A stretch of 64,000 nucleotides of DNA from Marinobacter sp. (GCA_040119125.1 JBEDTR010000005.1:93266-157265), one strand, 5' to 3'. Positions 1-64,000 are shown, counted from the stretch's first letter. A program made the numbers and translations. Notes: a model not told the origin generated them from the sequence alone.

Positions 1-377
1 GCGGCTCGATCATCACCCTGACCTATCAGGGCTCGAATAAGGTCACGCCCTTCTACAATGTCATGGGCGTCGCCAAATCGGCGCTGGAAAGCGCGATGCG
101 CTATCTGGCCAACGACCTTGGCCCCGAAGGCATCCGCGTCAACGCCATTTCCCCCGGTCCGATGAAAACGCTGGCCGGCGCGGCCATCGGAGGCGCGCGC
201 AAGACCTTCCGCATGACGGAGGCCAACGCGCCCCTGCGCCATAACGCAACGCTGGAGGCCATCGGCGGCACGGCGGTCTACCTCGCCTCCGACTACGGCA
301 ATTGCACCACGGGCGAAATCGTCACGGTCGACGGCGGCTTCCACATCCTCGGCATGCCGCAGCCCGACAACCTGTAG
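1..377 (+). CDS. fabI: Enoyl-ACP reductase FabI, 5'-truncated by the window edge
   Basis: The frame is open from base 3 (GSIITLTYQGSNKVTPFYNVMGVAK). It contains the FabI Y-x6-K motif YNVMGVAK, RVNAISPGP and the C-terminal TGEIVTVDGG. Confidence 0.93.
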   Translation, partial: GSIITLTYQGSNKVTPFYNVMGVAKSALESAMRYLANDLGPEGIRVNAISPGPMKTLAGAAIGGARKTFRMTEANAPLRHNATLEAIGGTAVYLASDYGNCTTGEIVTVDGGFHILGMPQPDNL

Positions 378-402
378 GGCAGCTCAGCCGCGCAAGAACA
401 CC

Positions 403-432
403 AACGGTCGGTCCTGCAAGGGACCGACCGTT
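403..432. terminator. Hairpin between convergent genes, likely intrinsic terminator
   Basis: Perfect 12-bp inverted repeat AACGGTCGGTCC-tgcaag-GGACCGACCGTT directly after the fabI stop. Confidence 0.7.
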
Positions 433-463
433 TCCGTTTGTGGGGCACAGTTCAATCTGGCGC

Positions 464-970
464 TCAGTTCAGCAGCACGCTCATCAGGCCGACCACGGCG
501 AGGATTTTCTGGGTGTCATCGCTGACCCGCACAACATGGTTGTCCTGCACACGGTAGCCCTGCCCCTTTGGCAGTTTCGGCAAGCGGCGCAATTCCACGG
601 TGCTCAGATAGCGTGCATTATGCACCCGCGCGCCCGCACGGGGCCCATTTGCGACCACGACCTGTTTGACTGGGGTCTTGATCACGGTCTTCTTGGTCAC
701 CGATTTCTTCGGCGCCGCCACCTGCTTGATGACCACTTTCTTCGTCGTCGTCTGCCGGGTCACGGTCTCCGCCTTCTGAGATTTCTTGTTGGCGTTCTGA
801 TCGGACCGGGTCGTGTGGTTGTCGCTGTGATCGCTCGACGTCGAACAGGCCGCGGCGCGCGGGTCACAATGTTGCTGGCGGCTCTGCTGGGCCTGCGCCG
901 CAAACGGCACGAAAAGCGCAAGCGAGGTGCTGATGGCAAGCAATGCGGCAGGGGTACGGCGAAGTGTCAT
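464..970 (-). CDS. Secreted hypothetical protein, RcnB-like C-terminal domain
   Basis: ATG at 970 preceded by GGGAAGGA. Signal peptide ending AAQA, K/T/V-rich linker, and C-terminal LPKLPKGQGYRVQDNHVVRV resembling the RcnB family. The longer ORF-track start runs into the tRNA and is rejected. Confidence 0.65.
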   Translation of the reverse strand: MTLRRTPAALLAISTSLALFVPFAAQAQQSRQQHCDPRAAACSTSSDHSDNHTTRSDQNANKKSQKAETVTRQTTTKKVVIKQVAAPKKSVTKKTVIKTPVKQVVVANGPRAGARVHNARYLSTVELRRLPKLPKGQGYRVQDNHVVRVSDDTQKILAVVGLMSVLLN

Positions 971-1141
971 GTCGGGGGTCCTTCCCATTTTCATCTGGGA
1001 AGTGAAACGGGGGCCCGGCCCATTCCCGTCGCAGAATTTTTCGCCATCGCGAAACGGTGAACGACGCCAGCGATCTCCGCCGCGCGCCAATATCGGCGCA
1101 ACGACGCAGGGCAACCGCCGGTGCAAAACATGCCAGATGGA

Positions 1142-1218
1142 TGGTGACCCCGGCAGGACTTGAACCTGCAACCTATCCCTTAGGAGGGGATTGCTCTATC
1201 CAGTTGAGCCACGGGGCC
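1142..1218 (-). tRNA. tRNA-Arg (anticodon CCT)
   Basis: Reverse complement GGCCCCGTGGCTCAACTGGATAGAGC-ATCCC-CTCCTAA-GGGAT-...GGTTCAAGTCC...GGGGTCACCA; 77-nt cloverleaf with encoded CCA. Confidence 0.97.
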
Positions 1219-1370
1219 ACGAAGGCTTTCCTTAACGCCTCGGCCATCCGGTTTGAAGGTGTATTCTGTCTGCCGCGGTGACGCGCCGATACGAAGCCTT
1301 GCGTCATCGGCGCTTCCGCTTCGGGGCATCCGGGCTTAGACAGGGCTGATCCAGACCGAGCGAGTGCGAC

Positions 1371-2417
1371 GTGACCAATACCTCCGACATCCCCCCCCGC
1401 CGCCCTCTGACATTGCGCGACGTGTCCGAAGCGTCGGGCGTCAGCGAAATGACCGTCAGCCGCGTGTTGCGAAATCGCGGCGACGTGTCCGACACGACCC
1501 GCGCGCGTGTGCTGGAGGCCGCCAAACGGCTGGGCTATGTGCCCAATAAGATCGCAGGCGCCCTGGCCTCCTCGCGGGTCAATCTGGTCGCCGTGGTGAT
1601 CCCCTCGCTGTCGAATCAGGTCTTTCCCGAGGTCATGACCGGCATCACCTCCGTGCTCGACGACACTGCATTGCAGCCCGTCGTCGGCGTCACGAACTAC
1701 CTGCCCGAGCGGGAAGAGGCCGTGCTCTATGAGATGCTGTCATGGCGTCCCACCGGCGTCATCATCGCCGGGCTCGAACATACCGAAGCGGCGGTGGCGA
1801 TGCTGCGCGGCGCAGGCATTCCGGTGGTCGAGGTCATGGATGTCGACGGCGCGCCGGTCGATTCCGTGGTTGGCATTTCCCACCGGCGCGCGGGCCGGAT
1901 GATGGCGCAGGAAATTCTGCAGGCGGGATATCGCCGCATCGGGTTCATGGGCACCAAGATGCCGCTCGACCATCGCGCCCGCAAACGCTTCGAAGGCTTC
2001 ACCGACGCGCTCGCCAAGGCCGGCGTCGAAATCGCGGATCGTCAATTCTACTCCGGCGGGTCCGGCATCGCCAAGGGCCGGGAAATGACCGAGGCCATGC
2101 TGAACCGCACCCCGGATCTGGATTTCATCTACTATTCCAACGACATGATCGGTGCCGGCGGGCTGCTGCACTGCATGACGCATGGCATTGATGTGCCGGG
2201 TCAGATCGGGCTTGCCGGGTTCAATGGCATGGAAATTGTCGATGGCTTCCCGTTGCGGCTGGCCACGATGGACAGTTGTCGCCTTGAGATCGGGCGCGAG
2301 GCCGCGCGCATTATCGCTGAATACGCGGATGCGGCAGGCACCCCCGGCGCGGGCGCGGGTGAGCGGATCGAACTTCAGCCGACGTTGTCGCTGGGCGACA
2401 CCTTACGTCGCGGATGA
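1371..2417 (+). CDS. LacI-family transcriptional regulator (GntR/IdnR-like)
   Basis: N-terminal HTH LTLRDVSEASGVSEMTVSRVL, hinge LGYVPN, and a periplasmic-binding-fold C-terminus (NDMIG...GFN). Confidence 0.92.
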   Translation: MTNTSDIPPRRPLTLRDVSEASGVSEMTVSRVLRNRGDVSDTTRARVLEAAKRLGYVPNKIAGALASSRVNLVAVVIPSLSNQVFPEVMTGITSVLDDTALQPVVGVTNYLPEREEAVLYEMLSWRPTGVIIAGLEHTEAAVAMLRGAGIPVVEVMDVDGAPVDSVVGISHRRAGRMMAQEILQAGYRRIGFMGTKMPLDHRARKRFEGFTDALAKAGVEIADRQFYSGGSGIAKGREMTEAMLNRTPDLDFIYYSNDMIGAGGLLHCMTHGIDVPGQIGLAGFNGMEIVDGFPLRLATMDSCRLEIGREAARIIAEYADAAGTPGAGAGERIELQPTLSLGDTLRRG

Positions 2418-2528
2418 GCGCGCGGGGTTGGTATTCCGGCGCATGTTGGTGTCTAAGACGAACGCGCGGCATGTTTTGCGCGCCACAGACGTTCCAACGG
2501 CAAAGGCAACAGCCATGATGGGTCGCTC

Positions 2529-3260
2529 ATGACACAGCTCTCGGTGGTGATCCCGATGCGCAACGAGGCCCCTAATCTAGGGCCGGTCGTGGGCGAAATC
2601 CTTGACGCCTGCGCCGGGCTGGATAAGTTCGAGGTGATCGTCGTCGATGACGGCTCCACCGACGAGACCGCCAGCCTCGCCCGCGAGATGATCGTCGCCG
2701 ACTCCCGCATCCGCCTGATCCGCCACCAGCAAAGCGCGGGCCAAAGCGCCGCAATCCATTCCGGCGTGCTGGCCGCCCGCGCGCCCGTGATCTGCATGCT
2801 GGATGGCGACGGTCAAAACCCGCCCGCCGAACTGCCGAAGCTGTTCACCCCTCTGCTTGGGGATACGACCGGTAAGCTCGGCCTCGTCGCCGGGCAGCGG
2901 GTCGACCGTCAGGACAGCCGATCCAAGCTCTGGGCCTCGCGGCTTGCCAATGGGCTGCGCGGGCGCATGCTCAGCGACGGCACCCGCGACACCGGTTGCG
3001 GGCTCAAGGGGTTTCGGCGCGACGCGTTTCTGTCGCTGCCCTATTTCGATCACATGCACCGCTACCTGCCCGCGCTTTTCGCGCGCGAAGGCTGGGAAAT
3101 CCGCCATGTCGATGTGTCCCACCGGGAACGCCATGCGGGCAATTCCAAATATACCAACCTGCGCCGCGCTCTTGTCGGCGTGCCGGACCTGCTCGCCGTT
3201 GCGTGGCTGATCAAGCGCCGCAAGAAAGCTGCGGGCACTGAATGGAGGCCGGAGCAATGA
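2529..3260 (+). CDS. GT2 polyprenyl-phosphate glycosyltransferase (DPM1/ArnC/RgtE-like)
   Basis: SVVIPMRNE, VVDDGSTD, DGDGQNPP, DTGCGLK and HRYLP motifs. Confidence 0.9.
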   Translation: MTQLSVVIPMRNEAPNLGPVVGEILDACAGLDKFEVIVVDDGSTDETASLAREMIVADSRIRLIRHQQSAGQSAAIHSGVLAARAPVICMLDGDGQNPPAELPKLFTPLLGDTTGKLGLVAGQRVDRQDSRSKLWASRLANGLRGRMLSDGTRDTGCGLKGFRRDAFLSLPYFDHMHRYLPALFAREGWEIRHVDVSHRERHAGNSKYTNLRRALVGVPDLLAVAWLIKRRKKAAGTEWRPEQ

Positions 3261-3565
3261 CCGCGCAGATCTTCGATTGGCTCCATGTCGGCAATTGGCG
3301 TGAATTCTGGTGGGTCATCATCGGGCTTGCCGGGCAGCTGATGTTCACCGCGCGGTTCCTCGTGCAATGGCTCGCTTCCGAAAAGGCCGGTGAATCGGTG
3401 GTGCCCGTGTATTTCTGGTATTTCTCGCTCGCCGGGGGCGCGACCCTGCTGACCTACGCGCTCTATCGCGCCGATCCGGTGTTTGTGCTGGGGCAGTCGA
3501 TGGGGCTGCTGATCTATGCCCGCAATCTGTGGCTGATCCATACCAGCAATCAGCGCGAAGCCTGA
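3257..3565 (+). CDS. Lipid A biosynthesis N-terminal (LAB_N) domain membrane protein (RgtF-like)
   Basis: GQLMFTARFLVQWLASEK...SVVPVYFWYFSL...DPVFVLGQ...IYARNL. ATGA overlap with the GT2 stop. Confidence 0.88.
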   Translation: MTAQIFDWLHVGNWREFWWVIIGLAGQLMFTARFLVQWLASEKAGESVVPVYFWYFSLAGGATLLTYALYRADPVFVLGQSMGLLIYARNLWLIHTSNQREA

Positions 3566-3569
3566 TTCC

Positions 3570-5192
3570 ATGGCGTCCCACCGCCCCTCCCCGCCTTGGG
3601 CGGTGCGCTGCGCGTGGGTGATCGGCGTGATCCTTGCATTGCGCGTGGTGGGGCTCGCCCTCGATCACACCGACCTTTACGTCGATGAGGCGCAATACTG
3701 GCTTTGGGGGCAGGATCTTGCCTTCGGCTATTATTCCAAACCCCCGATGATCGGCTGGCTGCTGCGTGCGGTCACCGACCTTGCTGGCAGTGACGGGGCC
3801 TTCTGGGTCCGCCTGCCCGCAATTGCGCTGCACGCGATAACGGCGGCGCTGCTGGCCGCGATCACCGCCCGCCACATCGCGCCGCGCGCCGCGCCTTGGG
3901 TCGCGGCGGCCTATCTGACCCTGCCGCTGGTCACGGTCGGCAGCTACATGATTTCCACCGACAGTGTGATGTTTCCGTTCCTTGCGCTGGCGCTGCTGGC
4001 ATGGCTGCGGCTGGCCGACGAAGGCGGGCGCCGCTGGGCTCTCATCGCCGGGCTGGCGCTGGGGGGCGGGGTCATGTCGAAATACGCCGCCATCTACTAC
4101 CTGATCCTGTTGCTGCCTGCGCTGGTATTCATCCCCGCGCTTCGGGTGCCGCTGCGCCGCGCCGCGCTGGCCCTGCTGGGTTTCGCCCTGGCCATCGCGC
4201 CCAATGTGGCGTGGAACATCGCCAACGGCCTGACCACCCTGCGCCACACGATGGACAATGCCGATTGGGTCAATGACCCTGCCGCCAAGGCTGCGTTGAA
4301 CTTCGCCGGGCTTGGCGAATTCGCAGGCGCGCAATTCGTCGTTTTCGGTCCTGCTTTCCTTGCGACGTTGCTGTGGCTGGCCCTGCGCCCCGCTTTGAGC
4401 CTCCCATCTCGCCAGCGCTCGGATCCAAGTTCGGGTCCAAACTCGGCGCCAAACTCGCGCCAAAGCCCGCCAAGTGCCCCGCATCTCACCCTGCCCCTGC
4501 CCCTGCGCGGGCTGGTGCTGTGGCTGTCGCTGCCGATCATCGCGCTCGTCTGCGTGCAGGCCCTGCTGAACCAAGCCTATGCCAACTGGGCTGCTGCGGC
4601 CTATGTGGCCGCGCCGCTGGCGGTGGTGCCGTGGCTGTTGCTGCGCGCGCGCTGGCTGCTGATTGCCAGCCTTGTGCTGCATGGCAGCTTCGCCGTGGTT
4701 GTGCCCGTCGCCGCGCATTTCGCGCCCTCCTTGCGTCTGACCGCCGATGCGCCGCTCCTGATGGCGCGCTGGTTGGGCCGCGAGGCGATGAGCGATGCCA
4801 TCACCACCCGCGCGGCTGAGCTTCCCGTTACGGCCATTATCGCCGACGACCGCGACGTGCTGGCCGATCTGTTTTATCGCGCCCGCGGGGATTTTCCGGC
4901 CCAAGACGGCATGACTGCCCCATCCACCCCCGCCATATCCGTCTCTGCCTCCAGCCTGCCGATCTGGGCGGAGCCGGAGCGGGGCCGCGCGCCCAATCAC
5001 TACGTCCAGAGCTTCCCCTATCCCGGCGCGACGGACACGCGCGTGTTACTGATCACCCGGTCGAAGCGCGCACCCGAAGGCTGCGCCGCCACGTCTGCCG
5101 GCGTGATCGACCCGGTTGAGGGAGCCTATGCCAAGCGCACCATGCGCCTGTTCGTGGTCGATGGCTCCTGCTGGGACGGCATCGCGCGCTAG
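3570..5192 (+). CDS. ArnT/PMT-family (GT-C) lipid A/LPS glycosyltransferase
   Basis: DEAQYWLW...GYYSKPP, STD and SKY motifs, and many TM helices. Confidence 0.88.
   Translation: MASHRPSPPWAVRCAWVIGVILALRVVGLALDHTDLYVDEAQYWLWGQDLAFGYYSKPPMIGWLLRAVTDLAGSDGAFWVRLPAIALHAITAALLAAITARHIAPRAAPWVAAAYLTLPLVTVGSYMISTDSVMFPFLALALLAWLRLADEGGRRWALIAGLALGGGVMSKYAAIYYLILLLPALVFIPALRVPLRRAALALLGFALAIAPNVAWNIANGLTTLRHTMDNADWVNDPAAKAALNFAGLGEFAGAQFVVFGPAFLATLLWLALRPALSLPSRQRSDPSSGPNSAPNSRQSPPSAPHLTLPLPLRGLVLWLSLPIIALVCVQALLNQAYANWAAAAYVAAPLAVVPWLLLRARWLLIASLVLHGSFAVVVPVAAHFAPSLRLTADAPLLMARWLGREAMSDAITTRAAELPVTAIIADDRDVLADLFYRARGDFPAQDGMTAPSTPAISVSASSLPIWAEPERGRAPNHYVQSFPYPGATDTRVLLITRSKRAPEGCAATSAGVIDPVEGAYAKRTMRLFVVDGSCWDGIAR
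4419..4478 (+). repeat. Five degenerate in-frame 12-bp tandem repeats inside the ArnT-like gene
   Basis: tcggatccaagt / tcgggtccaaac / tcggcgccaaac / tcgcgccaaagc / ccgccaagtgcc, encoding SDPS-SGPN-SAPN-SRQS-PPSA. Confidence 0.7.
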
Positions 5193-5298
5193 CTGGCCCT
5201 GCTCTGCCACGCTACGCCCGGATGTGTTACAATCCGCTTACCAGCTTGTGAAAAATCTCGATATGTGCGGATCGGATTTGCGATCTATATCTCAAGTC

Positions 5299-5901
5299 AT
5301 GAAAACGCTACGCATCCTACTCATCCCCGCCCTCTGGCTTGGCCTGAGCCTGCCCGCGCTTGCGCAGCAGCTGTCGCTTGGTGCCATGTCCAATTATCTC
5401 AACAGCTTCCAGACGGCTCAGGGTGAGTTCACCCAGATCAATGCCGATGGGACCATCTCGACCGGTCAGATCTTCTTGAAACGGCCGGGCCGGGTGCGGT
5501 TTGAATATGCCGCGCCCGACAACAGTCTGGTCATGGCTGGCGGCCAGCAGGTCGCGGTGTTCGACGGCAAGTCTAACACCGGGCCGGAGCAATACCCGCT
5601 CTCGCGCACGCCGCTGTCGATCATCCTTGCGCAGAATGTCGACTTCTCGCGCTCTGGCATGGTCACCGGCCATACCAGTGACGGCAAGACCACGACCATC
5701 ACCGCGCAGGACCCCGCGCATCCCGAATACGGTAATATCAAGCTGAAGTTCACGGCCAATCCCGTCGAGCTGCGCCAGTGGATCATCACCGATGACAGCG
5801 GCACCCAGACCACCGTTGTCCTTGGCGATCTACGCAAGGGCGTCAATCTCGGCTCCACCATGTTCAACATTGTTCAGGAAACCCAGCGCCGCGGCGGCTA
5901 A
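5299..5901 (+). CDS. lolA: Outer-membrane lipoprotein carrier LolA family protein
   Basis: Signal peptide ending ALA-QQ, then FTQ...G.IFLKRPGRVRFEY and YPLSRTPL. ATG 5299 chosen over the upstream TTG. Confidence 0.85.
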   Translation: MKTLRILLIPALWLGLSLPALAQQLSLGAMSNYLNSFQTAQGEFTQINADGTISTGQIFLKRPGRVRFEYAAPDNSLVMAGGQQVAVFDGKSNTGPEQYPLSRTPLSIILAQNVDFSRSGMVTGHTSDGKTTTITAQDPAHPEYGNIKLKFTANPVELRQWIITDDSGTQTTVVLGDLRKGVNLGSTMFNIVQETQRRGG

Positions 5902-5928
5902 GCCACGCGCCTTTACCCCATAGACAGG

Positions 5929-5964
5929 AAAACGCCCGGCGCGCTGATGCGGCCGGGCGTTTTT
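5929..5964. terminator. Bidirectional intrinsic terminator
   Basis: AAAACGCCCGGC...GCCGGGCGTTTT stem with A/T tails on both sides, between convergent genes. Confidence 0.85.
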
Positions 5965-5987
5965 CTTATGTCGATGAGGCGCCGCGC

Positions 5988-6572
5988 TTAGATCTTGCGG
6001 CACCGCTTGAGCTGGGTGTTATAAAGCGTCGCGCGATCGCCGACGGAGCGGGCGACCCGCACCAGCCACGGCTTGGCGTTGTAGCTGGCCCGCGCGTAGC
6101 CGGTATGGCCTTCGTGATAGGCCAGATACTGCCGCTCCGCGTCCCACAGCGGGATGCCGTTCCGCTCCCGCGTTTTGTTCATGTACCAGCCCATGAAATC
6201 GGTCGCGTCCTGGATGCGGTCACGCTTGGCACGCCGGCTGCCATTCTCGTCGCGATATTCGTCCCATGTGGCGTCGAGCGCTTGCGCATAGCCAAAGGCG
6301 GAGCTTTGCCGCCCCATGGGAATCACGCCGACCACGAATTGCAGCGGCGTGCGGGCATCGCCCACAAATTTCGATTCCTGATAGATGGTGGCCATCTGCA
6401 CCGCCACCGGGACACCCCAGCGCCGCTCGGTCGATTTCATGGCCCGCAGGTATTCCGGCCGTTCGTTCACGATATCGCAGGCGTTTTCCAGATTGCGCGG
6501 CGGCACGGAATTACCGCCCCCGCAGCCCGAAAGGACCGCCAGGATCGCGATGCAAAGGAATTTGCGCATCAC
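5988..6572 (-). CDS. SLT-like lytic transglycosylase lipoprotein
   Basis: Lipobox LSGC, catalytic YQES, SSAFGYAQA and YLAYHEG motifs. Confidence 0.85.
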   Translation of the reverse strand: MMRKFLCIAILAVLSGCGGGNSVPPRNLENACDIVNERPEYLRAMKSTERRWGVPVAVQMATIYQESKFVGDARTPLQFVVGVIPMGRQSSAFGYAQALDATWDEYRDENGSRRAKRDRIQDATDFMGWYMNKTRERNGIPLWDAERQYLAYHEGHTGYARASYNAKPWLVRVARSVGDRATLYNTQLKRCRKI

Positions 6573-6808
6573 TGCCCCATTTTCTTGTTACTGCTCATTC
6601 TTGCTCTTTGCCCTTGAGGATAAGCGAAAAGAGCGCTCAGGAAAACCACCCTTGATCGCGGCGTGATCACGATTGTTTCAGAACCGGGAACTCCTGCCGG
6701 GCGACTGTCACGCTACGGTTCACACAGTGTTTCCCTCTATGCCGTAGGCTGTGAATGGACTTTTGCCCTTGTCTTCCCCTAGTGAGATATGATGAACGAC
6801 GCATTCAG

Positions 6809-7135
6809 ATGCTGAAGAGCCGCGCCAAATATCACCTTGGACAGATTGTCCGCCACCGCAAACATCCGTTTCGCGGGGTCGTCTTTGACGTGGATGCGAC
6901 GTTTTCCAACACCGAGGAATGGTATGAATCCATCCCCGAGGAAAATCGCCCCTCCCGCGAACAGCCGTTCTATCACCTGCTCGCCGAAAACGATCAAAGC
7001 TACTATGTCGCCTATGTGTCGGAGCAGAACCTTGTCCCCGACTATACGGGCGAGCCGGTCGATCACCCGGATCTAGATGAGCTGTTCGGCGATCTCGAGG
7101 ATGGCCGCTACCCCATGCAGTTCCAACTGAACTGA
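6809..7135 (+). CDS. hspQ: Heat shock protein HspQ (YccV-like)
   Basis: AKYHLGQIVRHRKHPFRGVVFDVD...QPFYHLLAEN...AYVSEQNL. Confidence 0.93.
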   Translation: MLKSRAKYHLGQIVRHRKHPFRGVVFDVDATFSNTEEWYESIPEENRPSREQPFYHLLAENDQSYYVAYVSEQNLVPDYTGEPVDHPDLDELFGDLEDGRYPMQFQLN

Positions 7136-7209
7136 TCTGGTTCAGACCGAAGTAGCGGCACCATCTGAGGGAAGCGGGGCGATCGATCCGACGACCGCCC
7201 CCACCCGGT

Positions 7210-8790
7210 TCAATATCCCAGCGCCATGCCGTCCTTGCGCGGGTCAGACGCGCCTTCCAGCACATCACCGCCGTCGTTCAGCCGGATCGCCTGCGCGCCG
7301 CCGATGGCCCGTTCCGGCACGGTGACATTGTGCCCCAGATCGATCAGCGCCTGCCGGGTGGCCTCCGGATAGCCGGTTTCCAGCTCCAGCACGCCATCGG
7401 ACGCAAAGGCCCGCGGCCCGTCCAGCGCGCTTTGCGGGTCCATCCCGTAATCCGCGATATTGGAGGCAAACCGCGCGTGGCCTGCCGCCTGATACTGCCC
7501 GCCCATCACGCCGAACGGCATCAACAGCTTGCCTTGCTGGCGGATCATGCCGGGCAGGATCGTGTGCATCGGACGCTTGCCCGGCGCGGCTTCGTTCGGG
7601 TGCCCCTCGGTGATCGAGAAACCCGCGCCGCGATTATGCATCAGCAGCCCGAACTTATCGGTGCCGATGCCAGAGCCGAAGCTGTTGAAGATCGAGTAGA
7701 TCAGCGACACCGCCATGCGGTCCTTGTCCACCACCGTCAGATAAACGGTATCGCGGTGCACTTCCTCGGAAATCCGCGTCGCATCCGGCATCACCCGGTC
7801 GGGTGCAATCAAGGCCGCAAGCCGGTCGGCCAGCCCATCGGCCTGCAACCGCGTCACCGGGTCCATATAGTCGGGATCGGTCACGAATCGGTTGCGCGCG
7901 TCATAGGCCAGCTTGGTCGCCTCGGCCTCGATATGGGTGCGCTCCGGCCCCCATGGGTCCATCGACGCCAGATCGAACCGCTCAAGGATCGCCGCCAGCA
8001 GCAGCGCGGCGGTGCCCTGCCCGTTGGGCTTATGCTCCACGATCTCCAGCCCGCGATAGCCGCCGGAAATGGGCGTGGTCCATTCGGGCTGCACGCTTGC
8101 GAAATCCTCCAGCGTGTGGCTGCCGCCGGCGGCTTGCAGCGCCTGCACCATATCCTCGGCAACCTCGCCCTGATAGAACCCCGCATGGCCTTCGGCGGCG
8201 ATGCGGCGCAGCACCTCGCCTTGCCCCGGCGCGCGGAACACCTCGCCCGCCCGCAGCGCGCGACCGTCCTTCAGGTAATGCTGCCGCGCGACGCCCTGTA
8301 GGCGGTCTGTGGCCAGATCCATGTCCAGCGCGACACGCGGCGCAACCGGCACGCCTTCGTCGGCGTAATGGATCGCCGGAGCGAAAACATCGGCCAGATC
8401 CATACGTCCAAAGCGCTCCGACAGCGCGAGGAACCCCGCCACCGCGCCGGGCAATGTCACCGCATGGGCCGAAGTCACCGGCATCACACTATGCCCTTCG
8501 GCCCGCACAGCGGCGGCACTCAGCCCCGCCGGTCCGCGACCCGAGGCATTCAGCCCGATGATTTCTTCGGTGCCCGCAGGTTTGACCAAGGCGAAACAAT
8601 CGCCCCCAAACCCGGTCATCGGCGGCTCGCATTGCGACAAAATCGCCGCCGCGCCCAAGGCCGCATCCACCGCCGAGCCGCCCTGCTTCAGCAGATCAAC
8701 CGCCACAGCGGCGGCCAGAGGATGCGAGGTGGCGCACATCCCGTTGCGGGCATAGACGGCGGAGCGTCCGGGCTTCTGGAAATCGCGCAT
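7210..8790 (-). CDS. ggt: Gamma-glutamyltransferase family protein (no signal peptide)
   Basis: GGSAVDAA, GFGGD, nucleophile region RDTVYLTVVD, PGKRPMHT, GVMGG and GASDPRKDG. Confidence 0.9.
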   Translation of the reverse strand: MRDFQKPGRSAVYARNGMCATSHPLAAAVAVDLLKQGGSAVDAALGAAAILSQCEPPMTGFGGDCFALVKPAGTEEIIGLNASGRGPAGLSAAAVRAEGHSVMPVTSAHAVTLPGAVAGFLALSERFGRMDLADVFAPAIHYADEGVPVAPRVALDMDLATDRLQGVARQHYLKDGRALRAGEVFRAPGQGEVLRRIAAEGHAGFYQGEVAEDMVQALQAAGGSHTLEDFASVQPEWTTPISGGYRGLEIVEHKPNGQGTAALLLAAILERFDLASMDPWGPERTHIEAEATKLAYDARNRFVTDPDYMDPVTRLQADGLADRLAALIAPDRVMPDATRISEEVHRDTVYLTVVDKDRMAVSLIYSIFNSFGSGIGTDKFGLLMHNRGAGFSITEGHPNEAAPGKRPMHTILPGMIRQQGKLLMPFGVMGGQYQAAGHARFASNIADYGMDPQSALDGPRAFASDGVLELETGYPEATRQALIDLGHNVTVPERAIGGAQAIRLNDGGDVLEGASDPRKDGMALGY

Positions 8791-8908
8791 GGCGGGCAGT
8801 GTCCTCTCAGGTCAGATCGTTAGCTTGCCCGGACCCTAGCCGAGCGGGCGCAGGCACGAAAGACAGGCTGAACACATTTGCAGACGAATGGACCTGCGGG
8901 CAGACTGC

Positions 8909-8925
8909 TGCCTGTTGAACAGGCA
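8909..8925. promoter_or_regulatory. TGCC-N9-GGCA palindrome (NtrC/Fis-like site) upstream of ggt
   Basis: TGCCTGTTGAACAGGCA, part of the perfect palindrome CTGCCTGTT-G-AACAGGCAG. Confidence 0.45.
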
Positions 8926-9304
8926 GTATCGGCGCGGGGTCGAAACGGGGCCAGATGTCTTGGCGGAGGGCGCAACCCGATGGGCCAGCGGTCCGGCGGC
9001 CAAACCGCCCCAAAATGCCCCCAGATCCTCGACGCCGCACACTGGGTGGGGGCAATTAACGCGCGACGCCGAGGGAAGCTTTTGCAGCTACAGGTTTGTT
9101 TCTGCCCCGGCATTCAGTCATCGTTATGGTGCGATATTGGCCATTTCTGGACATTGTTACGCCTGACGAAACGATGCGCGCGCTTTGTTTCGCCGCCATA
9201 TGCCGAAGGCTACGCCCTTGCCCCCCTGCCCCCCTTGCCCCAGTTTGACCCAAAGTCCCGCCACGCGGCCAACCGCGGGCGGCAAGACGCAGGGAGAGAC
9301 GCGC

Positions 9305-10783
9305 ATGACCTATATTCTGGCCATCGACCAAGGCACCACCTCGACACGGGCGATCCTCTTCGATGAGTCGATCGAGCCCGCCCATAGCGCGCAGGCCGAA
9401 CTGACCCAGCATTTCCCCCACTCCGGCTGGGTCGAACATGATGCGACTGAAATCTGGGATCTGACCCTGAAGGTCTGCCGCGATGTGGCGCAGAAAGCGG
9501 GCGACACGCCGATTGCCTCCATCGGCATTACCAACCAGCGCGAAACCACCGTGATCTGGGATCGCGACACCGGCAAACCCATCCATAACGCCATCGTCTG
9601 GCAAGACCGCCGCACCTCTGCCACCTGTGCGCAGCTTCGCGATGACGGGCATGAGCCGATGATCACCGAGCGCACGGGCCTGCTGCTCGACCCCTATTTC
9701 AGCGGCACGAAGATCGACTGGATTTTGGGACAGGTCGACGGCGCGCGCGAGAAGGCCGCCGCGGGCAAGCTCGCCTTTGGCACCATCGACAGCTGGCTGA
9801 TCTGGAACCTGACCGGCGGCAAGCGCCACGTCATCGACATCACCAACGCCTCGCGCACGCTGCTGTTGAACATCCGCACCTGCGAATGGGACGAAGAGAT
9901 CTGCGACCTACTTGGCGTGCCCATGGCGCTGCTGCCTGAAATCCTCGATTGCGATGCGGATTTCGGCGAAACCGATCTGATCGGGGATCGCGTGCTGCCC
10001 ATTCAGGGGGTCGCGGGCGATCAGCAAGCCGCCACCATCGGGCAGGCCTGTTTCGAGCCGGGCATGCTGAAATCCACCTATGGCACGGGCTGCTTTGCGC
10101 TGCTCAACACCGGGCCTGATCTGGTGCGCAGCGAAAACCGGCTGCTGGGCACCGTCGCCTACCGGCTGGGCGGGCAGACGCGCTATGCGCTCGAAGGATC
10201 GATTTTCGTCGCCGGGGCCGCCGTGCAATGGCTGCGCGATTCCATGAAGATGATCGGCCATGCCGAAGAAACCCAAGGCCTCGCCGAAGCGTCGGACCCG
10301 AACCAGCCGGTGATCCTTGTCCCCGCCTTCACCGGGCTGGGCGCGCCCTATTGGAACGCCGATTGCCGGGGCGCGATCTTTGGGCTGACCCGTAATTCCG
10401 GCCCCGCCGAACTGGCCCGCGCCGCGCTGGAAAGCGTGGGCTACCAGACCCGCGATCTGATCGAGGCGATGCGACAGGATTGGTCTGAGGAAAGCCTGGG
10501 CCAGACCCTGCGCGTCGATGGCGGCATGACGGCCAGCGATTGGACGATGCAATTCCTCGCCGACATCACCGGCGCGCGGGTCGACCGTCCGAGGATACTT
10601 GAGACCACCGCGCTTGGCGTCGCTTGGGTCGCAGGCATGCGCGCCGGCGTCTACCCCGACGCGGCAGGCTTCGCCGAAAGCCGCGCCGTTGACCGCTCCT
10701 TCGAGCCGGGCATGACCACCGCCGACCGCGACGCCCGCTATCAAGCTTGGACCCGCGCCGTGCGTGGAACGCTGGAATATTGA
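9305..10783 (+). CDS. glpK: Glycerol kinase
   Basis: [41 protein letters not shown] and LRVDGG. SD GGGAGAG upstream of ATG 9305. Confidence 0.96.
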
Positions 10784-10843
10784 GTTGGCACAAAGGCTTA
10801 CCCGACTGGGAATGCGGGTAGCTGGATGGACGCGACCAAGGCG

Positions 10844-10903
10844 ACCTTACCCGGGGGTAAGGTTCTGGCCCGCTGGGTAAGGTATCCATCGCGTGGGTAA
10901 GGT
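10844..10903. repeat. Three direct GGGTAAGGT copies at exact 20-bp spacing plus one inverted copy
   Basis: GGGTAAGGT at 10855, 10875 and 10895; ACCTTACCC at 10844-10852. Confidence 0.8.
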
Positions 10904-10988
10904 TTACGAGCCTCGCCCCCTCAACCAGTGGTAGGCGACGCCGTCAGAGCCCAACTCGACCCGCAAGCAACCAGCCCCATCCCGTCCT

Positions 10989-11357
10989 CGACCCTCCCGA
11001 CGGAGAACGCCTTTCGACCTTGGTCACCCCACAGATGCCCGGCGCGACCAGCGGCTGAGCGCGCGCCAATCAGAAAGTCACTCAGACGCCGAGCAACGCC
11101 ATTACGGCCTCACTTGGTTCGGGGCGATCAGCCCCCGGACCGCACCCGACCCTCCCGACGGGAGGGTGCCTTTCGACGTTGGTCACCCCACAGATGCCCT
11201 GCGAGGCCAGCGGGTGAGCGCGCGCCAAATGGAAGGTCAGTCAGGCGCCCCGCAACCCCATCACAGCCTCACTGGGTTCGGGGGCGACCAGCCCCCGGAC
11301 CGCGCCCGACCCTCCCGACGGGAGGGCGCCTTTCGACGTTGGTCACTGGTCAGATGC
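10989..11357. repeat. Tandem ~160-bp REP-like repeat array (about 2.3 units, 3 core copies)
   Basis: Core CGACCCTCCCGACGG(G)AG..GCCTTTCGAC.TTGGTCAC....CAGATGC starts at 10989, 11147 and 11307. Internal hairpins are CCCTCCC-GAC-GGGAGGG and GGGGGC-GACCA-GCCCCC. Confidence 0.88.
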
Positions 11358-11468
11358 TCGGCGGGGCGGTGCCATAAAGCGCAGAATTCGACCCGTCCGG
11401 CTGTGCCCTCCCAGGGTCTGGCGCGCTCCTCTGGGAAGCGCCGCAGAAAACTGCCGAGCAGACGCCGC

Positions 11469-13412
11469 TCATCCGCCGTCGTGGAAGTGGTCGTAGATCG
11501 TTTGGGCCATCGTGGCGCTAATGCCATCGACGGCTTTCAGGTCGGCTAGATCGGCGCGGCTGACGGCTTTGGCCGAGCCGAAATGGGTCAGCAGCGCGCG
11601 TTTGCGGGTCGCGCCGACGCCTGCGATTTCGTCCAGCGGCGTGGCGCCTACGGCCTTGGACCGTTTCGCGCGATGCGCGCCGATGACGAAGCGGTGCGAT
11701 TCATCGCGCAGGCGCTGCACGAAATAGAGCACGGGATCATTGTGGCGCAGCGCGAAGGGCTGCTTGCCGGGGCGGTGGAATTCCTCCTTGCCCGCGTCGC
11801 GGTCGATGCCCTTTGCCACGCCGATCACGGGGATGTCTTCCACCCCCAATTCCGCCATGATGCTGGCTACCGCTGAAATCTGCCCTGCCCCGCCGTCGAT
11901 CAACAGCAGGTCCGGCCAGGTTTCGCCCTGCCGATCCGGGTCTTCCTTCAGTAGCCGGGTGAAGCGGCGCTTCAACACCTCCTTCATCATGCCAAAGTCA
12001 TCGCCCGGCGTCAGATCATCGCCCCGGATGTTGAACTTCCGGTATTGAGATTTGATGAATCCCTCTGGCCCCGCGACGATCATCGCGCCGACGGCGAATG
12101 CGCCTTGGATATGGGAGTTGTCGTAGACTTCCACGCGCTGGGGCGGCGCAGGCAGGGCAAAGGCCTCGGCCAGACCCTGCAACAGCTTGGTCTGCGTGGC
12201 GCTTTCGGACATGCGGCGCGCGAGGCTTTCGCGGGCGTTGCGCACCGCGCCCGCGACCAATTCGGCCTTCTCGCCGCGCTGGGGCACGAGGATCTCGACC
12301 TTGCGGCCCGCATGTTTCGTCAATGCCTCCGCCATCAGGTCGCGTTCTTCTAGATCGTGGCTGACGATCACCTGACGCGGCGGTTCTTTCCCATCATAAA
12401 ACTGACCAACAAAGGCGGCGAGCACCTCTTCGGGGCCGGCGCCGGAGCCGGTGCGCGGGTAGTAATCGCGATTGCCCCAGTTTTGATTGGCGCGGATGAA
12501 GAAAACCTGAACGCAGGCCTGCCCGCCCTCCATATGCAGGCCGATCACATCGGCTTCGGCCACGCCGCGCGGGTTGATGCCTTGGGAGCTTTGGACCTGT
12601 GTCAGCGCGCGGATGCGGTCGCGCAGGGCGGCGGCGCGTTCGAATTCCATCGCTTCTGAGGCGGCCTCCATATCGGCGGCGAGCTTGCCCTGCATTTCGG
12701 TGGACCGGCCCGACAGAAAGCGTTCGGCATCCTTGACCAGACCGGCGTAATCAGCCTCGCTCACATGACCGACGCAAGGCGCGGAGCAGCGCTTGATCTG
12801 GTAGAGCAGACAGGGCCGCGTGCGGCTTTCGAATGTGCTGTCGGTGCAGTTGCGCAGCAAAAATACCTTCTGCAACTGGTTCAGCGTCCGGTTCACCGCG
12901 CCTGCGCTGGCAAAGGGGCCGTAATAGGCGCCTTTATCCTTTTTCGCGCCGCGATGTTTGCGGATTTGCGGATAGGCGTGATCCTTGGCGACGAGGATAT
13001 TCGGAAACGATTTATCGTCGCGCATCAGCACGTTGTACCGCGGCTTCAGCTGCTTGATGAGGTTCTGTTCCAGCAGCAGCGCCTCGACCTCGGTTCGGGT
13101 GGTCAGGAACATCATCGACGCGGTTTCGCGGATCATCCGTTCGATGCGCCCCGAATGGCCAGAGGGGCGCGCGTAATTCGACACGCGCGCCCGCAGATTG
13201 CGCGCCTTGCCGACGTAGAGAACCCGGCTTTCGGCATCGAGCATCCGGTAAACGCCGGGCGAGCTGTCGAGCGTTTTGAGATAGGATTGCACACAGGCAT
13301 ACCCGGTGACGCCGGGGGCGTTCACGCCTTCGGGGATCGGCTCCCGTTCGGGCGGATCGGAGGCCGTTGCGTCACCTGAAGGGGCGGGATTTTCGGGTGT
13401 TCGTGATTCCAT
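11469..13412 (-). CDS. uvrC: Excinuclease ABC subunit C
   Basis: GIY-YIG domain (PGVYRM...LYVGKA.NLRARV), [27 protein letters not shown] and a C-terminal HhH. ATG 13412 chosen as start. Confidence 0.96.
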
Positions 13413-13466
13413 GATTGGCTGCAATCTAGGTCGTTCAGGGGCAAGAGGAAACAAATCCACCGTTCC

Positions 13467-13475
13467 TGTGGATAA
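13467..13475 (-). promoter_or_regulatory. DnaA box (TTATCCACA)
   Basis: TGTGGATAA on the + strand, an exact match to the consensus. Confidence 0.75.
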
Positions 13476-13559
13476 GCCTGCGGAGAAGTTCGGGGCGGAT
13501 TGGAATTGCCTTTGCAAACAGGGGATTTCGTCTCCTTGCCTGCAAAATAGGCACTTTTC

Positions 13560-13572
13560 CAAGGCCTTGATT
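13560..13572. promoter_or_regulatory. IHF binding site
   Basis: CAAGGCCTTGATT matches YAA-N4-TTGATW exactly and has AT-rich flanks. Confidence 0.6.
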
Positions 13573-13614
13573 TAAAACGGAATTTTTCCGCTCTCGGGCA
13601 ATCGTTTGAAATCG

Positions 13615-13630
13615 TTAATAAAACCGTAAC
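13615..13630. promoter_or_regulatory. CtrA-like binding site
   Basis: TTAA-TAAAACC-GTAAC versus the consensus TTAA-N7-TTAAC (1 mismatch), followed by further half-sites at about 11-bp phase. Confidence 0.5.
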
Positions 13631-13688
13631 ACTCTCGTTACGTCAGGGTTAGCGGTGCATAACCATTTCTGCAAAGCCGTTTTGCAGG

Positions 13689-14468
13689 TTATTCCGCACC
13701 GAGGATATCGGGCGTGCGCCATGCCAGATGTTGACCGCCATCGACGCAGATCAACTGACCCGTCACGGCCCGCGCGCGCAGCAGATAGGCCAGCGCGGCG
13801 CAGATATCGTCGGGGTCCGAACCGCGCTCCAGAATGGTGGCTTGGCGCTGGTTGTCGAAATGCGCCTGCGACTGACGCGCGCCCTTCAATGTGGGCCCCG
13901 GCCCGATGGCATTGACCCGCACGCGCGGGGCCAGCCCCATGGCCGAAGTCTGCGTCAGCGCCCAAAGCCCCATCTTGGCCAGCGTGTAGCTGGTGAATTC
14001 CGGGGTCAGCTTGCGCACGCGCTGGTCGAGCATATTGACGATGAGACCCTGTGCGCGCGGCTCACCGCCCGCGTCCTGCACCGGGTCCGCCACCTGCGCG
14101 GCGAAGTTCTGGGTCAGAACGAAGGGCGCGCGCAGGTTGCTTTCCATATGGCGGTCCCAGCCGTCGCGACTGGCCGAGGTGATATTGTCATATTCGAAGA
14201 TTGACGCATTGTTCACGAGCACGCTCAGCGGCTGGTCCAGCGCCTGCACCGCCCGGTCCACCAGCGCCTGCATATCGGCCTCGACGGTCAGATCGGCGCG
14301 CAGCGCCTCCGCCCGGCGGCCCGTGGCGCGGATTTCGGCCACTAATGTGCGGGCGGCGTCGTCGGAGCCGTGGTAATGCACGGCAATATCATAGCCCTGC
14401 CCGGCCAGTTCCAGCGCCATCGCGCGCCCCAGACGCTGCGCCGCGCCGGTTACCAATGCAGCACTCAT
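13689..14468 (-). CDS. SDR oxidoreductase, pteridine reductase-like (PTR1/FolM/PruA type)
   Basis: TGAAQRLG (PTR1-type TGAAxRLG), LVNNAS, and catalytic D...YTLAK. SD GGAG upstream of ATG 14468. Confidence 0.8.
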   Translation of the reverse strand: MSAALVTGAAQRLGRAMALELAGQGYDIAVHYHGSDDAARTLVAEIRATGRRAEALRADLTVEADMQALVDRAVQALDQPLSVLVNNASIFEYDNITSASRDGWDRHMESNLRAPFVLTQNFAAQVADPVQDAGGEPRAQGLIVNMLDQRVRKLTPEFTSYTLAKMGLWALTQTSAMGLAPRVRVNAIGPGPTLKGARQSQAHFDNQRQATILERGSDPDDICAALAYLLRARAVTGQLICVDGGQHLAWRTPDILGAE

Positions 14469-14490
14469 GTCCTGCGCTCTCCTTGTCGTG

Positions 14491-15486
14491 TCAGGCCACC
14501 ACTGCCCATAGGTAGACGCCGTAGAGCGCACAGAACGCAAGCCCCACGCGCCGCCCCATATCGCGCCGGAACCAGACAAACGGCACCAGCGCCAGCGACG
14601 CGGCCAGCATCACCCACAGGTCGAAATTGCGAATTTCCGGGTCCACCGGGATCGGCCCGACGAGGGAGGCGACGCCCAGAATGCCCAGCAGGTTAAACAT
14701 GTTGGAGCCAATGGCATTGCCCAGCGCCACATCGGCCTGACGGCGCAGCGCGGCGACGACGGTGGTGGCCAGTTCCGGCAGCGAGGTGCCGACCGCGACA
14801 AGCGTCAGGCCGATCACCGTATCGGGCACATTCAGCGCGGTGGCGATGGAAATGGAGCTGTCGACCAGCAGATTGGCGCCTAGGGGCAGGCCGATCAGGC
14901 CCAACGCGAGATAGAGCGCGATTTTCCACCAACGCATGGAGGGATCGGCGCCTTCGACTTCGGTCTCGTCTATGGGATCTGTCGCGCTGGCCTTGGCGGC
15001 GGCTTCGGTGGCGGCGCGGGATTTTTCCGCCCGGCGGTGGCCCCGCGCGCTATGCAGCGCATGGCCCAGCATCAGGCCCAGACCCGCCAGCAGGATCAGC
15101 CCGTCGATCCATGTGATCGGTCCGGTGAGCGCCAGCCCGATGAACAGCACCGTCGCGGCCAGCATCTGCGCATAGGTGGTGCGGATGTCGCTGCCAGAGC
15201 TGTGGAGGACGGAAATCACCGCAGGCAGGCCCAGCACCAGCAGCACATTGGCGATGTTGGAGCCGACGACATTGCCGAGCGCCAGACCCGGCGCGCCGTC
15301 GAGGATCGCGCTGACGGAGATCAGCAATTCCGGCGCGGAGGTGCCAAAGGCCACGATGGTCAGCGACACGATCATCGCCGGAATGCCGATACGCAGCGAC
15401 ATGTTGACGGCACCGCGCACCAGCGCGTCGCCCGCAAACAGCAAGATCACGAGGCCAAGCGCGGCCAGCATTAGGTCAAGCGCCAC
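14491..15486 (-). CDS. Calcium/sodium antiporter (CaCA, YrbG-like)
   Basis: Two alpha-repeats, GTSAPEL...GNVVGSNIAN and GTSLPEL...GNAIGSNMFN. Confidence 0.92.
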   Translation of the reverse strand: MALDLMLAALGLVILLFAGDALVRGAVNMSLRIGIPAMIVSLTIVAFGTSAPELLISVSAILDGAPGLALGNVVGSNIANVLLVLGLPAVISVLHSSGSDIRTTYAQMLAATVLFIGLALTGPITWIDGLILLAGLGLMLGHALHSARGHRRAEKSRAATEAAAKASATDPIDETEVEGADPSMRWWKIALYLALGLIGLPLGANLLVDSSISIATALNVPDTVIGLTLVAVGTSLPELATTVVAALRRQADVALGNAIGSNMFNLLGILGVASLVGPIPVDPEIRNFDLWVMLAASLALVPFVWFRRDMGRRVGLAFCALYGVYLWAVVA

Positions 15487-15489
15487 GGA

Positions 15490-15681
15490 TTACTCCCAAT
15501 TCTTGCAGGGACAGGGATCGCCGCCGATCACGGGCGCCCCGCAATCGGCGCATTTGCGCGGCTTCGGCAGCTTATCCGGGCCGCGCTTGCCCTTGCCCTT
15601 CGGCAGGCTGGGCAGGTTGAGCTTCCCCAGCAGCGCGAGGATGGCGATGGCGATCAGGAAGTAGATGACAATGCGGGTCAA
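15490..15681 (-). CDS. Small membrane-anchored protein with a C-terminal Cys4 motif
   Basis: 63 aa with an N-terminal TM helix, a K/P-rich linker and CADC-x8-CPC. It overlaps the upstream stop by 4 nt and ends 3 nt before the next start. Confidence 0.7.
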   Translation of the reverse strand: MTRIVIYFLIAIAILALLGKLNLPSLPKGKGKRGPDKLPKPRKCADCGAPVIGGDPCPCKNWE

Positions 15682-16478
15682 CGCTGAACCCCGTAGCGGG
15701 CCCAGAGTGCGGATTCCTCGACATGGCCCAGCGTATCGGCGGCGAGTGACATGCCGACGCGCGCCAGCAGGCCTTTCTTCTGGCCATAGCTGACAAACCG
15801 GGTTTTCGCGCCGAAGCGTTGCTGCATGACCGGAACGAGATGCCCGATCCCATCGGCAAGGCCCACGTCAATCGCGCCCTGCCCGACCCAGATATCACCG
15901 GTGAACAGATCCGCCTCGGCGTCGAGTTTATCGCCGCGCCGGGATTTCACATGGGCGATGAAACTGTCGTGGATCGCGGTTTGCAGCCGTTTGAGCCGGG
16001 CCACATCCTCGGGGTTTTCGGGGCGGAACGGATCGAGGAAGCTTTTGGAGCCGCCTGCGGTATGCACCCGCCGCTCGATCCCGTGACGGCCCAGAAATTC
16101 ATGCAGCCCGAAGGAGGCCGAGATCACACCGATGGAGCCGGTGATCGAGGTCTGATCGACGATGATTTCGTCGGCGGCACAGGCCAGCCAATAGCCACCC
16201 GAGGCCGCGACATCCTCGACAAAGGCCACGACGGGGATGTTCTTTTCCTCCGCCAGACGCCGAATGCGGGCGGCGATGAGGGAGCTTTGGGCGGGCGAGC
16301 CGCCGGGCGAATTGATCGACAAGGCGACAGCGGCGGGTTTGCCACGGCGGAAGGCCTTTTCGATCAGCGGGGCCATGCCGGCATCGGACAGCCCGCGCGG
16401 ACCGGAGGCGATCGCCCCGTTCAGCCGCAGGACAGCCACCACCGGGTCGGAGGCAACAAAGGGGATGAAGCGCTTCAT
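15678..16478 (-). CDS. S49 family peptidase (SppA/SohB-like)
   Basis: INSPGGS, AASGGYWLAC, GSIGV and FTGDIW.G..A motifs. Confidence 0.92.
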   Translation of the reverse strand: MKRFIPFVASDPVVAVLRLNGAIASGPRGLSDAGMAPLIEKAFRRGKPAAVALSINSPGGSPAQSSLIAARIRRLAEEKNIPVVAFVEDVAASGGYWLACAADEIIVDQTSITGSIGVISASFGLHEFLGRHGIERRVHTAGGSKSFLDPFRPENPEDVARLKRLQTAIHDSFIAHVKSRRGDKLDAEADLFTGDIWVGQGAIDVGLADGIGHLVPVMQQRFGAKTRFVSYGQKKGLLARVGMSLAADTLGHVEESALWARYGVQR

Positions 16479-16485
16479 GGCAGGT

Positions 16486-16514
16486 GATGTAAGGCGCGCG
16501 ACCTGCGGGAACAA
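16486..16514 (-). promoter_or_regulatory. Putative promoter for the S49 operon (leaderless)
   Basis: TTGTTC-N17-TACATC ending 7 nt before the ATG; no SD. Confidence 0.4.
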
Positions 16515-16593
16515 GACGCGCGCGCCAGATCGGCCCGCGCTTGACCCCCTCGCGGCGCTGGCCTACCGGGAAGCACCCAAGCAGGAGCGACCC

Positions 16594-17487
16594 ATGCCGA
16601 CCTATACCGCCTTTAGCACGATCAACGGCAAACACGCGGCCGAGACGCTGGGCGAGGCTTTGGAAAACCTCAGCCCGGAGCCGACCGGCGTCAGCGTTTT
16701 CGAGATTCAGGAGGACGGCGCGGAGGAGATCGAGACCGAAACCGCCGATTGGGAAATCACCGCCTATTTCATCGAAACCCCCGATGAGGCAGGTCTGGCA
16801 TTGCTCGCCGCTGCGCATGGCTCCGCGCCGTTCGAGGTGACGGAATTGCCGGAAACCGATTGGATCGCCAAGGTCGAGGAAGAATTGGCCCCGGTCGTGG
16901 CCGGGCGCTTTTTCGTCTATGGCAGCCATAGCGCGGATCAGGTGCCCGACGGCGTCGAGCCGCTGCTCATCGAGGCGGGCATGGCGTTCGGCACCGGCCA
17001 TCACGGCACCACGCTGGGCTGTCTGGAAGCGCTGGACCACCTGATTGACGCAGGCCTCGCCCCGCGCGCCGTGGCCGATATCGGCTGCGGCACCGCCGTT
17101 CTGGCGATGGCGGCAGCGCGGATCTGGCAGGTGCCGGTGCTGGCGTCTGACATCGACCCCATCGCGGTCGAAGTGGCCGAGGTCAATCTGGCGGCCAATG
17201 ACATGACGGGTCAGGTGCATTGCCTTGTGGCCGAAGGGTTCGATAATGCCGAACTGGCCGCCGCCGCGCCGTTCGACCTGATCTTTGCCAATATCCTGAA
17301 GGGGCCGCTGATCGGATTAGCGCCCGATCTGTGCGGCGCACTGGCACCGGGGGGCTATGCGATCCTGTCGGGCATCCTTAATCCACAGGCGGATGCGGTC
17401 GTTGCGGCCTATGCGGCGCAGGGCGCAACCGTCCACAAACGCGAAACGATTGGAGACTGGACCACGCTCTGTCTCAAAAAAGCCTGA
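16594..17487 (+). CDS. prmA: Ribosomal protein L11 methyltransferase
   Basis: AFGTGHHGTT, DIGCGTAVLA, DLIFANIL and ILSGIL. SD AGGAG upstream. Confidence 0.93.
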   Translation: MPTYTAFSTINGKHAAETLGEALENLSPEPTGVSVFEIQEDGAEEIETETADWEITAYFIETPDEAGLALLAAAHGSAPFEVTELPETDWIAKVEEELAPVVAGRFFVYGSHSADQVPDGVEPLLIEAGMAFGTGHHGTTLGCLEALDHLIDAGLAPRAVADIGCGTAVLAMAAARIWQVPVLASDIDPIAVEVAEVNLAANDMTGQVHCLVAEGFDNAELAAAAPFDLIFANILKGPLIGLAPDLCGALAPGGYAILSGILNPQADAVVAAYAAQGATVHKRETIGDWTTLCLKKA

Positions 17488-17592
17488 GCTTGCGCCCCAA
17501 TGCCGCCCGAATTGCTTCGTATCCCTACACCATCGACACCGGGACTGGGACCTGAGGTCGATCATAAGGGACAATGTAGGGAGTGTAGGGCA

Positions 17593-17919
17593 ATGCACAA
17601 TCCATCCATGTTTAGCGCACGCAGCCGGCGCATTGAGCGGCAGCACCAGCAGGACACCGCGCTGGTCGCAGAGGATCGCTATGTCGAGACGCGCCGTTCT
17701 GGCGGGCGTCGCGGCAAGATGCGCATGGCGCTGACCGCGCTGGCCGGGTTTGTCGCGTTCAAGGGCGCGGTGCTGGCGGATCTGGGGGCGGTGAATTACA
17801 TCGCTCGGATCGAAAATCTGCGCGATGGCGATGCAATTGACCGGTTCGGCTCTCTCATGATGGGGATCGACCCGCTGACCCTGCAGGTCGCGCAGTGGAT
17901 CGCGCCGATGTTCGGCTAA
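17593..17919 (+). CDS. Hypothetical membrane protein
   Basis: 108 aa with one TM segment and a C-terminal MMGIDPLT; purine-rich SD-like GGGAG/AGGG upstream and a terminator downstream. Confidence 0.6.
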   Translation: MHNPSMFSARSRRIERQHQQDTALVAEDRYVETRRSGGRRGKMRMALTALAGFVAFKGAVLADLGAVNYIARIENLRDGDAIDRFGSLMMGIDPLTLQVAQWIAPMFG

Positions 17920-17963
17920 GCCCCTGCCCGCCGGGATCTGCCCGGCAACAGGATTTCAAATGC

Positions 17964-17999
17964 AAAATGGCCGCGCCCTTCACAGGACGCGGCCATTTT
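17964..17999. terminator. Bidirectional intrinsic terminator
   Basis: AAAATGGCCGCG...CGCGGCCATTTT between convergent genes. Confidence 0.85.
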
Positions 18000-18064
18000 C
18001 ATGTGGATCGGGTCGTGAACCGGGCGGCAAGCGGCGCCTTGGCGCGCGCCTGCCTTAGCGGGGC

Positions 18065-18247
18065 TCAGCGGCCCAGGGCGTCCACGTCGCGGCGGGTCAG
18101 GCCGATATCGTCCAGCTCACGATCCGTGAGCGAGGACAATGCCTTGCGCGTCAGGCGGGTGTCGTTCCAGTCGTTGAGACGGCCCACCAGACGGGTGAAC
18201 ATGCCGGAGCGGGGGGCGCGCAGGGCGCTTTGGTCGAAATAGGTCAT
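18065..18247 (-). CDS. DUF1127 (YjiS-like) small protein
   Basis: W...R.TRKALSSLTDRELDDIGLTRRD signature; SD GAGGA. Confidence 0.92.
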   Translation of the reverse strand: MTYFDQSALRAPRSGMFTRLVGRLNDWNDTRLTRKALSSLTDRELDDIGLTRRDVDALGR

Positions 18248-18456
18248 AATGCGATCCTCGAAGATTGGGGCCAGTGGCCCTTTTCAACGGGCCGCGTCAT
18301 GGCTGGGGAGGTAGAGTTTTCAAACTGCCCTCACAAGGGGGCTTTTGAGCATGGCTTGCTTGCAATTTGTGCATAGTAAAAACTTCATGACAGTCGGCGA
18401 AGGATCGGGCCTGCGGGCATGTCCGGGGGAAAGCTGTGGTGCGGGCTCTGGCCGAT

Positions 18457-18471
18457 GTTCTCTTTTCGTGC
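18457..18471 (+). promoter_or_regulatory. Alphaproteobacterial LexA (SOS) box upstream of ruvCAB
   Basis: GTTC-TCTTTTC-GTGC versus the consensus GTTC-N7-GTTC (1 mismatch), about 73 bp before ruvC. Confidence 0.6.
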
Positions 18472-18543
18472 TAACCCGCTGGAACCGCTCGCCAGAAACG
18501 AGTGGTAGCGACAATGAAATACGCGAATGCGAGGGGCAGCAGC

Positions 18544-19056
18544 ATGCGGGTGATCGGCATTGATCCGGGTCTGCGCAACATGGGTTGGGGCGTGATCGAG
18601 GTCGCGGGCAGCAAGATCCGGCATCTGGCCAATGGCACCTGCCGCACGGCGACCGGATCAGGCCCGCTGGCGCAACGGTTGCTGGACCTGCACGGCCAGT
18701 TGAGCGCGGTTTTCCTGACCCATCAGCCCAGCCATGCGGCGGTCGAACAAACATTCGTCAACAAGGACGGCGCGGCGACGCTGAAGCTGGGACAGGCACG
18801 GGCGATTGCCCTTCTGGTGCCCGCGCAGGCCGGGATCGAGATTGGCGAATATGCCCCTAACGCGGTCAAGAAAACGGTGGTCGGTGTCGGCCACGCAGCC
18901 AAGCAGCAGATCGATCACATGATCCGCCTGCAATTCCCCGGCGTGCAGATCCACAGCCCCGATGCCGCCGATGCGCTGGCCATCGCGCTGTGCCACGCCC
19001 ACCATGCCCGCAGCTCCGGCAGGCTTGCCGCCGCCGTGGCCAAGGCCCAAGGATAA
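18544..19056 (+). CDS. ruvC: Holliday junction resolvase RuvC
   Basis: [22 protein letters not shown] and [12 protein letters not shown]. Confidence 0.96.
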
Positions 19057-19067
19057 GGATCCTCCCC

Positions 19068-19754
19068 ATGATCGGACGCATTGCCGGACGGCTCGACTAC
19101 CGCGCGAGCGACCATGTGCTGATTGACGTGCGTGGCGTCGGCTATCTGGTCTATGTGTCAGAGCGCACCATGATGGCCCTGCCCGGCCCGAATGAGGCCG
19201 TGGCGCTTTATACCGATCTGGTCGTGCGCGAGGATCTGTTGCAGCTCTATGGCTTCCCCACCCTGCTGGAGAAGGAATGGCACCGGCTGCTGGTGTCGGT
19301 GCAGGGCATCGGGGCAAAGGCATCGCTGGCGATCCTAGGCACGCTCGGCCCCGAAGGCGTGAGCCGCGCCATCGCACTGGGCGATTGGAACGCGGTGAAG
19401 GCCGCGCCGGGTGTGGGGCCGAAGATCGCGCAGCGCGTCGTGAATGAACTGAAGGATAAGGCACCGGGCGTGATGGCGCTGGCCGCCACGATGAACCGCA
19501 CCGCCGGGGATACGCTGCCCGACATCGACACGGATGTGATCGAGGCCCCGGCGCCGCAGCGGCGCGGCAAATCGGCCCCCGCCCCGTCGGGCGGCGCCGT
19601 GGCGCAGGCGGATGCGCTGTCGGCCTTGTCGAACCTTGGCTATGCGCCGGGCGAGGCCGCGGGCGCGGTGGCGCAGGCCGCCAGTGACGCGCCTGACGCC
19701 GAAGCCCCGGACCTGATCCGCGCCGCGCTGCGCCTGCTGGCTCCGAAAGGCTGA
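19068..19754 (+). CDS. ruvA: Holliday junction branch migration protein RuvA
   Basis: MIGRIAG, GVGY, VRED..QLYGF, HhH motifs and ALSNLGY. Confidence 0.96.
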
Positions 19755-19758
19755 TCCG

Positions 19759-20820
19759 ATGGCCGACCCGCATCCCGACGACCGCCCCGACCCGACCCTA
19801 CGCCCCGAGCCGCTGCCCGATGACCCGCTGACCGAGGATCGCGCGCTGCGCCCGCAAGGCCTGTCGGAATTCATCGGTCAGGCCGAGGCGCGCGCCAATC
19901 TGGCGGTGTTTATCGAAAGCGCGCGGCGGCGTGGGCAAGCGATGGACCACACGCTGTTTCACGGCCCGCCGGGGCTGGGTAAAACCACGCTGGCGCAGAT
20001 CATGGCGCGGGAATTGGGGGTGAATTTTCGCATGACCTCCGGGCCCGTTCTGGCCAAGGCGGGCGATCTGGCGGCGATCCTGACCAATCTGGAAGCGCGC
20101 GATGTTCTGTTTATCGACGAGATTCACCGCCTGAGCCCGGTGGTGGAGGAGGTTCTCTACCCGGCGCTGGAGGATTTCGAGCTGGATCTGGTGATCGGTG
20201 AAGGCCCCGCCGCGCGCACCGTGCGGATCGAATTGCAGCCCTTTACGCTGGTTGGGGCCACGACCCGGCTGGGGCTGCTGACAACGCCTCTGCGCGACCG
20301 GTTCGGCATCCCGACGCGGCTACAATTCTACACGGTGCCGGAGCTGAATGAGATCGTCCGCCGGGGCGCGCGTCTGCTGGGCGTGCCTGCGGATGAGGAT
20401 GGCTGTCTGGAGATCGCGCGCCGCGCCCGTGGCACCCCCCGGATCGCCGGTCGGCTGCTGCGCCGGGTGGTGGATTTCGCGCTGGTCGAGGGCGATGGCC
20501 GTCTGACCCGCGAACTGGCCGATAGCGCGCTGACGCGGCTGGGGGTGGATGAGATCGGGCTGGATGGCGCGGACCGTCGCTACCTGACGCTGATTGCCGA
20601 ACATTACCACGGGGGTCCGGTCGGGATTGAAACGATGGCCGCCGCCCTATCGGAAAGCCGCGATGCGCTGGAGGAGGTGATCGAGCCCTATCTGTTGCAG
20701 CAGGGCTTGATCCAACGCACCCCGCGCGGGCGGATGCTGGCGCATCGGGCGTGGACGCATCTGGGGCTGGCACCGCCGCGCCTGCCCGGTCAGGACGATC
20801 TGTTCGGCGGCGACGCTTGA
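19759..20820 (+). CDS. ruvB: Holliday junction DNA helicase RuvB
   Basis: [28 protein letters not shown] and RGTPRIA. Confidence 0.97.
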
Positions 20821-20830
20821 TCCTTTTGGC

Positions 20831-21766
20831 TCAATAGCCGCGGTCGCGATCCACCTGATAAAGCAACGGCTCCCCCGCCTCGCCCCGGCGGATGTTTTCC
20901 GCGATGACCCGCGCGGAGGACCCCGGCCGGGTGCTGGACGCGATATGCGGCGTCACGGTGACCTGCGGATGGGACCAATAGGGATGATCGGCGGGCAGCG
21001 GCTCCACCCGGAACACATCAAGCGTGGCATGGGCGATCTGCCCGCTATCGAGCGCCGCCAGCAGCGCATCATCGTCGATGAGCGGCCCGCGACCGGGATT
21101 GATGACGACGGCCCCGCGCGGCAGCCATGCCAGCGCTTCGGCGTCGAGGGTGTTTTCGGTTTGCGGCGTGTCGGGCAGCAGCAGCACGACGATCTCGGCC
21201 TCGGCCAGCGCCGGGCGCAGGCCATCGGCACCGTGATGGGTGGTGACGCCCGGCACGTCATGCGGGCTGCGGCTCCATCCACTGACGCGGAAGTTCAGCG
21301 CGGCGAGCGCGCGGGCACAGGCCTGCCCCAGTTCCCCCATGCCAAGGATCGTCACGGCGCGGTCGCGGGCCAGCGGCGGCGGTGTGTCGCGCCATTCGCC
21401 ATTCAGACCGTGAATATGCGCATCCATGCCAAGGTGATGGCGCAGGACATGGCCGGTGACCCATTCCACCATGCCCTCGGCCAGCCCATCATCGACCATG
21501 CGGCACAGCGGCATCGTGAGCGTGTCATTGCCCACGACCCTCTCGACCCCGGCCCAGAGATTCAGCACGGCCTTGGTGCCTGTATAGGGGGAGAAATCCT
21601 GCAACGGGCCGTTCGGGGCGTAGACGATATAATCGACGCTCTCAGCCGGGCCCATGTCGGGGGCGATCTCGACGTTCAGCCCGGCCTCGGCACAGGCCTG
21701 TTGCAATGGCACGCGGTAATCGTCCCAGGCGGCAGGTTTACCGGCGAACAGCACTTGAATGGTCAT
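20831..21766 (-). CDS. ghrA: Glyoxylate/hydroxypyruvate reductase A
   Basis: WAGVE, GMGELG, LLLPDT, INPGRG, LDVF..EPL and TPHIAS. Confidence 0.88.
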   Translation of the reverse strand: MTIQVLFAGKPAAWDDYRVPLQQACAEAGLNVEIAPDMGPAESVDYIVYAPNGPLQDFSPYTGTKAVLNLWAGVERVVGNDTLTMPLCRMVDDGLAEGMVEWVTGHVLRHHLGMDAHIHGLNGEWRDTPPPLARDRAVTILGMGELGQACARALAALNFRVSGWSRSPHDVPGVTTHHGADGLRPALAEAEIVVLLLPDTPQTENTLDAEALAWLPRGAVVINPGRGPLIDDDALLAALDSGQIAHATLDVFRVEPLPADHPYWSHPQVTVTPHIASSTRPGSSARVIAENIRRGEAGEPLLYQVDRDRGY

Positions 21767-21860
21767 TGGGCGGGGCTCCTTGTCATTTGCCCCTGCCTAG
21801 CGCGCCCCGCCGCGCTTGTCAGCCAGCAGCGCGCGCCTGTGCTAACCCTATAAGGCGCGG

Positions 21861-23009
21861 CTACTTGCGCCCGCGCGGGCGGTGCACATGCGCCGATTGC
21901 ACCAGCCCGAAGGCCACCATCAGCACCAGCATGGCGGAGCCGCCATAGCTGACCAGTGGCAGCGGCACACCGACGACCGGCGCGAGGCCCATCACCATCG
22001 ACATATTGACCGCGAAAAACAGGAAAAACGTCGCCGCGATCCCAATGGTTAGCAGCGATGCAAAGCGGTCCTTGTTCGACATGGCCGAGGCAAGGCAGAA
22101 GATGATGATCAGCGCATAGAGCAGCAGCAGGGAGAACGCACCGACAAAGCCGAATTCCTCGGCCAGCGTGGTAAAGATGAAATCCGTGTGTTTCTCGGGC
22201 AGGAAGTTCAGCCGCGACTGCGTGCCCTGCATGAACCCGCGCCCGCCCCAGCCGCCGGAGCCCAACGCGATCTTGGATTGGGTGATGTGATAGCCCGCGC
22301 CCAGCGGATCGCTTTCGGGATCGAGGAACGTGTCGATGCGGCGATATTGGTAGTCCTTGAGCAGCTGCCAAGTGGTGCCCCGGCTTGCCAGCACCGAATA
22401 GACCAGCCCGCCCCCGGTCGCGACGACAAAGGCGAAATAGCCCCAATGCACCCCCGCCGCGAACATCACCAGCCCGCCGCCGATGACCAGCAAGAGCGCC
22501 GTGCCCAGATCCGGCTGGTTGAGCACCAGAAACGTCGGCAGCAGGATCAAAAACACCGGCACAAGCACCCAGAACGGGCGCGACACCTTGCGGATGTCCA
22601 GCCAGTCGTAGAAGGCCGCCAGCAGCATCACGAGGGTGATCTTGGTCAGCTCGGACGGTTGCAGCCGGATGAAGCCAAGGTCGATCCAGCGCTGTGCGCC
22701 CATGCCCACCTCGCCGAAAAATTCGACGAAGAGCAGCAGCGCGATCGACAGCGCATAGGCCAACCCCGCGATATTGCGCCAGAAATAGACCGGCACCATG
22801 GCGATGACGAACATCGCGACCATGCCGAGCGCGAAGCGCTTGATCTGCGGCTCGGCCCATGGCGACATGGAGCCGCCAGCCACCGAATACAGCATCAGAA
22901 AGCCAATCGCCGCAACCGATGTCAGCAGCAAGATCAGCGGCCAGTTCAGGTGCAGCACCTTGCGCAGCCCGGTGGGAACGGTCTTGACGTTATATTCGAG
23001 ATAGCTCAC
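21861..23009 (-). CDS. rodA: Rod shape-determining SEDS protein RodA
   Basis: GAQRWI, LQPSE..K, QPDLGT, LPEKHTDFIF and PLVSYGGS. Confidence 0.97.
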   Translation of the reverse strand: MSYLEYNVKTVPTGLRKVLHLNWPLILLLTSVAAIGFLMLYSVAGGSMSPWAEPQIKRFALGMVAMFVIAMVPVYFWRNIAGLAYALSIALLLFVEFFGEVGMGAQRWIDLGFIRLQPSELTKITLVMLLAAFYDWLDIRKVSRPFWVLVPVFLILLPTFLVLNQPDLGTALLLVIGGGLVMFAAGVHWGYFAFVVATGGGLVYSVLASRGTTWQLLKDYQYRRIDTFLDPESDPLGAGYHITQSKIALGSGGWGGRGFMQGTQSRLNFLPEKHTDFIFTTLAEEFGFVGAFSLLLLYALIIIFCLASAMSNKDRFASLLTIGIAATFFLFFAVNMSMVMGLAPVVGVPLPLVSYGGSAMLVLMVAFGLVQSAHVHRPRGRK

Positions 23010-23020
23010 CGGCAGTGCCC

Positions 23021-24940
23021 CTATGCCCGGTCAAGCTTGGCGCTGGCGACCAGTTCATTGCGCAGAGGAAGCTTTTTGCGCATCTCCTCGATTTTCCAGC
23101 GGTCGCTGGAGGGATAGGCGTCCATCGGCGGGAAGCCTTCATACATCGCCTGCAACAGCACGTCGCGCGCCACCGGGGCCGCCGCAGAGGAGCCGCCGCC
23201 GCCATGTTCCACCACCACCGACACCGCGTAGCGCGGGTTGTCGAAGGGGGCGAAGGCCACGAACAGGGCGTGGTCGCGTTCCTCCCACGGGACATCTTGG
23301 TTGCGGACCACGACGGAGCGGACCTGACTGGTGCCGGATTTGCCCGCCATATGTTTCCCCTCCGCGACGATGCGGCTGCCATAGCCGGTGCCGCCGCGGT
23401 GGTTCGACACGGCATACATCGCCTTGCGGACCTGTTGCAGCGTCGTCGGCGACACATCCACCGGGCCGTCATCGCGGGGGGCCTGTTCGACCCCGTCTAC
23501 GGATTTGATCAGCCGGGGGTGGATCTTGCTGCCGCTGGCGATCCGCGCGGTCATCACGGCGAGTTGCAGCGGCGAGGCCAGCACGAAGCCCTGCCCGATG
23601 GAGGCGTTCAGGCTGTCCCCGATCATCCAGTCGGAGCCGCGGTTGATCTCTTTCCACGTCTTGGTCGGCGTCAGGCCTTGCGCCACGGCGGACATGGGCA
23701 GGTCGAATTGCTCGCCCAGACCGAAGCGCTGCGCCATGGCGGAGATATTGTCGATGCCGGCCCGCTCGGCCAGTTCGTAGTAATAGACGTCGCAGGAGTG
23801 CTTCAGGCTGTCGTGCATATCGACCCAGCCGTGGCCACCGCGTTTCCAGCAGTGAAACCTGCGCCCGCCGATTTCCTTATAGCCCGGACAATAGATCGTC
23901 TCGCCGGAAGTCATCACCCCTGCCTCCGCCGCAGCCAGCGCCGTCATCATCTTGAAGGTCGAGCCGGGCGGATAGAGCCCCTGCACCGTCTTATTGGCCA
24001 GCGGGCGGTGATCGTCGCTGGTCAGGCCCCGGTAATCGGGCACGGAGATGCCACGCACGAATTTATTGGGATCAAACGACGGGGCGGAGGCAATCGCCAT
24101 CAAGTCGCCGTTGCGCACATCCATCACGACCGCCGACGCGCTTTCGCCTGCCAGCCGCGCCTGGGTGAAGGCCTGTAGGCGGTGATCGATGGTCAATTGC
24201 AGCGTATCGCCGGATTTGCCTTCCTGACGGCCCAGTTCGCGCATGACGCGGCCCACGGCGTTGACCTCGATCCGCTTGGTGCCCGCCTGCCCGCGCAGCT
24301 GGGTTTCGGCCTTGGCCTCCACCCCGGATTTGCCGATCTGGAATTTCGGGATCTGCAACAGCGGATCGGGGTCTTCCAGCTTTGACAGGTCGTAATCAGA
24401 GACCGGCCCCACATAGCCGATGACATGGGCGAAATCGCCCTGCATGGGGTAATGGCGGCTCAGGCCCACCTCCGGCGTCACGCCGGGCAGCGCGGGGGCG
24501 TTGACGGCAACCTTGGCCACGTCTTCCCACGACAAACGGTCGGCGATGGTGACGGGCACAAAGGACGACCGGCGTTCGATTTCCTTGAGCGCGCGATCCA
24601 CCTCGTCATCATCGAGCTTGACCAGCGTGCGCAGCTTGGCAATCGCGGCTTCGACATCGCCCGCATCCTCGCGCACGATGACGATGCGGTAATTCTGTTC
24701 GTTTTCCGCCAGCGCCACGCCGTTGCGGTCAAAAATCAGCCCCCGCGCGGGCGGGATCAAGCGCATGTTGATGCGGTTTTCTTCGGCGAGCAGGCGGAAG
24801 GCGTCGGCCTGATCGACCTGCATATACCGCATCCGCGCCGCCAAAAGCCCCATGAAGCCCAGCTGCGCGCCGCCAAGGATCAGACCCCGGCGGGTGATGC
24901 GGACGGCGCTTTCCTCGGTGTCCTTTGGTGCGCGTCTCAT
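23021..24940 (-). CDS. mrdA: Penicillin-binding protein 2
   Basis: RGLIFDRNG, SxxK (PGSTFK), SxD (SCDVYYY) and KSG motifs. Confidence 0.97.
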   Translation of the reverse strand: MRRAPKDTEESAVRITRRGLILGGAQLGFMGLLAARMRYMQVDQADAFRLLAEENRINMRLIPPARGLIFDRNGVALAENEQNYRIVIVREDAGDVEAAIAKLRTLVKLDDDEVDRALKEIERRSSFVPVTIADRLSWEDVAKVAVNAPALPGVTPEVGLSRHYPMQGDFAHVIGYVGPVSDYDLSKLEDPDPLLQIPKFQIGKSGVEAKAETQLRGQAGTKRIEVNAVGRVMRELGRQEGKSGDTLQLTIDHRLQAFTQARLAGESASAVVMDVRNGDLMAIASAPSFDPNKFVRGISVPDYRGLTSDDHRPLANKTVQGLYPPGSTFKMMTALAAAEAGVMTSGETIYCPGYKEIGGRRFHCWKRGGHGWVDMHDSLKHSCDVYYYELAERAGIDNISAMAQRFGLGEQFDLPMSAVAQGLTPTKTWKEINRGSDWMIGDSLNASIGQGFVLASPLQLAVMTARIASGSKIHPRLIKSVDGVEQAPRDDGPVDVSPTTLQQVRKAMYAVSNHRGGTGYGSRIVAEGKHMAGKSGTSQVRSVVVRNQDVPWEERDHALFVAFAPFDNPRYAVSVVVEHGGGGSSAAAPVARDVLLQAMYEGFPPMDAYPSSDRWKIEEMRKKLPLRNELVASAKLDRA

Positions 24941-24956
24941 GATCTACGACCCCCTG

Positions 24957-25493
24957 TCATAACCGATGCCCCAGCGCGTCCACCTCGCCCGGTGCGGCCT
25001 TGTGCAGGCCGAAGGCCAGATGCGACACCGCGACCACCGCCGGATAGACCGCGACGGTCAGAAACCCTTGCAGCGCCGATAGCCCGATGGGCGGGCGCGG
25101 CGTCATCACCAGCGCCAGCAGCAGCTGGTTGGCGGTAATCATAGCGGCGACGACGCCGCCGACGAACACCCATTCCAGAAAGAACGGCAATTCCCGGATA
25201 AGCCCCTGTCGCGCCCGCAGGAATTCAGTGCCCAGCAGCATCAGCATCGCCCATAGCCCCGGCGGGCGCTGAAAGATCAGATCGCAGGCCAGCGCCGCCA
25301 GCACGATCAGCACGGCGGGCACAAAATCCGGGCGGCGCAGCACCCATGCGGCGGTCAGCGCAAGGATCACATCGGGACCGGGGATCAGCCCCGCGCGGGT
25401 GTCGAGCGGGAGAACACGAAAGAAGATGCACAGCCCGACAATACCCAGATAGAGCGCGCGGTAAGCCCAGAGCCGGACGGTCAACGGATCCAT
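24957..25493 (-). CDS. mreD: Rod shape-determining protein MreD
   Basis: Hydrophobic 178-aa protein (PD..L...AWVLRRP, D....PPGLW) between mreC and mrdA. Confidence 0.88.
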   Translation of the reverse strand: MDPLTVRLWAYRALYLGIVGLCIFFRVLPLDTRAGLIPGPDVILALTAAWVLRRPDFVPAVLIVLAALACDLIFQRPPGLWAMLMLLGTEFLRARQGLIRELPFFLEWVFVGGVVAAMITANQLLLALVMTPRPPIGLSALQGFLTVAVYPAVVAVSHLAFGLHKAAPGEVDALGHRL

Positions 25494-26524
25494 CAGCGCC
25501 CCCCTGCCTGAGCCGTTTCAGTGCTGGTTTCGGCTGTGCCCGCAGCGTCAGACGAAGATGCTTCGTCAGTGGCTTCGGCCTCTGCGTCGCCGTCCTGATC
25601 TGCGTCGGCTTCTGCCGCGGCGCGGGCCTCAACCTCGGCGCGCAGGGCTTCGGCTGCGCCTTCGGGCGCGATCAGCCCGCCGATATCGCGGATGACCTCA
25701 GTGCCGTGAGAACGCAGCACGCGCAGGAATTCCAGCCGCTCGTAATCCGACGACAGGCGCACGCGCAGGCGACCGTCTGGGCCTTGGGTCATCTGCCCCA
25801 CCAAAATGCCCGGCGGGAATACGCCGCCATCACCCGAAGACACCACACGGTCGCCGGGGCGCACCTGATCGCTGTCTTCGAGGAATTCCAGCAGCGGCGC
25901 GGGATTATTGTCGCCCACCAGCAGCGATTGCTGGCCCGAGGGCTGGATCGTCACGGGGATGCGGCTGGCGGCGTCGGTCAGCAAGATCACCCGGCTGGTG
26001 CTGTCGCCCACGCCGGAAATCCGGCCCACCAGCCCAAGCCCGTCCATCGTGGCCCAGCCATCGCGGATGCCATCGCGGCGCCCGACATTGAGCAGCACCG
26101 ATTGCCGGAAGGGGGAGCCGCTATCGGCAATCACCACGCCGGACACGGAGGTCAGCTTGGGATCGAGCCGCACATTGTTGAGCGCCAGCAGCTTCGCGTT
26201 TTGCTGCTCCAGCTGAACGGCGGCTTCTTTCCACGCCTTCATCTGCTGCAATTCGCGGCGCAATTCGCGGTTTTGGTCGTAGATCCGGTTATAGGATTGA
26301 AAATCCTCAATCATATTCGACAGCTTGCGCACCGGCGCGGAGGCCCAATCGAAGCTGGGCACCACTTGATCGATCAGCGCGGCGCGGAAGCGTTCCACGC
26401 GCGGGCTGTCGATCCGCCATAGCATGAAGGTGCCAAAACACAGCACAAGCAGCGCACCGATAATGATCCGACGGATCGGGCGCACATAGATCTGGCTGCT
26501 GTCATTCGATCTGGCCACGAACAT
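25493..26524 (-). CDS. mreC: Rod shape-determining protein MreC
   Basis: TM helix plus coiled coil, GLVGRI, VILLTD and SSGDGGVFPPG; acidic C-terminal tail. Confidence 0.95.
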   Translation of the reverse strand: MFVARSNDSSQIYVRPIRRIIIGALLVLCFGTFMLWRIDSPRVERFRAALIDQVVPSFDWASAPVRKLSNMIEDFQSYNRIYDQNRELRRELQQMKAWKEAAVQLEQQNAKLLALNNVRLDPKLTSVSGVVIADSGSPFRQSVLLNVGRRDGIRDGWATMDGLGLVGRISGVGDSTSRVILLTDAASRIPVTIQPSGQQSLLVGDNNPAPLLEFLEDSDQVRPGDRVVSSGDGGVFPPGILVGQMTQGPDGRLRVRLSSDYERLEFLRVLRSHGTEVIRDIGGLIAPEGAAEALRAEVEARAAAEADADQDGDAEAEATDEASSSDAAGTAETSTETAQAGGR

Positions 26525-26648
26525 CCCCTTAGGCCCGGATCACCGCCGTATGATCCCTGCCGCATGACTACATCGGGTGGGCATCCCCATGCCCGTCCTG
26601 GTGTCGCCTGGCGTCACGCCTTTAGCTGCGCCGACCCTACTGGCCTCA

Positions 26649-26692
26649 GCGTCACCGCCGCCCCTCCGATGGCAGGGGCGGCGGCGTGACGC
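26649..26692. terminator. Long GC-rich hairpin downstream of mreB (terminator or mRNA-stabilising stem)
   Basis: GCGTCAC-CGCCGCCCCT...AGGGGCGGCG-GC-GTGACGC; no U-tract. Confidence 0.5.
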
Positions 26693-26730
26693 AGGCACAT
26701 CATCTGCCATCCGGCCCGCGTGACAGCCGG

Positions 26731-27963
<1,233 letters not shown>

Positions 27964-28054
27964 TCAGGGCCTCAAACGCCGTCCAGAGCGCAAATATAAT
28001 GGCGCGCGGCCCGCAAGGGGGGCAGCGCCACGGGTCAGACCTCAAAGACGCGGT

Positions 28055-28939
28055 TTAATTGGGCTGCAAGGGCAGCACATCGACCTTTTGTTCGCTATCT
28101 TGTCCGCCCGCCGTGCGCAGAACACCGCGCACCGGCGCGACATCGGCGTAATCGCGCCCCAACGCGGTCACGATGTGATCGGCGCCCACGAGCAAGTCAT
28201 TGGTGGGATCATATTGCACCCAGCCATTATCGGGGCCGCACCACGCCCGAACCCACGCATGCATGGCGTCCGCGCCTTCCAGACGCGGCTGACCATCGGG
28301 GGGGATGGTGCGCAAAAACCCGGACACATAGCCCGCCGGGATGCCCACGCCGCGCAGGCAGGCGATCATGATATGACTGTAGTCCTGACAGACCCCGCGC
28401 CGGGCGGTGAAGGCCGCGAGCGGCGGCGTGTTCACATCCGTCGCCCCTGCCTCGAACCGCATGTCGCGATGCAGTGCCCGCCCGATCCGGGTAACGATCT
28501 GCAAGGCGGTCATGCCGGGGGCCAGCTGGTCGCGCGCATAGGCGGTCATTTTGGGGCTGAGCGCGACACGGGGGGAAGCCGCGCGGAAATGATGGGGCGC
28601 ATCGGGTCCAAGCGCGTCGATCGACGCCAGATCGCGCGCCAGCCGATCCAGATCGGGCGAAAGATCGAGGCTTGGCGCCAGCGCCATCCGCCGCACCCGC
28701 GCGCGCAGGGACAGCACCAGATCCTTCACCGGTTGCCGAAAAACGATCTCGGTCGTGGGATTGCCGAAGAAATCGCGCCGGTCGTGGCGTTCATCGGGCC
28801 GCGGCGAGATGGTCAGCGCGCCGTCGAGCAGCGTCTGTTCCCCCGGCAGAGCCAGCGGCATCAGGCGCAGCAGGTGCCGGCCATTGCTGGCGGGGCTGTC
28901 ATAGCTGTAGCTGATTTCCAGCCGCAGGTCATAATGCAT
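28055..28939 (-). CDS. Transglutaminase-like protein (Bact_transglu_N plus core)
   Basis: Catalytic triad GVCQDYSH / HAWV / YDPTN and GRDYADV. Confidence 0.92.
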   Translation of the reverse strand: MHYDLRLEISYSYDSPASNGRHLLRLMPLALPGEQTLLDGALTISPRPDERHDRRDFFGNPTTEIVFRQPVKDLVLSLRARVRRMALAPSLDLSPDLDRLARDLASIDALGPDAPHHFRAASPRVALSPKMTAYARDQLAPGMTALQIVTRIGRALHRDMRFEAGATDVNTPPLAAFTARRGVCQDYSHIMIACLRGVGIPAGYVSGFLRTIPPDGQPRLEGADAMHAWVRAWCGPDNGWVQYDPTNDLLVGADHIVTALGRDYADVAPVRGVLRTAGGQDSEQKVDVLPLQPN

Positions 28940-28957
28940 GGCGTTTCGGTTCCGTCG

Positions 28958-31513
28958 TCAGCTGAGATAGGCCGCATGCAGCAGCGAGGACAGATTCCCC
29001 AGCCCGCCGCGCAGGGCATGCAGGCGGTCGGGGTCCAGTTCCGCCGGGGTGCAGATCGCAAGATCCGTGTGCAGGCGCAACACCGCGCGGCTCAGATCGG
29101 AGCGCTGGCCGTTGCGCAGCGCGCCGGGCAGCCGGTCGGTCTGATCGCGAATATCGTCAAGCTGGAACAGGATCGAGCGCGGGTTGCGATCATCGAGCGC
29201 CAGCAGGTCGAGAACCGTCACCGGATTGGAACTGCCGCGATAGCGCCGCTGGTGGGTCATCACGCTGTCGCCGATTTCCACGGCAATGCCAAGGCAGCCT
29301 TCGGGCGCATCCGGCGCGGTGAGCCATGCAAGGTAAGCGGCCATCTGTTCGGCGCGCTCCAACGAGCGGCCAAGGGTCAAGAACCGCCAGCCGCTGGAGC
29401 GATACATGTTCTCATGGACCAACCCCGAGAAGCCGGTGATCTTGCGCAGCAGCACGCCCAGCGCCTGTGCGGCATCGTCGCCGGCACCTGCGCTGCGCCG
29501 CATCCGCCGGGCCGAATCCGCCAAATCCTGCAGCGCGCGCCAGCCATCGACGGAAAAGCGGTCGCGCACCTTCGAGGCGCAGGTGATCGCGGCGCTGAGC
29601 AATCCGTTCAGCGCCTCGGGCACCGGCTGCGACAGGTCCAGACCGATGGTCTCGGCCTGCGCGCGCAGCCATGCGGGCAGCGCATCATCGGGGCTGCCGG
29701 TTTCCGCCAGCCGCAACTGATAGGCGCGCACCAGCCGGATCGTGGCTTCGGCCCGCTCAACATAGCGGCCAAGCCAGAACAGATTATCGGCGGCGCGGCT
29801 GGGCAGCGCGCCGCTGCGGCTGCGCTGCGGGGCTGAGGTGGCGGGCGGCGGCGCCGCGACCGGGCTGTCACCCACGATCCACACATCCGCGACCGACCCG
29901 CCGCGCTGCATCGCCAGCGCTGTCGCATCCTCGGTCCGGCCAATCCGGGCATAGCCGCCCGGCATGATCCGCCAGCCCTGCGCGGTGCGCGCGGCAAAGA
30001 CCCGCACGGTCATCGGGCGCGGCTGTAGCCCGCCATCGACCCATGCCGGCGTTGTCGAAAGCGTCACGGCCTCCTGCCCGACCAACTGCGCGCCCTCGGC
30101 CTTGATCCACGCGTCGATGGAGGGGCGCGCGGTGCCGCGAAAACGTCCGCCCAGCACCGTGGTCGCGTCGATTTCGAACGGCAGTGTCGTCGACAGCGCA
30201 GGCCCGATCATCATCTGATCGGTATGGGCGCTGACATAGGCCCGCTCGGCCTCTGCCCCGCACCACCATGTGGCGATGTTGGGCAGGCGCAGCGGCTCCC
30301 CCAGCAGGCTGCGCGCGATGGCGGGAAGAAAGGCCAGCATCGCCCGGCTTTCCAACACGCCCGATCCCAGCGCATTCACCAGCGTCAATTGCCCCGACCG
30401 CAGCGCCCCGATCAGACCCGGCGTGCCAAGGCGGGAGCCTTCGTCCAGTTCCAGCGGGTCGGCCATATGCCCGTCGAGCCGCCGCCATAGCACCGAAATC
30501 GGGCGCGGCCCGTCGACGGTGCGGATCATCGCCTGACCATCCTCGACGGTCAGATCCTCGCCTTCCAGCAGCGGGATACCAAGGTAGCGGGCGATGTAGA
30601 TATGTTCGAAATAGGTGTCGTTATGCTGGCCGGGGGTCAGGATGCCGATGCGGCTGTCATGGCCCAAGCGCAGGTCGCTCAACGCATCGCGGAAGGTGCG
30701 GAAAAACGGGGCGAGGCGTTCGACCCGCGCCCGTGGATAGAAATCCGAAAACACCCGGCTGGTGGCGACGCGATTTTCCAAGGCAAAGCCTGCGCCCGAC
30801 GGCGCCTGCGTCCGGTCGCCCAGCACAAACCACGTCCCATCGGGGGAGCGGCCGATCTCGAAGGCGAGGAAATGCAGAAAATGCCCGCCGGGCGGGGTGA
30901 TGCCCACCAGCGGGTGCAGCCATTCGGGGTTCTGCGCCACCAGCGCCGCGGGAAGCTGCCCGGATTTGACCAGATCGCCCGGACCATAAAGATCGGCCAT
31001 CACCCGTTCGAGCAGATCGGCGCGCTGCGCCAGCCCGGCCTCGATCCCGGCCCATTCATCCGCGTCGATCAGAACGGGCACGTGGCTGAGCGGCCAGTCA
31101 CGCTCGGTCGAGGCATCTTCGCTATAGTGGCGAAAGAACACGCCCGCATCGCGCAGATATTTATCCCCGCGCCCGAACGCGTCTGAGATCGCCTCGGGAG
31201 ATTGGCGCGCGAGGTTGCACATGAACTGCTGCCAGACCGGGCGCATTTCGCCATCCGGTCCGCGCAATTCATCGGCGATGCCGGGGCGGGCCTCATAGCC
31301 CGCCAGCATATCCGCCAAGCGCTGCGCCATCTGGCGTTCCGCCGCCGTAGCCTGCGCGCCCGTGGCCTGCGCGCCGGGTGCCTTCGCACCGGTCGGCTGC
31401 GCCCCGATCCCCTGTGCGCCCGTCCCCTGCGCCCCGATCCCCTGCGTGCCCGTCGCGCGGCGCTGATCGTCAAGACCGGCCCCGCGCGTCTTCTCTTCCC
31501 TCTTCTCGGTCAT
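28958..31513 (-). CDS. Circularly permuted type 2 ATP-grasp protein fused to an alpha-E domain
   Basis: DRTQAPSGAGFALENR, YFEH.Y.ARYLG, NALGSG, PGGYAR, and alpha-E repeats LFWLGRYVERAE and GRSLERA. Confidence 0.9.
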   Translation of the reverse strand: MTEKREEKTRGAGLDDQRRATGTQGIGAQGTGAQGIGAQPTGAKAPGAQATGAQATAAERQMAQRLADMLAGYEARPGIADELRGPDGEMRPVWQQFMCNLARQSPEAISDAFGRGDKYLRDAGVFFRHYSEDASTERDWPLSHVPVLIDADEWAGIEAGLAQRADLLERVMADLYGPGDLVKSGQLPAALVAQNPEWLHPLVGITPPGGHFLHFLAFEIGRSPDGTWFVLGDRTQAPSGAGFALENRVATSRVFSDFYPRARVERLAPFFRTFRDALSDLRLGHDSRIGILTPGQHNDTYFEHIYIARYLGIPLLEGEDLTVEDGQAMIRTVDGPRPISVLWRRLDGHMADPLELDEGSRLGTPGLIGALRSGQLTLVNALGSGVLESRAMLAFLPAIARSLLGEPLRLPNIATWWCGAEAERAYVSAHTDQMMIGPALSTTLPFEIDATTVLGGRFRGTARPSIDAWIKAEGAQLVGQEAVTLSTTPAWVDGGLQPRPMTVRVFAARTAQGWRIMPGGYARIGRTEDATALAMQRGGSVADVWIVGDSPVAAPPPATSAPQRSRSGALPSRAADNLFWLGRYVERAEATIRLVRAYQLRLAETGSPDDALPAWLRAQAETIGLDLSQPVPEALNGLLSAAITCASKVRDRFSVDGWRALQDLADSARRMRRSAGAGDDAAQALGVLLRKITGFSGLVHENMYRSSGWRFLTLGRSLERAEQMAAYLAWLTAPDAPEGCLGIAVEIGDSVMTHQRRYRGSSNPVTVLDLLALDDRNPRSILFQLDDIRDQTDRLPGALRNGQRSDLSRAVLRLHTDLAICTPAELDPDRLHALRGGLGNLSSLLHAAYLS
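31346..31450 (-). repeat. Seven in-frame 15-bp tandem repeats (G-A-Q-x-x pentapeptide)
   Basis: Encodes GTQGI-GAQGT-GAQGI-GAQPT-GAKAP-GAQAT-GAQAT. Confidence 0.85.
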
Positions 31514-31517
31514 CCGA

Positions 31518-34500
31518 TCACAATCCCGATCGGCGCCGCAGATCGAGCGTCATCGGGAATTCCGGGTGGCGGGTTTCCGGCTCCGGGACATAGGCGCCGG
31601 GGCTGTGGCCATGTGGCTCGAACCGGGCGAGGCGGCGGGCCTCGGCCTCATTGCCATTGACGGGGAAGGTGTCGTAGCTGCGCCCGCCGGGATGGGCGAC
31701 ATGATAGGTGCAGCCGCCGATGGCGCGCCCGGTCCATGTGTCGAAGATGTCAAAGACCAGCGGCGCATCGACCGGCAGCACGGGATGCAGCGCCTCGGGC
31801 GGCTGCCATGCCTTGAACCGGACCGCGCCCACGGCCAGCCCGCGGGTTCCGCTGGGGGTCAGCGACATCTGTCGGCGATTGACGCAGACGGTGTAGCGTC
31901 CGGGGTCGGCGGCGGTCAGGCTGACCTGAAGACGTTCCACCGAACTGTCGGTGTAGCGCACGGTGCCGCCAATCGCGCCGGTTTCACCCAGCACATGCCA
32001 CGGCTCCAGCGCTTGCCGGATTTCCAGCCCGATGCCCTCATAGGCGACCTCGCCGCAGAACGGGAACCGGAACTCCGCCTGCGCACGATACCATTCGGGG
32101 TCCAGATCAAAGCCATGATCGCGCAGGTCGCGCAGCACTTCCTCGAAATCCTGCCAGATGAAATGCGGCAGCATGAACCGGTCATGCAGCGTGGTGCCCC
32201 AGCGCACCGGCTTACCGGTCACCGGCGCATCCCAGAGCCGCGAAATGATGGCGCGGATCAGCAATTGCTGGGCGAGGTTCATTTTCGGATCTGGCGGCAT
32301 CTCGAAGCCACGGAATTCCACCAGCCCCAACCGCCCGGTCGGGCCATCGGGCGAGTAGAGCTTATCAATGCAGAGCTCCGCCCGGTGGGTATTGCCGGTC
32401 ACGTCGATCAGGATATTGCGCAGCAGCCGGTCGAGCACCCATGGCGGTGTATGTTCCGCCGCCCCCGCGCCCTGAATTTGGTCGAGCGCGATTTCCAGCT
32501 CATAAAGGCTGTCATGACGGGCCTCGTCGATGCGCGGCGCCTGACTGGTGGGGCCGATGAACAGGCCCGAAAATAGGTAGCTGAGCGCCGGGTGCCGTTG
32601 CCAGTAGAGGATCAGCGAGCGCATCAGATCGGGACGCCGCAAAAACGGGCTGTCCATCACACTGGCCCCGCCGACGACGACATGATTGCCCCCGCCAGTG
32701 CCGGTATGGCGACCGTCGATCATGAATTTATCTGCGCCGAGCCGACATTGCCGGGCCTCGTCATAGATCGCCTGCGTGGTGGCCACGCATTCTTCCCAAC
32801 TGGCGGCGGGGTGGATATTGACCTCCAACACACCGGGATCGGGGGCGACGCGGATCACATTCATCCGGGCGTCATGGGGCGGCGCGTAGCCTTCGATATG
32901 CACCGGCAGACCCAATTTGGCAGCGGCGGCCTCGGCAGCGGCAACCAGCTCGAGGTAATCCTCCACCCGTTCCGTCGGCGGCATGAAGATGCACAGCCGC
33001 CCGTCACGCGGCTCGACACTCATGGCGGTGCGGACCTCTCCGCCTTCGGTGTTCAATTCCTGCTCGACCACATCCTGTCCCGGCTCCGACGCGGTGAAGC
33101 GTGCCGTGCCCTGACTGCGTTCGCCGGTGATCTCGGGGCCGATGCGCTTGCCCTGCCCTTCCGTCGCTGCATGACCTCCGGTCGCAGCATCACCATCCGG
33201 GCGACGTCCGCCGCGATCCGGCAGCGGCCCGGTCTGGGTCGAGGGGTCCGCGACATAGGTGTAGGGGTAATCCTCCTTGGGGATATGCGGCAGGCTGTCG
33301 AGCGGCAGGCGGAAGCCTACGGGGCTGTCGCCGGGCACCAAGAACAGCTTGCCGCGTCTTGTGCGCCACAGCTCGGACATCCAGCCGGAACTGGCGCGCG
33401 CCTGCCAGCGCTGGATCGGCAGCACCATGCCCGAGGGCGCGGTCAGGCCGCGATCAAACACGCGTGCGATCCGGTAGCGCGCCTCGGCATCGGCCAGTTT
33501 GGAATTTTCCGGGGTCACGTTATCAGGCAGGTTGGCCTCCCGCAGGAGCCATTCGCCGGGGTCTTCATAGGCGGGCTGGACGTGATCGGGATCGACGCCC
33601 AGTTCTTCGGCCATGCCCGCCAACAGCGCGCGGGCTTGCTCCGGACCGGCACCGGTTTCGGCGTTTTCGGTCGCGATCAAGGATTCGTCGCTCCAGATCG
33701 CTTTGCCGTCGCGACGCCAGTAGAGCGAGAAGGTCCAGCGCGGCAGGGTTTCACCCGGATACCACTTGCCCTGCCCGTAATGCAGAAAGCCGCCGGGCGC
33801 GAAGCGGTCGCGCAGGCGGCGAATAAGCTTGTCGGCAAGCGGACGTTTCATGGGACCGACGGCTTCGGTGTTCCATTCCTCTGCCTCGAAATCGTCAATC
33901 GACACGAAGGTCGGCTCGCCCCCCATGGTCAAGCGCACATCGGATTTCTCCAGCGCCGCGTCGACCTGACGGCCCAGCGCATCGAGCCGCTGCCAGCTTT
34001 CTTCCGGGAAGGGTTTGGTGATGCGCGGATGTTCGGCCACCCGGCGCACGGTCATGTCGAAATCGAACGTCACCTCCGCCGGGCTGGCCATGCCGGAGAT
34101 CGGCGCGGCATTGGCGTAATGCGGCGTCGCGGCCAGCGGAATATGGCTTTCGCCCGTCAGCAGACCGGAGGTCGGGTCCAGCCCGACCCAGCCCGCGCCC
34201 GGCAGATAGACCTCGCACCATGCATGCAGATCGGTGAAGTCGTGATCCGTGCCCGCCGGGCCGTCGAGCGCCTGCAAATCCGGTTTCAGCTGGATCAGGT
34301 AGCCCGAGCAGAACCGCGCGGCGAAGCCGAGATTGCGCAGAATCTGCACCAGCAGCCATGAGCTGTCGCGGCACGAGCCGGAGGCGCTTTCCAGCGTTTC
34401 CTCGGGCGTCTGCACGCCCGGCTCCATGCGGATCGTGTAGCCCACCTGCTGGGACAGGCGCATGTTCAGCCCGACGAGGAAATCGACAGTGCCCTCCTCG

Positions 34501-34910
34501 CTGCGGTCGATATCGCGCAGATATTGTTGCAGGCGCGGGCCCGCAGGTTCCGGCGTGGCATAGATCGTCAGATCCTCGCGCAGCGCCTCGGGGTAGTCGA
34601 AGGGCCATTTCTGGGCCAGATCCTCGACGAAAAAATCGAAGGGGTTATAGACCGACATATCGGCAACGAGATCGACCTCGATGCGGAATTCGCGCACCGG
34701 CTCGGGAAAGACAAACCGCGCCAGCCAGTTGCCATAGGGGTCTTGCTGGTGGTTCACGAAATGCCCGCCGGGGCTGACCTTCAGCGAATGGCTGATGACC
34801 CGCGTGCGGCTATGCGGGGCCGGTCGCAGGCGGATGATCTGCGGGCTCAGCGTGACCGGGCGGTCGTATTTGTAATGCGTCAGGTGCGTGATGGCGGCAT
34901 GAATGGACAT
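31518..34910 (-). CDS. Transglutaminase domain fused to a DUF2126 putative amidoligase
   Basis: GSCRDS / LHAWCEVY / LDPTSG triad, then [32 protein letters not shown] and GLVEFR. Confidence 0.9.
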
Positions 34911-35037
34911 CGGAGGCTTTCACTGAGGGCGCAGGAGGTTATCGGCATAGCAGCACGAAACGCCGCCCCGATGCTAGGGGCAACGCCTTCAGCACGCCGC
35001 AAACCGCGTCTGCCCGCCGAAGCTGCTGAATTCGTGC

Positions 35038-36450
35038 TCAGGGCAGCAGCACGCCGGGGTTCATCACGCCCTGCGGATCGATCGCGGTCTTGATCGCGCG
35101 CATCATGTCGAGCGCGACGGGATCCTTGCGCCGCCGCATCGAGGGCAGTTTGCTGCGGCCCACGCCATGTTCGGCGGAAAAACTGCCGCCGAATTCCGCC
35201 ACCACATCCTCGACCATCTCCCGCAGCGCGTCGAGATGGGTGGCGTCATCGCGGGTCGGAAACATCGTGTAATGCAGGTTGCCATCGCCCAGATGGCCGA
35301 CCGTCACGCTATAGGCGCCCGCATCCATCGCCCCCAGTCGCGCCTCCAGCCCGGCCAGCGCCGCGCCGACCTGATCGGGCGGCACCGCGATGTCGGTATC
35401 CACCAGCGGCGCGCGGTCGAGCGTGATCTCGGCGGCGATTTCGCGCAGGTGCCACAGTTCCTTGCGCTGGGCGTCGGAGCGGGCCACGACCGCATCCGCA
35501 ATCTGACCGCGTTCCAGCGCGTGGCCCAGCGTTTCCTCCAGCAGCGCGACCACCGGCACGGTGCCATCGGCGTCCGGCACCGCGTCCCGACGGGCAGTGG
35601 CGCCCAGTTCAATCAGCAGGGTAAAGGCATGATCGCCGTCCAACGGCGCGTTCAGGCCGGGGCGGGTTTCGCGCAGGCGGGCAAAGTAGCTCTGCGGCAT
35701 GATCTCGAACGCTTCCACCGCGCCGGAGCTTTCGCTTTGCAGCCGGTTGAGCAGGTCCAGCGCCCCGTCGAGCGAGGACATCCCCACCATCGCCGTGGCA
35801 TAGGCCACGGGGGTTGGAAACAGTTTCAACACCGCCGCCGTGATGACGCCCAGCGTGCCTTCGGCCCCGATCAGAAGCTGGCGCAGGTCATAGCCGGAAT
35901 TGTCCTTCAGCAGGGCGGAGGTCAGATCCATCACCCGCCCATCGGGCAGCACCGCCTCCAGTCCCAGACACAGCGCGCGGGTATTGCCGTAACGCAGCAC
36001 ATTGGCGCCGCCCGCATTCGTCGACAGCACACCGCCGATCCGCGCCGAGCCGCGTGCGCCGAACATCAGCGGGAAGCTCAGACCCTGTGCCGCGACCGCC
36101 TCTTGCAGAGTGGCAACGACGACGCCGGCTTCGGCCACCGCGACGCGCGCGTGACTGCGGATTTCGCGAATCCGGTTCATCCGCTCAGTCGATAAGATCA
36201 CCGCATCGCAGGCCTGCGTCGCCCCGGTCACGCCGGTATTGCCGCCCATCGGCACGATTGGGGTGCGGGTGTCCTGCGCAAGCCGCATGATCGCGGCAAC
36301 CTCCTCCGTTGAGCCGGGCCGCACGACTGCACCGGGCTGCGCGGAATAGGATTTCACCCAGCTTTGCCCATAGGGCGCGGCGTCGGACCCGGTCAGCACC
36401 TGCGCGGGTCCGCAAATCGCGGCAAGTCGGTCAAGAGGCAGGTCTGGCAT
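35038..36450 (-). CDS. FAD-binding oxidoreductase (D-2-hydroxyacid dehydrogenase/GlcD-like)
   Basis: GGNTG, STNAGG...RYG, KDNSGYDL, GAEGTLG, GHLGDGNLH, SAEHGVG and NPG. SD GGAG upstream of ATG 36450. Confidence 0.9.
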   Translation of the reverse strand: MPDLPLDRLAAICGPAQVLTGSDAAPYGQSWVKSYSAQPGAVVRPGSTEEVAAIMRLAQDTRTPIVPMGGNTGVTGATQACDAVILSTERMNRIREIRSHARVAVAEAGVVVATLQEAVAAQGLSFPLMFGARGSARIGGVLSTNAGGANVLRYGNTRALCLGLEAVLPDGRVMDLTSALLKDNSGYDLRQLLIGAEGTLGVITAAVLKLFPTPVAYATAMVGMSSLDGALDLLNRLQSESSGAVEAFEIMPQSYFARLRETRPGLNAPLDGDHAFTLLIELGATARRDAVPDADGTVPVVALLEETLGHALERGQIADAVVARSDAQRKELWHLREIAAEITLDRAPLVDTDIAVPPDQVGAALAGLEARLGAMDAGAYSVTVGHLGDGNLHYTMFPTRDDATHLDALREMVEDVVAEFGGSFSAEHGVGRSKLPSMRRRKDPVALDMMRAIKTAIDPQGVMNPGVLLP

Positions 36451-36686
36451 GGTGATCTCCGTCCGGGCGGCGCGTTGTGTTTCAAAGGGGTGATGGCCCT
36501 GCGGCAGGCGCGGGTCAAGGCGAGGGTGTGGCCCCATCGGCGCCTGCCCGTGGGGCGACGACGGGGGAATGGTGGGCATTCCGGTGTCACCCCCCTCCCC
36601 GCTTTGAAGTCAGGCAAGGTGGCAAAACGCCAGCGCGCAGGACCGGGTAGGCGCCTGAGCAGCGGGTCGGACAGGTGCCCGCCCCT

Positions 36687-39224
36687 TCAGTCCCGTGCGC
36701 GCAACACGCGGGCGGGACGGGCCGCGAGGGGGCGGAGCGCGAAGCCAAGCCCGGCAAGGGTCGTGGCCAGCACGCCACCGGCGATGATGAGCAGGGCCGA
36801 AAGTGGCTCGAACACGAAATCCGTCTCCATGACAAAGACCGTCACCGCCCATCCGGCAAGCCCGCCCGCCAGCACGGCAACCAGACCCGCCGCCAATCCA
36901 GTCAGCATCGAACGCCACGCGAAATAGGCAAGGATCTGGCGCCGCGCGGCGCCCACGGTCTTGAGCACCGCGGCCTCGAACACCCGCGCGCGTTCCCCCG
37001 CCGCAGCCGCGCCGATCAGGACAATCCCGCCGGTCAGAAGCGTCACGCCCGCGCCATAGGTGATGGCGGTGGCGACCGCACCCAGCAGCTCCGCCACCCG
37101 TTCGGCTACGTCACGGACGCGGATCATGGTGATGTTGGGCCAGCGGCTTGCGACGTCGCGCAGGATCGCCGGCTCGGCCTCTGCTTCGGCATAGATCGTG
37201 GCGATGAAGGTATGTGGCGCGCCCTGCACCGCCGCCGGGTTCATCGTCAGCACAAAGCCGATACCGGCGTCCGAAAAATCGACCTCGCGGAACGAGGTCA
37301 CGTCCGCCTCGATGTCGCGGCCCAGAATGTTGACGGTCAGGGTATCGCCCAGCTTAAGCCCAATCTCGCGCGCTTCCTCGGCGGCGAAGCTGATTTGAGG
37401 CGGGCCGGTGTAATCCTCGGGCCACCATGTGCCTGCGGTGACTTCCGTCCGGGCGTCGGGGGTGGCGGCATAGGTCACACCGCGATCACCGCGCAGCACC
37501 CAGTGATTGCCTGCGACATCGGTCGCGACCTCGCCGTTGATCCGGGTGATGACACCGCGCAGCATGGGGGCGGTCTCGACCCGCTCGACCCCGGCCTCAG
37601 CATCGAGCAGCGTCTGGAGCGGCTGCATTTGATCGGGTTGAATATCGACGACGAAAAAGCTCGGCGCGACATCGGGCAGATCGCCCGCGATGGCGCGGCG
37701 CAGGTTGCTGTCGATCTGGCCCACGGCGGCAAGCACCGATAGGCCCAGACCCAGCGACAGGACAACGCTGGCGGTTTCCCCGCCCGGCCCCCCAATCGCG
37801 CCTAAGGCCAACCGCAGCGCGCTGCGCCCGCGCAACGCGCGCGACCGGGCGGCGCGGCGGCTGAGCGCGGCAATTCCGCGCGCCGCCAGCGCCAGCAGCA
37901 GCAGCGCGCCCAGCACGCCCGCGGCCGCGCCCAGCGTCAGTTCCGGCACGCCCGAAAACCAGACCGCCGCGCCGATCAGCACGACGACCAACCCCAGCAC
38001 GGTCGCGATCCAGCGGCGGCGTGGCCAGCCTGCCGCCGCGCCGGCGTCGCGAAACAGGGCTGCGGGACGGATGGTTTCGGTCCGCGCCAGCGGCCAGAGC
38101 GTAAAGATCAGCGCCGTCAGCACACCGTAAAGCGCAGCTTCGGCCAAGGGCCGGGCATGAAGCCCGAACGCCGCAGGGATCGGCAAACGCGCCTCCAGCA
38201 GCGGCGCAACCGCCAGCGGCAGAGCGGCGCCCAACACGAGGCCCAGCACCACGCCGAACCCCGCCAACGCGCCGATCTGCATCAGATAGGCCCAGAGGAT
38301 CACCCGCGACGAGGCGCCGAGGCTGCGCAGCACCGCGATTGTGGGAATGCGCGCGTCGAGATAGGCGCGCACCGCTGCCGACACGCCGATCCCGCCAACC
38401 GCCAGACCGGCAAGCCCGACCAGCACCAGAAACGCGCCGGTGCGATCGACGAAACGGGCGATGGCGGGCGCGGCGCGGCGGCTGTCGCGCCAGCTCATGC
38501 CAGTGTCGCGGAACAGCGCTTCGGCTTCGGCCTTGACCGTGTCGAGATCCGCCTCAGCAGGCAGGTCGAGCCGGTAGCGGCTTTCATACAGCGTGCCGGG
38601 GGTCAGCAGGCCGGAGCCGTCCAGAGCCGCCCTGCGCACCAGAACCCGTGGCCCGAAGGCGAACCCGGTCGCGCCGCTGTCAGGCTCCCGGTCCAGCAGC
38701 GCGGTCAGGACGAAACTGGCTTCTCCCAACCGGAACCTATCCCCGACCGACAATCCCAGCCGCGCCGCCAGCACTGGATCGGCCACGGCCCCCGGTATTC
38801 CGTCCGCGCCAGCGAAGGCCGCATCGAGCGGCATCGCCGGGTCCAGTTCGGCCTGCCCCAGCAGCGGCCAAGCGCCATCGACCCCCTTCAATTGCACCAG
38901 CGCGCGATCAGCGCTGCCATCGGGGCGGTCAACCACGGCCATTGAGCGGAAATCGACGATCTCGGATACCGTGTTGGCGGCCTGCGCCATCCATGCCCGT
39001 TCGTCATCGGTGGCGAAACGATAGGTGAAGCTCATCTGCGCATCACCCCCCAGCAGGGTCGCGCCCTCGCGCTCAAGCCCCTGCTGAATGCTTTCGCGCA
39101 CCATGCCGACAGCAGCGATGGCCGCGACACCCAGCGCAAGACAGGCGACAAAGACCCGGAACCCCGCCAGCCCGCCGCGCAATTCGCGCCGGGCAATGCG
39201 GGCGGCGTCACGCAGCGCGCTCAT
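36687..39224 (-). CDS. ABC transporter permease, FtsX-like (YbbP family)
   Basis: ARRELRGG...ALGVAAIAAV...LLGGD with two FtsX repeats; ATGA coupling to the ATPase gene. Confidence 0.9.
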   Translation of the reverse strand: MSALRDAARIARRELRGGLAGFRVFVACLALGVAAIAAVGMVRESIQQGLEREGATLLGGDAQMSFTYRFATDDERAWMAQAANTVSEIVDFRSMAVVDRPDGSADRALVQLKGVDGAWPLLGQAELDPAMPLDAAFAGADGIPGAVADPVLAARLGLSVGDRFRLGEASFVLTALLDREPDSGATGFAFGPRVLVRRAALDGSGLLTPGTLYESRYRLDLPAEADLDTVKAEAEALFRDTGMSWRDSRRAAPAIARFVDRTGAFLVLVGLAGLAVGGIGVSAAVRAYLDARIPTIAVLRSLGASSRVILWAYLMQIGALAGFGVVLGLVLGAALPLAVAPLLEARLPIPAAFGLHARPLAEAALYGVLTALIFTLWPLARTETIRPAALFRDAGAAAGWPRRRWIATVLGLVVVLIGAAVWFSGVPELTLGAAAGVLGALLLLALAARGIAALSRRAARSRALRGRSALRLALGAIGGPGGETASVVLSLGLGLSVLAAVGQIDSNLRRAIAGDLPDVAPSFFVVDIQPDQMQPLQTLLDAEAGVERVETAPMLRGVITRINGEVATDVAGNHWVLRGDRGVTYAATPDARTEVTAGTWWPEDYTGPPQISFAAEEAREIGLKLGDTLTVNILGRDIEADVTSFREVDFSDAGIGFVLTMNPAAVQGAPHTFIATIYAEAEAEPAILRDVASRWPNITMIRVRDVAERVAELLGAVATAITYGAGVTLLTGGIVLIGAAAAGERARVFEAAVLKTVGAARRQILAYFAWRSMLTGLAAGLVAVLAGGLAGWAVTVFVMETDFVFEPLSALLIIAGGVLATTLAGLGFALRPLAARPARVLRARD

Positions 39225-39973
39225 TCGGCGGCGGCGCGCAGGCCCTCCCCTGCGATCCGGCCATCGGCCAGACGCACCACCCGGTCGCATCGCGCGGCCA
39301 GCGCGGGTGCATGCGTGACCAAAACCAGCGTCGCGCCGTGGCGATCACGCAGGTCAAACAGCATGTCCATGATCGCCTCGCCCGTGGCAGTGTCGAGATT
39401 GCCGGTCGGCTCATCGGCCAGCAGGATCTGCGGACGCGGCGCGGCGGCACGGGCCAGTGCGACGCGCTGCTGTTCACCGCCCGACATCTGCCGCGGATAA
39501 TGATTGACGCGCGCGCCCAGACCCACGGCCCGCAGTTCCGCCTCCGCGCGGTCAAACGCGTCGTCATGCCCGGCCAATTCCAGCGGTGTGGCGACATTTT
39601 CCAGCGCGGTCATGGTCGGGATCAGGTGGAAAGACTGAAACACGATGCCCATATGATGGCGGCGGAACCGGGCCAGCGCATCCTCGTTCATTCCCGACAG
39701 GTCATGGCCGAGGGCGGTGATCCGACCGCCGGTTGCGCGCTCCAGCCCGCCCATCACCATGAGGAGAGAACTCTTGCCCGACCCCGATGGCCCGATCAGC
39801 CCCAGCGTTTCGCCACGCGTCACCGACAGATCAATGCCGCGCAGGATCTCCACCGGGCCGGCATTGCCGTCAAGCGTCAGCCGCAGGTCTGCCAGATCAA
39901 GCAGGGCATCAGCGGAGGTCGCACCCACAGCTGCGGGCCCGTCGGCATGGGGGTCGGCGGGTGTCACGGTCAT
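39221..39973 (-). CDS. ABC transporter ATP-binding protein (YbbA family)
   Basis: GPSGSGKSS, VFQSFHL, MSGGEQQRV and LADEPTGNLD. Confidence 0.92.
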   Translation of the reverse strand: MTVTPADPHADGPAAVGATSADALLDLADLRLTLDGNAGPVEILRGIDLSVTRGETLGLIGPSGSGKSSLLMVMGGLERATGGRITALGHDLSGMNEDALARFRRHHMGIVFQSFHLIPTMTALENVATPLELAGHDDAFDRAEAELRAVGLGARVNHYPRQMSGGEQQRVALARAAAPRPQILLADEPTGNLDTATGEAIMDMLFDLRDRHGATLVLVTHAPALAARCDRVVRLADGRIAGEGLRAAAE

Positions 39974-40679
39974 GGGCAGGCTCCGGGCGCGTCTAGGGTA
40001 TCTACCGCAATATGGCCTTGCCGCAGCGCGGCGCAAGGTAGCCGTCACGCTGATCGCGAGCCTGTCATCCCTGACCGCTGCACCGGCGATGGCGCAAACC
40101 GTGCTGGCGGCGCTGGGCGACAGTCTGACCCAAGGCTACGGGTTACCGCAGGGCGACGGTTTTGTGCCGCAGTTGCAGGCATGGCTGACAGACCGTGGGC
40201 ATGACGTGCGCATCGTCAATGCGGGCGTATCGGGCGACACAACGCAGGGCGGGCTCAGCCGCGCCGCGTGGACCCTGACGCCAGAGGTCGAGGGCATGAT
40301 CGTGGCGCTCGGCGGCAATGACCTGCTGCGCGGCCTGCCGCCCGAGACCAGCCGCGCCAATCTGGACGGTATCCTGACCGCCGCGGATGAGGCCGAGGTG
40401 CCGGTGCTGCTGGTGGGCATGATCGCGCCGGGCAATTACGGCGCAGCGTTCAAGCAATCTTTTGACGCGATGTATCCTGAACTGGCCGAGGCGCATGGCG
40501 CGCTGCTGCACCCGGATTTTTTGGGCGCGCTGACCGGGATCGAGGACCGCACCGGGGCAATCCGCGACTATATGCAGGGGGATGGCATCCACCCCAACGC
40601 CGACGGTGTGGCGCTGGTGGTGGAGGATATCGGGCCTTCGGTCGAGGCGCTGCTGGAGCGCATCGACCAAGGGCAGTGA
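39972..40679 (+). CDS. tesA: Arylesterase / acyl-CoA thioesterase I (SGNH/GDSL, TesA-like)
   Basis: GDSLT, NAGVSGDTT, LGGND and DGIHPN blocks; signal peptide ending AMA; divergent from ybbA. The start codon is uncertain. Confidence 0.82.
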   Translation: MGRLRARLGYLPQYGLAAARRKVAVTLIASLSSLTAAPAMAQTVLAALGDSLTQGYGLPQGDGFVPQLQAWLTDRGHDVRIVNAGVSGDTTQGGLSRAAWTLTPEVEGMIVALGGNDLLRGLPPETSRANLDGILTAADEAEVPVLLVGMIAPGNYGAAFKQSFDAMYPELAEAHGALLHPDFLGALTGIEDRTGAIRDYMQGDGIHPNADGVALVVEDIGPSVEALLERIDQGQ

Positions 40680-40683
40680 TGGC

Positions 40684-41481
40684 TTAGGCGAGCGCTGGCT
40701 GCGTCGGTTTGAGCGCGCTGATATCGCGGGCTTCGACTTCGCGCAGCAGTTCGATGAAACCGCGCACCTGATGGGCGCAGGTGGCGCGGCCTTTCTCGGC
40801 CGTGGCCAGCGACGCATCGCCCACCGTGCCCGCATCGCTCAGATCCGATGAGATCCAGCCATGCGAGATTGGCCCCACCGGCGAAATCGACGCGCCCTCG
40901 GCGGCGGAGCGGAAATTCTCGGCGCGGGTCATATCCACGCAATACGGCTGAAACGCCAGCATCAACGAGGTCTCCACATCGCCGCCATGGATGCCGTAGG
41001 CGCGTTCATGATCGGTGTAGAGCCCCTCGGGCTGGCCGAAATTGCCCCATTGGCATTTCACCGCGAACATCCCCGCCCGCACCCGCAATTCGCGGCTGAG
41101 GATCGAGATCAGGTCGAGATTGCCGCCATGGCTGTTGGCGATGACGATCTTACGAATGCCAGCCCGCGCGACCGACAGCCCGATCTCCTGCCATGCCTGA
41201 AGCGCGACGGGCGCGGACAGGGTGAGCGTGCCAGCGGCGTGGATATGTTCATTCGATTTGCCCACGGCCATTGTCGGCAGGATGCGGATATCCAGATCTT
41301 CGGGACAGGTGCGGCGCAGCTCATCCAGCATGCCGCCCGCGATCATCGTATCGGTGCCCACGGGCAGATGCGGCCCGTGTTGTTCGATGGCCGCGGTGGG
41401 CAGGATGGCGATGGTCTTCATCGGGTCGATATCGCGATATTCGGTGGCGCGATATTCGGCCCAGTCGAAACGGCGTGTCAT
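40684..41481 (-). CDS. Creatininase-family amidohydrolase
   Basis: EQHGPHLPVGTD, SNEH, NSHGGN and HGGDVETS. Confidence 0.92.
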   Translation of the reverse strand: MTRRFDWAEYRATEYRDIDPMKTIAILPTAAIEQHGPHLPVGTDTMIAGGMLDELRRTCPEDLDIRILPTMAVGKSNEHIHAAGTLTLSAPVALQAWQEIGLSVARAGIRKIVIANSHGGNLDLISILSRELRVRAGMFAVKCQWGNFGQPEGLYTDHERAYGIHGGDVETSLMLAFQPYCVDMTRAENFRSAAEGASISPVGPISHGWISSDLSDAGTVGDASLATAEKGRATCAHQVRGFIELLREVEARDISALKPTQPALA

Positions 41482-42431
41482 GAAACCTCCGGTGGGGTGT
41501 AAGTGGCGTCGAGCCGGGAGCGCAGGTAATCGGCCCCCGTGACGGCGGGATAACGGGGATCGCCGGTGCCGGGCAGCGCTGAGATGACGCTGTCGGGGTT
41601 GGGATCGAGGAAGAACGCGACCGACTGACGCTTATTGCGCGGCGGCGCAACGCGATGGGGCGAAGACGCGTAGATGTCATTGGACCAGCGCATCAGACAA
41701 TCGCCAATATTGACGACGAATGTATCGGCCATATGGGGCACGTCGATCCATGTGTCGCTGCCGCGCGGGCGGACCTGCAACCCCGGCTCACCATCGGTCA
41801 GCAGCAGCGTCACCGCGCCGTAATCCGTATGCGCCCCGGCGCCGATTTCACCGGCAGAGCCGCTGGCAGGCGGATAGGACAGCAGCCGCAGCGTGGCCAT
41901 GGGGGCGGTGAAATGCGGGGTGAAATATTCCTCCGCCAGCCCCAGATCGCGGGCAAAGGCGCGATGCAGCGCCACGCCCAGATCCCATGCGGCGTCGTAA
42001 TAGGCCGAAAGCGTCGCGCGGAACTGCGGCATCACGGCGTCCTGCGGCCAGAGGTTCACGCCGCGAAACGGCTCACCGGCCAGCACGCGCGGATCATCGG
42101 CAGGCAGATCAAGACCGATATTGAACGCCTCCTTGCGGTCCTGCACGCCGCTGGTGTCATCGAGCGCCTCAGACCCCATATGCGCCCAGCCCCGGTTATG
42201 CGGGTTGGTGTAGATCGACAGGGGCTTTTTCATACTTTCCGGCTGGGCAAAGAAATCGCTGGCCTGCGCAAACACCTGTTTGATCAGGTTGCGATCGATG
42301 CCATGCGCTTTCAGCAGGAAAAACCCCGCCCCGCGACAGGCCGCGCCCAGATCGGCGGCGAAGCCATCGGGATCATCCCCCGAAGCGAAACGTTGCCAGT
42401 CAAGAACGGGAATATCGATCGCATCGGTCAT
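41478..42431 (-). CDS. 2OG-Fe(II) dioxygenase, isopenicillin N synthase family
   Basis: IPVLD, GFF...HGI, HTDYG, VNIGD, HRV and RQS motifs. Confidence 0.92.
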   Translation of the reverse strand: MTDAIDIPVLDWQRFASGDDPDGFAADLGAACRGAGFFLLKAHGIDRNLIKQVFAQASDFFAQPESMKKPLSIYTNPHNRGWAHMGSEALDDTSGVQDRKEAFNIGLDLPADDPRVLAGEPFRGVNLWPQDAVMPQFRATLSAYYDAAWDLGVALHRAFARDLGLAEEYFTPHFTAPMATLRLLSYPPASGSAGEIGAGAHTDYGAVTLLLTDGEPGLQVRPRGSDTWIDVPHMADTFVVNIGDCLMRWSNDIYASSPHRVAPPRNKRQSVAFFLDPNPDSVISALPGTGDPRYPAVTGADYLRSRLDATYTPPEVS

Positions 42432-43102
42432 GTCGGGCGCTCCTCGCTGTGAATCGTTTCGCTGCGGGCCGCGGGGTTCTCTGTCCGGCTCCCGGCGCGG
42501 CGGGCGGGGGCAAGGAACCGATCCATTTTGGCCTCCACCCGCGACAGGTGGCGTGCGCGACTGGCATCGGTAGAACTGTCCATCAGGTAGTGCATCGCAA
42601 AGGATTTGCGCAACGGCTTGGCACAGATCAGCCCGATGCCGCGAAACAGCGTGCGCTTGCCCGGTGCCCCGATCAGCGCGGTCAGCCAGCGGCTGGCCCC
42701 GCCGGTCGTATAGACCGCAAGATTGCGAATATGGGTCAGGCCGGGGCGGATCGTGGCGTGATCGCTATCGGGCATGAGAAACGCCACATCCGGTAGTAAA
42801 ACCCGTTCCAGCCAGCCTTTCAGCATCGCGGGCTGGCCATACCACCAGGTCGGATAGACAAAGATCAGCGTATCGCACCATTGGACCTTGGCGACCTCCT
42901 CCGCGACGGGGAGGCGATTGGCGGGCGCGTCGAGATAGCCGCGATGCTCCGCCTCCGACAGCGTGGGGTCGAACCCCATCGCATAGAGGTCCGAGATCTG
43001 CCATTCGACACCCGCCGCATTGAGCCGGGCCAGAACCCGGTCGCGCACGGCGGCGGTGAAACTATCCTCGCGCGGGTGGCAATAGACGACAAGCGCGCGC
43101 AT
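42428..43102 (-). CDS. NAD(P)H-dependent flavodoxin-fold oxidoreductase (Flavodoxin_2), copy 2
   Basis: VVYCHP...SFT, DLY and YPTWWYGQPAMLKGWLERV. Confidence 0.9.
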   Translation of the reverse strand: MRALVVYCHPREDSFTAAVRDRVLARLNAAGVEWQISDLYAMGFDPTLSEAEHRGYLDAPANRLPVAEEVAKVQWCDTLIFVYPTWWYGQPAMLKGWLERVLLPDVAFLMPDSDHATIRPGLTHIRNLAVYTTGGASRWLTALIGAPGKRTLFRGIGLICAKPLRKSFAMHYLMDSSTDASRARHLSRVEAKMDRFLAPARRAGSRTENPAARSETIHSEERPT

Positions 43103-43103
43103 G

Positions 43104-43685
43104 TCAGAGAGCCTCCATCTCGCGGCCAACCCGGTCGAGAAACGCAGTGCGGCGCGGCTCGGTCGCGCGGTTCATGTCGTAAAGCGCAAGGTAGCGCATC
43201 CGGTCGGGCCGGGTCGCGTAGCGCACCGCGCGGGTGACGCATTTACGAGGCGGATCGCCTGCACCGATTGCCCGCAACCGGGTGCCCCCATAGGTGGTCA
43301 CTGCCGCCAGCCGGGTGATGTTGGGCAGGTTTGGGCGCACCTTGCCATCGACCAGCTTGAAGGACACGCCGGGCAGGAACACCCGGTCGAGGAAGCCCTT
43401 CAGGATCGCGGGATAGCCGAAATTCCAGACAGGAAAGACCAGCACCAGCGCCTGCGCCGCGCGCAGCCGTTCGACGTAATCCCGCACCGGCTCGATATTG
43501 GCGGGGTAGTCATGGTATCCGCGCCGTTCGGTTTCGGTCAGGACCGGCGAAAACCCTTCGGCATTCAGGTCGCAATCATCCACGTCCCAGCCGCCACGGG
43601 CGAGGCTTTCGACCGTGCGCGCATGCAGCGAGGCCGAGAAGCTTTCAGGACAGGGATGTGCGAAAAGGACAAGCGCGCGTTTCAT
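43104..43685 (-). CDS. NAD(P)H-dependent flavodoxin-fold oxidoreductase (Flavodoxin_2), copy 1
   Basis: LFAHP...SFS and FPVWNFGYPAILKGFLDRV. Confidence 0.9.
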   Translation of the reverse strand: MKRALVLFAHPCPESFSASLHARTVESLARGGWDVDDCDLNAEGFSPVLTETERRGYHDYPANIEPVRDYVERLRAAQALVLVFPVWNFGYPAILKGFLDRVFLPGVSFKLVDGKVRPNLPNITRLAAVTTYGGTRLRAIGAGDPPRKCVTRAVRYATRPDRMRYLALYDMNRATEPRRTAFLDRVGREMEAL

Positions 43686-43716
43686 ATCGCAGCCTCGATG
43701 CGGGCCGGGAGCAATG

Positions 43717-43752
43717 CCGGTTTTCCGCTGGAAAACCGGGCCTCCAGCGGAA
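43717..43752. repeat. Overlapping, mutually exclusive 10-bp hairpins in an intra-operon spacer
   Basis: CCGGTTTTCC(43717)/GGAAAACCGG(43730) and TTCCGCTGGA(43723)/TCCAGCGGAA(43743). Confidence 0.75.
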
Positions 43753-43780
43753 GTATTTCAGATAAGACGAAGCGCATGGA

Positions 43781-45181
43781 TTACTCCGCCGCTTGCAGGC
43801 CGGGATAGGCATACATGCTGGAATAGTCGTAATCGGGATCGTCCCAAGTGATCATCTTGCCCGGATTGAGCAGACCTTTGGGATCGGCCTCGCGCTTGAA
43901 GTCGAGCTGGCGTTTGTCGGCGGACTGGCGCCCGCCTTCTTCCAGCGTATAGCGATGCGGGTTGAAGATGATGGCGCCCGCTTCTTCGTGGAGGCGGACA
44001 ATTTCATCCAGCCGCTCTTCGGTAGTGAAGCGCACCATGGACAGACCGGCGAAAATGGTGCGGCCACTCTCGCGCATGACTTCGAGATGCTGCATCACCT
44101 CGGGCGAGAAATCGGCGCGCATCTTCTGCACCAGCGCGATGTGATCGGGATAGGCGTAGCGGACCTGTAGATAGGTGATCGACGGATCGACCCGCAGGGC
44201 GCGCAGGGTGGTGTGGTTCCAGCCATATTCAAAGACCGGACCCGGCGTGCGCTCCCAATCGCTGGCATCCGAGCGATAGATCAGACGCCCCGCCTCATGC
44301 CGCCCGAGGAAGGTCAAAAACCCCTCCATGCTTTGCGGCGCGATCATCAGCCCGACGAGCGTGGTGCCTTCCTCGACATGCGGCTGCACGCGCTGGAAAT
44401 AGCTATGCGCGATGGGGGCCTCATAGACCGAGCAGAGCTTCTTCAGGATGCCGTCCTGATTGCCGATGCCATTGGCGAATTCCAGCGCCGCGTCGAAATC
44501 GTCGAAGGCCACGAAAATGTCGGTCCAGTCATAGGCCGGGGCCAGCGGCATTTCCAATTCGGTGATGATGCCGTTGGTGCCATAGGCGTGGCTCACGCGG
44601 TGCAGTTCCTCGCCGCGGAATTCCAGCACGCGGGGCTCTTCTTCCATCGTCACCACGCGCAGGCGGATGATGTTGCCCAGATCGCGCAGCGCGCCCCATG
44701 TGATCGATCCGATCCCGCCCGAACCACCGGCGACGAAGCCGCCGACCGTGGCCGTGGCCCAGGTGGAGGAGAACATGCGCAGCTCCTGCCCGCTATGCTC
44801 CTGACAGGCGGCGTCGAGATCTTTCAGCAGGCAGCCCGGCTCGACAATGACACGGCCGGGGTGAATTTCCTTCACTGCCGCCATGTGACGCATATGCATG
44901 ACGCAGCCGCCGGCGAGCGGCATGGCCTGACCGTAATTGCCGGTGCCCGCGCCGCGGGTGGTGACCGGCACGTCATGGGCGTAGCAGGTGCGCAGGATTT
45001 CGATCACCTCGGCTTCGGTGCGGGGCGAGACAACGAAATCGGCCTCGACATGATCGAGCCGGGACTTCAGCACCGGCGAATACCAGAAGAAATCCCGGCT
45101 CTTGGCGCGGATTGCCCGGTCCGAGGTTTCGATATCGAGGTGGCTCAGCGCCTCTTTGGCGGCGGCGACATTAGGGGTCAT
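43781..45181 (-). CDS. FAD-binding oxidoreductase (VAO/PCMH family)
   Basis: SRDFFWYSP, RGAGTGNYGQ, ATVGGFVAGG, HAYGTNG and DPKGLLNPGK; ATGA coupling. Confidence 0.9.
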   Translation of the reverse strand: MTPNVAAAKEALSHLDIETSDRAIRAKSRDFFWYSPVLKSRLDHVEADFVVSPRTEAEVIEILRTCYAHDVPVTTRGAGTGNYGQAMPLAGGCVMHMRHMAAVKEIHPGRVIVEPGCLLKDLDAACQEHSGQELRMFSSTWATATVGGFVAGGSGGIGSITWGALRDLGNIIRLRVVTMEEEPRVLEFRGEELHRVSHAYGTNGIITELEMPLAPAYDWTDIFVAFDDFDAALEFANGIGNQDGILKKLCSVYEAPIAHSYFQRVQPHVEEGTTLVGLMIAPQSMEGFLTFLGRHEAGRLIYRSDASDWERTPGPVFEYGWNHTTLRALRVDPSITYLQVRYAYPDHIALVQKMRADFSPEVMQHLEVMRESGRTIFAGLSMVRFTTEERLDEIVRLHEEAGAIIFNPHRYTLEEGGRQSADKRQLDFKREADPKGLLNPGKMITWDDPDYDYSSMYAYPGLQAAE

Positions 45182-46467
45182 GCGGTCCTCATCAGGTGGT
45201 CGAGCTCCGCGTAATCGGGGAGCGTGCGGTCGATCTGCCGGCCCTGCCGGATCACGATGCGGTCGGATTGGGGCCGGGCGAAAAGCTCGGTCCAGCTGCG
45301 CGCGCGGCAGATCACCAGATCGGCGGGCGCACCGGGGGTCAGGTCTGGCGCATCGAAGCCGCAAACCTGCGCGGGGGTGGTGGTGAAGGCGTGGGTCCAG
45401 TCGTGCCGCCCATGGTCGAGATGGGCGATCCGGGTGGCCTCGCGCATGACCTCGATCATGTCGAGATCGCCATAGGCATAGAACGGATCGCGGGTGTTAT
45501 CCGACGCAAAGCTGACGGAAATGCCGCGTTCGACCATCTCATGAACCAGCGTGACGCCGCGCCTACGCGGGGTGCGCCCGGCATGGCGGTCCTGCAAGAA
45601 CAGATTGCACATCGGCAGGCTGACCACATTGATCCCCGCCCGCGCCACCAGATCGAGCGTGTCGAACGCGCGGGCCTCCTCCTGCACCGACAGCGAACAG
45701 CAATGGCCCACGGTGATCGGCGCGGTGAAGCCGGTGTCGATCGCCGCCTCGGCAATCAGGCGCAGGGTCTCGACGCTGGGGTCCATCGTCTCATCGACAT
45801 GGAAATCCGCATCGAGCCCGCGCGCCCCGGCGGCGGCAAAGAAATCCCGCAGCCGGGTGGGCAGGTCGGGCATCGGATAGGTGACCGAGCCCAGCACGCC
45901 GTCATGTTCGGCCACCAGATCGGCCAGCGCGTTGAAGTCCGGGCCTTGGTCGATGCGGTCGGCGCCAATGAGCGCGCTGGCCTGAAGCTCGACCCGGCCC
46001 GCCCATTTCGCGCGCAGCTCCGACATGACCGGGAAACTGATCGCGGCCTGCGGGGCAAGGCTGTCGATATGGGTGCGCAGAGCACGGGTGCCATGCGCAT
46101 AGGCGCAGCGTAGGGCGAAATCGGCGCGGGCGCGGACATCCTCGGCGGACCAATTGGCGATGCGGTCGGCGCCAACAGTGGCCAGCGCCCCGTCAAATGT
46201 GCCGTTGGGGTTCGGCGCCCGGTCCCAGATATGGCCCTTGTCGATATGGGTATGCATGTCGGTGAAGGCCGGAAGCACCATTGCGCCGCGCATGTCGATT
46301 TGCGGCAGCTCCGGGTCCGGCGCGGCCAGCATGCCGTTCCTGATCGTCAGGTCGATGGAGGTGAGCGCACCTTCGGCCCCGGCCAGACAGGCCGGAACGG
46401 TAAGGTTGCGCAGGGTGGCGTTTATAGTGTCGTCATGGCCGCTGGGCAGAACGCGGAATTCCATCAA
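45178..46467 (-). CDS. Cytosine-deaminase-like metal-dependent amidohydrolase (possible pterin deaminase)
   Basis: DMHTHIDKG, RTHID, DFHVDE, GHCCSL and ASDNTRDPFY motifs. Confidence 0.85.
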   Translation of the reverse strand: MMEFRVLPSGHDDTINATLRNLTVPACLAGAEGALTSIDLTIRNGMLAAPDPELPQIDMRGAMVLPAFTDMHTHIDKGHIWDRAPNPNGTFDGALATVGADRIANWSAEDVRARADFALRCAYAHGTRALRTHIDSLAPQAAISFPVMSELRAKWAGRVELQASALIGADRIDQGPDFNALADLVAEHDGVLGSVTYPMPDLPTRLRDFFAAAGARGLDADFHVDETMDPSVETLRLIAEAAIDTGFTAPITVGHCCSLSVQEEARAFDTLDLVARAGINVVSLPMCNLFLQDRHAGRTPRRRGVTLVHEMVERGISVSFASDNTRDPFYAYGDLDMIEVMREATRIAHLDHGRHDWTHAFTTTPAQVCGFDAPDLTPGAPADLVICRARSWTELFARPQSDRIVIRQGRQIDRTLPDYAELDHLMRTA

Positions 46468-47345
46468 CCCTCTCTGTTAAGGGCACTTTCGTGCCATTTG
46501 CGCAGCATCAGGTGGGTGAACACCGACAGGATCGTGAAGATCACCACCCCCATTGCCGCAATCATTGCCAGCGCGGCAAACATCCGCGCGATATTAAGCC
46601 GGTAGCCAGCCTCTTGGATACGCGAGGCAAGGCCCGCGCCCACGCCCCCGGTCCCGGCGACCAGTTCGGCCACCACGGCCCCGATCAGCGACAGACCACC
46701 GGCGATCTTCAGCCCGCCCAAGAAATAGGGCAGCGCCGAGGGGATCTGAAGCAGGGTCAGCCGCTGCCAGCGCGTCGCGCCATAGATACGGAACAGATCG
46801 CGCAGGTTGTGATCGACGGAGTTCAGCCCCAGCGTGGTCGAGGAGAGCACCGGAAAAAACGCCACGATCCATGCGCAAAGCAGCATACCGGCGGTCTTGC
46901 TTTCGACATAGATAAAGATCAGCGGCGCGATCGAGACCACGGGCGTGACCTGCAAGATCACCGCGTATGGGTAGAAGGACAGCTCCATCATCCGCGATTG
47001 GTTGAACAGGATCGCCAGCCCGGCCCCGCCCGCGACGGCGAGGCACAGCGCCAGAACGGTGGTGCGCGCGGTGAGCGTCGCGGCCTCGAACAGGATGCCC
47101 CAGTCATTGACGAGGCTGTCCCAGACACGACCAGGGCCCGGCAGGATGTAATGCGGAATCTCGTTCCACACGACAATGCGGTCCCACAGCCACAAGGTCA
47201 GCGTCAGCATGATGATGGGCAGCGCGTATTTAGCGAACTTGTCGATGCGGCGGCGCCGCGCGCGACGCATTTCGTCCAGATCGAGGGGCGGCAGGTCGGG
47301 CACATGTTCGGCCACGGTGCCTGCGGGGGTCTGATAGGTGGTCAT
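46464..47345 (-). CDS. ABC transporter permease (NitT/TauT family)
   Basis: YILPGP, QVTPVVSIAPL, FFP, IPSALPY and GAVVAE. Confidence 0.92.
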   Translation of the reverse strand: MTTYQTPAGTVAEHVPDLPPLDLDEMRRARRRRIDKFAKYALPIIMLTLTLWLWDRIVVWNEIPHYILPGPGRVWDSLVNDWGILFEAATLTARTTVLALCLAVAGGAGLAILFNQSRMMELSFYPYAVILQVTPVVSIAPLIFIYVESKTAGMLLCAWIVAFFPVLSSTTLGLNSVDHNLRDLFRIYGATRWQRLTLLQIPSALPYFLGGLKIAGGLSLIGAVVAELVAGTGGVGAGLASRIQEAGYRLNIARMFAALAMIAAMGVVIFTILSVFTHLMLRKWHESALNREG

Positions 47346-48133
47346 GCGGCCTCCATTGCCGAATGCAGCGCTTCGGACGTTGCCCGGCAATGCGCGGCAT
47401 ATTCTGGCGAGGTGCGGAACGCCTCGCCACGCGGATAGGGTTCGTCGACTTGCAATTCGCGGATCACCCGGCCCGGACGGGCGGCCATCACCACGATGCG
47501 GTCGGACAGGAACACGCTTTCAAAGACCGAATGCGTGACGAAAATGACGGTGCAGCCGATCTTGTCGCGCAGGGCCAGCAGATCGGTGTTGAGCTTGTGA
47601 CGGGTGATTTCATCCAGCGCGGCGAAAGGCTCATCCATCAAGATCAGGCGGGGCCGGGTCACCATGGCGCGGGCAATCGAGACACGCATCTTCATGCCTC
47701 CCGACAATTCGCGCGGATAGGCATTGGCGAACTTCTCCAGACCGACCAATGACAGCGCCTCGCGGATCTCATCCTTCACGGCGTGATAGCTTTGACCACG
47801 CAGGCGGAAGGGCAGCCACACATTATGCGCGACCGTGGCCCAAGGCATCAGCGTGGGTTCCTGAAACACCACCCCCAGATCACCCCGCGCCTGCCCGCCG
47901 GCCCATTCGATGCGTCCCGCCGTGGGCGACATCAGCCCCGCGATCAGCCGCAAGGCGGTGGATTTGCCGCAGCCCGACGGCCCGAGTAGCGAGATGAAAT
48001 CCCCCTCGTTCACATCAAGATGCATGCCGCGCAGGGCGACGGTCTCGCCGCCGAAAACCTTGTCGACCGATTGCATCGTCAAGACTGGGGCACGGGCGCC
48101 AATAGGGGCGATTGTGCGGAGGGCTGAGGTCAT
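47342..48133 (-). CDS. ABC transporter ATP-binding protein (NitT/TauT family)
   Basis: GPSGCGKST, LSGGMKMR, MDEPFAALD and FVTHSV. Confidence 0.93.
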   Translation of the reverse strand: MTSALRTIAPIGARAPVLTMQSVDKVFGGETVALRGMHLDVNEGDFISLLGPSGCGKSTALRLIAGLMSPTAGRIEWAGGQARGDLGVVFQEPTLMPWATVAHNVWLPFRLRGQSYHAVKDEIREALSLVGLEKFANAYPRELSGGMKMRVSIARAMVTRPRLILMDEPFAALDEITRHKLNTDLLALRDKIGCTVIFVTHSVFESVFLSDRIVVMAARPGRVIRELQVDEPYPRGEAFRTSPEYAAHCRATSEALHSAMEAA

Positions 48134-48310
48134 TGCAGTTCCGGTAGCTGGTCGATGTTTCTAAGCGGGGCCCCGGCGCGAATCGTCGCGCGGCGCAGGG
48201 CCGGTATCTGTCCCAATGGGGTGCTTTGGCAGACTGACTGCCAGTAGGGATGGCAGCAGGCAGAAGACGGGGCCGCCAAGCCCCGCCATCCGCCCGCCGC
48301 TGAAGCAGGT

Positions 48311-49324
48311 TTACTGCATCAGGTCCATGCCGACGCCTTTGCCCACAAATTCCGTCGTATAGGCGGCTTTGTAGTCCAGACCGTCTTCGAGCACGCCCGC
48401 ATCGACCATCTTCTGGTAGAACTCGCCCACCAGCTCATCGGTGATGACGCCCACGCCCATGGTTTCCGCATCGCCGGAGGTCACGATGCCATTGGCGGTC
48501 AGCTGTTCGACTGCAAAGTCGAGCTTCGACTGGGTCATGTCCGGGTTCGCTTCGAGGATCAGAGCGTTGGCTTCGGAATTGTCGCCACTGAGGTAGTTAT
48601 ACCAACCCTTGATCGAGCCATCGACAAAGCACTGCACGATCTCGGGCTTGTTCGCGATCGTGTCGGCCATGGTTTCGATCGTGGTGGCATAGGTCGAATA
48701 GCCGGCATCCGCGATCAGGAAGATGTCGGGCTTAAAGCCTGCTTCGGTTTCGATGACATAAGGCTCCGAGCTGAGATACCCCTGCATGCCCACGCCTTCA
48801 TCGGCGAGGAACGGCGCGGGGTTGAAGGTATAGGGATCACGCTGTTCGGCGGTGAAACCGTATTCCTTGATCATCCACTGATAATAGGACTGATAGCCGT
48901 TATCCCCGATGAGCAGGGTCAGATCCTTCAGATCTTCGAAGCTTTCAGCCACGCCGGGATGGGCGATGATGACCTGCGGGTGCTTTTGGAACATCGCAGC
49001 GACGGAAACGACAGGGATGCCCTCTTTCACGGCGGAAAACGCCTGAAGCAGGTCACCGCCCATGTGGAAGTCGATTTTGCCGGCCAGCATCAGCGCGCGG
49101 TTGTTCACCTGCGGCCCGCCGGGCACGATCGTCACGTCGAGACCGCATTCGGCATAGGTGCCATCGGCGACAGACTGGTAGAAGCCGCCATGCTCGGCCT
49201 GCGCGACCCAGTTCGTGCCGTAGGATACAGGCGTCAATTCCTGCGCCCGCGCGGGCGTGGTGAGGGCAGTTGCAGTGCCGACGGCCAGCAGAATGGCGCC
49301 GAAGAAGGTGGACCCCTTGGTCAT
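48311..49324 (-). CDS. ABC transporter substrate-binding protein (NMT1/ThiY-like)
   Basis: Signal peptide ending ARA-QE, TNWVAQAEHGGFYQ and PGGPQVN. SD GGAG upstream of ATG 49324. Confidence 0.9.
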   Translation of the reverse strand: MTKGSTFFGAILLAVGTATALTTPARAQELTPVSYGTNWVAQAEHGGFYQSVADGTYAECGLDVTIVPGGPQVNNRALMLAGKIDFHMGGDLLQAFSAVKEGIPVVSVAAMFQKHPQVIIAHPGVAESFEDLKDLTLLIGDNGYQSYYQWMIKEYGFTAEQRDPYTFNPAPFLADEGVGMQGYLSSEPYVIETEAGFKPDIFLIADAGYSTYATTIETMADTIANKPEIVQCFVDGSIKGWYNYLSGDNSEANALILEANPDMTQSKLDFAVEQLTANGIVTSGDAETMGVGVITDELVGEFYQKMVDAGVLEDGLDYKAAYTTEFVGKGVGMDLMQ

Positions 49325-49352
49325 GGTAGTCTCCGCGTAATGTGAGTTTCCC

Positions 49353-49369
49353 TGCCCAATGTGTAGGCA
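49353..49369. promoter_or_regulatory. TGCC-N9-GGCA palindrome (NtrC/Fis-like site) in the divergent promoter region
   Basis: TGCCCAATGTGTAGGCA, with a weaker half-match GAGCATATTTTTGGGCA at 49438-49454. Confidence 0.45.
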
Positions 49370-49553
49370 ACGCCTCAGAAGGTGGCACGAGCGGCCCGCG
49401 TCCATTGTTTGCTCACATCTAAATTTGCGCTTTTAGAGAGCATATTTTTGGGCAATTGTTTAAATCATGTGCAATCTAGAAGAAATCTGCGCAGGATCGA
49501 TCTGATCGCCTCGCCAGATTGACCTCCCCCCTCACGCGGATAATCTGCACCCA

Positions 49554-49955
49554 ATGACTTCTCAAATGCTATCTCCCGATACGATTCGACGCCCCTTTGC
49601 GCGCTATGCGCATGGCGTTGAAATTCCTGTAAACGCGCGCTTGGTCATGACGTCTGGCCAATTGGGCATTGGACCGGACGAGTTCATTCCCGACGGCGCA
49701 GCCGAACAAGCGGCACTGTGTTTCGCCAATATCGACGCGATTCTCGCCGAGGCGCAGATGACCGCCACGGATGTCGTGCGCATCAATGCCTTCGTCACCG
49801 ACCGCGCCCATATGGCCAGCTACATGGCCGCGCGGGATCGCTGGCTGTCGGAAATCGCCGAGGATGCCCTGCCCGCGTCGACGCTGGTGATCGTCAACGG
49901 CTTTACCCGGCCCGAATTTCTGGTCGAGGTGGAAGTGACCGCTGCCAAGGTCTGA
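49554..49955 (+). CDS. RidA/YjgF family protein
   Basis: Y.HG, SGQLG, R..W...PASTL and LVEVEVTA. Confidence 0.9.
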   Translation: MTSQMLSPDTIRRPFARYAHGVEIPVNARLVMTSGQLGIGPDEFIPDGAAEQAALCFANIDAILAEAQMTATDVVRINAFVTDRAHMASYMAARDRWLSEIAEDALPASTLVIVNGFTRPEFLVEVEVTAAKV

Positions 49956-50028
49956 TCCCCGCGGCACAGCTTCCCGCGCGGGACGGTTGGGGCTTGGGTT
50001 GGCGTGCGCAGCGGGATAGACCGCGCCT

Positions 50029-51075
50029 ATGCCAGTTACCCTGACCTCCATCCGCGACCTCGCGCAGCTGCCTTTCGATGAGGTGATCGACGTCCGTGCG
50101 CCGTCGGAATACGCCGAGGACCACATGCCCGGCGCCATCAGCCTGCCGGTGCTGTCGGATGATGAGCGGGCCCGCGTCGGCACGATCTATGTGCAGCAGG
50201 ACGCGTTTCTGGCGCGCAAGATCGGCGCGGCGCTTGTCGCCCGTAATGCCGCCACCCATCTGGAAGGCCCGCTTGCCGACCGCGATGGCGGGTGGAAGCC
50301 GTTGCTTTACTGTTGGCGCGGCGGCCAGCGTTCTGGCTCGTTTGCCTCGATCCTCGCGCAGATAGGCTGGCGCGTGGATATCGTGGCGGGTGGGTATAAA
50401 AGTTACCGCACCCTTGTCGTCGACATGCTGCACCGAAACCCCCTGCCGCAGCGGATCATCCGGCTGGACGGGCTGACCGGCAGCGGCAAGACCGAGGTGC
50501 TGGCCCGCATCAGCGCGCGCGGCGGGACCGTGATCGATCTTGAAGGCCTCGCGCGGCATCGCGGATCGGCATTCGGTGCCATGCCCGGCGGTCAGCCCGC
50601 GCAAAAAGGGTTCGAGACCGCATTGGCCCGAGAGCTTGCCGCGCTGCCCGAAGACGCCACCATTCTGGTCGAGGCCGAGGCCGCACGCATCGGCGAGATC
50701 CGCCTGCCGCCGTCTCTCTGGACCGCGATGCGCAATTCGCCGCGGATCATGCTGGATGCCGACCTGCCCAATCGCGCAAGGTTCCTTGCGCGCACCTATG
50801 CGGGCGACGCGACGGCGCAGCAGCAGGTCTCCGCATCCTTACCCCTGTTGGTGCCATTGCAAGGCCGGGCGCAAGTTTGCGAATGGCAGGCGCTGGCCGA
50901 GGCCAAGGATTGGGAAGCGCTGGCTGGCGAATTGATGTCGCGCCATTACGATCCGCGCTATTTGCGCGCGCAGGAGCGCTACACCCCGCCCGCCGCGCAT
51001 GTGCCGATCACCCCCGAAGGCGACGGTTTCGACCGCGCCGCCGACGGTGTCATGGCGGCGCTCGCCCGGCTGTGA
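50029..51075 (+). CDS. mnmH: tRNA 2-selenouridine synthase
   Basis: Rhodanese domain (IDVRAPSEY, CWRGGQRS) plus P-loop GLTGSGKT, IDLEGLA.HRGS.FG and HYDPRY. Confidence 0.94.
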   Translation: MPVTLTSIRDLAQLPFDEVIDVRAPSEYAEDHMPGAISLPVLSDDERARVGTIYVQQDAFLARKIGAALVARNAATHLEGPLADRDGGWKPLLYCWRGGQRSGSFASILAQIGWRVDIVAGGYKSYRTLVVDMLHRNPLPQRIIRLDGLTGSGKTEVLARISARGGTVIDLEGLARHRGSAFGAMPGGQPAQKGFETALARELAALPEDATILVEAEAARIGEIRLPPSLWTAMRNSPRIMLDADLPNRARFLARTYAGDATAQQQVSASLPLLVPLQGRAQVCEWQALAEAKDWEALAGELMSRHYDPRYLRAQERYTPPAAHVPITPEGDGFDRAADGVMAALARL

Positions 51076-51095
51076 GCCGGGCAAAAGCGCGCGCG

Positions 51096-53318
51096 TCAGA
51101 CGAAGGTGATCCGCGGCGCGCCTTCGACCAGCCGCCCGATACGCACCGGCGCCACGCCCGCGCGCCGCAGCCGGTCGAACCGCGCCTCCAGCCCGACCTC
51201 CGGAACGGCCGCCAATAGGCCGCCCGCCGTCTGCGGATCGAACAGCAGATCGTAGCGCGCCCCCTGCCCCGCCGCGACGATCCCATCGAGCGCCGCGCGG
51301 TTGGCGGGCCAGATGGAACTGCGGATCCCCGCCTCTGCCACCGCCTCTGCCCCATCATGGAGCGGCAGCGCGGGCAGCGACAGCTCCGCCCCCAGCCCGG
51401 AGGCGCGACAGATATTCGCCAGATGCCCGGCCAGCCCAAAGCCGGTGACATCGGTCATCGCATGGGCATCGCGCAATTCCGCCGCCGCCGCGCCGTAGGG
51501 CGTGGCGAGCAGGTCGAGCAGCGCGGCCAGCTGCGGACCCCGCGTGCGGCCTGCGCCCTGCCCCCGCATTGCACCTGCCAGCAGCGCTCCGGAGCCAATC
51601 GGCCGGGTCAGGATCAATGCGTCGCCCGGTTGCCCGCCCGCCAATGTGACGGGCTCCCGGTCAAGCGTGCCGGTGACGGTAAAGCCCAGCACCAGCTCCG
51701 ATCCGACCGAACTGTGACCGCCGACCAGCGCCGCGCCTTCGGCGCTTAGGATGGCGGCGGCGGCCTGCGTGATCTCGGCCAGCATGTCGGCCTGCATGGG
51801 CTCTGCCATCTCCGGCAGGATCACGCTGGCCAATGCCGATTGCGGTGCTGCGCCCATCGCCCAAACATCGCCCAAGGCGTGACAGATCGTGATCCGCGCC
51901 ATTTCGGCGGCGTCCGAGGTCACGGCGCGCAAATGATCGGTGCTGATGATCTGGCGCGTGCCATCGGCCCCCCGAAGCATCGCGGCATCATCGCCCGGCA
52001 GCTGAATGATGTCGGACCGCGTGACAGCGGGCACATGACGCAGCGCCTCTTTCAACGCGCCCGGCCCCACTTTTGCACCGCAGCCGCCACATAGCGGCAC
52101 GTCCGTCAGCCGCTCCGCCAACCCGGCTGCGGCCCCGATTGGTGCGCGCGGGGTCGGCATCTGCGGCAGGTCTGACAGCATCGCCATGAAACGCCGGTCG
52201 ATACGGTCCTTCCACTGCCAGACCCACCCCCCGGCAAGCACCGGCCAGCGCCGATCGGCAACCGCCGCGCGATCCCCCATCGAGATAAGCTTCAGGTAGT
52301 GCTTTTGAGGGCGGTAGCGCCGCATGTCCTGCGGACGTTCCGCCAGCGTCGCACGCAGGTTGGCAAACAGCACCGGCGCTTGCCGCACCGCAAATACCCC
52401 GGCTTTCGGGCGGGGGGTCTGGATCATATGCGCACAGTCGCCAGCGGCAAAGACATGCGCGAACCCCGGTGCGCGCAAGGCCGGGTCAACCGCGATATAG
52501 CCATTTTCCAGCGTCAGCCCGGTGCCGGACAGCCAATCCTGCGCCTGAGCGCCCGCCGCGCCAACCGTAAGCGCCGCCGGGATCTCGCGCCCGGTTTCAA
52601 GCCGCAGATGGGTGGCGGTGACCTCGACTGCGCGGGCGCCCTCGATGATTTCGACCCCCAGATCCTGCGCGGCGCGGCGCAGATGGTCGGTCCCGGCATC
52701 CGACACACCTTTCAGCGCGGTGTTGGCCTCAATCACACGCACTTGGCCTTGGCGATTCTCCGCATGCAGCCGCCGGGCCATCGCAAGCGCCAGCTCCACC
52801 CCCGCGACCCCGCCGCCCAGCACGGCGACATCGCCAGACCTATTGCCTGCGTCGCCGTCCGTATCGGACCGCAGGAACCGCTCCCAACGATCCGCAAAAG
52901 CGCCCAGAGGCTTGGCCGGCGCGCCGAACCGGGCAAAGCCGCGCAGCCCGGGCAGATCCGACGTGACCCCAATGTCGAACGATACAACGTCAAACCGAAG
53001 CAACCGCCCATCGTTCAGGCGCAAACGGCGCGCCACCGGATCGCACATATCGGCGCGGCCCCGGATCATCCGCGCGCCAGCCGCCTGCGCCAGCGCCATC
53101 AGGTCAATATCGAGCGCCGCGCGCGGATAGTGCCCCGCGACCCACCCCGGCAGCATGCCCGAATAGGCCGCGACCGGGCCGGGATTGACCAGCGTCACCC
53201 GCACACCGGGCTGCGGTGCCATCGCCCAACGGCGCAACACCAACGCATGAGTATGCCCGCCGCCCACCAGCAGCAGATCGCGGGTGGCTGGGAAATCGCG
53301 CTCGGGTCCGGTCTGCAT
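51096..53318 (-). CDS. selD: Selenide, water dikinase with an N-terminal pyridine nucleotide-disulfide oxidoreductase domain
   Basis: N-terminal LVGGGH, YSGMLPG, GGGVAGVE and FAAGDC; C-terminal CGGCGAK, DDAA, TDVTGFGLAGHL and DPQTAGGLL. SD AGGAG upstream of ATG 53318. Confidence 0.92.
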   Translation of the reverse strand: MQTGPERDFPATRDLLLVGGGHTHALVLRRWAMAPQPGVRVTLVNPGPVAAYSGMLPGWVAGHYPRAALDIDLMALAQAAGARMIRGRADMCDPVARRLRLNDGRLLRFDVVSFDIGVTSDLPGLRGFARFGAPAKPLGAFADRWERFLRSDTDGDAGNRSGDVAVLGGGVAGVELALAMARRLHAENRQGQVRVIEANTALKGVSDAGTDHLRRAAQDLGVEIIEGARAVEVTATHLRLETGREIPAALTVGAAGAQAQDWLSGTGLTLENGYIAVDPALRAPGFAHVFAAGDCAHMIQTPRPKAGVFAVRQAPVLFANLRATLAERPQDMRRYRPQKHYLKLISMGDRAAVADRRWPVLAGGWVWQWKDRIDRRFMAMLSDLPQMPTPRAPIGAAAGLAERLTDVPLCGGCGAKVGPGALKEALRHVPAVTRSDIIQLPGDDAAMLRGADGTRQIISTDHLRAVTSDAAEMARITICHALGDVWAMGAAPQSALASVILPEMAEPMQADMLAEITQAAAAILSAEGAALVGGHSSVGSELVLGFTVTGTLDREPVTLAGGQPGDALILTRPIGSGALLAGAMRGQGAGRTRGPQLAALLDLLATPYGAAAAELRDAHAMTDVTGFGLAGHLANICRASGLGAELSLPALPLHDGAEAVAEAGIRSSIWPANRAALDGIVAAGQGARYDLLFDPQTAGGLLAAVPEVGLEARFDRLRRAGVAPVRIGRLVEGAPRITFV

Positions 53319-53449
53319 GTTGGCTCCTTTTTGCTGTCTTGCCCGAGCAGAACCGCCCCGTAAAGCTGCGTGCGGCACTGTCCCGGAACTGCACAGGATA
53401 TTCCCACGGACCATCACGAAAGGCGGAACGATTTTTCGCCGCAAAACCG

Positions 53450-53479
53450 CTTGACGCCCCGCGCCCCATCCCCTACCTA
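53450..53479 (+). promoter_or_regulatory. Housekeeping promoter for tRNA-Met
   Basis: CTTGAC-N17-CTACCT, about 13 nt upstream of the tRNA. Confidence 0.55.
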
Positions 53480-53491
53480 GCGCCACGGTTT

Positions 53492-53568
53492 GGCGGAGTA
53501 GCTCAGTTGGTTAGAGCAGCGGAATCATAATCCGCGTGTCGGGGGTTCAAGTCCCTCCTCCGCTACCA
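53492..53568 (+). tRNA. tRNA-Met (CAT), elongator type
   Basis: GGCGGAGTAGCTCAGTTGGTTAGAGC-GCGGA-ATCATAA-TCCGC-...GGTTCAAGTCC...CCGCTACCA. It lacks the initiator C1 mismatch and the three G-C anticodon-stem pairs. Confidence 0.93.
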
Positions 53569-53911
53569 AATCCCCCTTCTACAGTCACGGTTCGCGATGA
53601 AAGCGTTTCATCCTCCCCGACAGCGTTGCCGTAAGCGGGATGATGTCTAGCCGGGGCGGTTGTGGGCGATCTTCAGCGCGAGTATCAGACTTGTCACGGA
53701 TGGCGGCGCCGACCTGCGAGCGGCGCTTAGACCAAGCGCCAGCGACAAATACACCGAATTACCGGCTCTCTCAGACGCCCTTGTCGACCGGAAGTTACAG
53801 GTGCCCCGCTACCGGACGCACCTGCAAAGTCCATCGCCCCCCCCCCGCATGGGCTGAGGCGGGATCAGAGATGAATGGCACCTCGCCCGCAGGCGGGTGC
53901 AGACCCTTCGA

Positions 53912-56900
53912 TCAAAACTGAAGCCGCGCTTGCGCCGTGATCGAGAAGGCCTCCACATCGTCGGAGAAGCGCGCATCCGCCCGGACAGAGGCGTTGAACT
54001 GCTTTGCCGCGCCAACCTCGCCATCAAGGATCTTGATGTAGCTCAGTCCGACCGACAGTTCCCCGAAACCGCCCAGAGGGTCCGTGGTCAGATCCTGGCT
54101 GTCGTTACCAATGCGATATTTCGAGGTCATGTCGTCGGAGAAATCCTCGTAATAGGTCGCGGTGACGAAGCTGTTATAGGCCTCGGTGCCCGAGGGGGCG
54201 ATGGTGGTATGGGCGAGCGTGCTGCCGACGAAGCCGATCTTGGTGGTGTGGTCGTCGAAGTCGATGCGCCCGATCTCGCTCCCCGAATTGTCGCGGAACA
54301 CCAGATCATCGGTCGAGGTTCGGGTGATCCCAAAGCCCGCTGTCGGCACCAAGGTCAGCGTATCTGACAGCGCGTGCGAGTAGCTCAGCGATGCCGATAA
54401 GGTGGTGCCATTGCTCGAGGTTTCCTCGTCATAGAGGCCGAGGCTTTCATTATCGAACACATAGTCGGTATTTTCGAACCGCAATTGCACGTCACCCGTG
54501 AAGGCCCCGCGCGCCGCCGCGATGTAGCCGCCGACATAACGCTGGTCAAAATCCGACCGGGTGGTCGACACTTGGGTGTTGGTCAGCACGATATCCGAAC
54601 CGCTGACGCCGAGTTCAAACACCTTCTGCTCGGTCGAGCCGGAATTGATGCCGAGCAAGCCCCCTGCCGCGACATCCCATTCGCCCGCAGCGGAGTTGAA
54701 GCAGCCGAAATCATAGCCTGTGACAAATCCGTAGAAATCCGCATCCACCGTCGCAGGCAGGCGCGCCTGACCGTTATCGGTGTGGGAGGTGGCCTCGGCC
54801 CGGCCCCCTGTGCCGCGCACCCACGCCCCCGATCCGCAGGTATCTTCGGATTCGTATGCCAGCCCAGAGACGAAGGGGCTCGACGGGCGGTTGACGATCG
54901 TGCCGATGAGAGACTGCACAAGCGCGAGATTGCCCGAGACTGCCGCCGCGCCCGGATCGATGACCGAGTCCACAAAAACGCCATCGCTGCTTTGGGTGAC
55001 CTGATAGCTGAGCGGTCCGCTGCGCGCAGGCAGGCCAGAGCTGGTCAGCGTCGCCGACACCGCGTTGCCCGCCACCACTTGCAGCGGATCGTCGAGGATC
55101 GCCCCGCTTGCGAGCGTATCGAATTCCAGCTGCACATTGCCGGTGAGCGAGGACAGGATGATCTGATCCGTGGCCCCGGTGCTGTCGCCCAGATCAATGT
55201 CGAAGGCCAACGTCCCACCCGCGACCGTCCCGGTCAGCATCAGCACGTCATCCGCCGCATCGTCCGTGCCAAGGTCAATGCGCCCGCCCGCATTCGCGAC
55301 CGAGGCCGTGTCGATGGTGAACATGTCGAGCACGCGGATCGTGCCGGTATTGGTCACGCCATCGGTCACCGTCAGGGTCATGCCGCTCCCGCCATTGCGC
55401 AGCAGCCCCTCATTGTTCAGCGCCCCGTCCACGGTGCTATCCCCATCAATGGTGAACGTGCCCGCGGCGAAATTGTCGAAATCGCCCGACATCATGCTGT
55501 CGCCATCGAAGGTGAAGCTGCCGGTGTTATTCACGTCTCCGGTCATCGTGCCCGCAAAAGTGACGGTGGAGGAGTTGTCGAGCGTGCCGCTGACCGTGCC
55601 GCCATTGACGTCAAGCGTCGCGGTATCTTCGTTGGTGATGCCATTGGTGGCCGAAAGGCTGCCGCCGCTGGCAACTGTGATCGACGCCCCGTCTGTGTTC
55701 ACGACCGTATCGGTGGCGGACATGGTGGCATCCGTTCCAATGGCGACGGTCGCGCCGGACGTATTGGTCAGCATGCCCGACACGTTGAACGTGGTGTCTT
55801 GGGCGAGGGTGATCTCGGCGCTGCTGCCTGTAGACAGCACATCGTCCAGCGCCGACACGACCGGCGCCGCATTGGCCGTGGTGGTCAGGGCCAGTGTGCC
55901 GGTATTGGTGATGATCTCGCCGCCGCTCGTATCGGTGTCGCTGTCCAGCGTCGCATTGCCCAGAAATGTCAGCGTGCCGTTGTTGATGATGGCGCCCGCA
56001 TCTTGGATCGTGCCCCCGTCACCGACGAGGGTGACGCTGTTGTTGGTGTAGGTATTGCCTGTCCCGGTCAGGGTGGACCCCGCACCCATGCGAATGGTGC
56101 CGTCATTGGTCAGCGTCGTGTATTCAAGCTCAGTCTCGGCCGCGAGGTTGATAACGCCATCGCTGCTGACAGTGGTCACGGCAAGCCCCGTGAAATCGGC
56201 GTTCACATCCAGCGTGCCATCACTGACGGCCAGGTCATACCCTGCTCCGTCGATGGCGCTGTCGATGGTGACCGTCGCCCCGTCAATGACGCCGAGGTCA
56301 TAGGCCAGTTCAGCGTCGGGGATGGTGGTGTCGATGCCGTAATTGATGGTGTCGGCGGCAAAGGACAGCGTGCCGCCGTTGACCTCGGACCGGATCGTGC
56401 CGTCGCGCAGGTTGATCGTCGTGGCTGAAATAGTGGTCACGCCGCCATCCGCCTCAATCGTGTCGAAGGAGGTGAACGTGCCGCCGACGCTCATCGAATT
56501 GTCCCCAGTGCTGGAGATCGCGCCGTTGGCCAGAAGGTCGCCGGTGATCTGCACCGCACCGCCCCCCACATTGCCATAGGTTCCGAGGTAAAGAACCGCC
56601 GGTTCGCTCACCGTCACCGCGCCACCGACCGTCGCGCCGGGTGCGAATTCCAGCCGTCCGTCGTTTGCGGTAATATCGCCGCTCACACCGCCCTCCGTCC
56701 GGACGGTGCCGTAGCTGATGATATCGCCGGACACGGTGCCGGAGTTCACAAAGCTCAAGTTGCTACTGTCAGCACTGTCGGACCCTACCGTGACATTCCC
56801 CCCGACTATGCTGGTGTTGGTAAAAACCACACCATCGGTCGCAGCAGTGGGCGTGGCGCTGATGGTCAGATCGTCCTCTATCATGCCGCCAGTGCCGACT

Positions 56901-57868
56901 GACAGCCGGACGCCGTCTTCGGCGATGTCGGTAACCGTCAGATCACCGGTGATCTTGCCCCCCAACATACCGTTGCCCGTCAGCGTCACCGTCGCACCGG
57001 AAACAGCGGTATCGGTGCCGGCATAGAGCGCGCCCAAGGTGACATTCGCATCGCTTGTCAGGCTGGACGTGCCCGATATGTTCAGCACACCGATATCGGC
57101 CCCACCCGTCACGTCGAGCGTGCCAGCGCCGGTCTGTTGCACGGTGCCCGTGACCGTCACATCCCCGCCCACGGTAAGTGTGCCGGAATTGGTCAGGGTG
57201 TTGCCGTCCGTCTCATCGGTGAGATCTTCGGTCACGGTGGTTGTGCCGGTATTGCCGAACGACCCCGAGGCATCGTCGATCAGAAGCGATCCGGTTTCCA
57301 GCGTGCCTGCATTGTTGACAGCCGCAGCACCAATCGTTGTCGCGCCCGCAACGGTGACATCCCCCGCACCGGTCACGTCAAACGTGCCGTCGGCGACCGA
57401 GAGCGAACCGGCGGTAACGGTGCCGCCGGTGTCAAAATCGCCCTGCGTCTCAAGGTTATTCGTAACCGCAAAAACACCATTGCTGCCAATGGCGAGATCC
57501 GTCTTGATGACCGCACTGCCAGCGTTCAGCGTTTCACTATCCTCGACCGAATGCGTGGCGCTGGAATTCAGCACAAGCGCGCCGGTCGAAGTGAGGGTGA
57601 CATTCGGGTCGAGCACGAATGCGCCGCTCGTCGTCGCGGAGCCGGCATTCTCCACGGTGATCGTGTCAAAGGTGCCGTCGGAGGAAAATACGGTCGGGTT
57701 CGGGGTCGTGGTGTCGTCGATGACCAGATCCTGTGACCAGCCGCCATGTCCGCTCATCCCGTAGACCAGCGCGGTGACTGCCGTGGTGGACAAAATGACG
57801 CGCCGCAGGCGTGTCCGCCCGGCGCGCTGTGACATGGACGCACCGGTGCCATCGTGAACTGCTGTCAT
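53912..57868 (-). CDS. Autotransporter (type Va) adhesin-like outer membrane protein
   Basis: RR..LSTTA signal region, about 950-aa T/G/D/S/V/N-rich beta-helix-like passenger, and an approx. 300-aa barrel (AWVRGTGG...) ending in a terminal Phe (ARLQF). Start could be 57886, 57868 or 57835. Confidence 0.82.
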   Translation of the reverse strand: MTAVHDGTGASMSQRAGRTRLRRVILSTTAVTALVYGMSGHGGWSQDLVIDDTTTPNPTVFSSDGTFDTITVENAGSATTSGAFVLDPNVTLTSTGALVLNSSATHSVEDSETLNAGSAVIKTDLAIGSNGVFAVTNNLETQGDFDTGGTVTAGSLSVADGTFDVTGAGDVTVAGATTIGAAAVNNAGTLETGSLLIDDASGSFGNTGTTTVTEDLTDETDGNTLTNSGTLTVGGDVTVTGTVQQTGAGTLDVTGGADIGVLNISGTSSLTSDANVTLGALYAGTDTAVSGATVTLTGNGMLGGKITGDLTVTDIAEDGVRLSVGTGGMIEDDLTISATPTAATDGVVFTNTSIVGGNVTVGSDSADSSNLSFVNSGTVSGDIISYGTVRTEGGVSGDITANDGRLEFAPGATVGGAVTVSEPAVLYLGTYGNVGGGAVQITGDLLANGAISSTGDNSMSVGGTFTSFDTIEADGGVTTISATTINLRDGTIRSEVNGGTLSFAADTINYGIDTTIPDAELAYDLGVIDGATVTIDSAIDGAGYDLAVSDGTLDVNADFTGLAVTTVSSDGVINLAAETELEYTTLTNDGTIRMGAGSTLTGTGNTYTNNSVTLVGDGGTIQDAGAIINNGTLTFLGNATLDSDTDTSGGEIITNTGTLALTTTANAAPVVSALDDVLSTGSSAEITLAQDTTFNVSGMLTNTSGATVAIGTDATMSATDTVVNTDGASITVASGGSLSATNGITNEDTATLDVNGGTVSGTLDNSSTVTFAGTMTGDVNNTGSFTFDGDSMMSGDFDNFAAGTFTIDGDSTVDGALNNEGLLRNGGSGMTLTVTDGVTNTGTIRVLDMFTIDTASVANAGGRIDLGTDDAADDVLMLTGTVAGGTLAFDIDLGDSTGATDQIILSSLTGNVQLEFDTLASGAILDDPLQVVAGNAVSATLTSSGLPARSGPLSYQVTQSSDGVFVDSVIDPGAAAVSGNLALVQSLIGTIVNRPSSPFVSGLAYESEDTCGSGAWVRGTGGRAEATSHTDNGQARLPATVDADFYGFVTGYDFGCFNSAAGEWDVAAGGLLGINSGSTEQKVFELGVSGSDIVLTNTQVSTTRSDFDQRYVGGYIAAARGAFTGDVQLRFENTDYVFDNESLGLYDEETSSNGTTLSASLSYSHALSDTLTLVPTAGFGITRTSTDDLVFRDNSGSEIGRIDFDDHTTKIGFVGSTLAHTTIAPSGTEAYNSFVTATYYEDFSDDMTSKYRIGNDSQDLTTDPLGGFGELSVGLSYIKILDGEVGAAKQFNASVRADARFSDDVEAFSITAQARLQF

Positions 57869-58295
57869 CGTAAATTCCCGTCCCAATTCGTCGCCGTTTC
57901 ACACGGCACTTTCACGCAACCCAGCGCTGAACCACGGCGCTCGGGAAGAGCCTACTTACCCGGCGGGAACCACTCAACGAAATTCTGCCCTAATACGCAC
58001 TTACGGTGCACTCGCCGCCTGCCGGCCCCCTCGCTAAACCCACGCGCCACGCTGGGCGGGTTCAAGCTGACCGGGCTCGATTGCACTTGGAACAGTTAGG
58101 ACAAATCTTGCTGTCGCTTGAGGGACCCGCTTGCGCAGATCGCCGGTAAAAATGGCGTGCTGCCTCGGTGTTGAAACCCGCCCCAAAGGGGGGCTGCAAA
58201 TTTACCAGACGCGCCGCAAAAGACTGCCGCAAACTTGACTCACTGAGACCCGCTTCCTACCTTCCAGCAAGGTTAATATTGGCTCGGTGATCTGT

Positions 58296-58805
58296 ATGCA
58301 TGCAATTGTTCTATCTGTCGCCATCCTTGCGTCCAGCCTCGTCACCGCGCAGGCGGAAACCCCCTACACCGCTGATGAAGTCGTTGAATTTCTGGCAGAT
58401 TCAGCGGATCTTGGATTGCAGCGCGGGATTTGCATCGGCACCTCCAAGGATTGCACACCGGCGAAGCCCGAGGGCCTCGACATGCTGATCAACTTCGATC
58501 TCGACAGCGCTGAATTGACCGATGAAGCCCGCCAGAACCTTGTCGTCTTTGCCGAGGCACTGACCGATGACCGGCTCGACCGAGCACGGTTCGTCGTTGA
58601 AGGCCATACAGATGCGCGCGGCGGGCGCGGCCATAATGATGGGCTGTCGGATGAACGCGCCGCCGCCGTGAAAAGATACCTGTCAGAGCTTGGCGTGACG
58701 GAGGATCGGCTGAGAGCACAGGGACTGGGCGAAACCCAGCCTCGTGTCGAAGATCCTCTAGACCCCGAAAACCGCCGCGTCGAATTGCGGATCGATCTGC
58801 AATAG
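58296..58805 (+). CDS. OmpA-like peptidoglycan-binding domain protein
   Basis: Signal peptide ending AQA, INFDLDSAEL, VEGHTD, LS.ERA..V, G.GE and ENRRVE. Confidence 0.9.
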   Translation: MHAIVLSVAILASSLVTAQAETPYTADEVVEFLADSADLGLQRGICIGTSKDCTPAKPEGLDMLINFDLDSAELTDEARQNLVVFAEALTDDRLDRARFVVEGHTDARGGRGHNDGLSDERAAAVKRYLSELGVTEDRLRAQGLGETQPRVEDPLDPENRRVELRIDLQ

Positions 58806-59242
58806 CCCGGCGCGAGCAGCGTATTTCGGCTCCAGCTAGTCCCCCACCCAGTCCTTTTCGAACTCACCTCCGGCTCCCGAGCGGCGCGGTCGCATGGTGA
58901 TGGTGATTGAGGCCGGATCAGCTGAAACGCTTAAAGAACCTAGTTTGCCTTTAAGCTGAGTTGACCAGATCGAACAGGCGCAGGTATCACACGGACGACC
59001 CTGCCCATGGGCTGCGACTCGCCCGATAAAGCTGAGCAAATGCTCGCTAAGACGACGTTTGTAACGACAATTTTGCAAAACCCCTACTATCGTGTGGGTT
59101 GCGCGGCCTTCATCCCATATTTCTGCAAAAGAAGGGTTGCGCCGATGTCAGCGGAGGCCGCGCTGACGACCCGAGCCTTCCACGGTTCTGCCTTAATTGC
59201 TGACCATCAAGAAATGACTAACAAGAACCAAAAAGGTTTAGC

Positions 59243-59398
59243 ATGTGGTGGATCTCCGAAATCTCGCTGGGCGACGTCATCGTCACCTTCCTGGCGTGTT
59301 GCCTTCTGCACGAACTGATGGTGCTGTGCCTTCCTGACCGCATTGCGGGTCCGGGCGGGTGGCTCATCAATACAAATGATCGGTCCCGCCGGGGCTAG
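59243..59398 (+). CDS. Small hypothetical membrane protein (51 aa, not in the ORF track)
   Basis: MWWISEISLGDVIVTFLACCLLHELMVLCLPDRIAGPGGWLINTNDRSRRG; AAAAGG SD upstream, GC3-rich codons, and a hairpin 8 nt after the stop. Confidence 0.5.
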   Translation: MWWISEISLGDVIVTFLACCLLHELMVLCLPDRIAGPGGWLINTNDRSRRG

Positions 59399-59406
59399 CG
59401 ACATCA

Positions 59407-59443
59407 CCGAAGGGCGGGGCGCAGGCAGGCCCCCGCCCTTCGG
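59407..59443. terminator. 13-bp hairpin between convergent genes
   Basis: CCGAAGGGCGGGG...CCCCGCCCTTCGG. Confidence 0.6.
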
Positions 59444-59537
59444 CAACTCGTAGCGCAGGCGTAGCATAGGGCACCGATAGGGACGCAGGGGTCAGGCAGA
59501 CCCTACCCTCCCCAAAGGCGACCTTCGTGCTAAAGGC

Positions 59538-61256
59538 TCAGACCATTTCCTCGGGAACACCGGGATACATTCGGCCAAATTTCTCGGCCGGCTGGATCGG
59601 ATAGGGCAGGATGAACCCACGCCGGTCCTGCGGATCGCGCGTGGAGTTGCCCACTGCAAGCCGCCGCCACGCGGCGGGCGCGCGATCGAGGTCAAAGAAT
59701 TCCTCGCCCGCATCGGCGGGGAGCCAATGGGCCGGACAGGTTTTCCTGAGCCGCGCGACATCTTCGCGCTGGTCCAGAAACGCGCCTGCTTCAGTATCCC
59801 AATGCAGGCTGCGCCCATTGAGGTTCGCGGAGGACACAATCGCCCGCTGGTCGTCAAAGATCGACACTTTCGCGTGCAGATAGATCAGCGGTGCGCCGTA
59901 AAGCTTCGCCCGAGGATGCAGACCCTCCGGGGCGGGACGTGGCTGTGCGGGCGACCCGATAAAGCAGCGTTTGCCAAACGCCTTTCGCACCCGGCGCACA
60001 CACCATGCCTGCAGATATTCCCCGAACCGCGCATCGGCCATCTTGTTGCCTTCAAACGCCACATCTTCGGGGGCGGCGGGCAGGATCAGGATCAGACCCA
60101 GATGCGGGTGGCGCTGCGCGGCGCGCGCCAAGGCCCGTGCCAATCGACGGTCGCGGAAATACTGGCTTTCAAGGTAGATCAAGCGCCGGGCACGCTGCAC
60201 TTCGTTGTAATGCGCGTCGGCCAGTTCCGACAGAACCGGCTTTGGCGACATCGCACCGAGCGCACATTTGCGACGCGAAGAAACGCTTCGCAGCAGGCCC
60301 GGAAACTTGCGTGTCGGTCGCTGTCCGTATGTGGTCGCTCGGAATTCTTGCAAGTAATCGTCGGCATGGCCGGCGATCTCCCCGGTCAGCAGCAATTGCA
60401 CATCATGCCATGTTTCTTCGGCCGGGCGATCATGGCGCTTGGTGTCGAACCGGCGCTCATCCAGATCAAGGCCGCCGATATACAGATACGTGCGGTCGAA
60501 CACTGCCAGTTTCTGATGGTGGGTCGTGGGCACAAGCGGCGGGAACGGCCAGCGGCGCGGACGCATGTGGTCGCGGATACGATCACGCAGATGCAGGTGG
60601 CCATCATCCTCGCGCGCGCGTCGACGGGCCTTCTCTGCCTTGCGGGCAGCCTTACGCTCCGCACGTTGTTCGGCAGTTTCTTCGGACATGGCCACCATCC
60701 ACGGCACCATGCGCGGCATTTCGGCCATCGCCTTACGGCGGGGATGAGGCTCCATGTCGTTCAGCTTCTCGGCCAGCTTACCCAACTGACCCTGCACTTT
60801 GGGCCACAGGATGGTGCGGGGCAGAAAACCCACCCGGGCCGGATGTAGAGAGACGCGCGCGCGCAGCAGCGGTCCGTTGCCGGACGCCTCGCCCGCCGCG
60901 ATGATGCGGCGCAGCGCCTCATGGGAGGAGCGGTGCAAATCACCACGAGCGATGGGGTCGAAATCACTGATTGTCAGATCGATCCGCACGCCGCGCTCCA
61001 GCGTGTGCTGGATCAGGTCATACCAAGTCGACCCGATGTCCCGCGCAGCGTCGGACAAAAGCGGGGTCGCGGGATCAAACACGCGGAAACTGGCGCGAAT
61101 TTCGCGCTCCGCTTCCAGAAATCGTTGCTCCAATACCGGATAGGCTTCTTCGGCGGTCAGCAGCACGCGCAGAAGGGACATTAGTGGGGCTTTCCTCTCT
61201 CGTTCCGCGTTGCCCGCGTCAAGGATTGGTCCTGTCTGGGGCTCTTCACGGAACAT
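59538..61256 (-). CDS. Phospholipase D / cardiolipin-synthase-like protein
   Basis: Two HKD motifs (HHQKLAVFD, LHAKVSIFD), GGLDL, WHD, IYLESQYF and SSANLNGRS. Alternative start at 61181. Confidence 0.9.
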   Translation of the reverse strand: MFREEPQTGPILDAGNAERERKAPLMSLLRVLLTAEEAYPVLEQRFLEAEREIRASFRVFDPATPLLSDAARDIGSTWYDLIQHTLERGVRIDLTISDFDPIARGDLHRSSHEALRRIIAAGEASGNGPLLRARVSLHPARVGFLPRTILWPKVQGQLGKLAEKLNDMEPHPRRKAMAEMPRMVPWMVAMSEETAEQRAERKAARKAEKARRRAREDDGHLHLRDRIRDHMRPRRWPFPPLVPTTHHQKLAVFDRTYLYIGGLDLDERRFDTKRHDRPAEETWHDVQLLLTGEIAGHADDYLQEFRATTYGQRPTRKFPGLLRSVSSRRKCALGAMSPKPVLSELADAHYNEVQRARRLIYLESQYFRDRRLARALARAAQRHPHLGLILILPAAPEDVAFEGNKMADARFGEYLQAWCVRRVRKAFGKRCFIGSPAQPRPAPEGLHPRAKLYGAPLIYLHAKVSIFDDQRAIVSSANLNGRSLHWDTEAGAFLDQREDVARLRKTCPAHWLPADAGEEFFDLDRAPAAWRRLAVGNSTRDPQDRRGFILPYPIQPAEKFGRMYPGVPEEMV

Positions 61257-61265
61257 TTGGCGGTC

Positions 61266-62999
61266 CTAATAATCCTTGGCGTCCTGTAAGAACTCCTCAA
61301 CTGCGAATTCGGCCTCAAGCTTATGCTCGTTTTCTTCGTCAGTGACGTCGAGTGATGCGCCGAGCTGCGTCGCGAAGGCGCGAATAAGCTGCGAACCGAG
61401 TCCCGAAGGTTCGTCTCCCGCCCCCGTATGCATGCGCTCGCCCTTGGAATTGGCGACGGTCAGGCAGGCCCGCTTATCGGGCAGTTTGTGAATGGTGATA
61501 CGAATCCAGCCACCGGATTCATCCGTGCTGCCGACATTTTTGAGCGCGTTGGTGATCGCCTCGGCGGTCATCAGCGACAAAGGCACGGCTTGATCGGGAT
61601 AGAGGATGACATCCTCCACATCGACTTCCACCTCCGGATGCGCAAAGGTTCGTGTCGTTCCGACAACCATCATCTGGCCGACCAGCTCCTTGATGAGCCT
61701 GCCGGCGTTGACCTTACCCAGATCCTCGGTCTGATAGAGGTTCCGGTGGATCGTGGCGAGGCTCAGAACCCGCTCCTGAAGACGCTTGAGCACGACACGT
61801 GTTTCGCTCGACTGCGCTTTGCGGACCTGCATGTTCATGATCGAGGAGATCAGCTGCAAGTTATTCTTGACCCGGTGATGGACTTCCTTGAGCAGGATGT
61901 TGCGCTCACGCAAAGCGTTCTCAAGCGTCGCCTCATCCTGCATCAGAGCGCTGGCCATGTGGAGGAAATCGGTTTCCATCTCCAGCAGCTCTTGGCTCAT
62001 CTCAGAGCTTTTCGATGGCGGCTCAATATGGCGATCCCGCGCGAAACGGCGCATCTGGCCCCCGATGCGATGCACATGACGAATGACCAGCCGATGCACG
62101 GCGAAATAAGCCACGACGAGGCTCGCCATCCACATCAATAGCGGAAACAGCCAGCCCGGAAGATACCCTTGCGGCGTCAATGCGTTGTTAGGGGAAGACC
62201 AGCTTCCCAGCGCATATAGCTGCCCCGGCAACAGCTGCACGGCTGCATAGACCCGAGGCTCCCCGGCTGCATTGCGGCCTTCAAACACGGTCGGCGCCTT
62301 CCCGACCAATTCCGACAAGCGCTGCGATGATGGCAGGCGATCCCCCACACCAGCGACGCCATTTTCGGCGGTAATGATGTCGCCCTTGTAGTTGAAGGTC
62401 ACCAACCCCGCAGGCTTAGCGATTTGCACCATGTCAGGCTCGGTCTCGACCAGCGCATGAGGCACCCACAAGATGACATAGCCGACCAGACCGTTCTCGC
62501 GGTAAAGCGGATGCGCGACAACGACCACGGATTCTTCGGTCATCGGAGCGCGCAACGTGGCGCCAATCATCGGGCGGGGATCGGATAGAATTTCCTGAAA
62601 GACCGGATAGGACGAAAAATCGAGCGCCTCATCTACCGAGGAGCAGCGCACCATACCGTCAAGTTCGAGGAAGCCTACGAAACTGTAACGCCCGGCTTCT
62701 TCGATATATTCGCCAAGGGTGGTGGAGCAGTCGGCGGAATCCCCGCGCAGGCGCGCAATGATCGCACCCAATGCCTCGGCTGCGCCGAAGCTACGTTGCA
62801 GCAATTGTCTTTCGCCCGAGGCCGCCTGGTCCGTCAACGCAAGGAGGCTCAGCACCGAACGTTGCCGAACCTCCTTGGAGACTTGGGCCGTCTGCATGAC
62901 CGCGATCAACCCGATGGGCAGAAGCGCGATCGACAGAAAGGCGACGAGACGGACGACCAGACCCCTGCGCCACGATAGGTGCGAGGCAGATCGAAACAT
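61266..62999 (-). CDS. Membrane sensor histidine kinase, HisKA_2 family (PhyK-like, general stress response)
   Basis: Two TM helices with a periplasmic domain, EVHHRVKNNLQ, EAITNALK and GLGSQLI; TGATG overlap with ecfG. Confidence 0.9.
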   Translation of the reverse strand: MFRSASHLSWRRGLVVRLVAFLSIALLPIGLIAVMQTAQVSKEVRQRSVLSLLALTDQAASGERQLLQRSFGAAEALGAIIARLRGDSADCSTTLGEYIEEAGRYSFVGFLELDGMVRCSSVDEALDFSSYPVFQEILSDPRPMIGATLRAPMTEESVVVVAHPLYRENGLVGYVILWVPHALVETEPDMVQIAKPAGLVTFNYKGDIITAENGVAGVGDRLPSSQRLSELVGKAPTVFEGRNAAGEPRVYAAVQLLPGQLYALGSWSSPNNALTPQGYLPGWLFPLLMWMASLVVAYFAVHRLVIRHVHRIGGQMRRFARDRHIEPPSKSSEMSQELLEMETDFLHMASALMQDEATLENALRERNILLKEVHHRVKNNLQLISSIMNMQVRKAQSSETRVVLKRLQERVLSLATIHRNLYQTEDLGKVNAGRLIKELVGQMMVVGTTRTFAHPEVEVDVEDVILYPDQAVPLSLMTAEAITNALKNVGSTDESGGWIRITIHKLPDKRACLTVANSKGERMHTGAGDEPSGLGSQLIRAFATQLGASLDVTDEENEHKLEAEFAVEEFLQDAKDY

Positions 63000-63562
63000 C
63001 AGATGGGTGTGGATCCGTTTGCTGCGACAATTGCCATGGTTGCTCCGTCCGTCATTTCCAGCCTGTCGCCCTTTTCAAGGTGCATGAGTTCCCCGAGCCG
63101 TGCGCGTCCGCGGTTGGCGCGACTTTTGATCGTGCCTACGGCGACGCCGCACATGCCGGCTGCTTCTTCGTAAGAGAAACCAGAAGCCCCGACAAGGATC
63201 AACGCTTCGCGTTGCTCGTCAGGCAGTTGCGCGAATGCGACACGGAAATCGGCCATCTGGAGCCGTCCATCATGCGCAGGCTTCTCCGCAAGGCCCGCGG
63301 TGAACACGCCGTCCACATCCGCAACCTCGCGCTTCATCTTGCGCCGGTTGGAATAGAAGGTGTTCCGCAGGATCGTGAAGAGCCACGCCCTCAGATTCGT
63401 GCCGACCTTGAATTTTTCGATATTGGTCCACGCCTTGACCACGGTGTCCTGCACCAGATCGTCAGCGGCTGCGCCATTACGGGTCAGAGAGATCGCGAAC
63501 GCGCGAAGGGCCGGCAGATGCTCTACCAGCTCGTCCCGCGGATCGACCGCGGCATCACTCAT
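62999..63562 (-). CDS. ecfG: ECF sigma factor EcfG (SigT/RpoE2 type)
   Basis: LPALRAFAISL, ADDLVQDT, GTNLRAWLFTILRN and GTIKSRANR; located downstream of nepR. Confidence 0.92.
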   Translation of the reverse strand: MSDAAVDPRDELVEHLPALRAFAISLTRNGAAADDLVQDTVVKAWTNIEKFKVGTNLRAWLFTILRNTFYSNRRKMKREVADVDGVFTAGLAEKPAHDGRLQMADFRVAFAQLPDEQREALILVGASGFSYEEAAGMCGVAVGTIKSRANRGRARLGELMHLEKGDRLEMTDGATMAIVAANGSTPI

Positions 63563-63723
63563 TTAATTTCCTCCGCCCGCTTGGTTCCGGTCTGAGCCTT
63601 CAGCTTGGACAGCAGGTCGGCGAACCGATCCGGGATGTCCTCTTCCAGCTTTTCTTGGAACACACGCTTGAGGTTTTCATCGATCTCACGCGCGTATGCA
63701 GGCTTACTGCTGTCTTCCGCCAT
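63559..63723 (-). CDS. nepR: Anti-sigma factor NepR (54 aa, not in the ORF track)
   Basis: MAEDSSKPAYAREIDENLKRVFQEKLEEDIPDRFADLLSKLKAQTGTKRAEEIK; ATGA overlap with ecfG. Confidence 0.92.
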   Translation of the reverse strand: MAEDSSKPAYAREIDENLKRVFQEKLEEDIPDRFADLLSKLKAQTGTKRAEEIK

Positions 63724-63752
63724 TCACCCTTGCCTTTAGTGTATATTTTCAC

Positions 63753-63798
63753 TTTTTCTGGAACCAAACACATCCCGGCACGTTCGGTTCCAGAAAAA
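63753..63798. promoter_or_regulatory. Overlapping divergent EcfG-dependent promoters
   Basis: + strand GGAAC(63760)-N16-CGTT(63781) toward phyR; - strand GGAAC(63791)-N16-TGTT(63770) toward nepR. Confidence 0.82.
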
Positions 63799-63819
63799 AT
63801 GCAAAAAGGCAGATTTGCG

Positions 63820-64000
63820 ATGACAGACCAAGCGACCGAGACCGACCTGACTTCTATGATCGGTGCGGAGCTTCCTTTTCTTAGACGGTATGCGCGCGCG
63901 CTCACAGGTAGCCAAGGCACGGGCGACAATTACGCGATCGCGACGCTCGAGGCGATCCTTGAGGACAGTTCGGTGTTTGAAGAGGGCCTTGCCCCGAAAG
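63820..64000 (+). CDS. phyR: Anti-anti-sigma response regulator PhyR, 3'-truncated by the window edge
   Basis: MTDQATETDLTSMIGAELPFLRRYARALTGSQGTGDNYAIATLEAIL; divergent from nepR-ecfG. Confidence 0.92.
   Translation, partial: MTDQATETDLTSMIGAELPFLRRYARALTGSQGTGDNYAIATLEAILEDSSVFEEGLAPK

Follow-up and report, generated by a model that had tools for sequence, protein, structure and literature searches.

A conserved import and catabolism operon of Marinobacter sp. with a candidate role in pteridine breakdown

In the window, a stretch of 64,000 nucleotides from Marinobacter sp. (GCA_040119125.1 JBEDTR010000005.1:93266-157265), a ten-gene system for the uptake and breakdown of an N-heterocycle had been predicted. 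A Pfam profile search verified that all ten genes are present at positions 40684-49955, each with a strong family match (Table 1). Nine of the genes share one strand and are mostly translationally coupled, while the Rid-family gene is divergent. The claim that the genes are mostly joined by 4-nt stop/start overlaps was about right. Four of the eight junctions overlap with ATGA (ATPase/permease, with the permease start taken as ATG 47345, deaminase/FAD enzyme, Flavodoxin_2 b/2OG dioxygenase, and 2OG dioxygenase/creatininase-family hydrolase), and two more abut, i.e., the permease/deaminase junction, which is TGATG, and the Flavodoxin_2 a and b genes, which are 1 nt apart. The two real spacers comprise 177 nt past the binding-protein gene and 95 nt past the FAD enzyme gene. 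The region 48170-48310 folds with -76.5 kcal/mol (z -3.0), and only one of 200 shuffles was equally good. The strong stem-loop in the former spacer may protect the mRNA end or cause partial termination; a scan of the promoter region revealed no T-tract terminator. The G+C content of the cluster is below that of its surroundings, and the flanks lack conservation.

Table 1. Genes and sequence features of the cluster (positions in the window).
Feature	Position	Strand	Evidence and remarks
Creatininase-family metal hydrolase	40684..41481	-	PF02633 E 7e-66
2-oxoglutarate/Fe(II) (2OG) dioxygenase, accessory	41478..42431	-	PF14226 (DIOX_N) and PF03171 (2OG-FeII_Oxy), 4e-29 and 1e-22
Flavodoxin_2 reductase b	42428..43102	-	PF02525 E 6e-30; start corrected to ATG 43102
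Flavodoxin_2 (NQO/MdaB-like) NAD(P)H-dependent reductase a	43104..43685	-	PF02525 E 4e-26
VAO/PCMH-fold FAD enzyme, 6V42 orthologue	43781..45181	-	FAD_binding_4 4e-26; start corrected to ATG 45181
PRK07583-family amidohydrolase (CodA-like), candidate pterin deaminase	45178..46467	-	Amidohydro_3/1; NF005759 604.6 bits
ABC transporter permease, NitT/TauT-type, single	46464..47345	-	PF00528 (BPD_transp_1) E 2e-20
ABC transporter ATPase	47342..48133	-	PF00005 (ABC_tran) E 5e-33; ATGA overlap with permease start
Stem-loop, strong	48253..48300	-	In the 177-nt spacer 3' of the binding-protein gene
Periplasmic solute-binding protein, NMT1/THI5-like, Sec signal peptide	48311..49324	-	PF09084 (NMT1) E 1e-18
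NtrC-type dyad TGCGCTTTTAGAGAGCA (TGC-N11-GCA, A/T-rich centre)	49426..49442	.	Between the divergent genes
Divergent Rid/YjgF-family protein	49554..49955	+	PF01042 (Ribonuc_L-PSP) E 2e-22

The start codon of the binding protein was corrected to ATG 49324, which is preceded by GGAGA and opens the signal peptide MTKGS...ARAQ. The protein matches the Pfam NMT1 model and is only weakly similar to ThiY (3IX1, E 0.008). It is 51-53% identical to its counterpart in Rhizobium clusters (see below), and comparison with proteins of defined ligand yielded no informative match.

As proposed, importer and enzymes form a co-conserved unit. Among 80 related loci, nearly all show the same gene order, far beyond chance. 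In the 62 Rhodobacterales loci that had enough flank for gene counts, the deaminase and Flavodoxin_2 b were present in all 62, the ATPase, the permease and the FAD enzyme in 61 each, and the binding protein in 60, followed by Flavodoxin_2 a (55), the creatininase-family hydrolase (54), the divergent Rid gene (50) and the 2OG dioxygenase (43). Eight core genes, encoding the creatininase-family hydrolase, NMT1-type binding protein, ATPase, permease, deaminase, FAD enzyme, a Flavodoxin_2 protein and the Rid protein, have syntenic orthologues with 48-60% identity in clusters of Rhizobiales, e.g., on plasmid pRle248e of R. leguminosarum (GYN07_RS26280-26320) and on a chromosome of the R. rhizogenes group. 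The order of the importer-deaminase-FAD enzyme-reductase core is the same. Two Rhizobium clusters were examined in full (L103 and L108). They contain a LysR regulator, a single Flavodoxin_2 gene and no 2OG dioxygenase; the creatininase-family gene is divergent, and additional genes lie nearby (Flavin_Reduct, a methyltransferase, EamA, or PaoABC/XdhC). In contrast, the present cluster has two Flavodoxin_2 genes and the 2OG gene, lacks a regulator gene, and forms a single nine-gene transcription unit. One of the Rhizobium clusters abuts PaoABC/XdhC genes, and a sister clade of the cluster deaminase adjoins a three-subunit Mo hydroxylase; such enzymes are typical of N-heteroaromatic hydroxylation, in line with the proposed type of substrate.

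The FAD enzyme turned out to be closely related to the protein of PDB entry 6V42, the title of which reads "flavin oxygenase ... involved in folate catabolism". With phmmer, residues 65-525 of the open reading frame matched residues 4-465 of the 6V42 chain with an E-value of 7e-180, and the predicted structure superimposed with a Z-score of 43.6 and an rmsd of 2.1 over 442 residues. The next family in the structure comparison, D-lactate dehydrogenases, reached a Z-score of only 28.6 at 19% identity. The proteins of 6V42 and 6V43 (released in 2020) thus share family, fold and full length with the cluster enzyme. The identity of 6V42 to the latter is roughly 55-62%, and it is nearer to the Rhizobium orthologue (720 bits). 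The folate link is that of the PDB title; a literature search retrieved no paper on the reaction or substrate of 6V42/6V43. In a sample of 401 genomes, 20 orthologues of the FAD enzyme with at least 51% identity were found, and in all 20 cases the gene lies between a PRK07583-type deaminase gene (5') and a Flavodoxin_2 gene (3'). The best solved relatives of Flavodoxin_2 a are NAD(P)H quinone reductases, and its orthologue in the Rhizobium clusters has 54-57% identity. Flavodoxin_2 b is a paralogue of a (about 38% identity) and had no match in L103 and L108; in the phylum sample, however, several Rhizobiaceae-like genomes have a second, b-like gene next in line.

The deaminase is 52% identical to its Rhizobium orthologues and 26% identical to E. 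coli CodA, with which it shares the amidohydrolase fold, the ligands of a mononuclear metal site and three catalytic residues (Glu, His, Asp). H72, H74, H223, E226, H255 and D323 align with H61, H63, H214, E217, H246 and D313 of CodA and are invariant. All metal ligands and catalytic residues of CodA are kept, and therefore the enzyme is predicted to be catalytically intact. It clearly belongs to PRK07583 (NF005759, cut-off 403 bits), a family named "cytosine deaminase" by NCBI. However, the model of CodA-type cytosine deaminases (PRK09230, NF006685), on which E. coli CodA itself scores 895.7 bits, gave 118 bits versus a cut-off of 483. The cytosine-binding Gln156 of CodA is replaced by Gly, the relatives have Pro, Gly or Ser, and Gln was found in no aligned PRK07583 member. 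The alignment also bore out the predicted change of the CodA motif HDD to SDN, by which His312 and Asp314 become Ser and Asn; the Asn is present in 10 of 10 aligned alphaproteobacterial family members, and Asp solely in E. coli CodA. A CodA-type cytosine deaminase was thus ruled out, in agreement with the original prediction of another substrate.

Pterins had been named as a possible substrate. Arad3529 of Agrobacterium radiobacter K84 is a CodA-like amidohydrolase of PF07969, which reportedly deaminates many pterins (Fan et al., 2013, J Am Chem Soc 135:795); no other CDA-like pterin deaminase is known to have been characterised. Its gene is named codAch2 (PMC13081902), and its likeness to the cluster deaminase is one of description, both being CodA-like. 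Doi et al. (2025) described it as CDA-like, used it as the model for the deaminases of alphaproteobacteria, and assigned the CDA-like enzymes of Rhizobiales and Rhodobacterales to the Arad_3529-like pterin deaminases (PMC12391406). One R. leguminosarum orthologue of the cluster deaminase is labelled "Pterin deaminase" in UniRef. PRK05985-type amidohydrolases, which are also present in Rhizobiaceae, have 22-29% identity to the PRK07583 deaminases; were Arad3529 of that type, the link between the cluster deaminase and pterins would weaken. The kinship of the neighbouring FAD enzyme to 6V42 and the study of Doi et al. suggest pterins as the best-supported substrate class.

The system might instead act on a different N-heterocycle or cyclic amidine. 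Candidates include purine analogues (isoguanine, 8-oxoguanine), triazines, and osmolytes or alkaloids of marine origin; the label "folate catabolism" would then hold for some FAD orthologues only. At least three clades make up PRK07583, and their partners differ (the FAD enzyme, a 2OG enzyme plus LysR, or a Mo hydroxylase), which indicates substrate diversification; three alphaproteobacterial clades score above the NF005759 cut-off. The second-best solved relatives of the deaminase are AtzC triazine hydrolases, and unconserved flanks and a lower G+C content are expected of a mobile niche trait. However, FAD enzyme and deaminase belong to the same orthologous, syntenic group as those of the Rhizobium clusters, in which each gene is 52-58% identical, and genes of the known purine, triazine and ectoine routes are absent from the cluster. 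This explanation is regarded as unlikely.

Quite unlikely is a pyrimidine system, which would import and deaminate cytosine or another 4-aminopyrimidine with substituents (5-methyl- or 5-hydroxymethylcytosine, or HMP/FAMP, the pyrimidine of thiamine) and oxidise the ring or its side chain. The 2OG enzyme would then act in the manner of thymine 7-hydroxylase, and the creatininase-family enzyme as a deformylase. A pyrimidine system would agree with the NCBI family name, with the best solved relatives of the deaminase, which are cytosine/5-methylcytosine-type deaminases (4R7W, 1K6W), and with the binding protein's family, NMT1/THI5, which includes ThiY. In Azospirillum, growth on cytosine requires a cytosine deaminase and a nearby three-gene NMT1-type ABC operon (RS31875-RS31885, RS31895). 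The 2OG dioxygenase matches thymine dioxygenase 5C3P at 3e-39, after the EFE-like 9OVH (1.5e-56). Against a pyrimidine stand the replacements at Gln156 and Asp314 and the low NF006685 score, the marginal similarity to ThiY, and the invariant partner enzyme of the 6V42 type with its folate title; a TenA gene was not found in the cluster. About one third of the loci lack the 2OG gene, which is also missing from the Rhizobium clusters, and thus it cannot encode a core step.

The creatininase-family hydrolase, which has an orthologue with 51-55% identity in the Rhizobium clusters, matched solely the Pfam superfamily model and missed all equivalog cut-offs, i.e., those for creatininase proper (TIGR04448, 80.6 versus 235 bits), MftE (TIGR03964, 105.5 versus 172 bits) and ArfB (NF033501, 21.6 versus 180 bits). 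A creatinine/N-methylhydantoin-type pathway with a creatinine deaminase and a creatininase-like ring hydrolase is very improbable, because, in spite of the excellent Pfam match and the JGI label "cytosine/creatinine deaminase" on some orthologues, the creatininase score is far too low, creatinase, hydantoinase, carbamoylsarcosine amidase and sarcosine oxidase are absent from the cluster, and neither known route has a role for an FAD oxygenase and flavin reductases.

The divergent gene, also present in the Rhizobium clusters, had been described as RidA. It belongs to the Rid family, but it does not encode a canonical RidA (TIGR00004, 47.8 versus 106 bits): the catalytic Arg105 is replaced by Ser in the protein and in its cluster-linked orthologues, and the protein has PAS instead of the PAR of RidA and RutC. 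The proposed removal of imines/enamines, an activity of RidA, is therefore doubtful. An L-PSP (Rid-family) gene lies downstream of pterin deaminase genes in Variovorax (You et al., 2022).

The proposed NtrC-like box gained comparative support. The dyad is conserved in the congener G001. Of 59 orthologous intergenic regions, 26 contained TGC-N11-GCA, which has been described as an NtrC site (PMC10746234), compared to 4.5 (maximum 11) in shuffles. Dyads with other spacings from 7 to 15 occurred in only 3-13 of the 59 regions, and thus the enrichment is specific for the spacing. The genome contains ntrC-like genes and rpoN was not found in it, which fits the sigma-70-dependent NtrC of Rhodobacterales. 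These sequence features suggest that the operon may be under NtrC control.

No paper was found that describes a pathway built from the present gene set, as had been claimed, but another pterin/lumazine route was reported in 2025. In cluster I of Cupriavidus sp. LA-1, which is inducible and has dedicated transporters, pterin is first deaminated to lumazine, and a Mo lumazine dehydrogenase, an Amidohydro_2 isomerase and a prFMN/UbiD decarboxylase lead to xanthine (PMC12391406). None of the ten cluster genes belongs to the LuDH, DHLI or XCDC families of that route, and UbiD (PF01977) was not found in genome G000 (83% complete) or in the cluster-bearing relatives G001, G005, G007, G016 and G017. 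A Cupriavidus-type pathway was rejected, because its Mo, isomerase and UbiD families are missing from the cluster. The Rut system of E. coli (RutA-G) combines a flavin oxygenase and reductase, an amide hydrolase, a Rid protein and a transporter under NtrC nitrogen control. The likeness to the cluster is one of logic: no homologues of RutA (luciferase-like), RutB (isochorismatase) or RutD are among the ten genes, the cluster has a VAO-fold oxygenase and a creatininase-family hydrolase instead, and the arginine kept in RutC is missing from its Rid protein. The system is also not entirely without precedent, since the enzymology of Arad3529 and the structures 6V42/6V43 concern two parts of this cluster type.

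With pterins as the favoured substrate class, the following route can be envisaged, of which substrate, step order and regiochemistry are proposals. Oxidised pteridines, e.g., pterin, 6-formyl- or 6-carboxypterin, or other breakdown products of folates or pigments, would be taken up by the NMT1-type ABC system. The PRK07583 deaminase would hydrolyse the 2-amino group, converting pterin to lumazine and ammonia, and the pyrimidine half would become a uracil-like imide. The 6V42-type FAD "oxygenase", held in its reduced state by the Flavodoxin_2 proteins at the expense of NAD(P)H, might then oxygenate or cleave the ring, and the creatininase-family hydrolase could open or deacylate a cyclic amide or a formamide/oxalamide. 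A labile product may be handled by the Rid-family protein, and the 2OG dioxygenase would be an optional side-chain or ring hydroxylase. Taken together, the cluster is probably a previously undescribed, self-contained operon for the flavin- and O2-dependent breakdown of pteridines, which would be used presumably as a source of nitrogen.

The ten genes at 40684-49955 of the window are nine co-directional genes on the minus strand and one divergent gene on the plus strand, and each gave a strong family match. The nine genes are tightly packed: ATGA overlaps join them at four junctions and a TGATG at a fifth, a sixth pair is separated by 1 nt, and there are two spacers besides. The 177-nt spacer behind the binding-protein gene contains a strong hairpin (z -3.0 versus shuffles), and the stem in the 95-nt spacer between the FAD-enzyme gene and the first Flavodoxin_2 gene did not stand out from shuffles (z -1.6). 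The G+C content of the cluster is 0.59-0.66, compared with 0.68-0.72 in both flanks. On the creatininase side, the convergent GDSL esterase gene of the neighbouring trio ends 4 nt from the creatininase-gene stop, and a terminator scan found none between them. On the other side, the rhodanese-domain protein (SelU-like) and the fusion protein (a fused SelD) may work together in selenium utilisation; this pair lies beside the cluster in the closest relatives only.

The cluster, its putative regulatory site and the neighbouring features in the window.
Feature	Position	Strand	Remarks
ybbP/ybbA/tesA-like trio	36687-40679		FtsX-type permease (867 aa), ABC ATPase, divergent GDSL esterase
Gene 1 in transcription order, NMT1/THI5-like periplasmic binding protein	start ATG 49324	-	signal peptide
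Genes 2-3, ABC ATPase and single permease		-	
Gene 4, CodA-like amidohydrolase (deaminase)		-	
Gene 5, VAO-fold FAD enzyme	start ATG 45181	-	
Genes 6-7, Flavodoxin_2 (NQO/MdaB-like) reductases Fld2a and Fld2b		-	mutual identity ~38%
Gene 8, 2OG/Fe(II) dioxygenase		-	
Gene 9, creatininase-family hydrolase		-	
TGC-N11-GCA dyad	49426-49442		A/T-rich centre; ~100 bp from either start codon
Rid-family gene		+	divergent
Rhodanese-domain protein (348 aa)	50029-51075	+	adjoins the Rid gene
Fusion protein (796 aa)	51096-53486	-	pyridine-nucleotide-disulphide oxidoreductase and AIR-synthase-like (SelD-type) domains
Open reading frame (1324 aa)	53912-57886	-	no match in a Pfam search at E 0.001

The closest relative with the cluster is a Roseovarius strain (deaminase identity 93%). 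Among 61 relatives searched, 8 genomes belonging to the family had orthologues of at least 58% identity, always together with the whole block. A scan of species-representative genomes yielded more than 580 relatives, and the gene order was compared for the best 80, which all belong to the Rhodobacterales where they are classified below phylum. The order binding protein-ATPase-permease-deaminase-FAD enzyme-Fld2a-Fld2b-(2OG)-creatininase is kept in these 80, with the Rid gene divergent. In the 62 loci with enough flanking sequence, the deaminase and Fld2b were always present, the ATPase, the permease and the FAD enzyme were each found 61 times and the binding protein 60 times, followed by Fld2a (55), creatininase (54), Rid (50) and 2OG (43). 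Because block and order are kept across relatives, the genes are co-conserved, as expected for the single uptake and breakdown system of the original prediction. A search of the 80 loci revealed no regulator specific to the cluster and no other genes conserved in the flanks; the commonest flanking family occurred in 10 loci and was unrelated. The cluster is present in about a quarter of the sampled genera of the host's family, and most of the Rhizobiaceae-like genomes in the sample have it. The genes around it vary from genus to genus, and related copies reside on plasmids of Paroceanicella, Pseudooceanicola, Palleronia and Sulfitobacter, which, together with the lower G+C content, points to horizontal spread. 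In one genome of this family the entire cluster is present as a decaying copy (G014:C5:757600-774900), in which several other genes match only partly and the deaminase gene has three in-frame TGA codons. Recoding was rejected for this copy, since Ala, Phe and Leu stand opposite the three stops in the alignment, and therefore the gene has decayed.

The deaminase was assigned to NCBIfam NF005759 (PRK07583) with 604.6 bits (cut-off 403), and it stayed below the cut-off of the CodA model NF006685 (118 bits versus 483). An alignment with E. coli CodA (26% identity) revealed that both HxH histidines, His214, Glu217, His246 and Asp313 are retained. Gln156 holds the cytosine in CodA. In the window deaminase it is replaced by Gly, and no family member in the alignment has Gln at this position. 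It was also verified that His312-Asp313-Asp314 of CodA corresponds to Ser-Asp-Asn, as had been read from the sequence in the original prediction. The retained metal and catalytic residues, the missing Gln156 and the Ser-Asp-Asn motif thus characterize the protein as a predicted active amidine hydrolase with a pocket unlike that of CodA. The name cytosine deaminase that PRK07583 proteins carry is almost certainly wrong.

Three or more alphaproteobacterial clades can be told apart within the PRK07583 family. The window deaminase is in clade A, which is linked to the FAD enzyme. Clade B occurs with an NMT1-type ABC system, a 2OG dioxygenase and a LysR regulator; its deaminases on Rhizobium johnstonii 3841 plasmid pRL11 (8782-10134) and in the relative G032 are 44-45% identical to that of the window. 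The clade-B set is a separate compact module, widespread on Rhizobium and Agrobacterium plasmids. Clade C, found in the relative G053, lies beside a three-subunit molybdenum hydroxylase. At this locus (G053:C41, 4670-9736) the deaminase (47-49% identity) is divergent from the hydroxylase genes (FAD_binding_5, Fer2_2, MoCoBD) and adjoins an SBP_bac_8 ABC importer; the locus may be the lumazine dehydrogenase cluster in its CDA-like form, as named by Doi et al. 2025 (PMC12391406).

The FAD enzyme matched PDB entries 6V42/6V43 over the full length (E 7e-180), and a predicted model built from 25 orthologues could be superposed on 6V42 with a Z of 43.6. The title of entry 6V42 is [quoted passage not shown]; a literature search on 6V42/6V43 found no paper. 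When a plasmid collection was searched with a 75-residue stretch of 6V42-type sequence, the best match was 73%. When 401 genomes were sampled evenly across the Pseudomonadota, 28 of them had a homologue of the FAD enzyme. All 20 orthologues of at least 51% identity had a deaminase gene immediately before and a Flavodoxin_2 gene after the FAD-enzyme gene. The invariance of this triad argues that deaminase, FAD enzyme and reductase form one functional unit, and it extends the depositors' folate label to this orthologous group. Two genomes of one genus have two paralogous 6V42-type FAD genes about 3-5 kb apart (G080:C1:553025-559120 and G252:C1:2919893-2925845), one copy with a deaminase and the other with a binding protein, Flavodoxin_2 and creatininase, without a deaminase.

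Clusters with orthologues of eight window genes (48-60% identity) are found on megaplasmids of Rhizobium and on R. rhizogenes-group chromosomes; in them the core of importer, deaminase, FAD enzyme and Flavodoxin_2 protein has the same order as in the window. The Rhizobium FAD enzyme matched 6V42 with 720 bits, and the R. rhizogenes-group clusters contain an extra Flavin_Reduct gene. Compared with the Rhizobium clusters, the window cluster has a second reductase and the 2OG gene and lacks LysR. It is thus a Rhodobacterales variant of a partly characterised but unpublished pathway.

To our knowledge, Arad3529 of Agrobacterium radiobacter K84 is the only characterised CDA-like pterin deaminase. 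It reportedly deaminates many pterins, and its authors are said to have proposed it as the first step in a so far undescribed degradation of pterins. The deaminase family is connected with Arad3529 by several hints, all of them indirect. CDA-like, Arad_3529-like deaminases replace the Cupriavidus pterin deaminase in Rhizobiales and Rhodobacterales (Doi et al. 2025, PMC12391406), the gene of Arad3529 is codAch2, in PF07969 (preprint, PMC13081902), one clade-A orthologue of R. leguminosarum has the UniRef name "Pterin deaminase", and the clade-A cluster is located on a replicon of about 3.9 Mb in R. rhizogenes-group strains. PRK05985-type amidohydrolases, which also occur in Rhizobiaceae, were considered as a link with the pterin deaminase of Variovorax and rejected. 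Their identity to CodA and to each of the three PRK07583 clades is only 22-29%, and they are therefore uninformative on the family of Arad3529, although Arad3529 may itself be of this type. Overall, a pteridine appears to be the somewhat favoured substrate of the cluster.

The pathway would start with import of the compound and deamination of its 2-amino group, which would yield ammonia and a lumazine with a uracil-like imide as its pyrimidine half. The FAD "oxygenase" would then oxygenate or cleave the ring, for which the NAD(P)H-dependent Flavodoxin_2 proteins would serve as reductants. The cyclic amide or N-acyl group formed in this step would be hydrolysed by the enzyme of the creatininase family. 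Which ring would be attacked, and in which order, we can only infer. The overall logic parallels the Rut pathway, although the folds are unrelated to those of Rut.

Characterised members of the creatininase family include creatininase, the formamide hydrolase ArfB and MftE. The window protein fell below the cut-offs for all three, and a literature search on creatininase together with pterin or lumazine found no paper. The solved relatives of the 2OG enzyme include thymine dioxygenase; the enzyme is accessory, because its gene is missing in about 30% of the loci and in the Rhizobium clusters. The divergent gene indeed encodes a Rid-family protein, but not a canonical RidA: Ser replaces the Arg105 common to RidA and RutC, and the protein stays below the cut-off of the RidA model, so that its action as a classical imine deaminase cannot be taken for granted.

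The route by which Cupriavidus sp. LA-1 turns lumazine and 7-hydroxypterin into xanthine has four enzymes: besides a pterin deaminase, it uses a lumazine dehydrogenase with molybdenum, an isomerase of the Amidohydro_2 family and a decarboxylase of the prFMN/UbiD type (Doi et al. 2025, PMC12391406). The families of the latter three are all missing from the window cluster, and a UbiD gene was not found in the window's genome (83% complete) or in five cluster-bearing relatives. Therefore, if the substrate is a pteridine, the route differs from that of LA-1.

The NtrC-like box of the original prediction gained comparative support from its enrichment. The dyad is conserved in the congener, and 26 of the 59 intergenic regions orthologous to that of the window contain it, compared with 4.5 (maximum 11) in shuffles, and it is spacing-specific, since other spacings from 7 to 15 gave counts of 3-13. 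TGC-N11-GCA is a published NtrC site (PMC10746234), and NtrC of Rhodobacterales works with sigma-70. A sigma-54 promoter was rejected in favour of this sigma-70 type: no TGGCAC-N5-TTGC was present in the intergenic regions and rpoN was not found in the genome, which, with the ntrC-like genes present, fits the Rhodobacterales type. NtrC control via this putative site is thus plausible, and hence also a nitrogen-scavenging role. Simple consensus scans of both operon ends revealed neither a sigma-70 promoter nor an intrinsic terminator, and for this reason a promoter of the Rid gene read by eye was dropped. An exact k-mer search for further conserved operator motifs returned coding-sequence words only.

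All cells release pterins and folate fragments, which also arise when sunlight breaks down folate, and we know of only one published bacterial route of pteridine-ring destruction, that of 2025. It is tempting to speculate, albeit with less than even confidence, that roseobacters and rhizobia share a second, O2- and flavin-dependent pathway, mechanistically unrelated to the molybdenum/UbiD route. In this pathway the VAO-fold flavin oxygenase, with NQO-like reductases as its electron source, and the creatininase-fold hydrolase would act on deaminated pterins as RutA and RutB act on uracil. In marine Rhodobacterales, NtrC working with sigma-70 would induce it, so that nitrogen could be gained from algal pterins and from folate photoproducts. 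This could be tested directly in cultured roseobacters and rhizobia. If true, it would give functions to several large families with generic names, namely the PRK07583 "cytosine deaminases", whose systematic misannotation would be corrected, the 6V42-type FAD enzymes, one creatininase subfamily and the Arg-less Rid subfamily, and a second route would fill a gap in the turnover of vitamin B9 and pigments in soil and sea.
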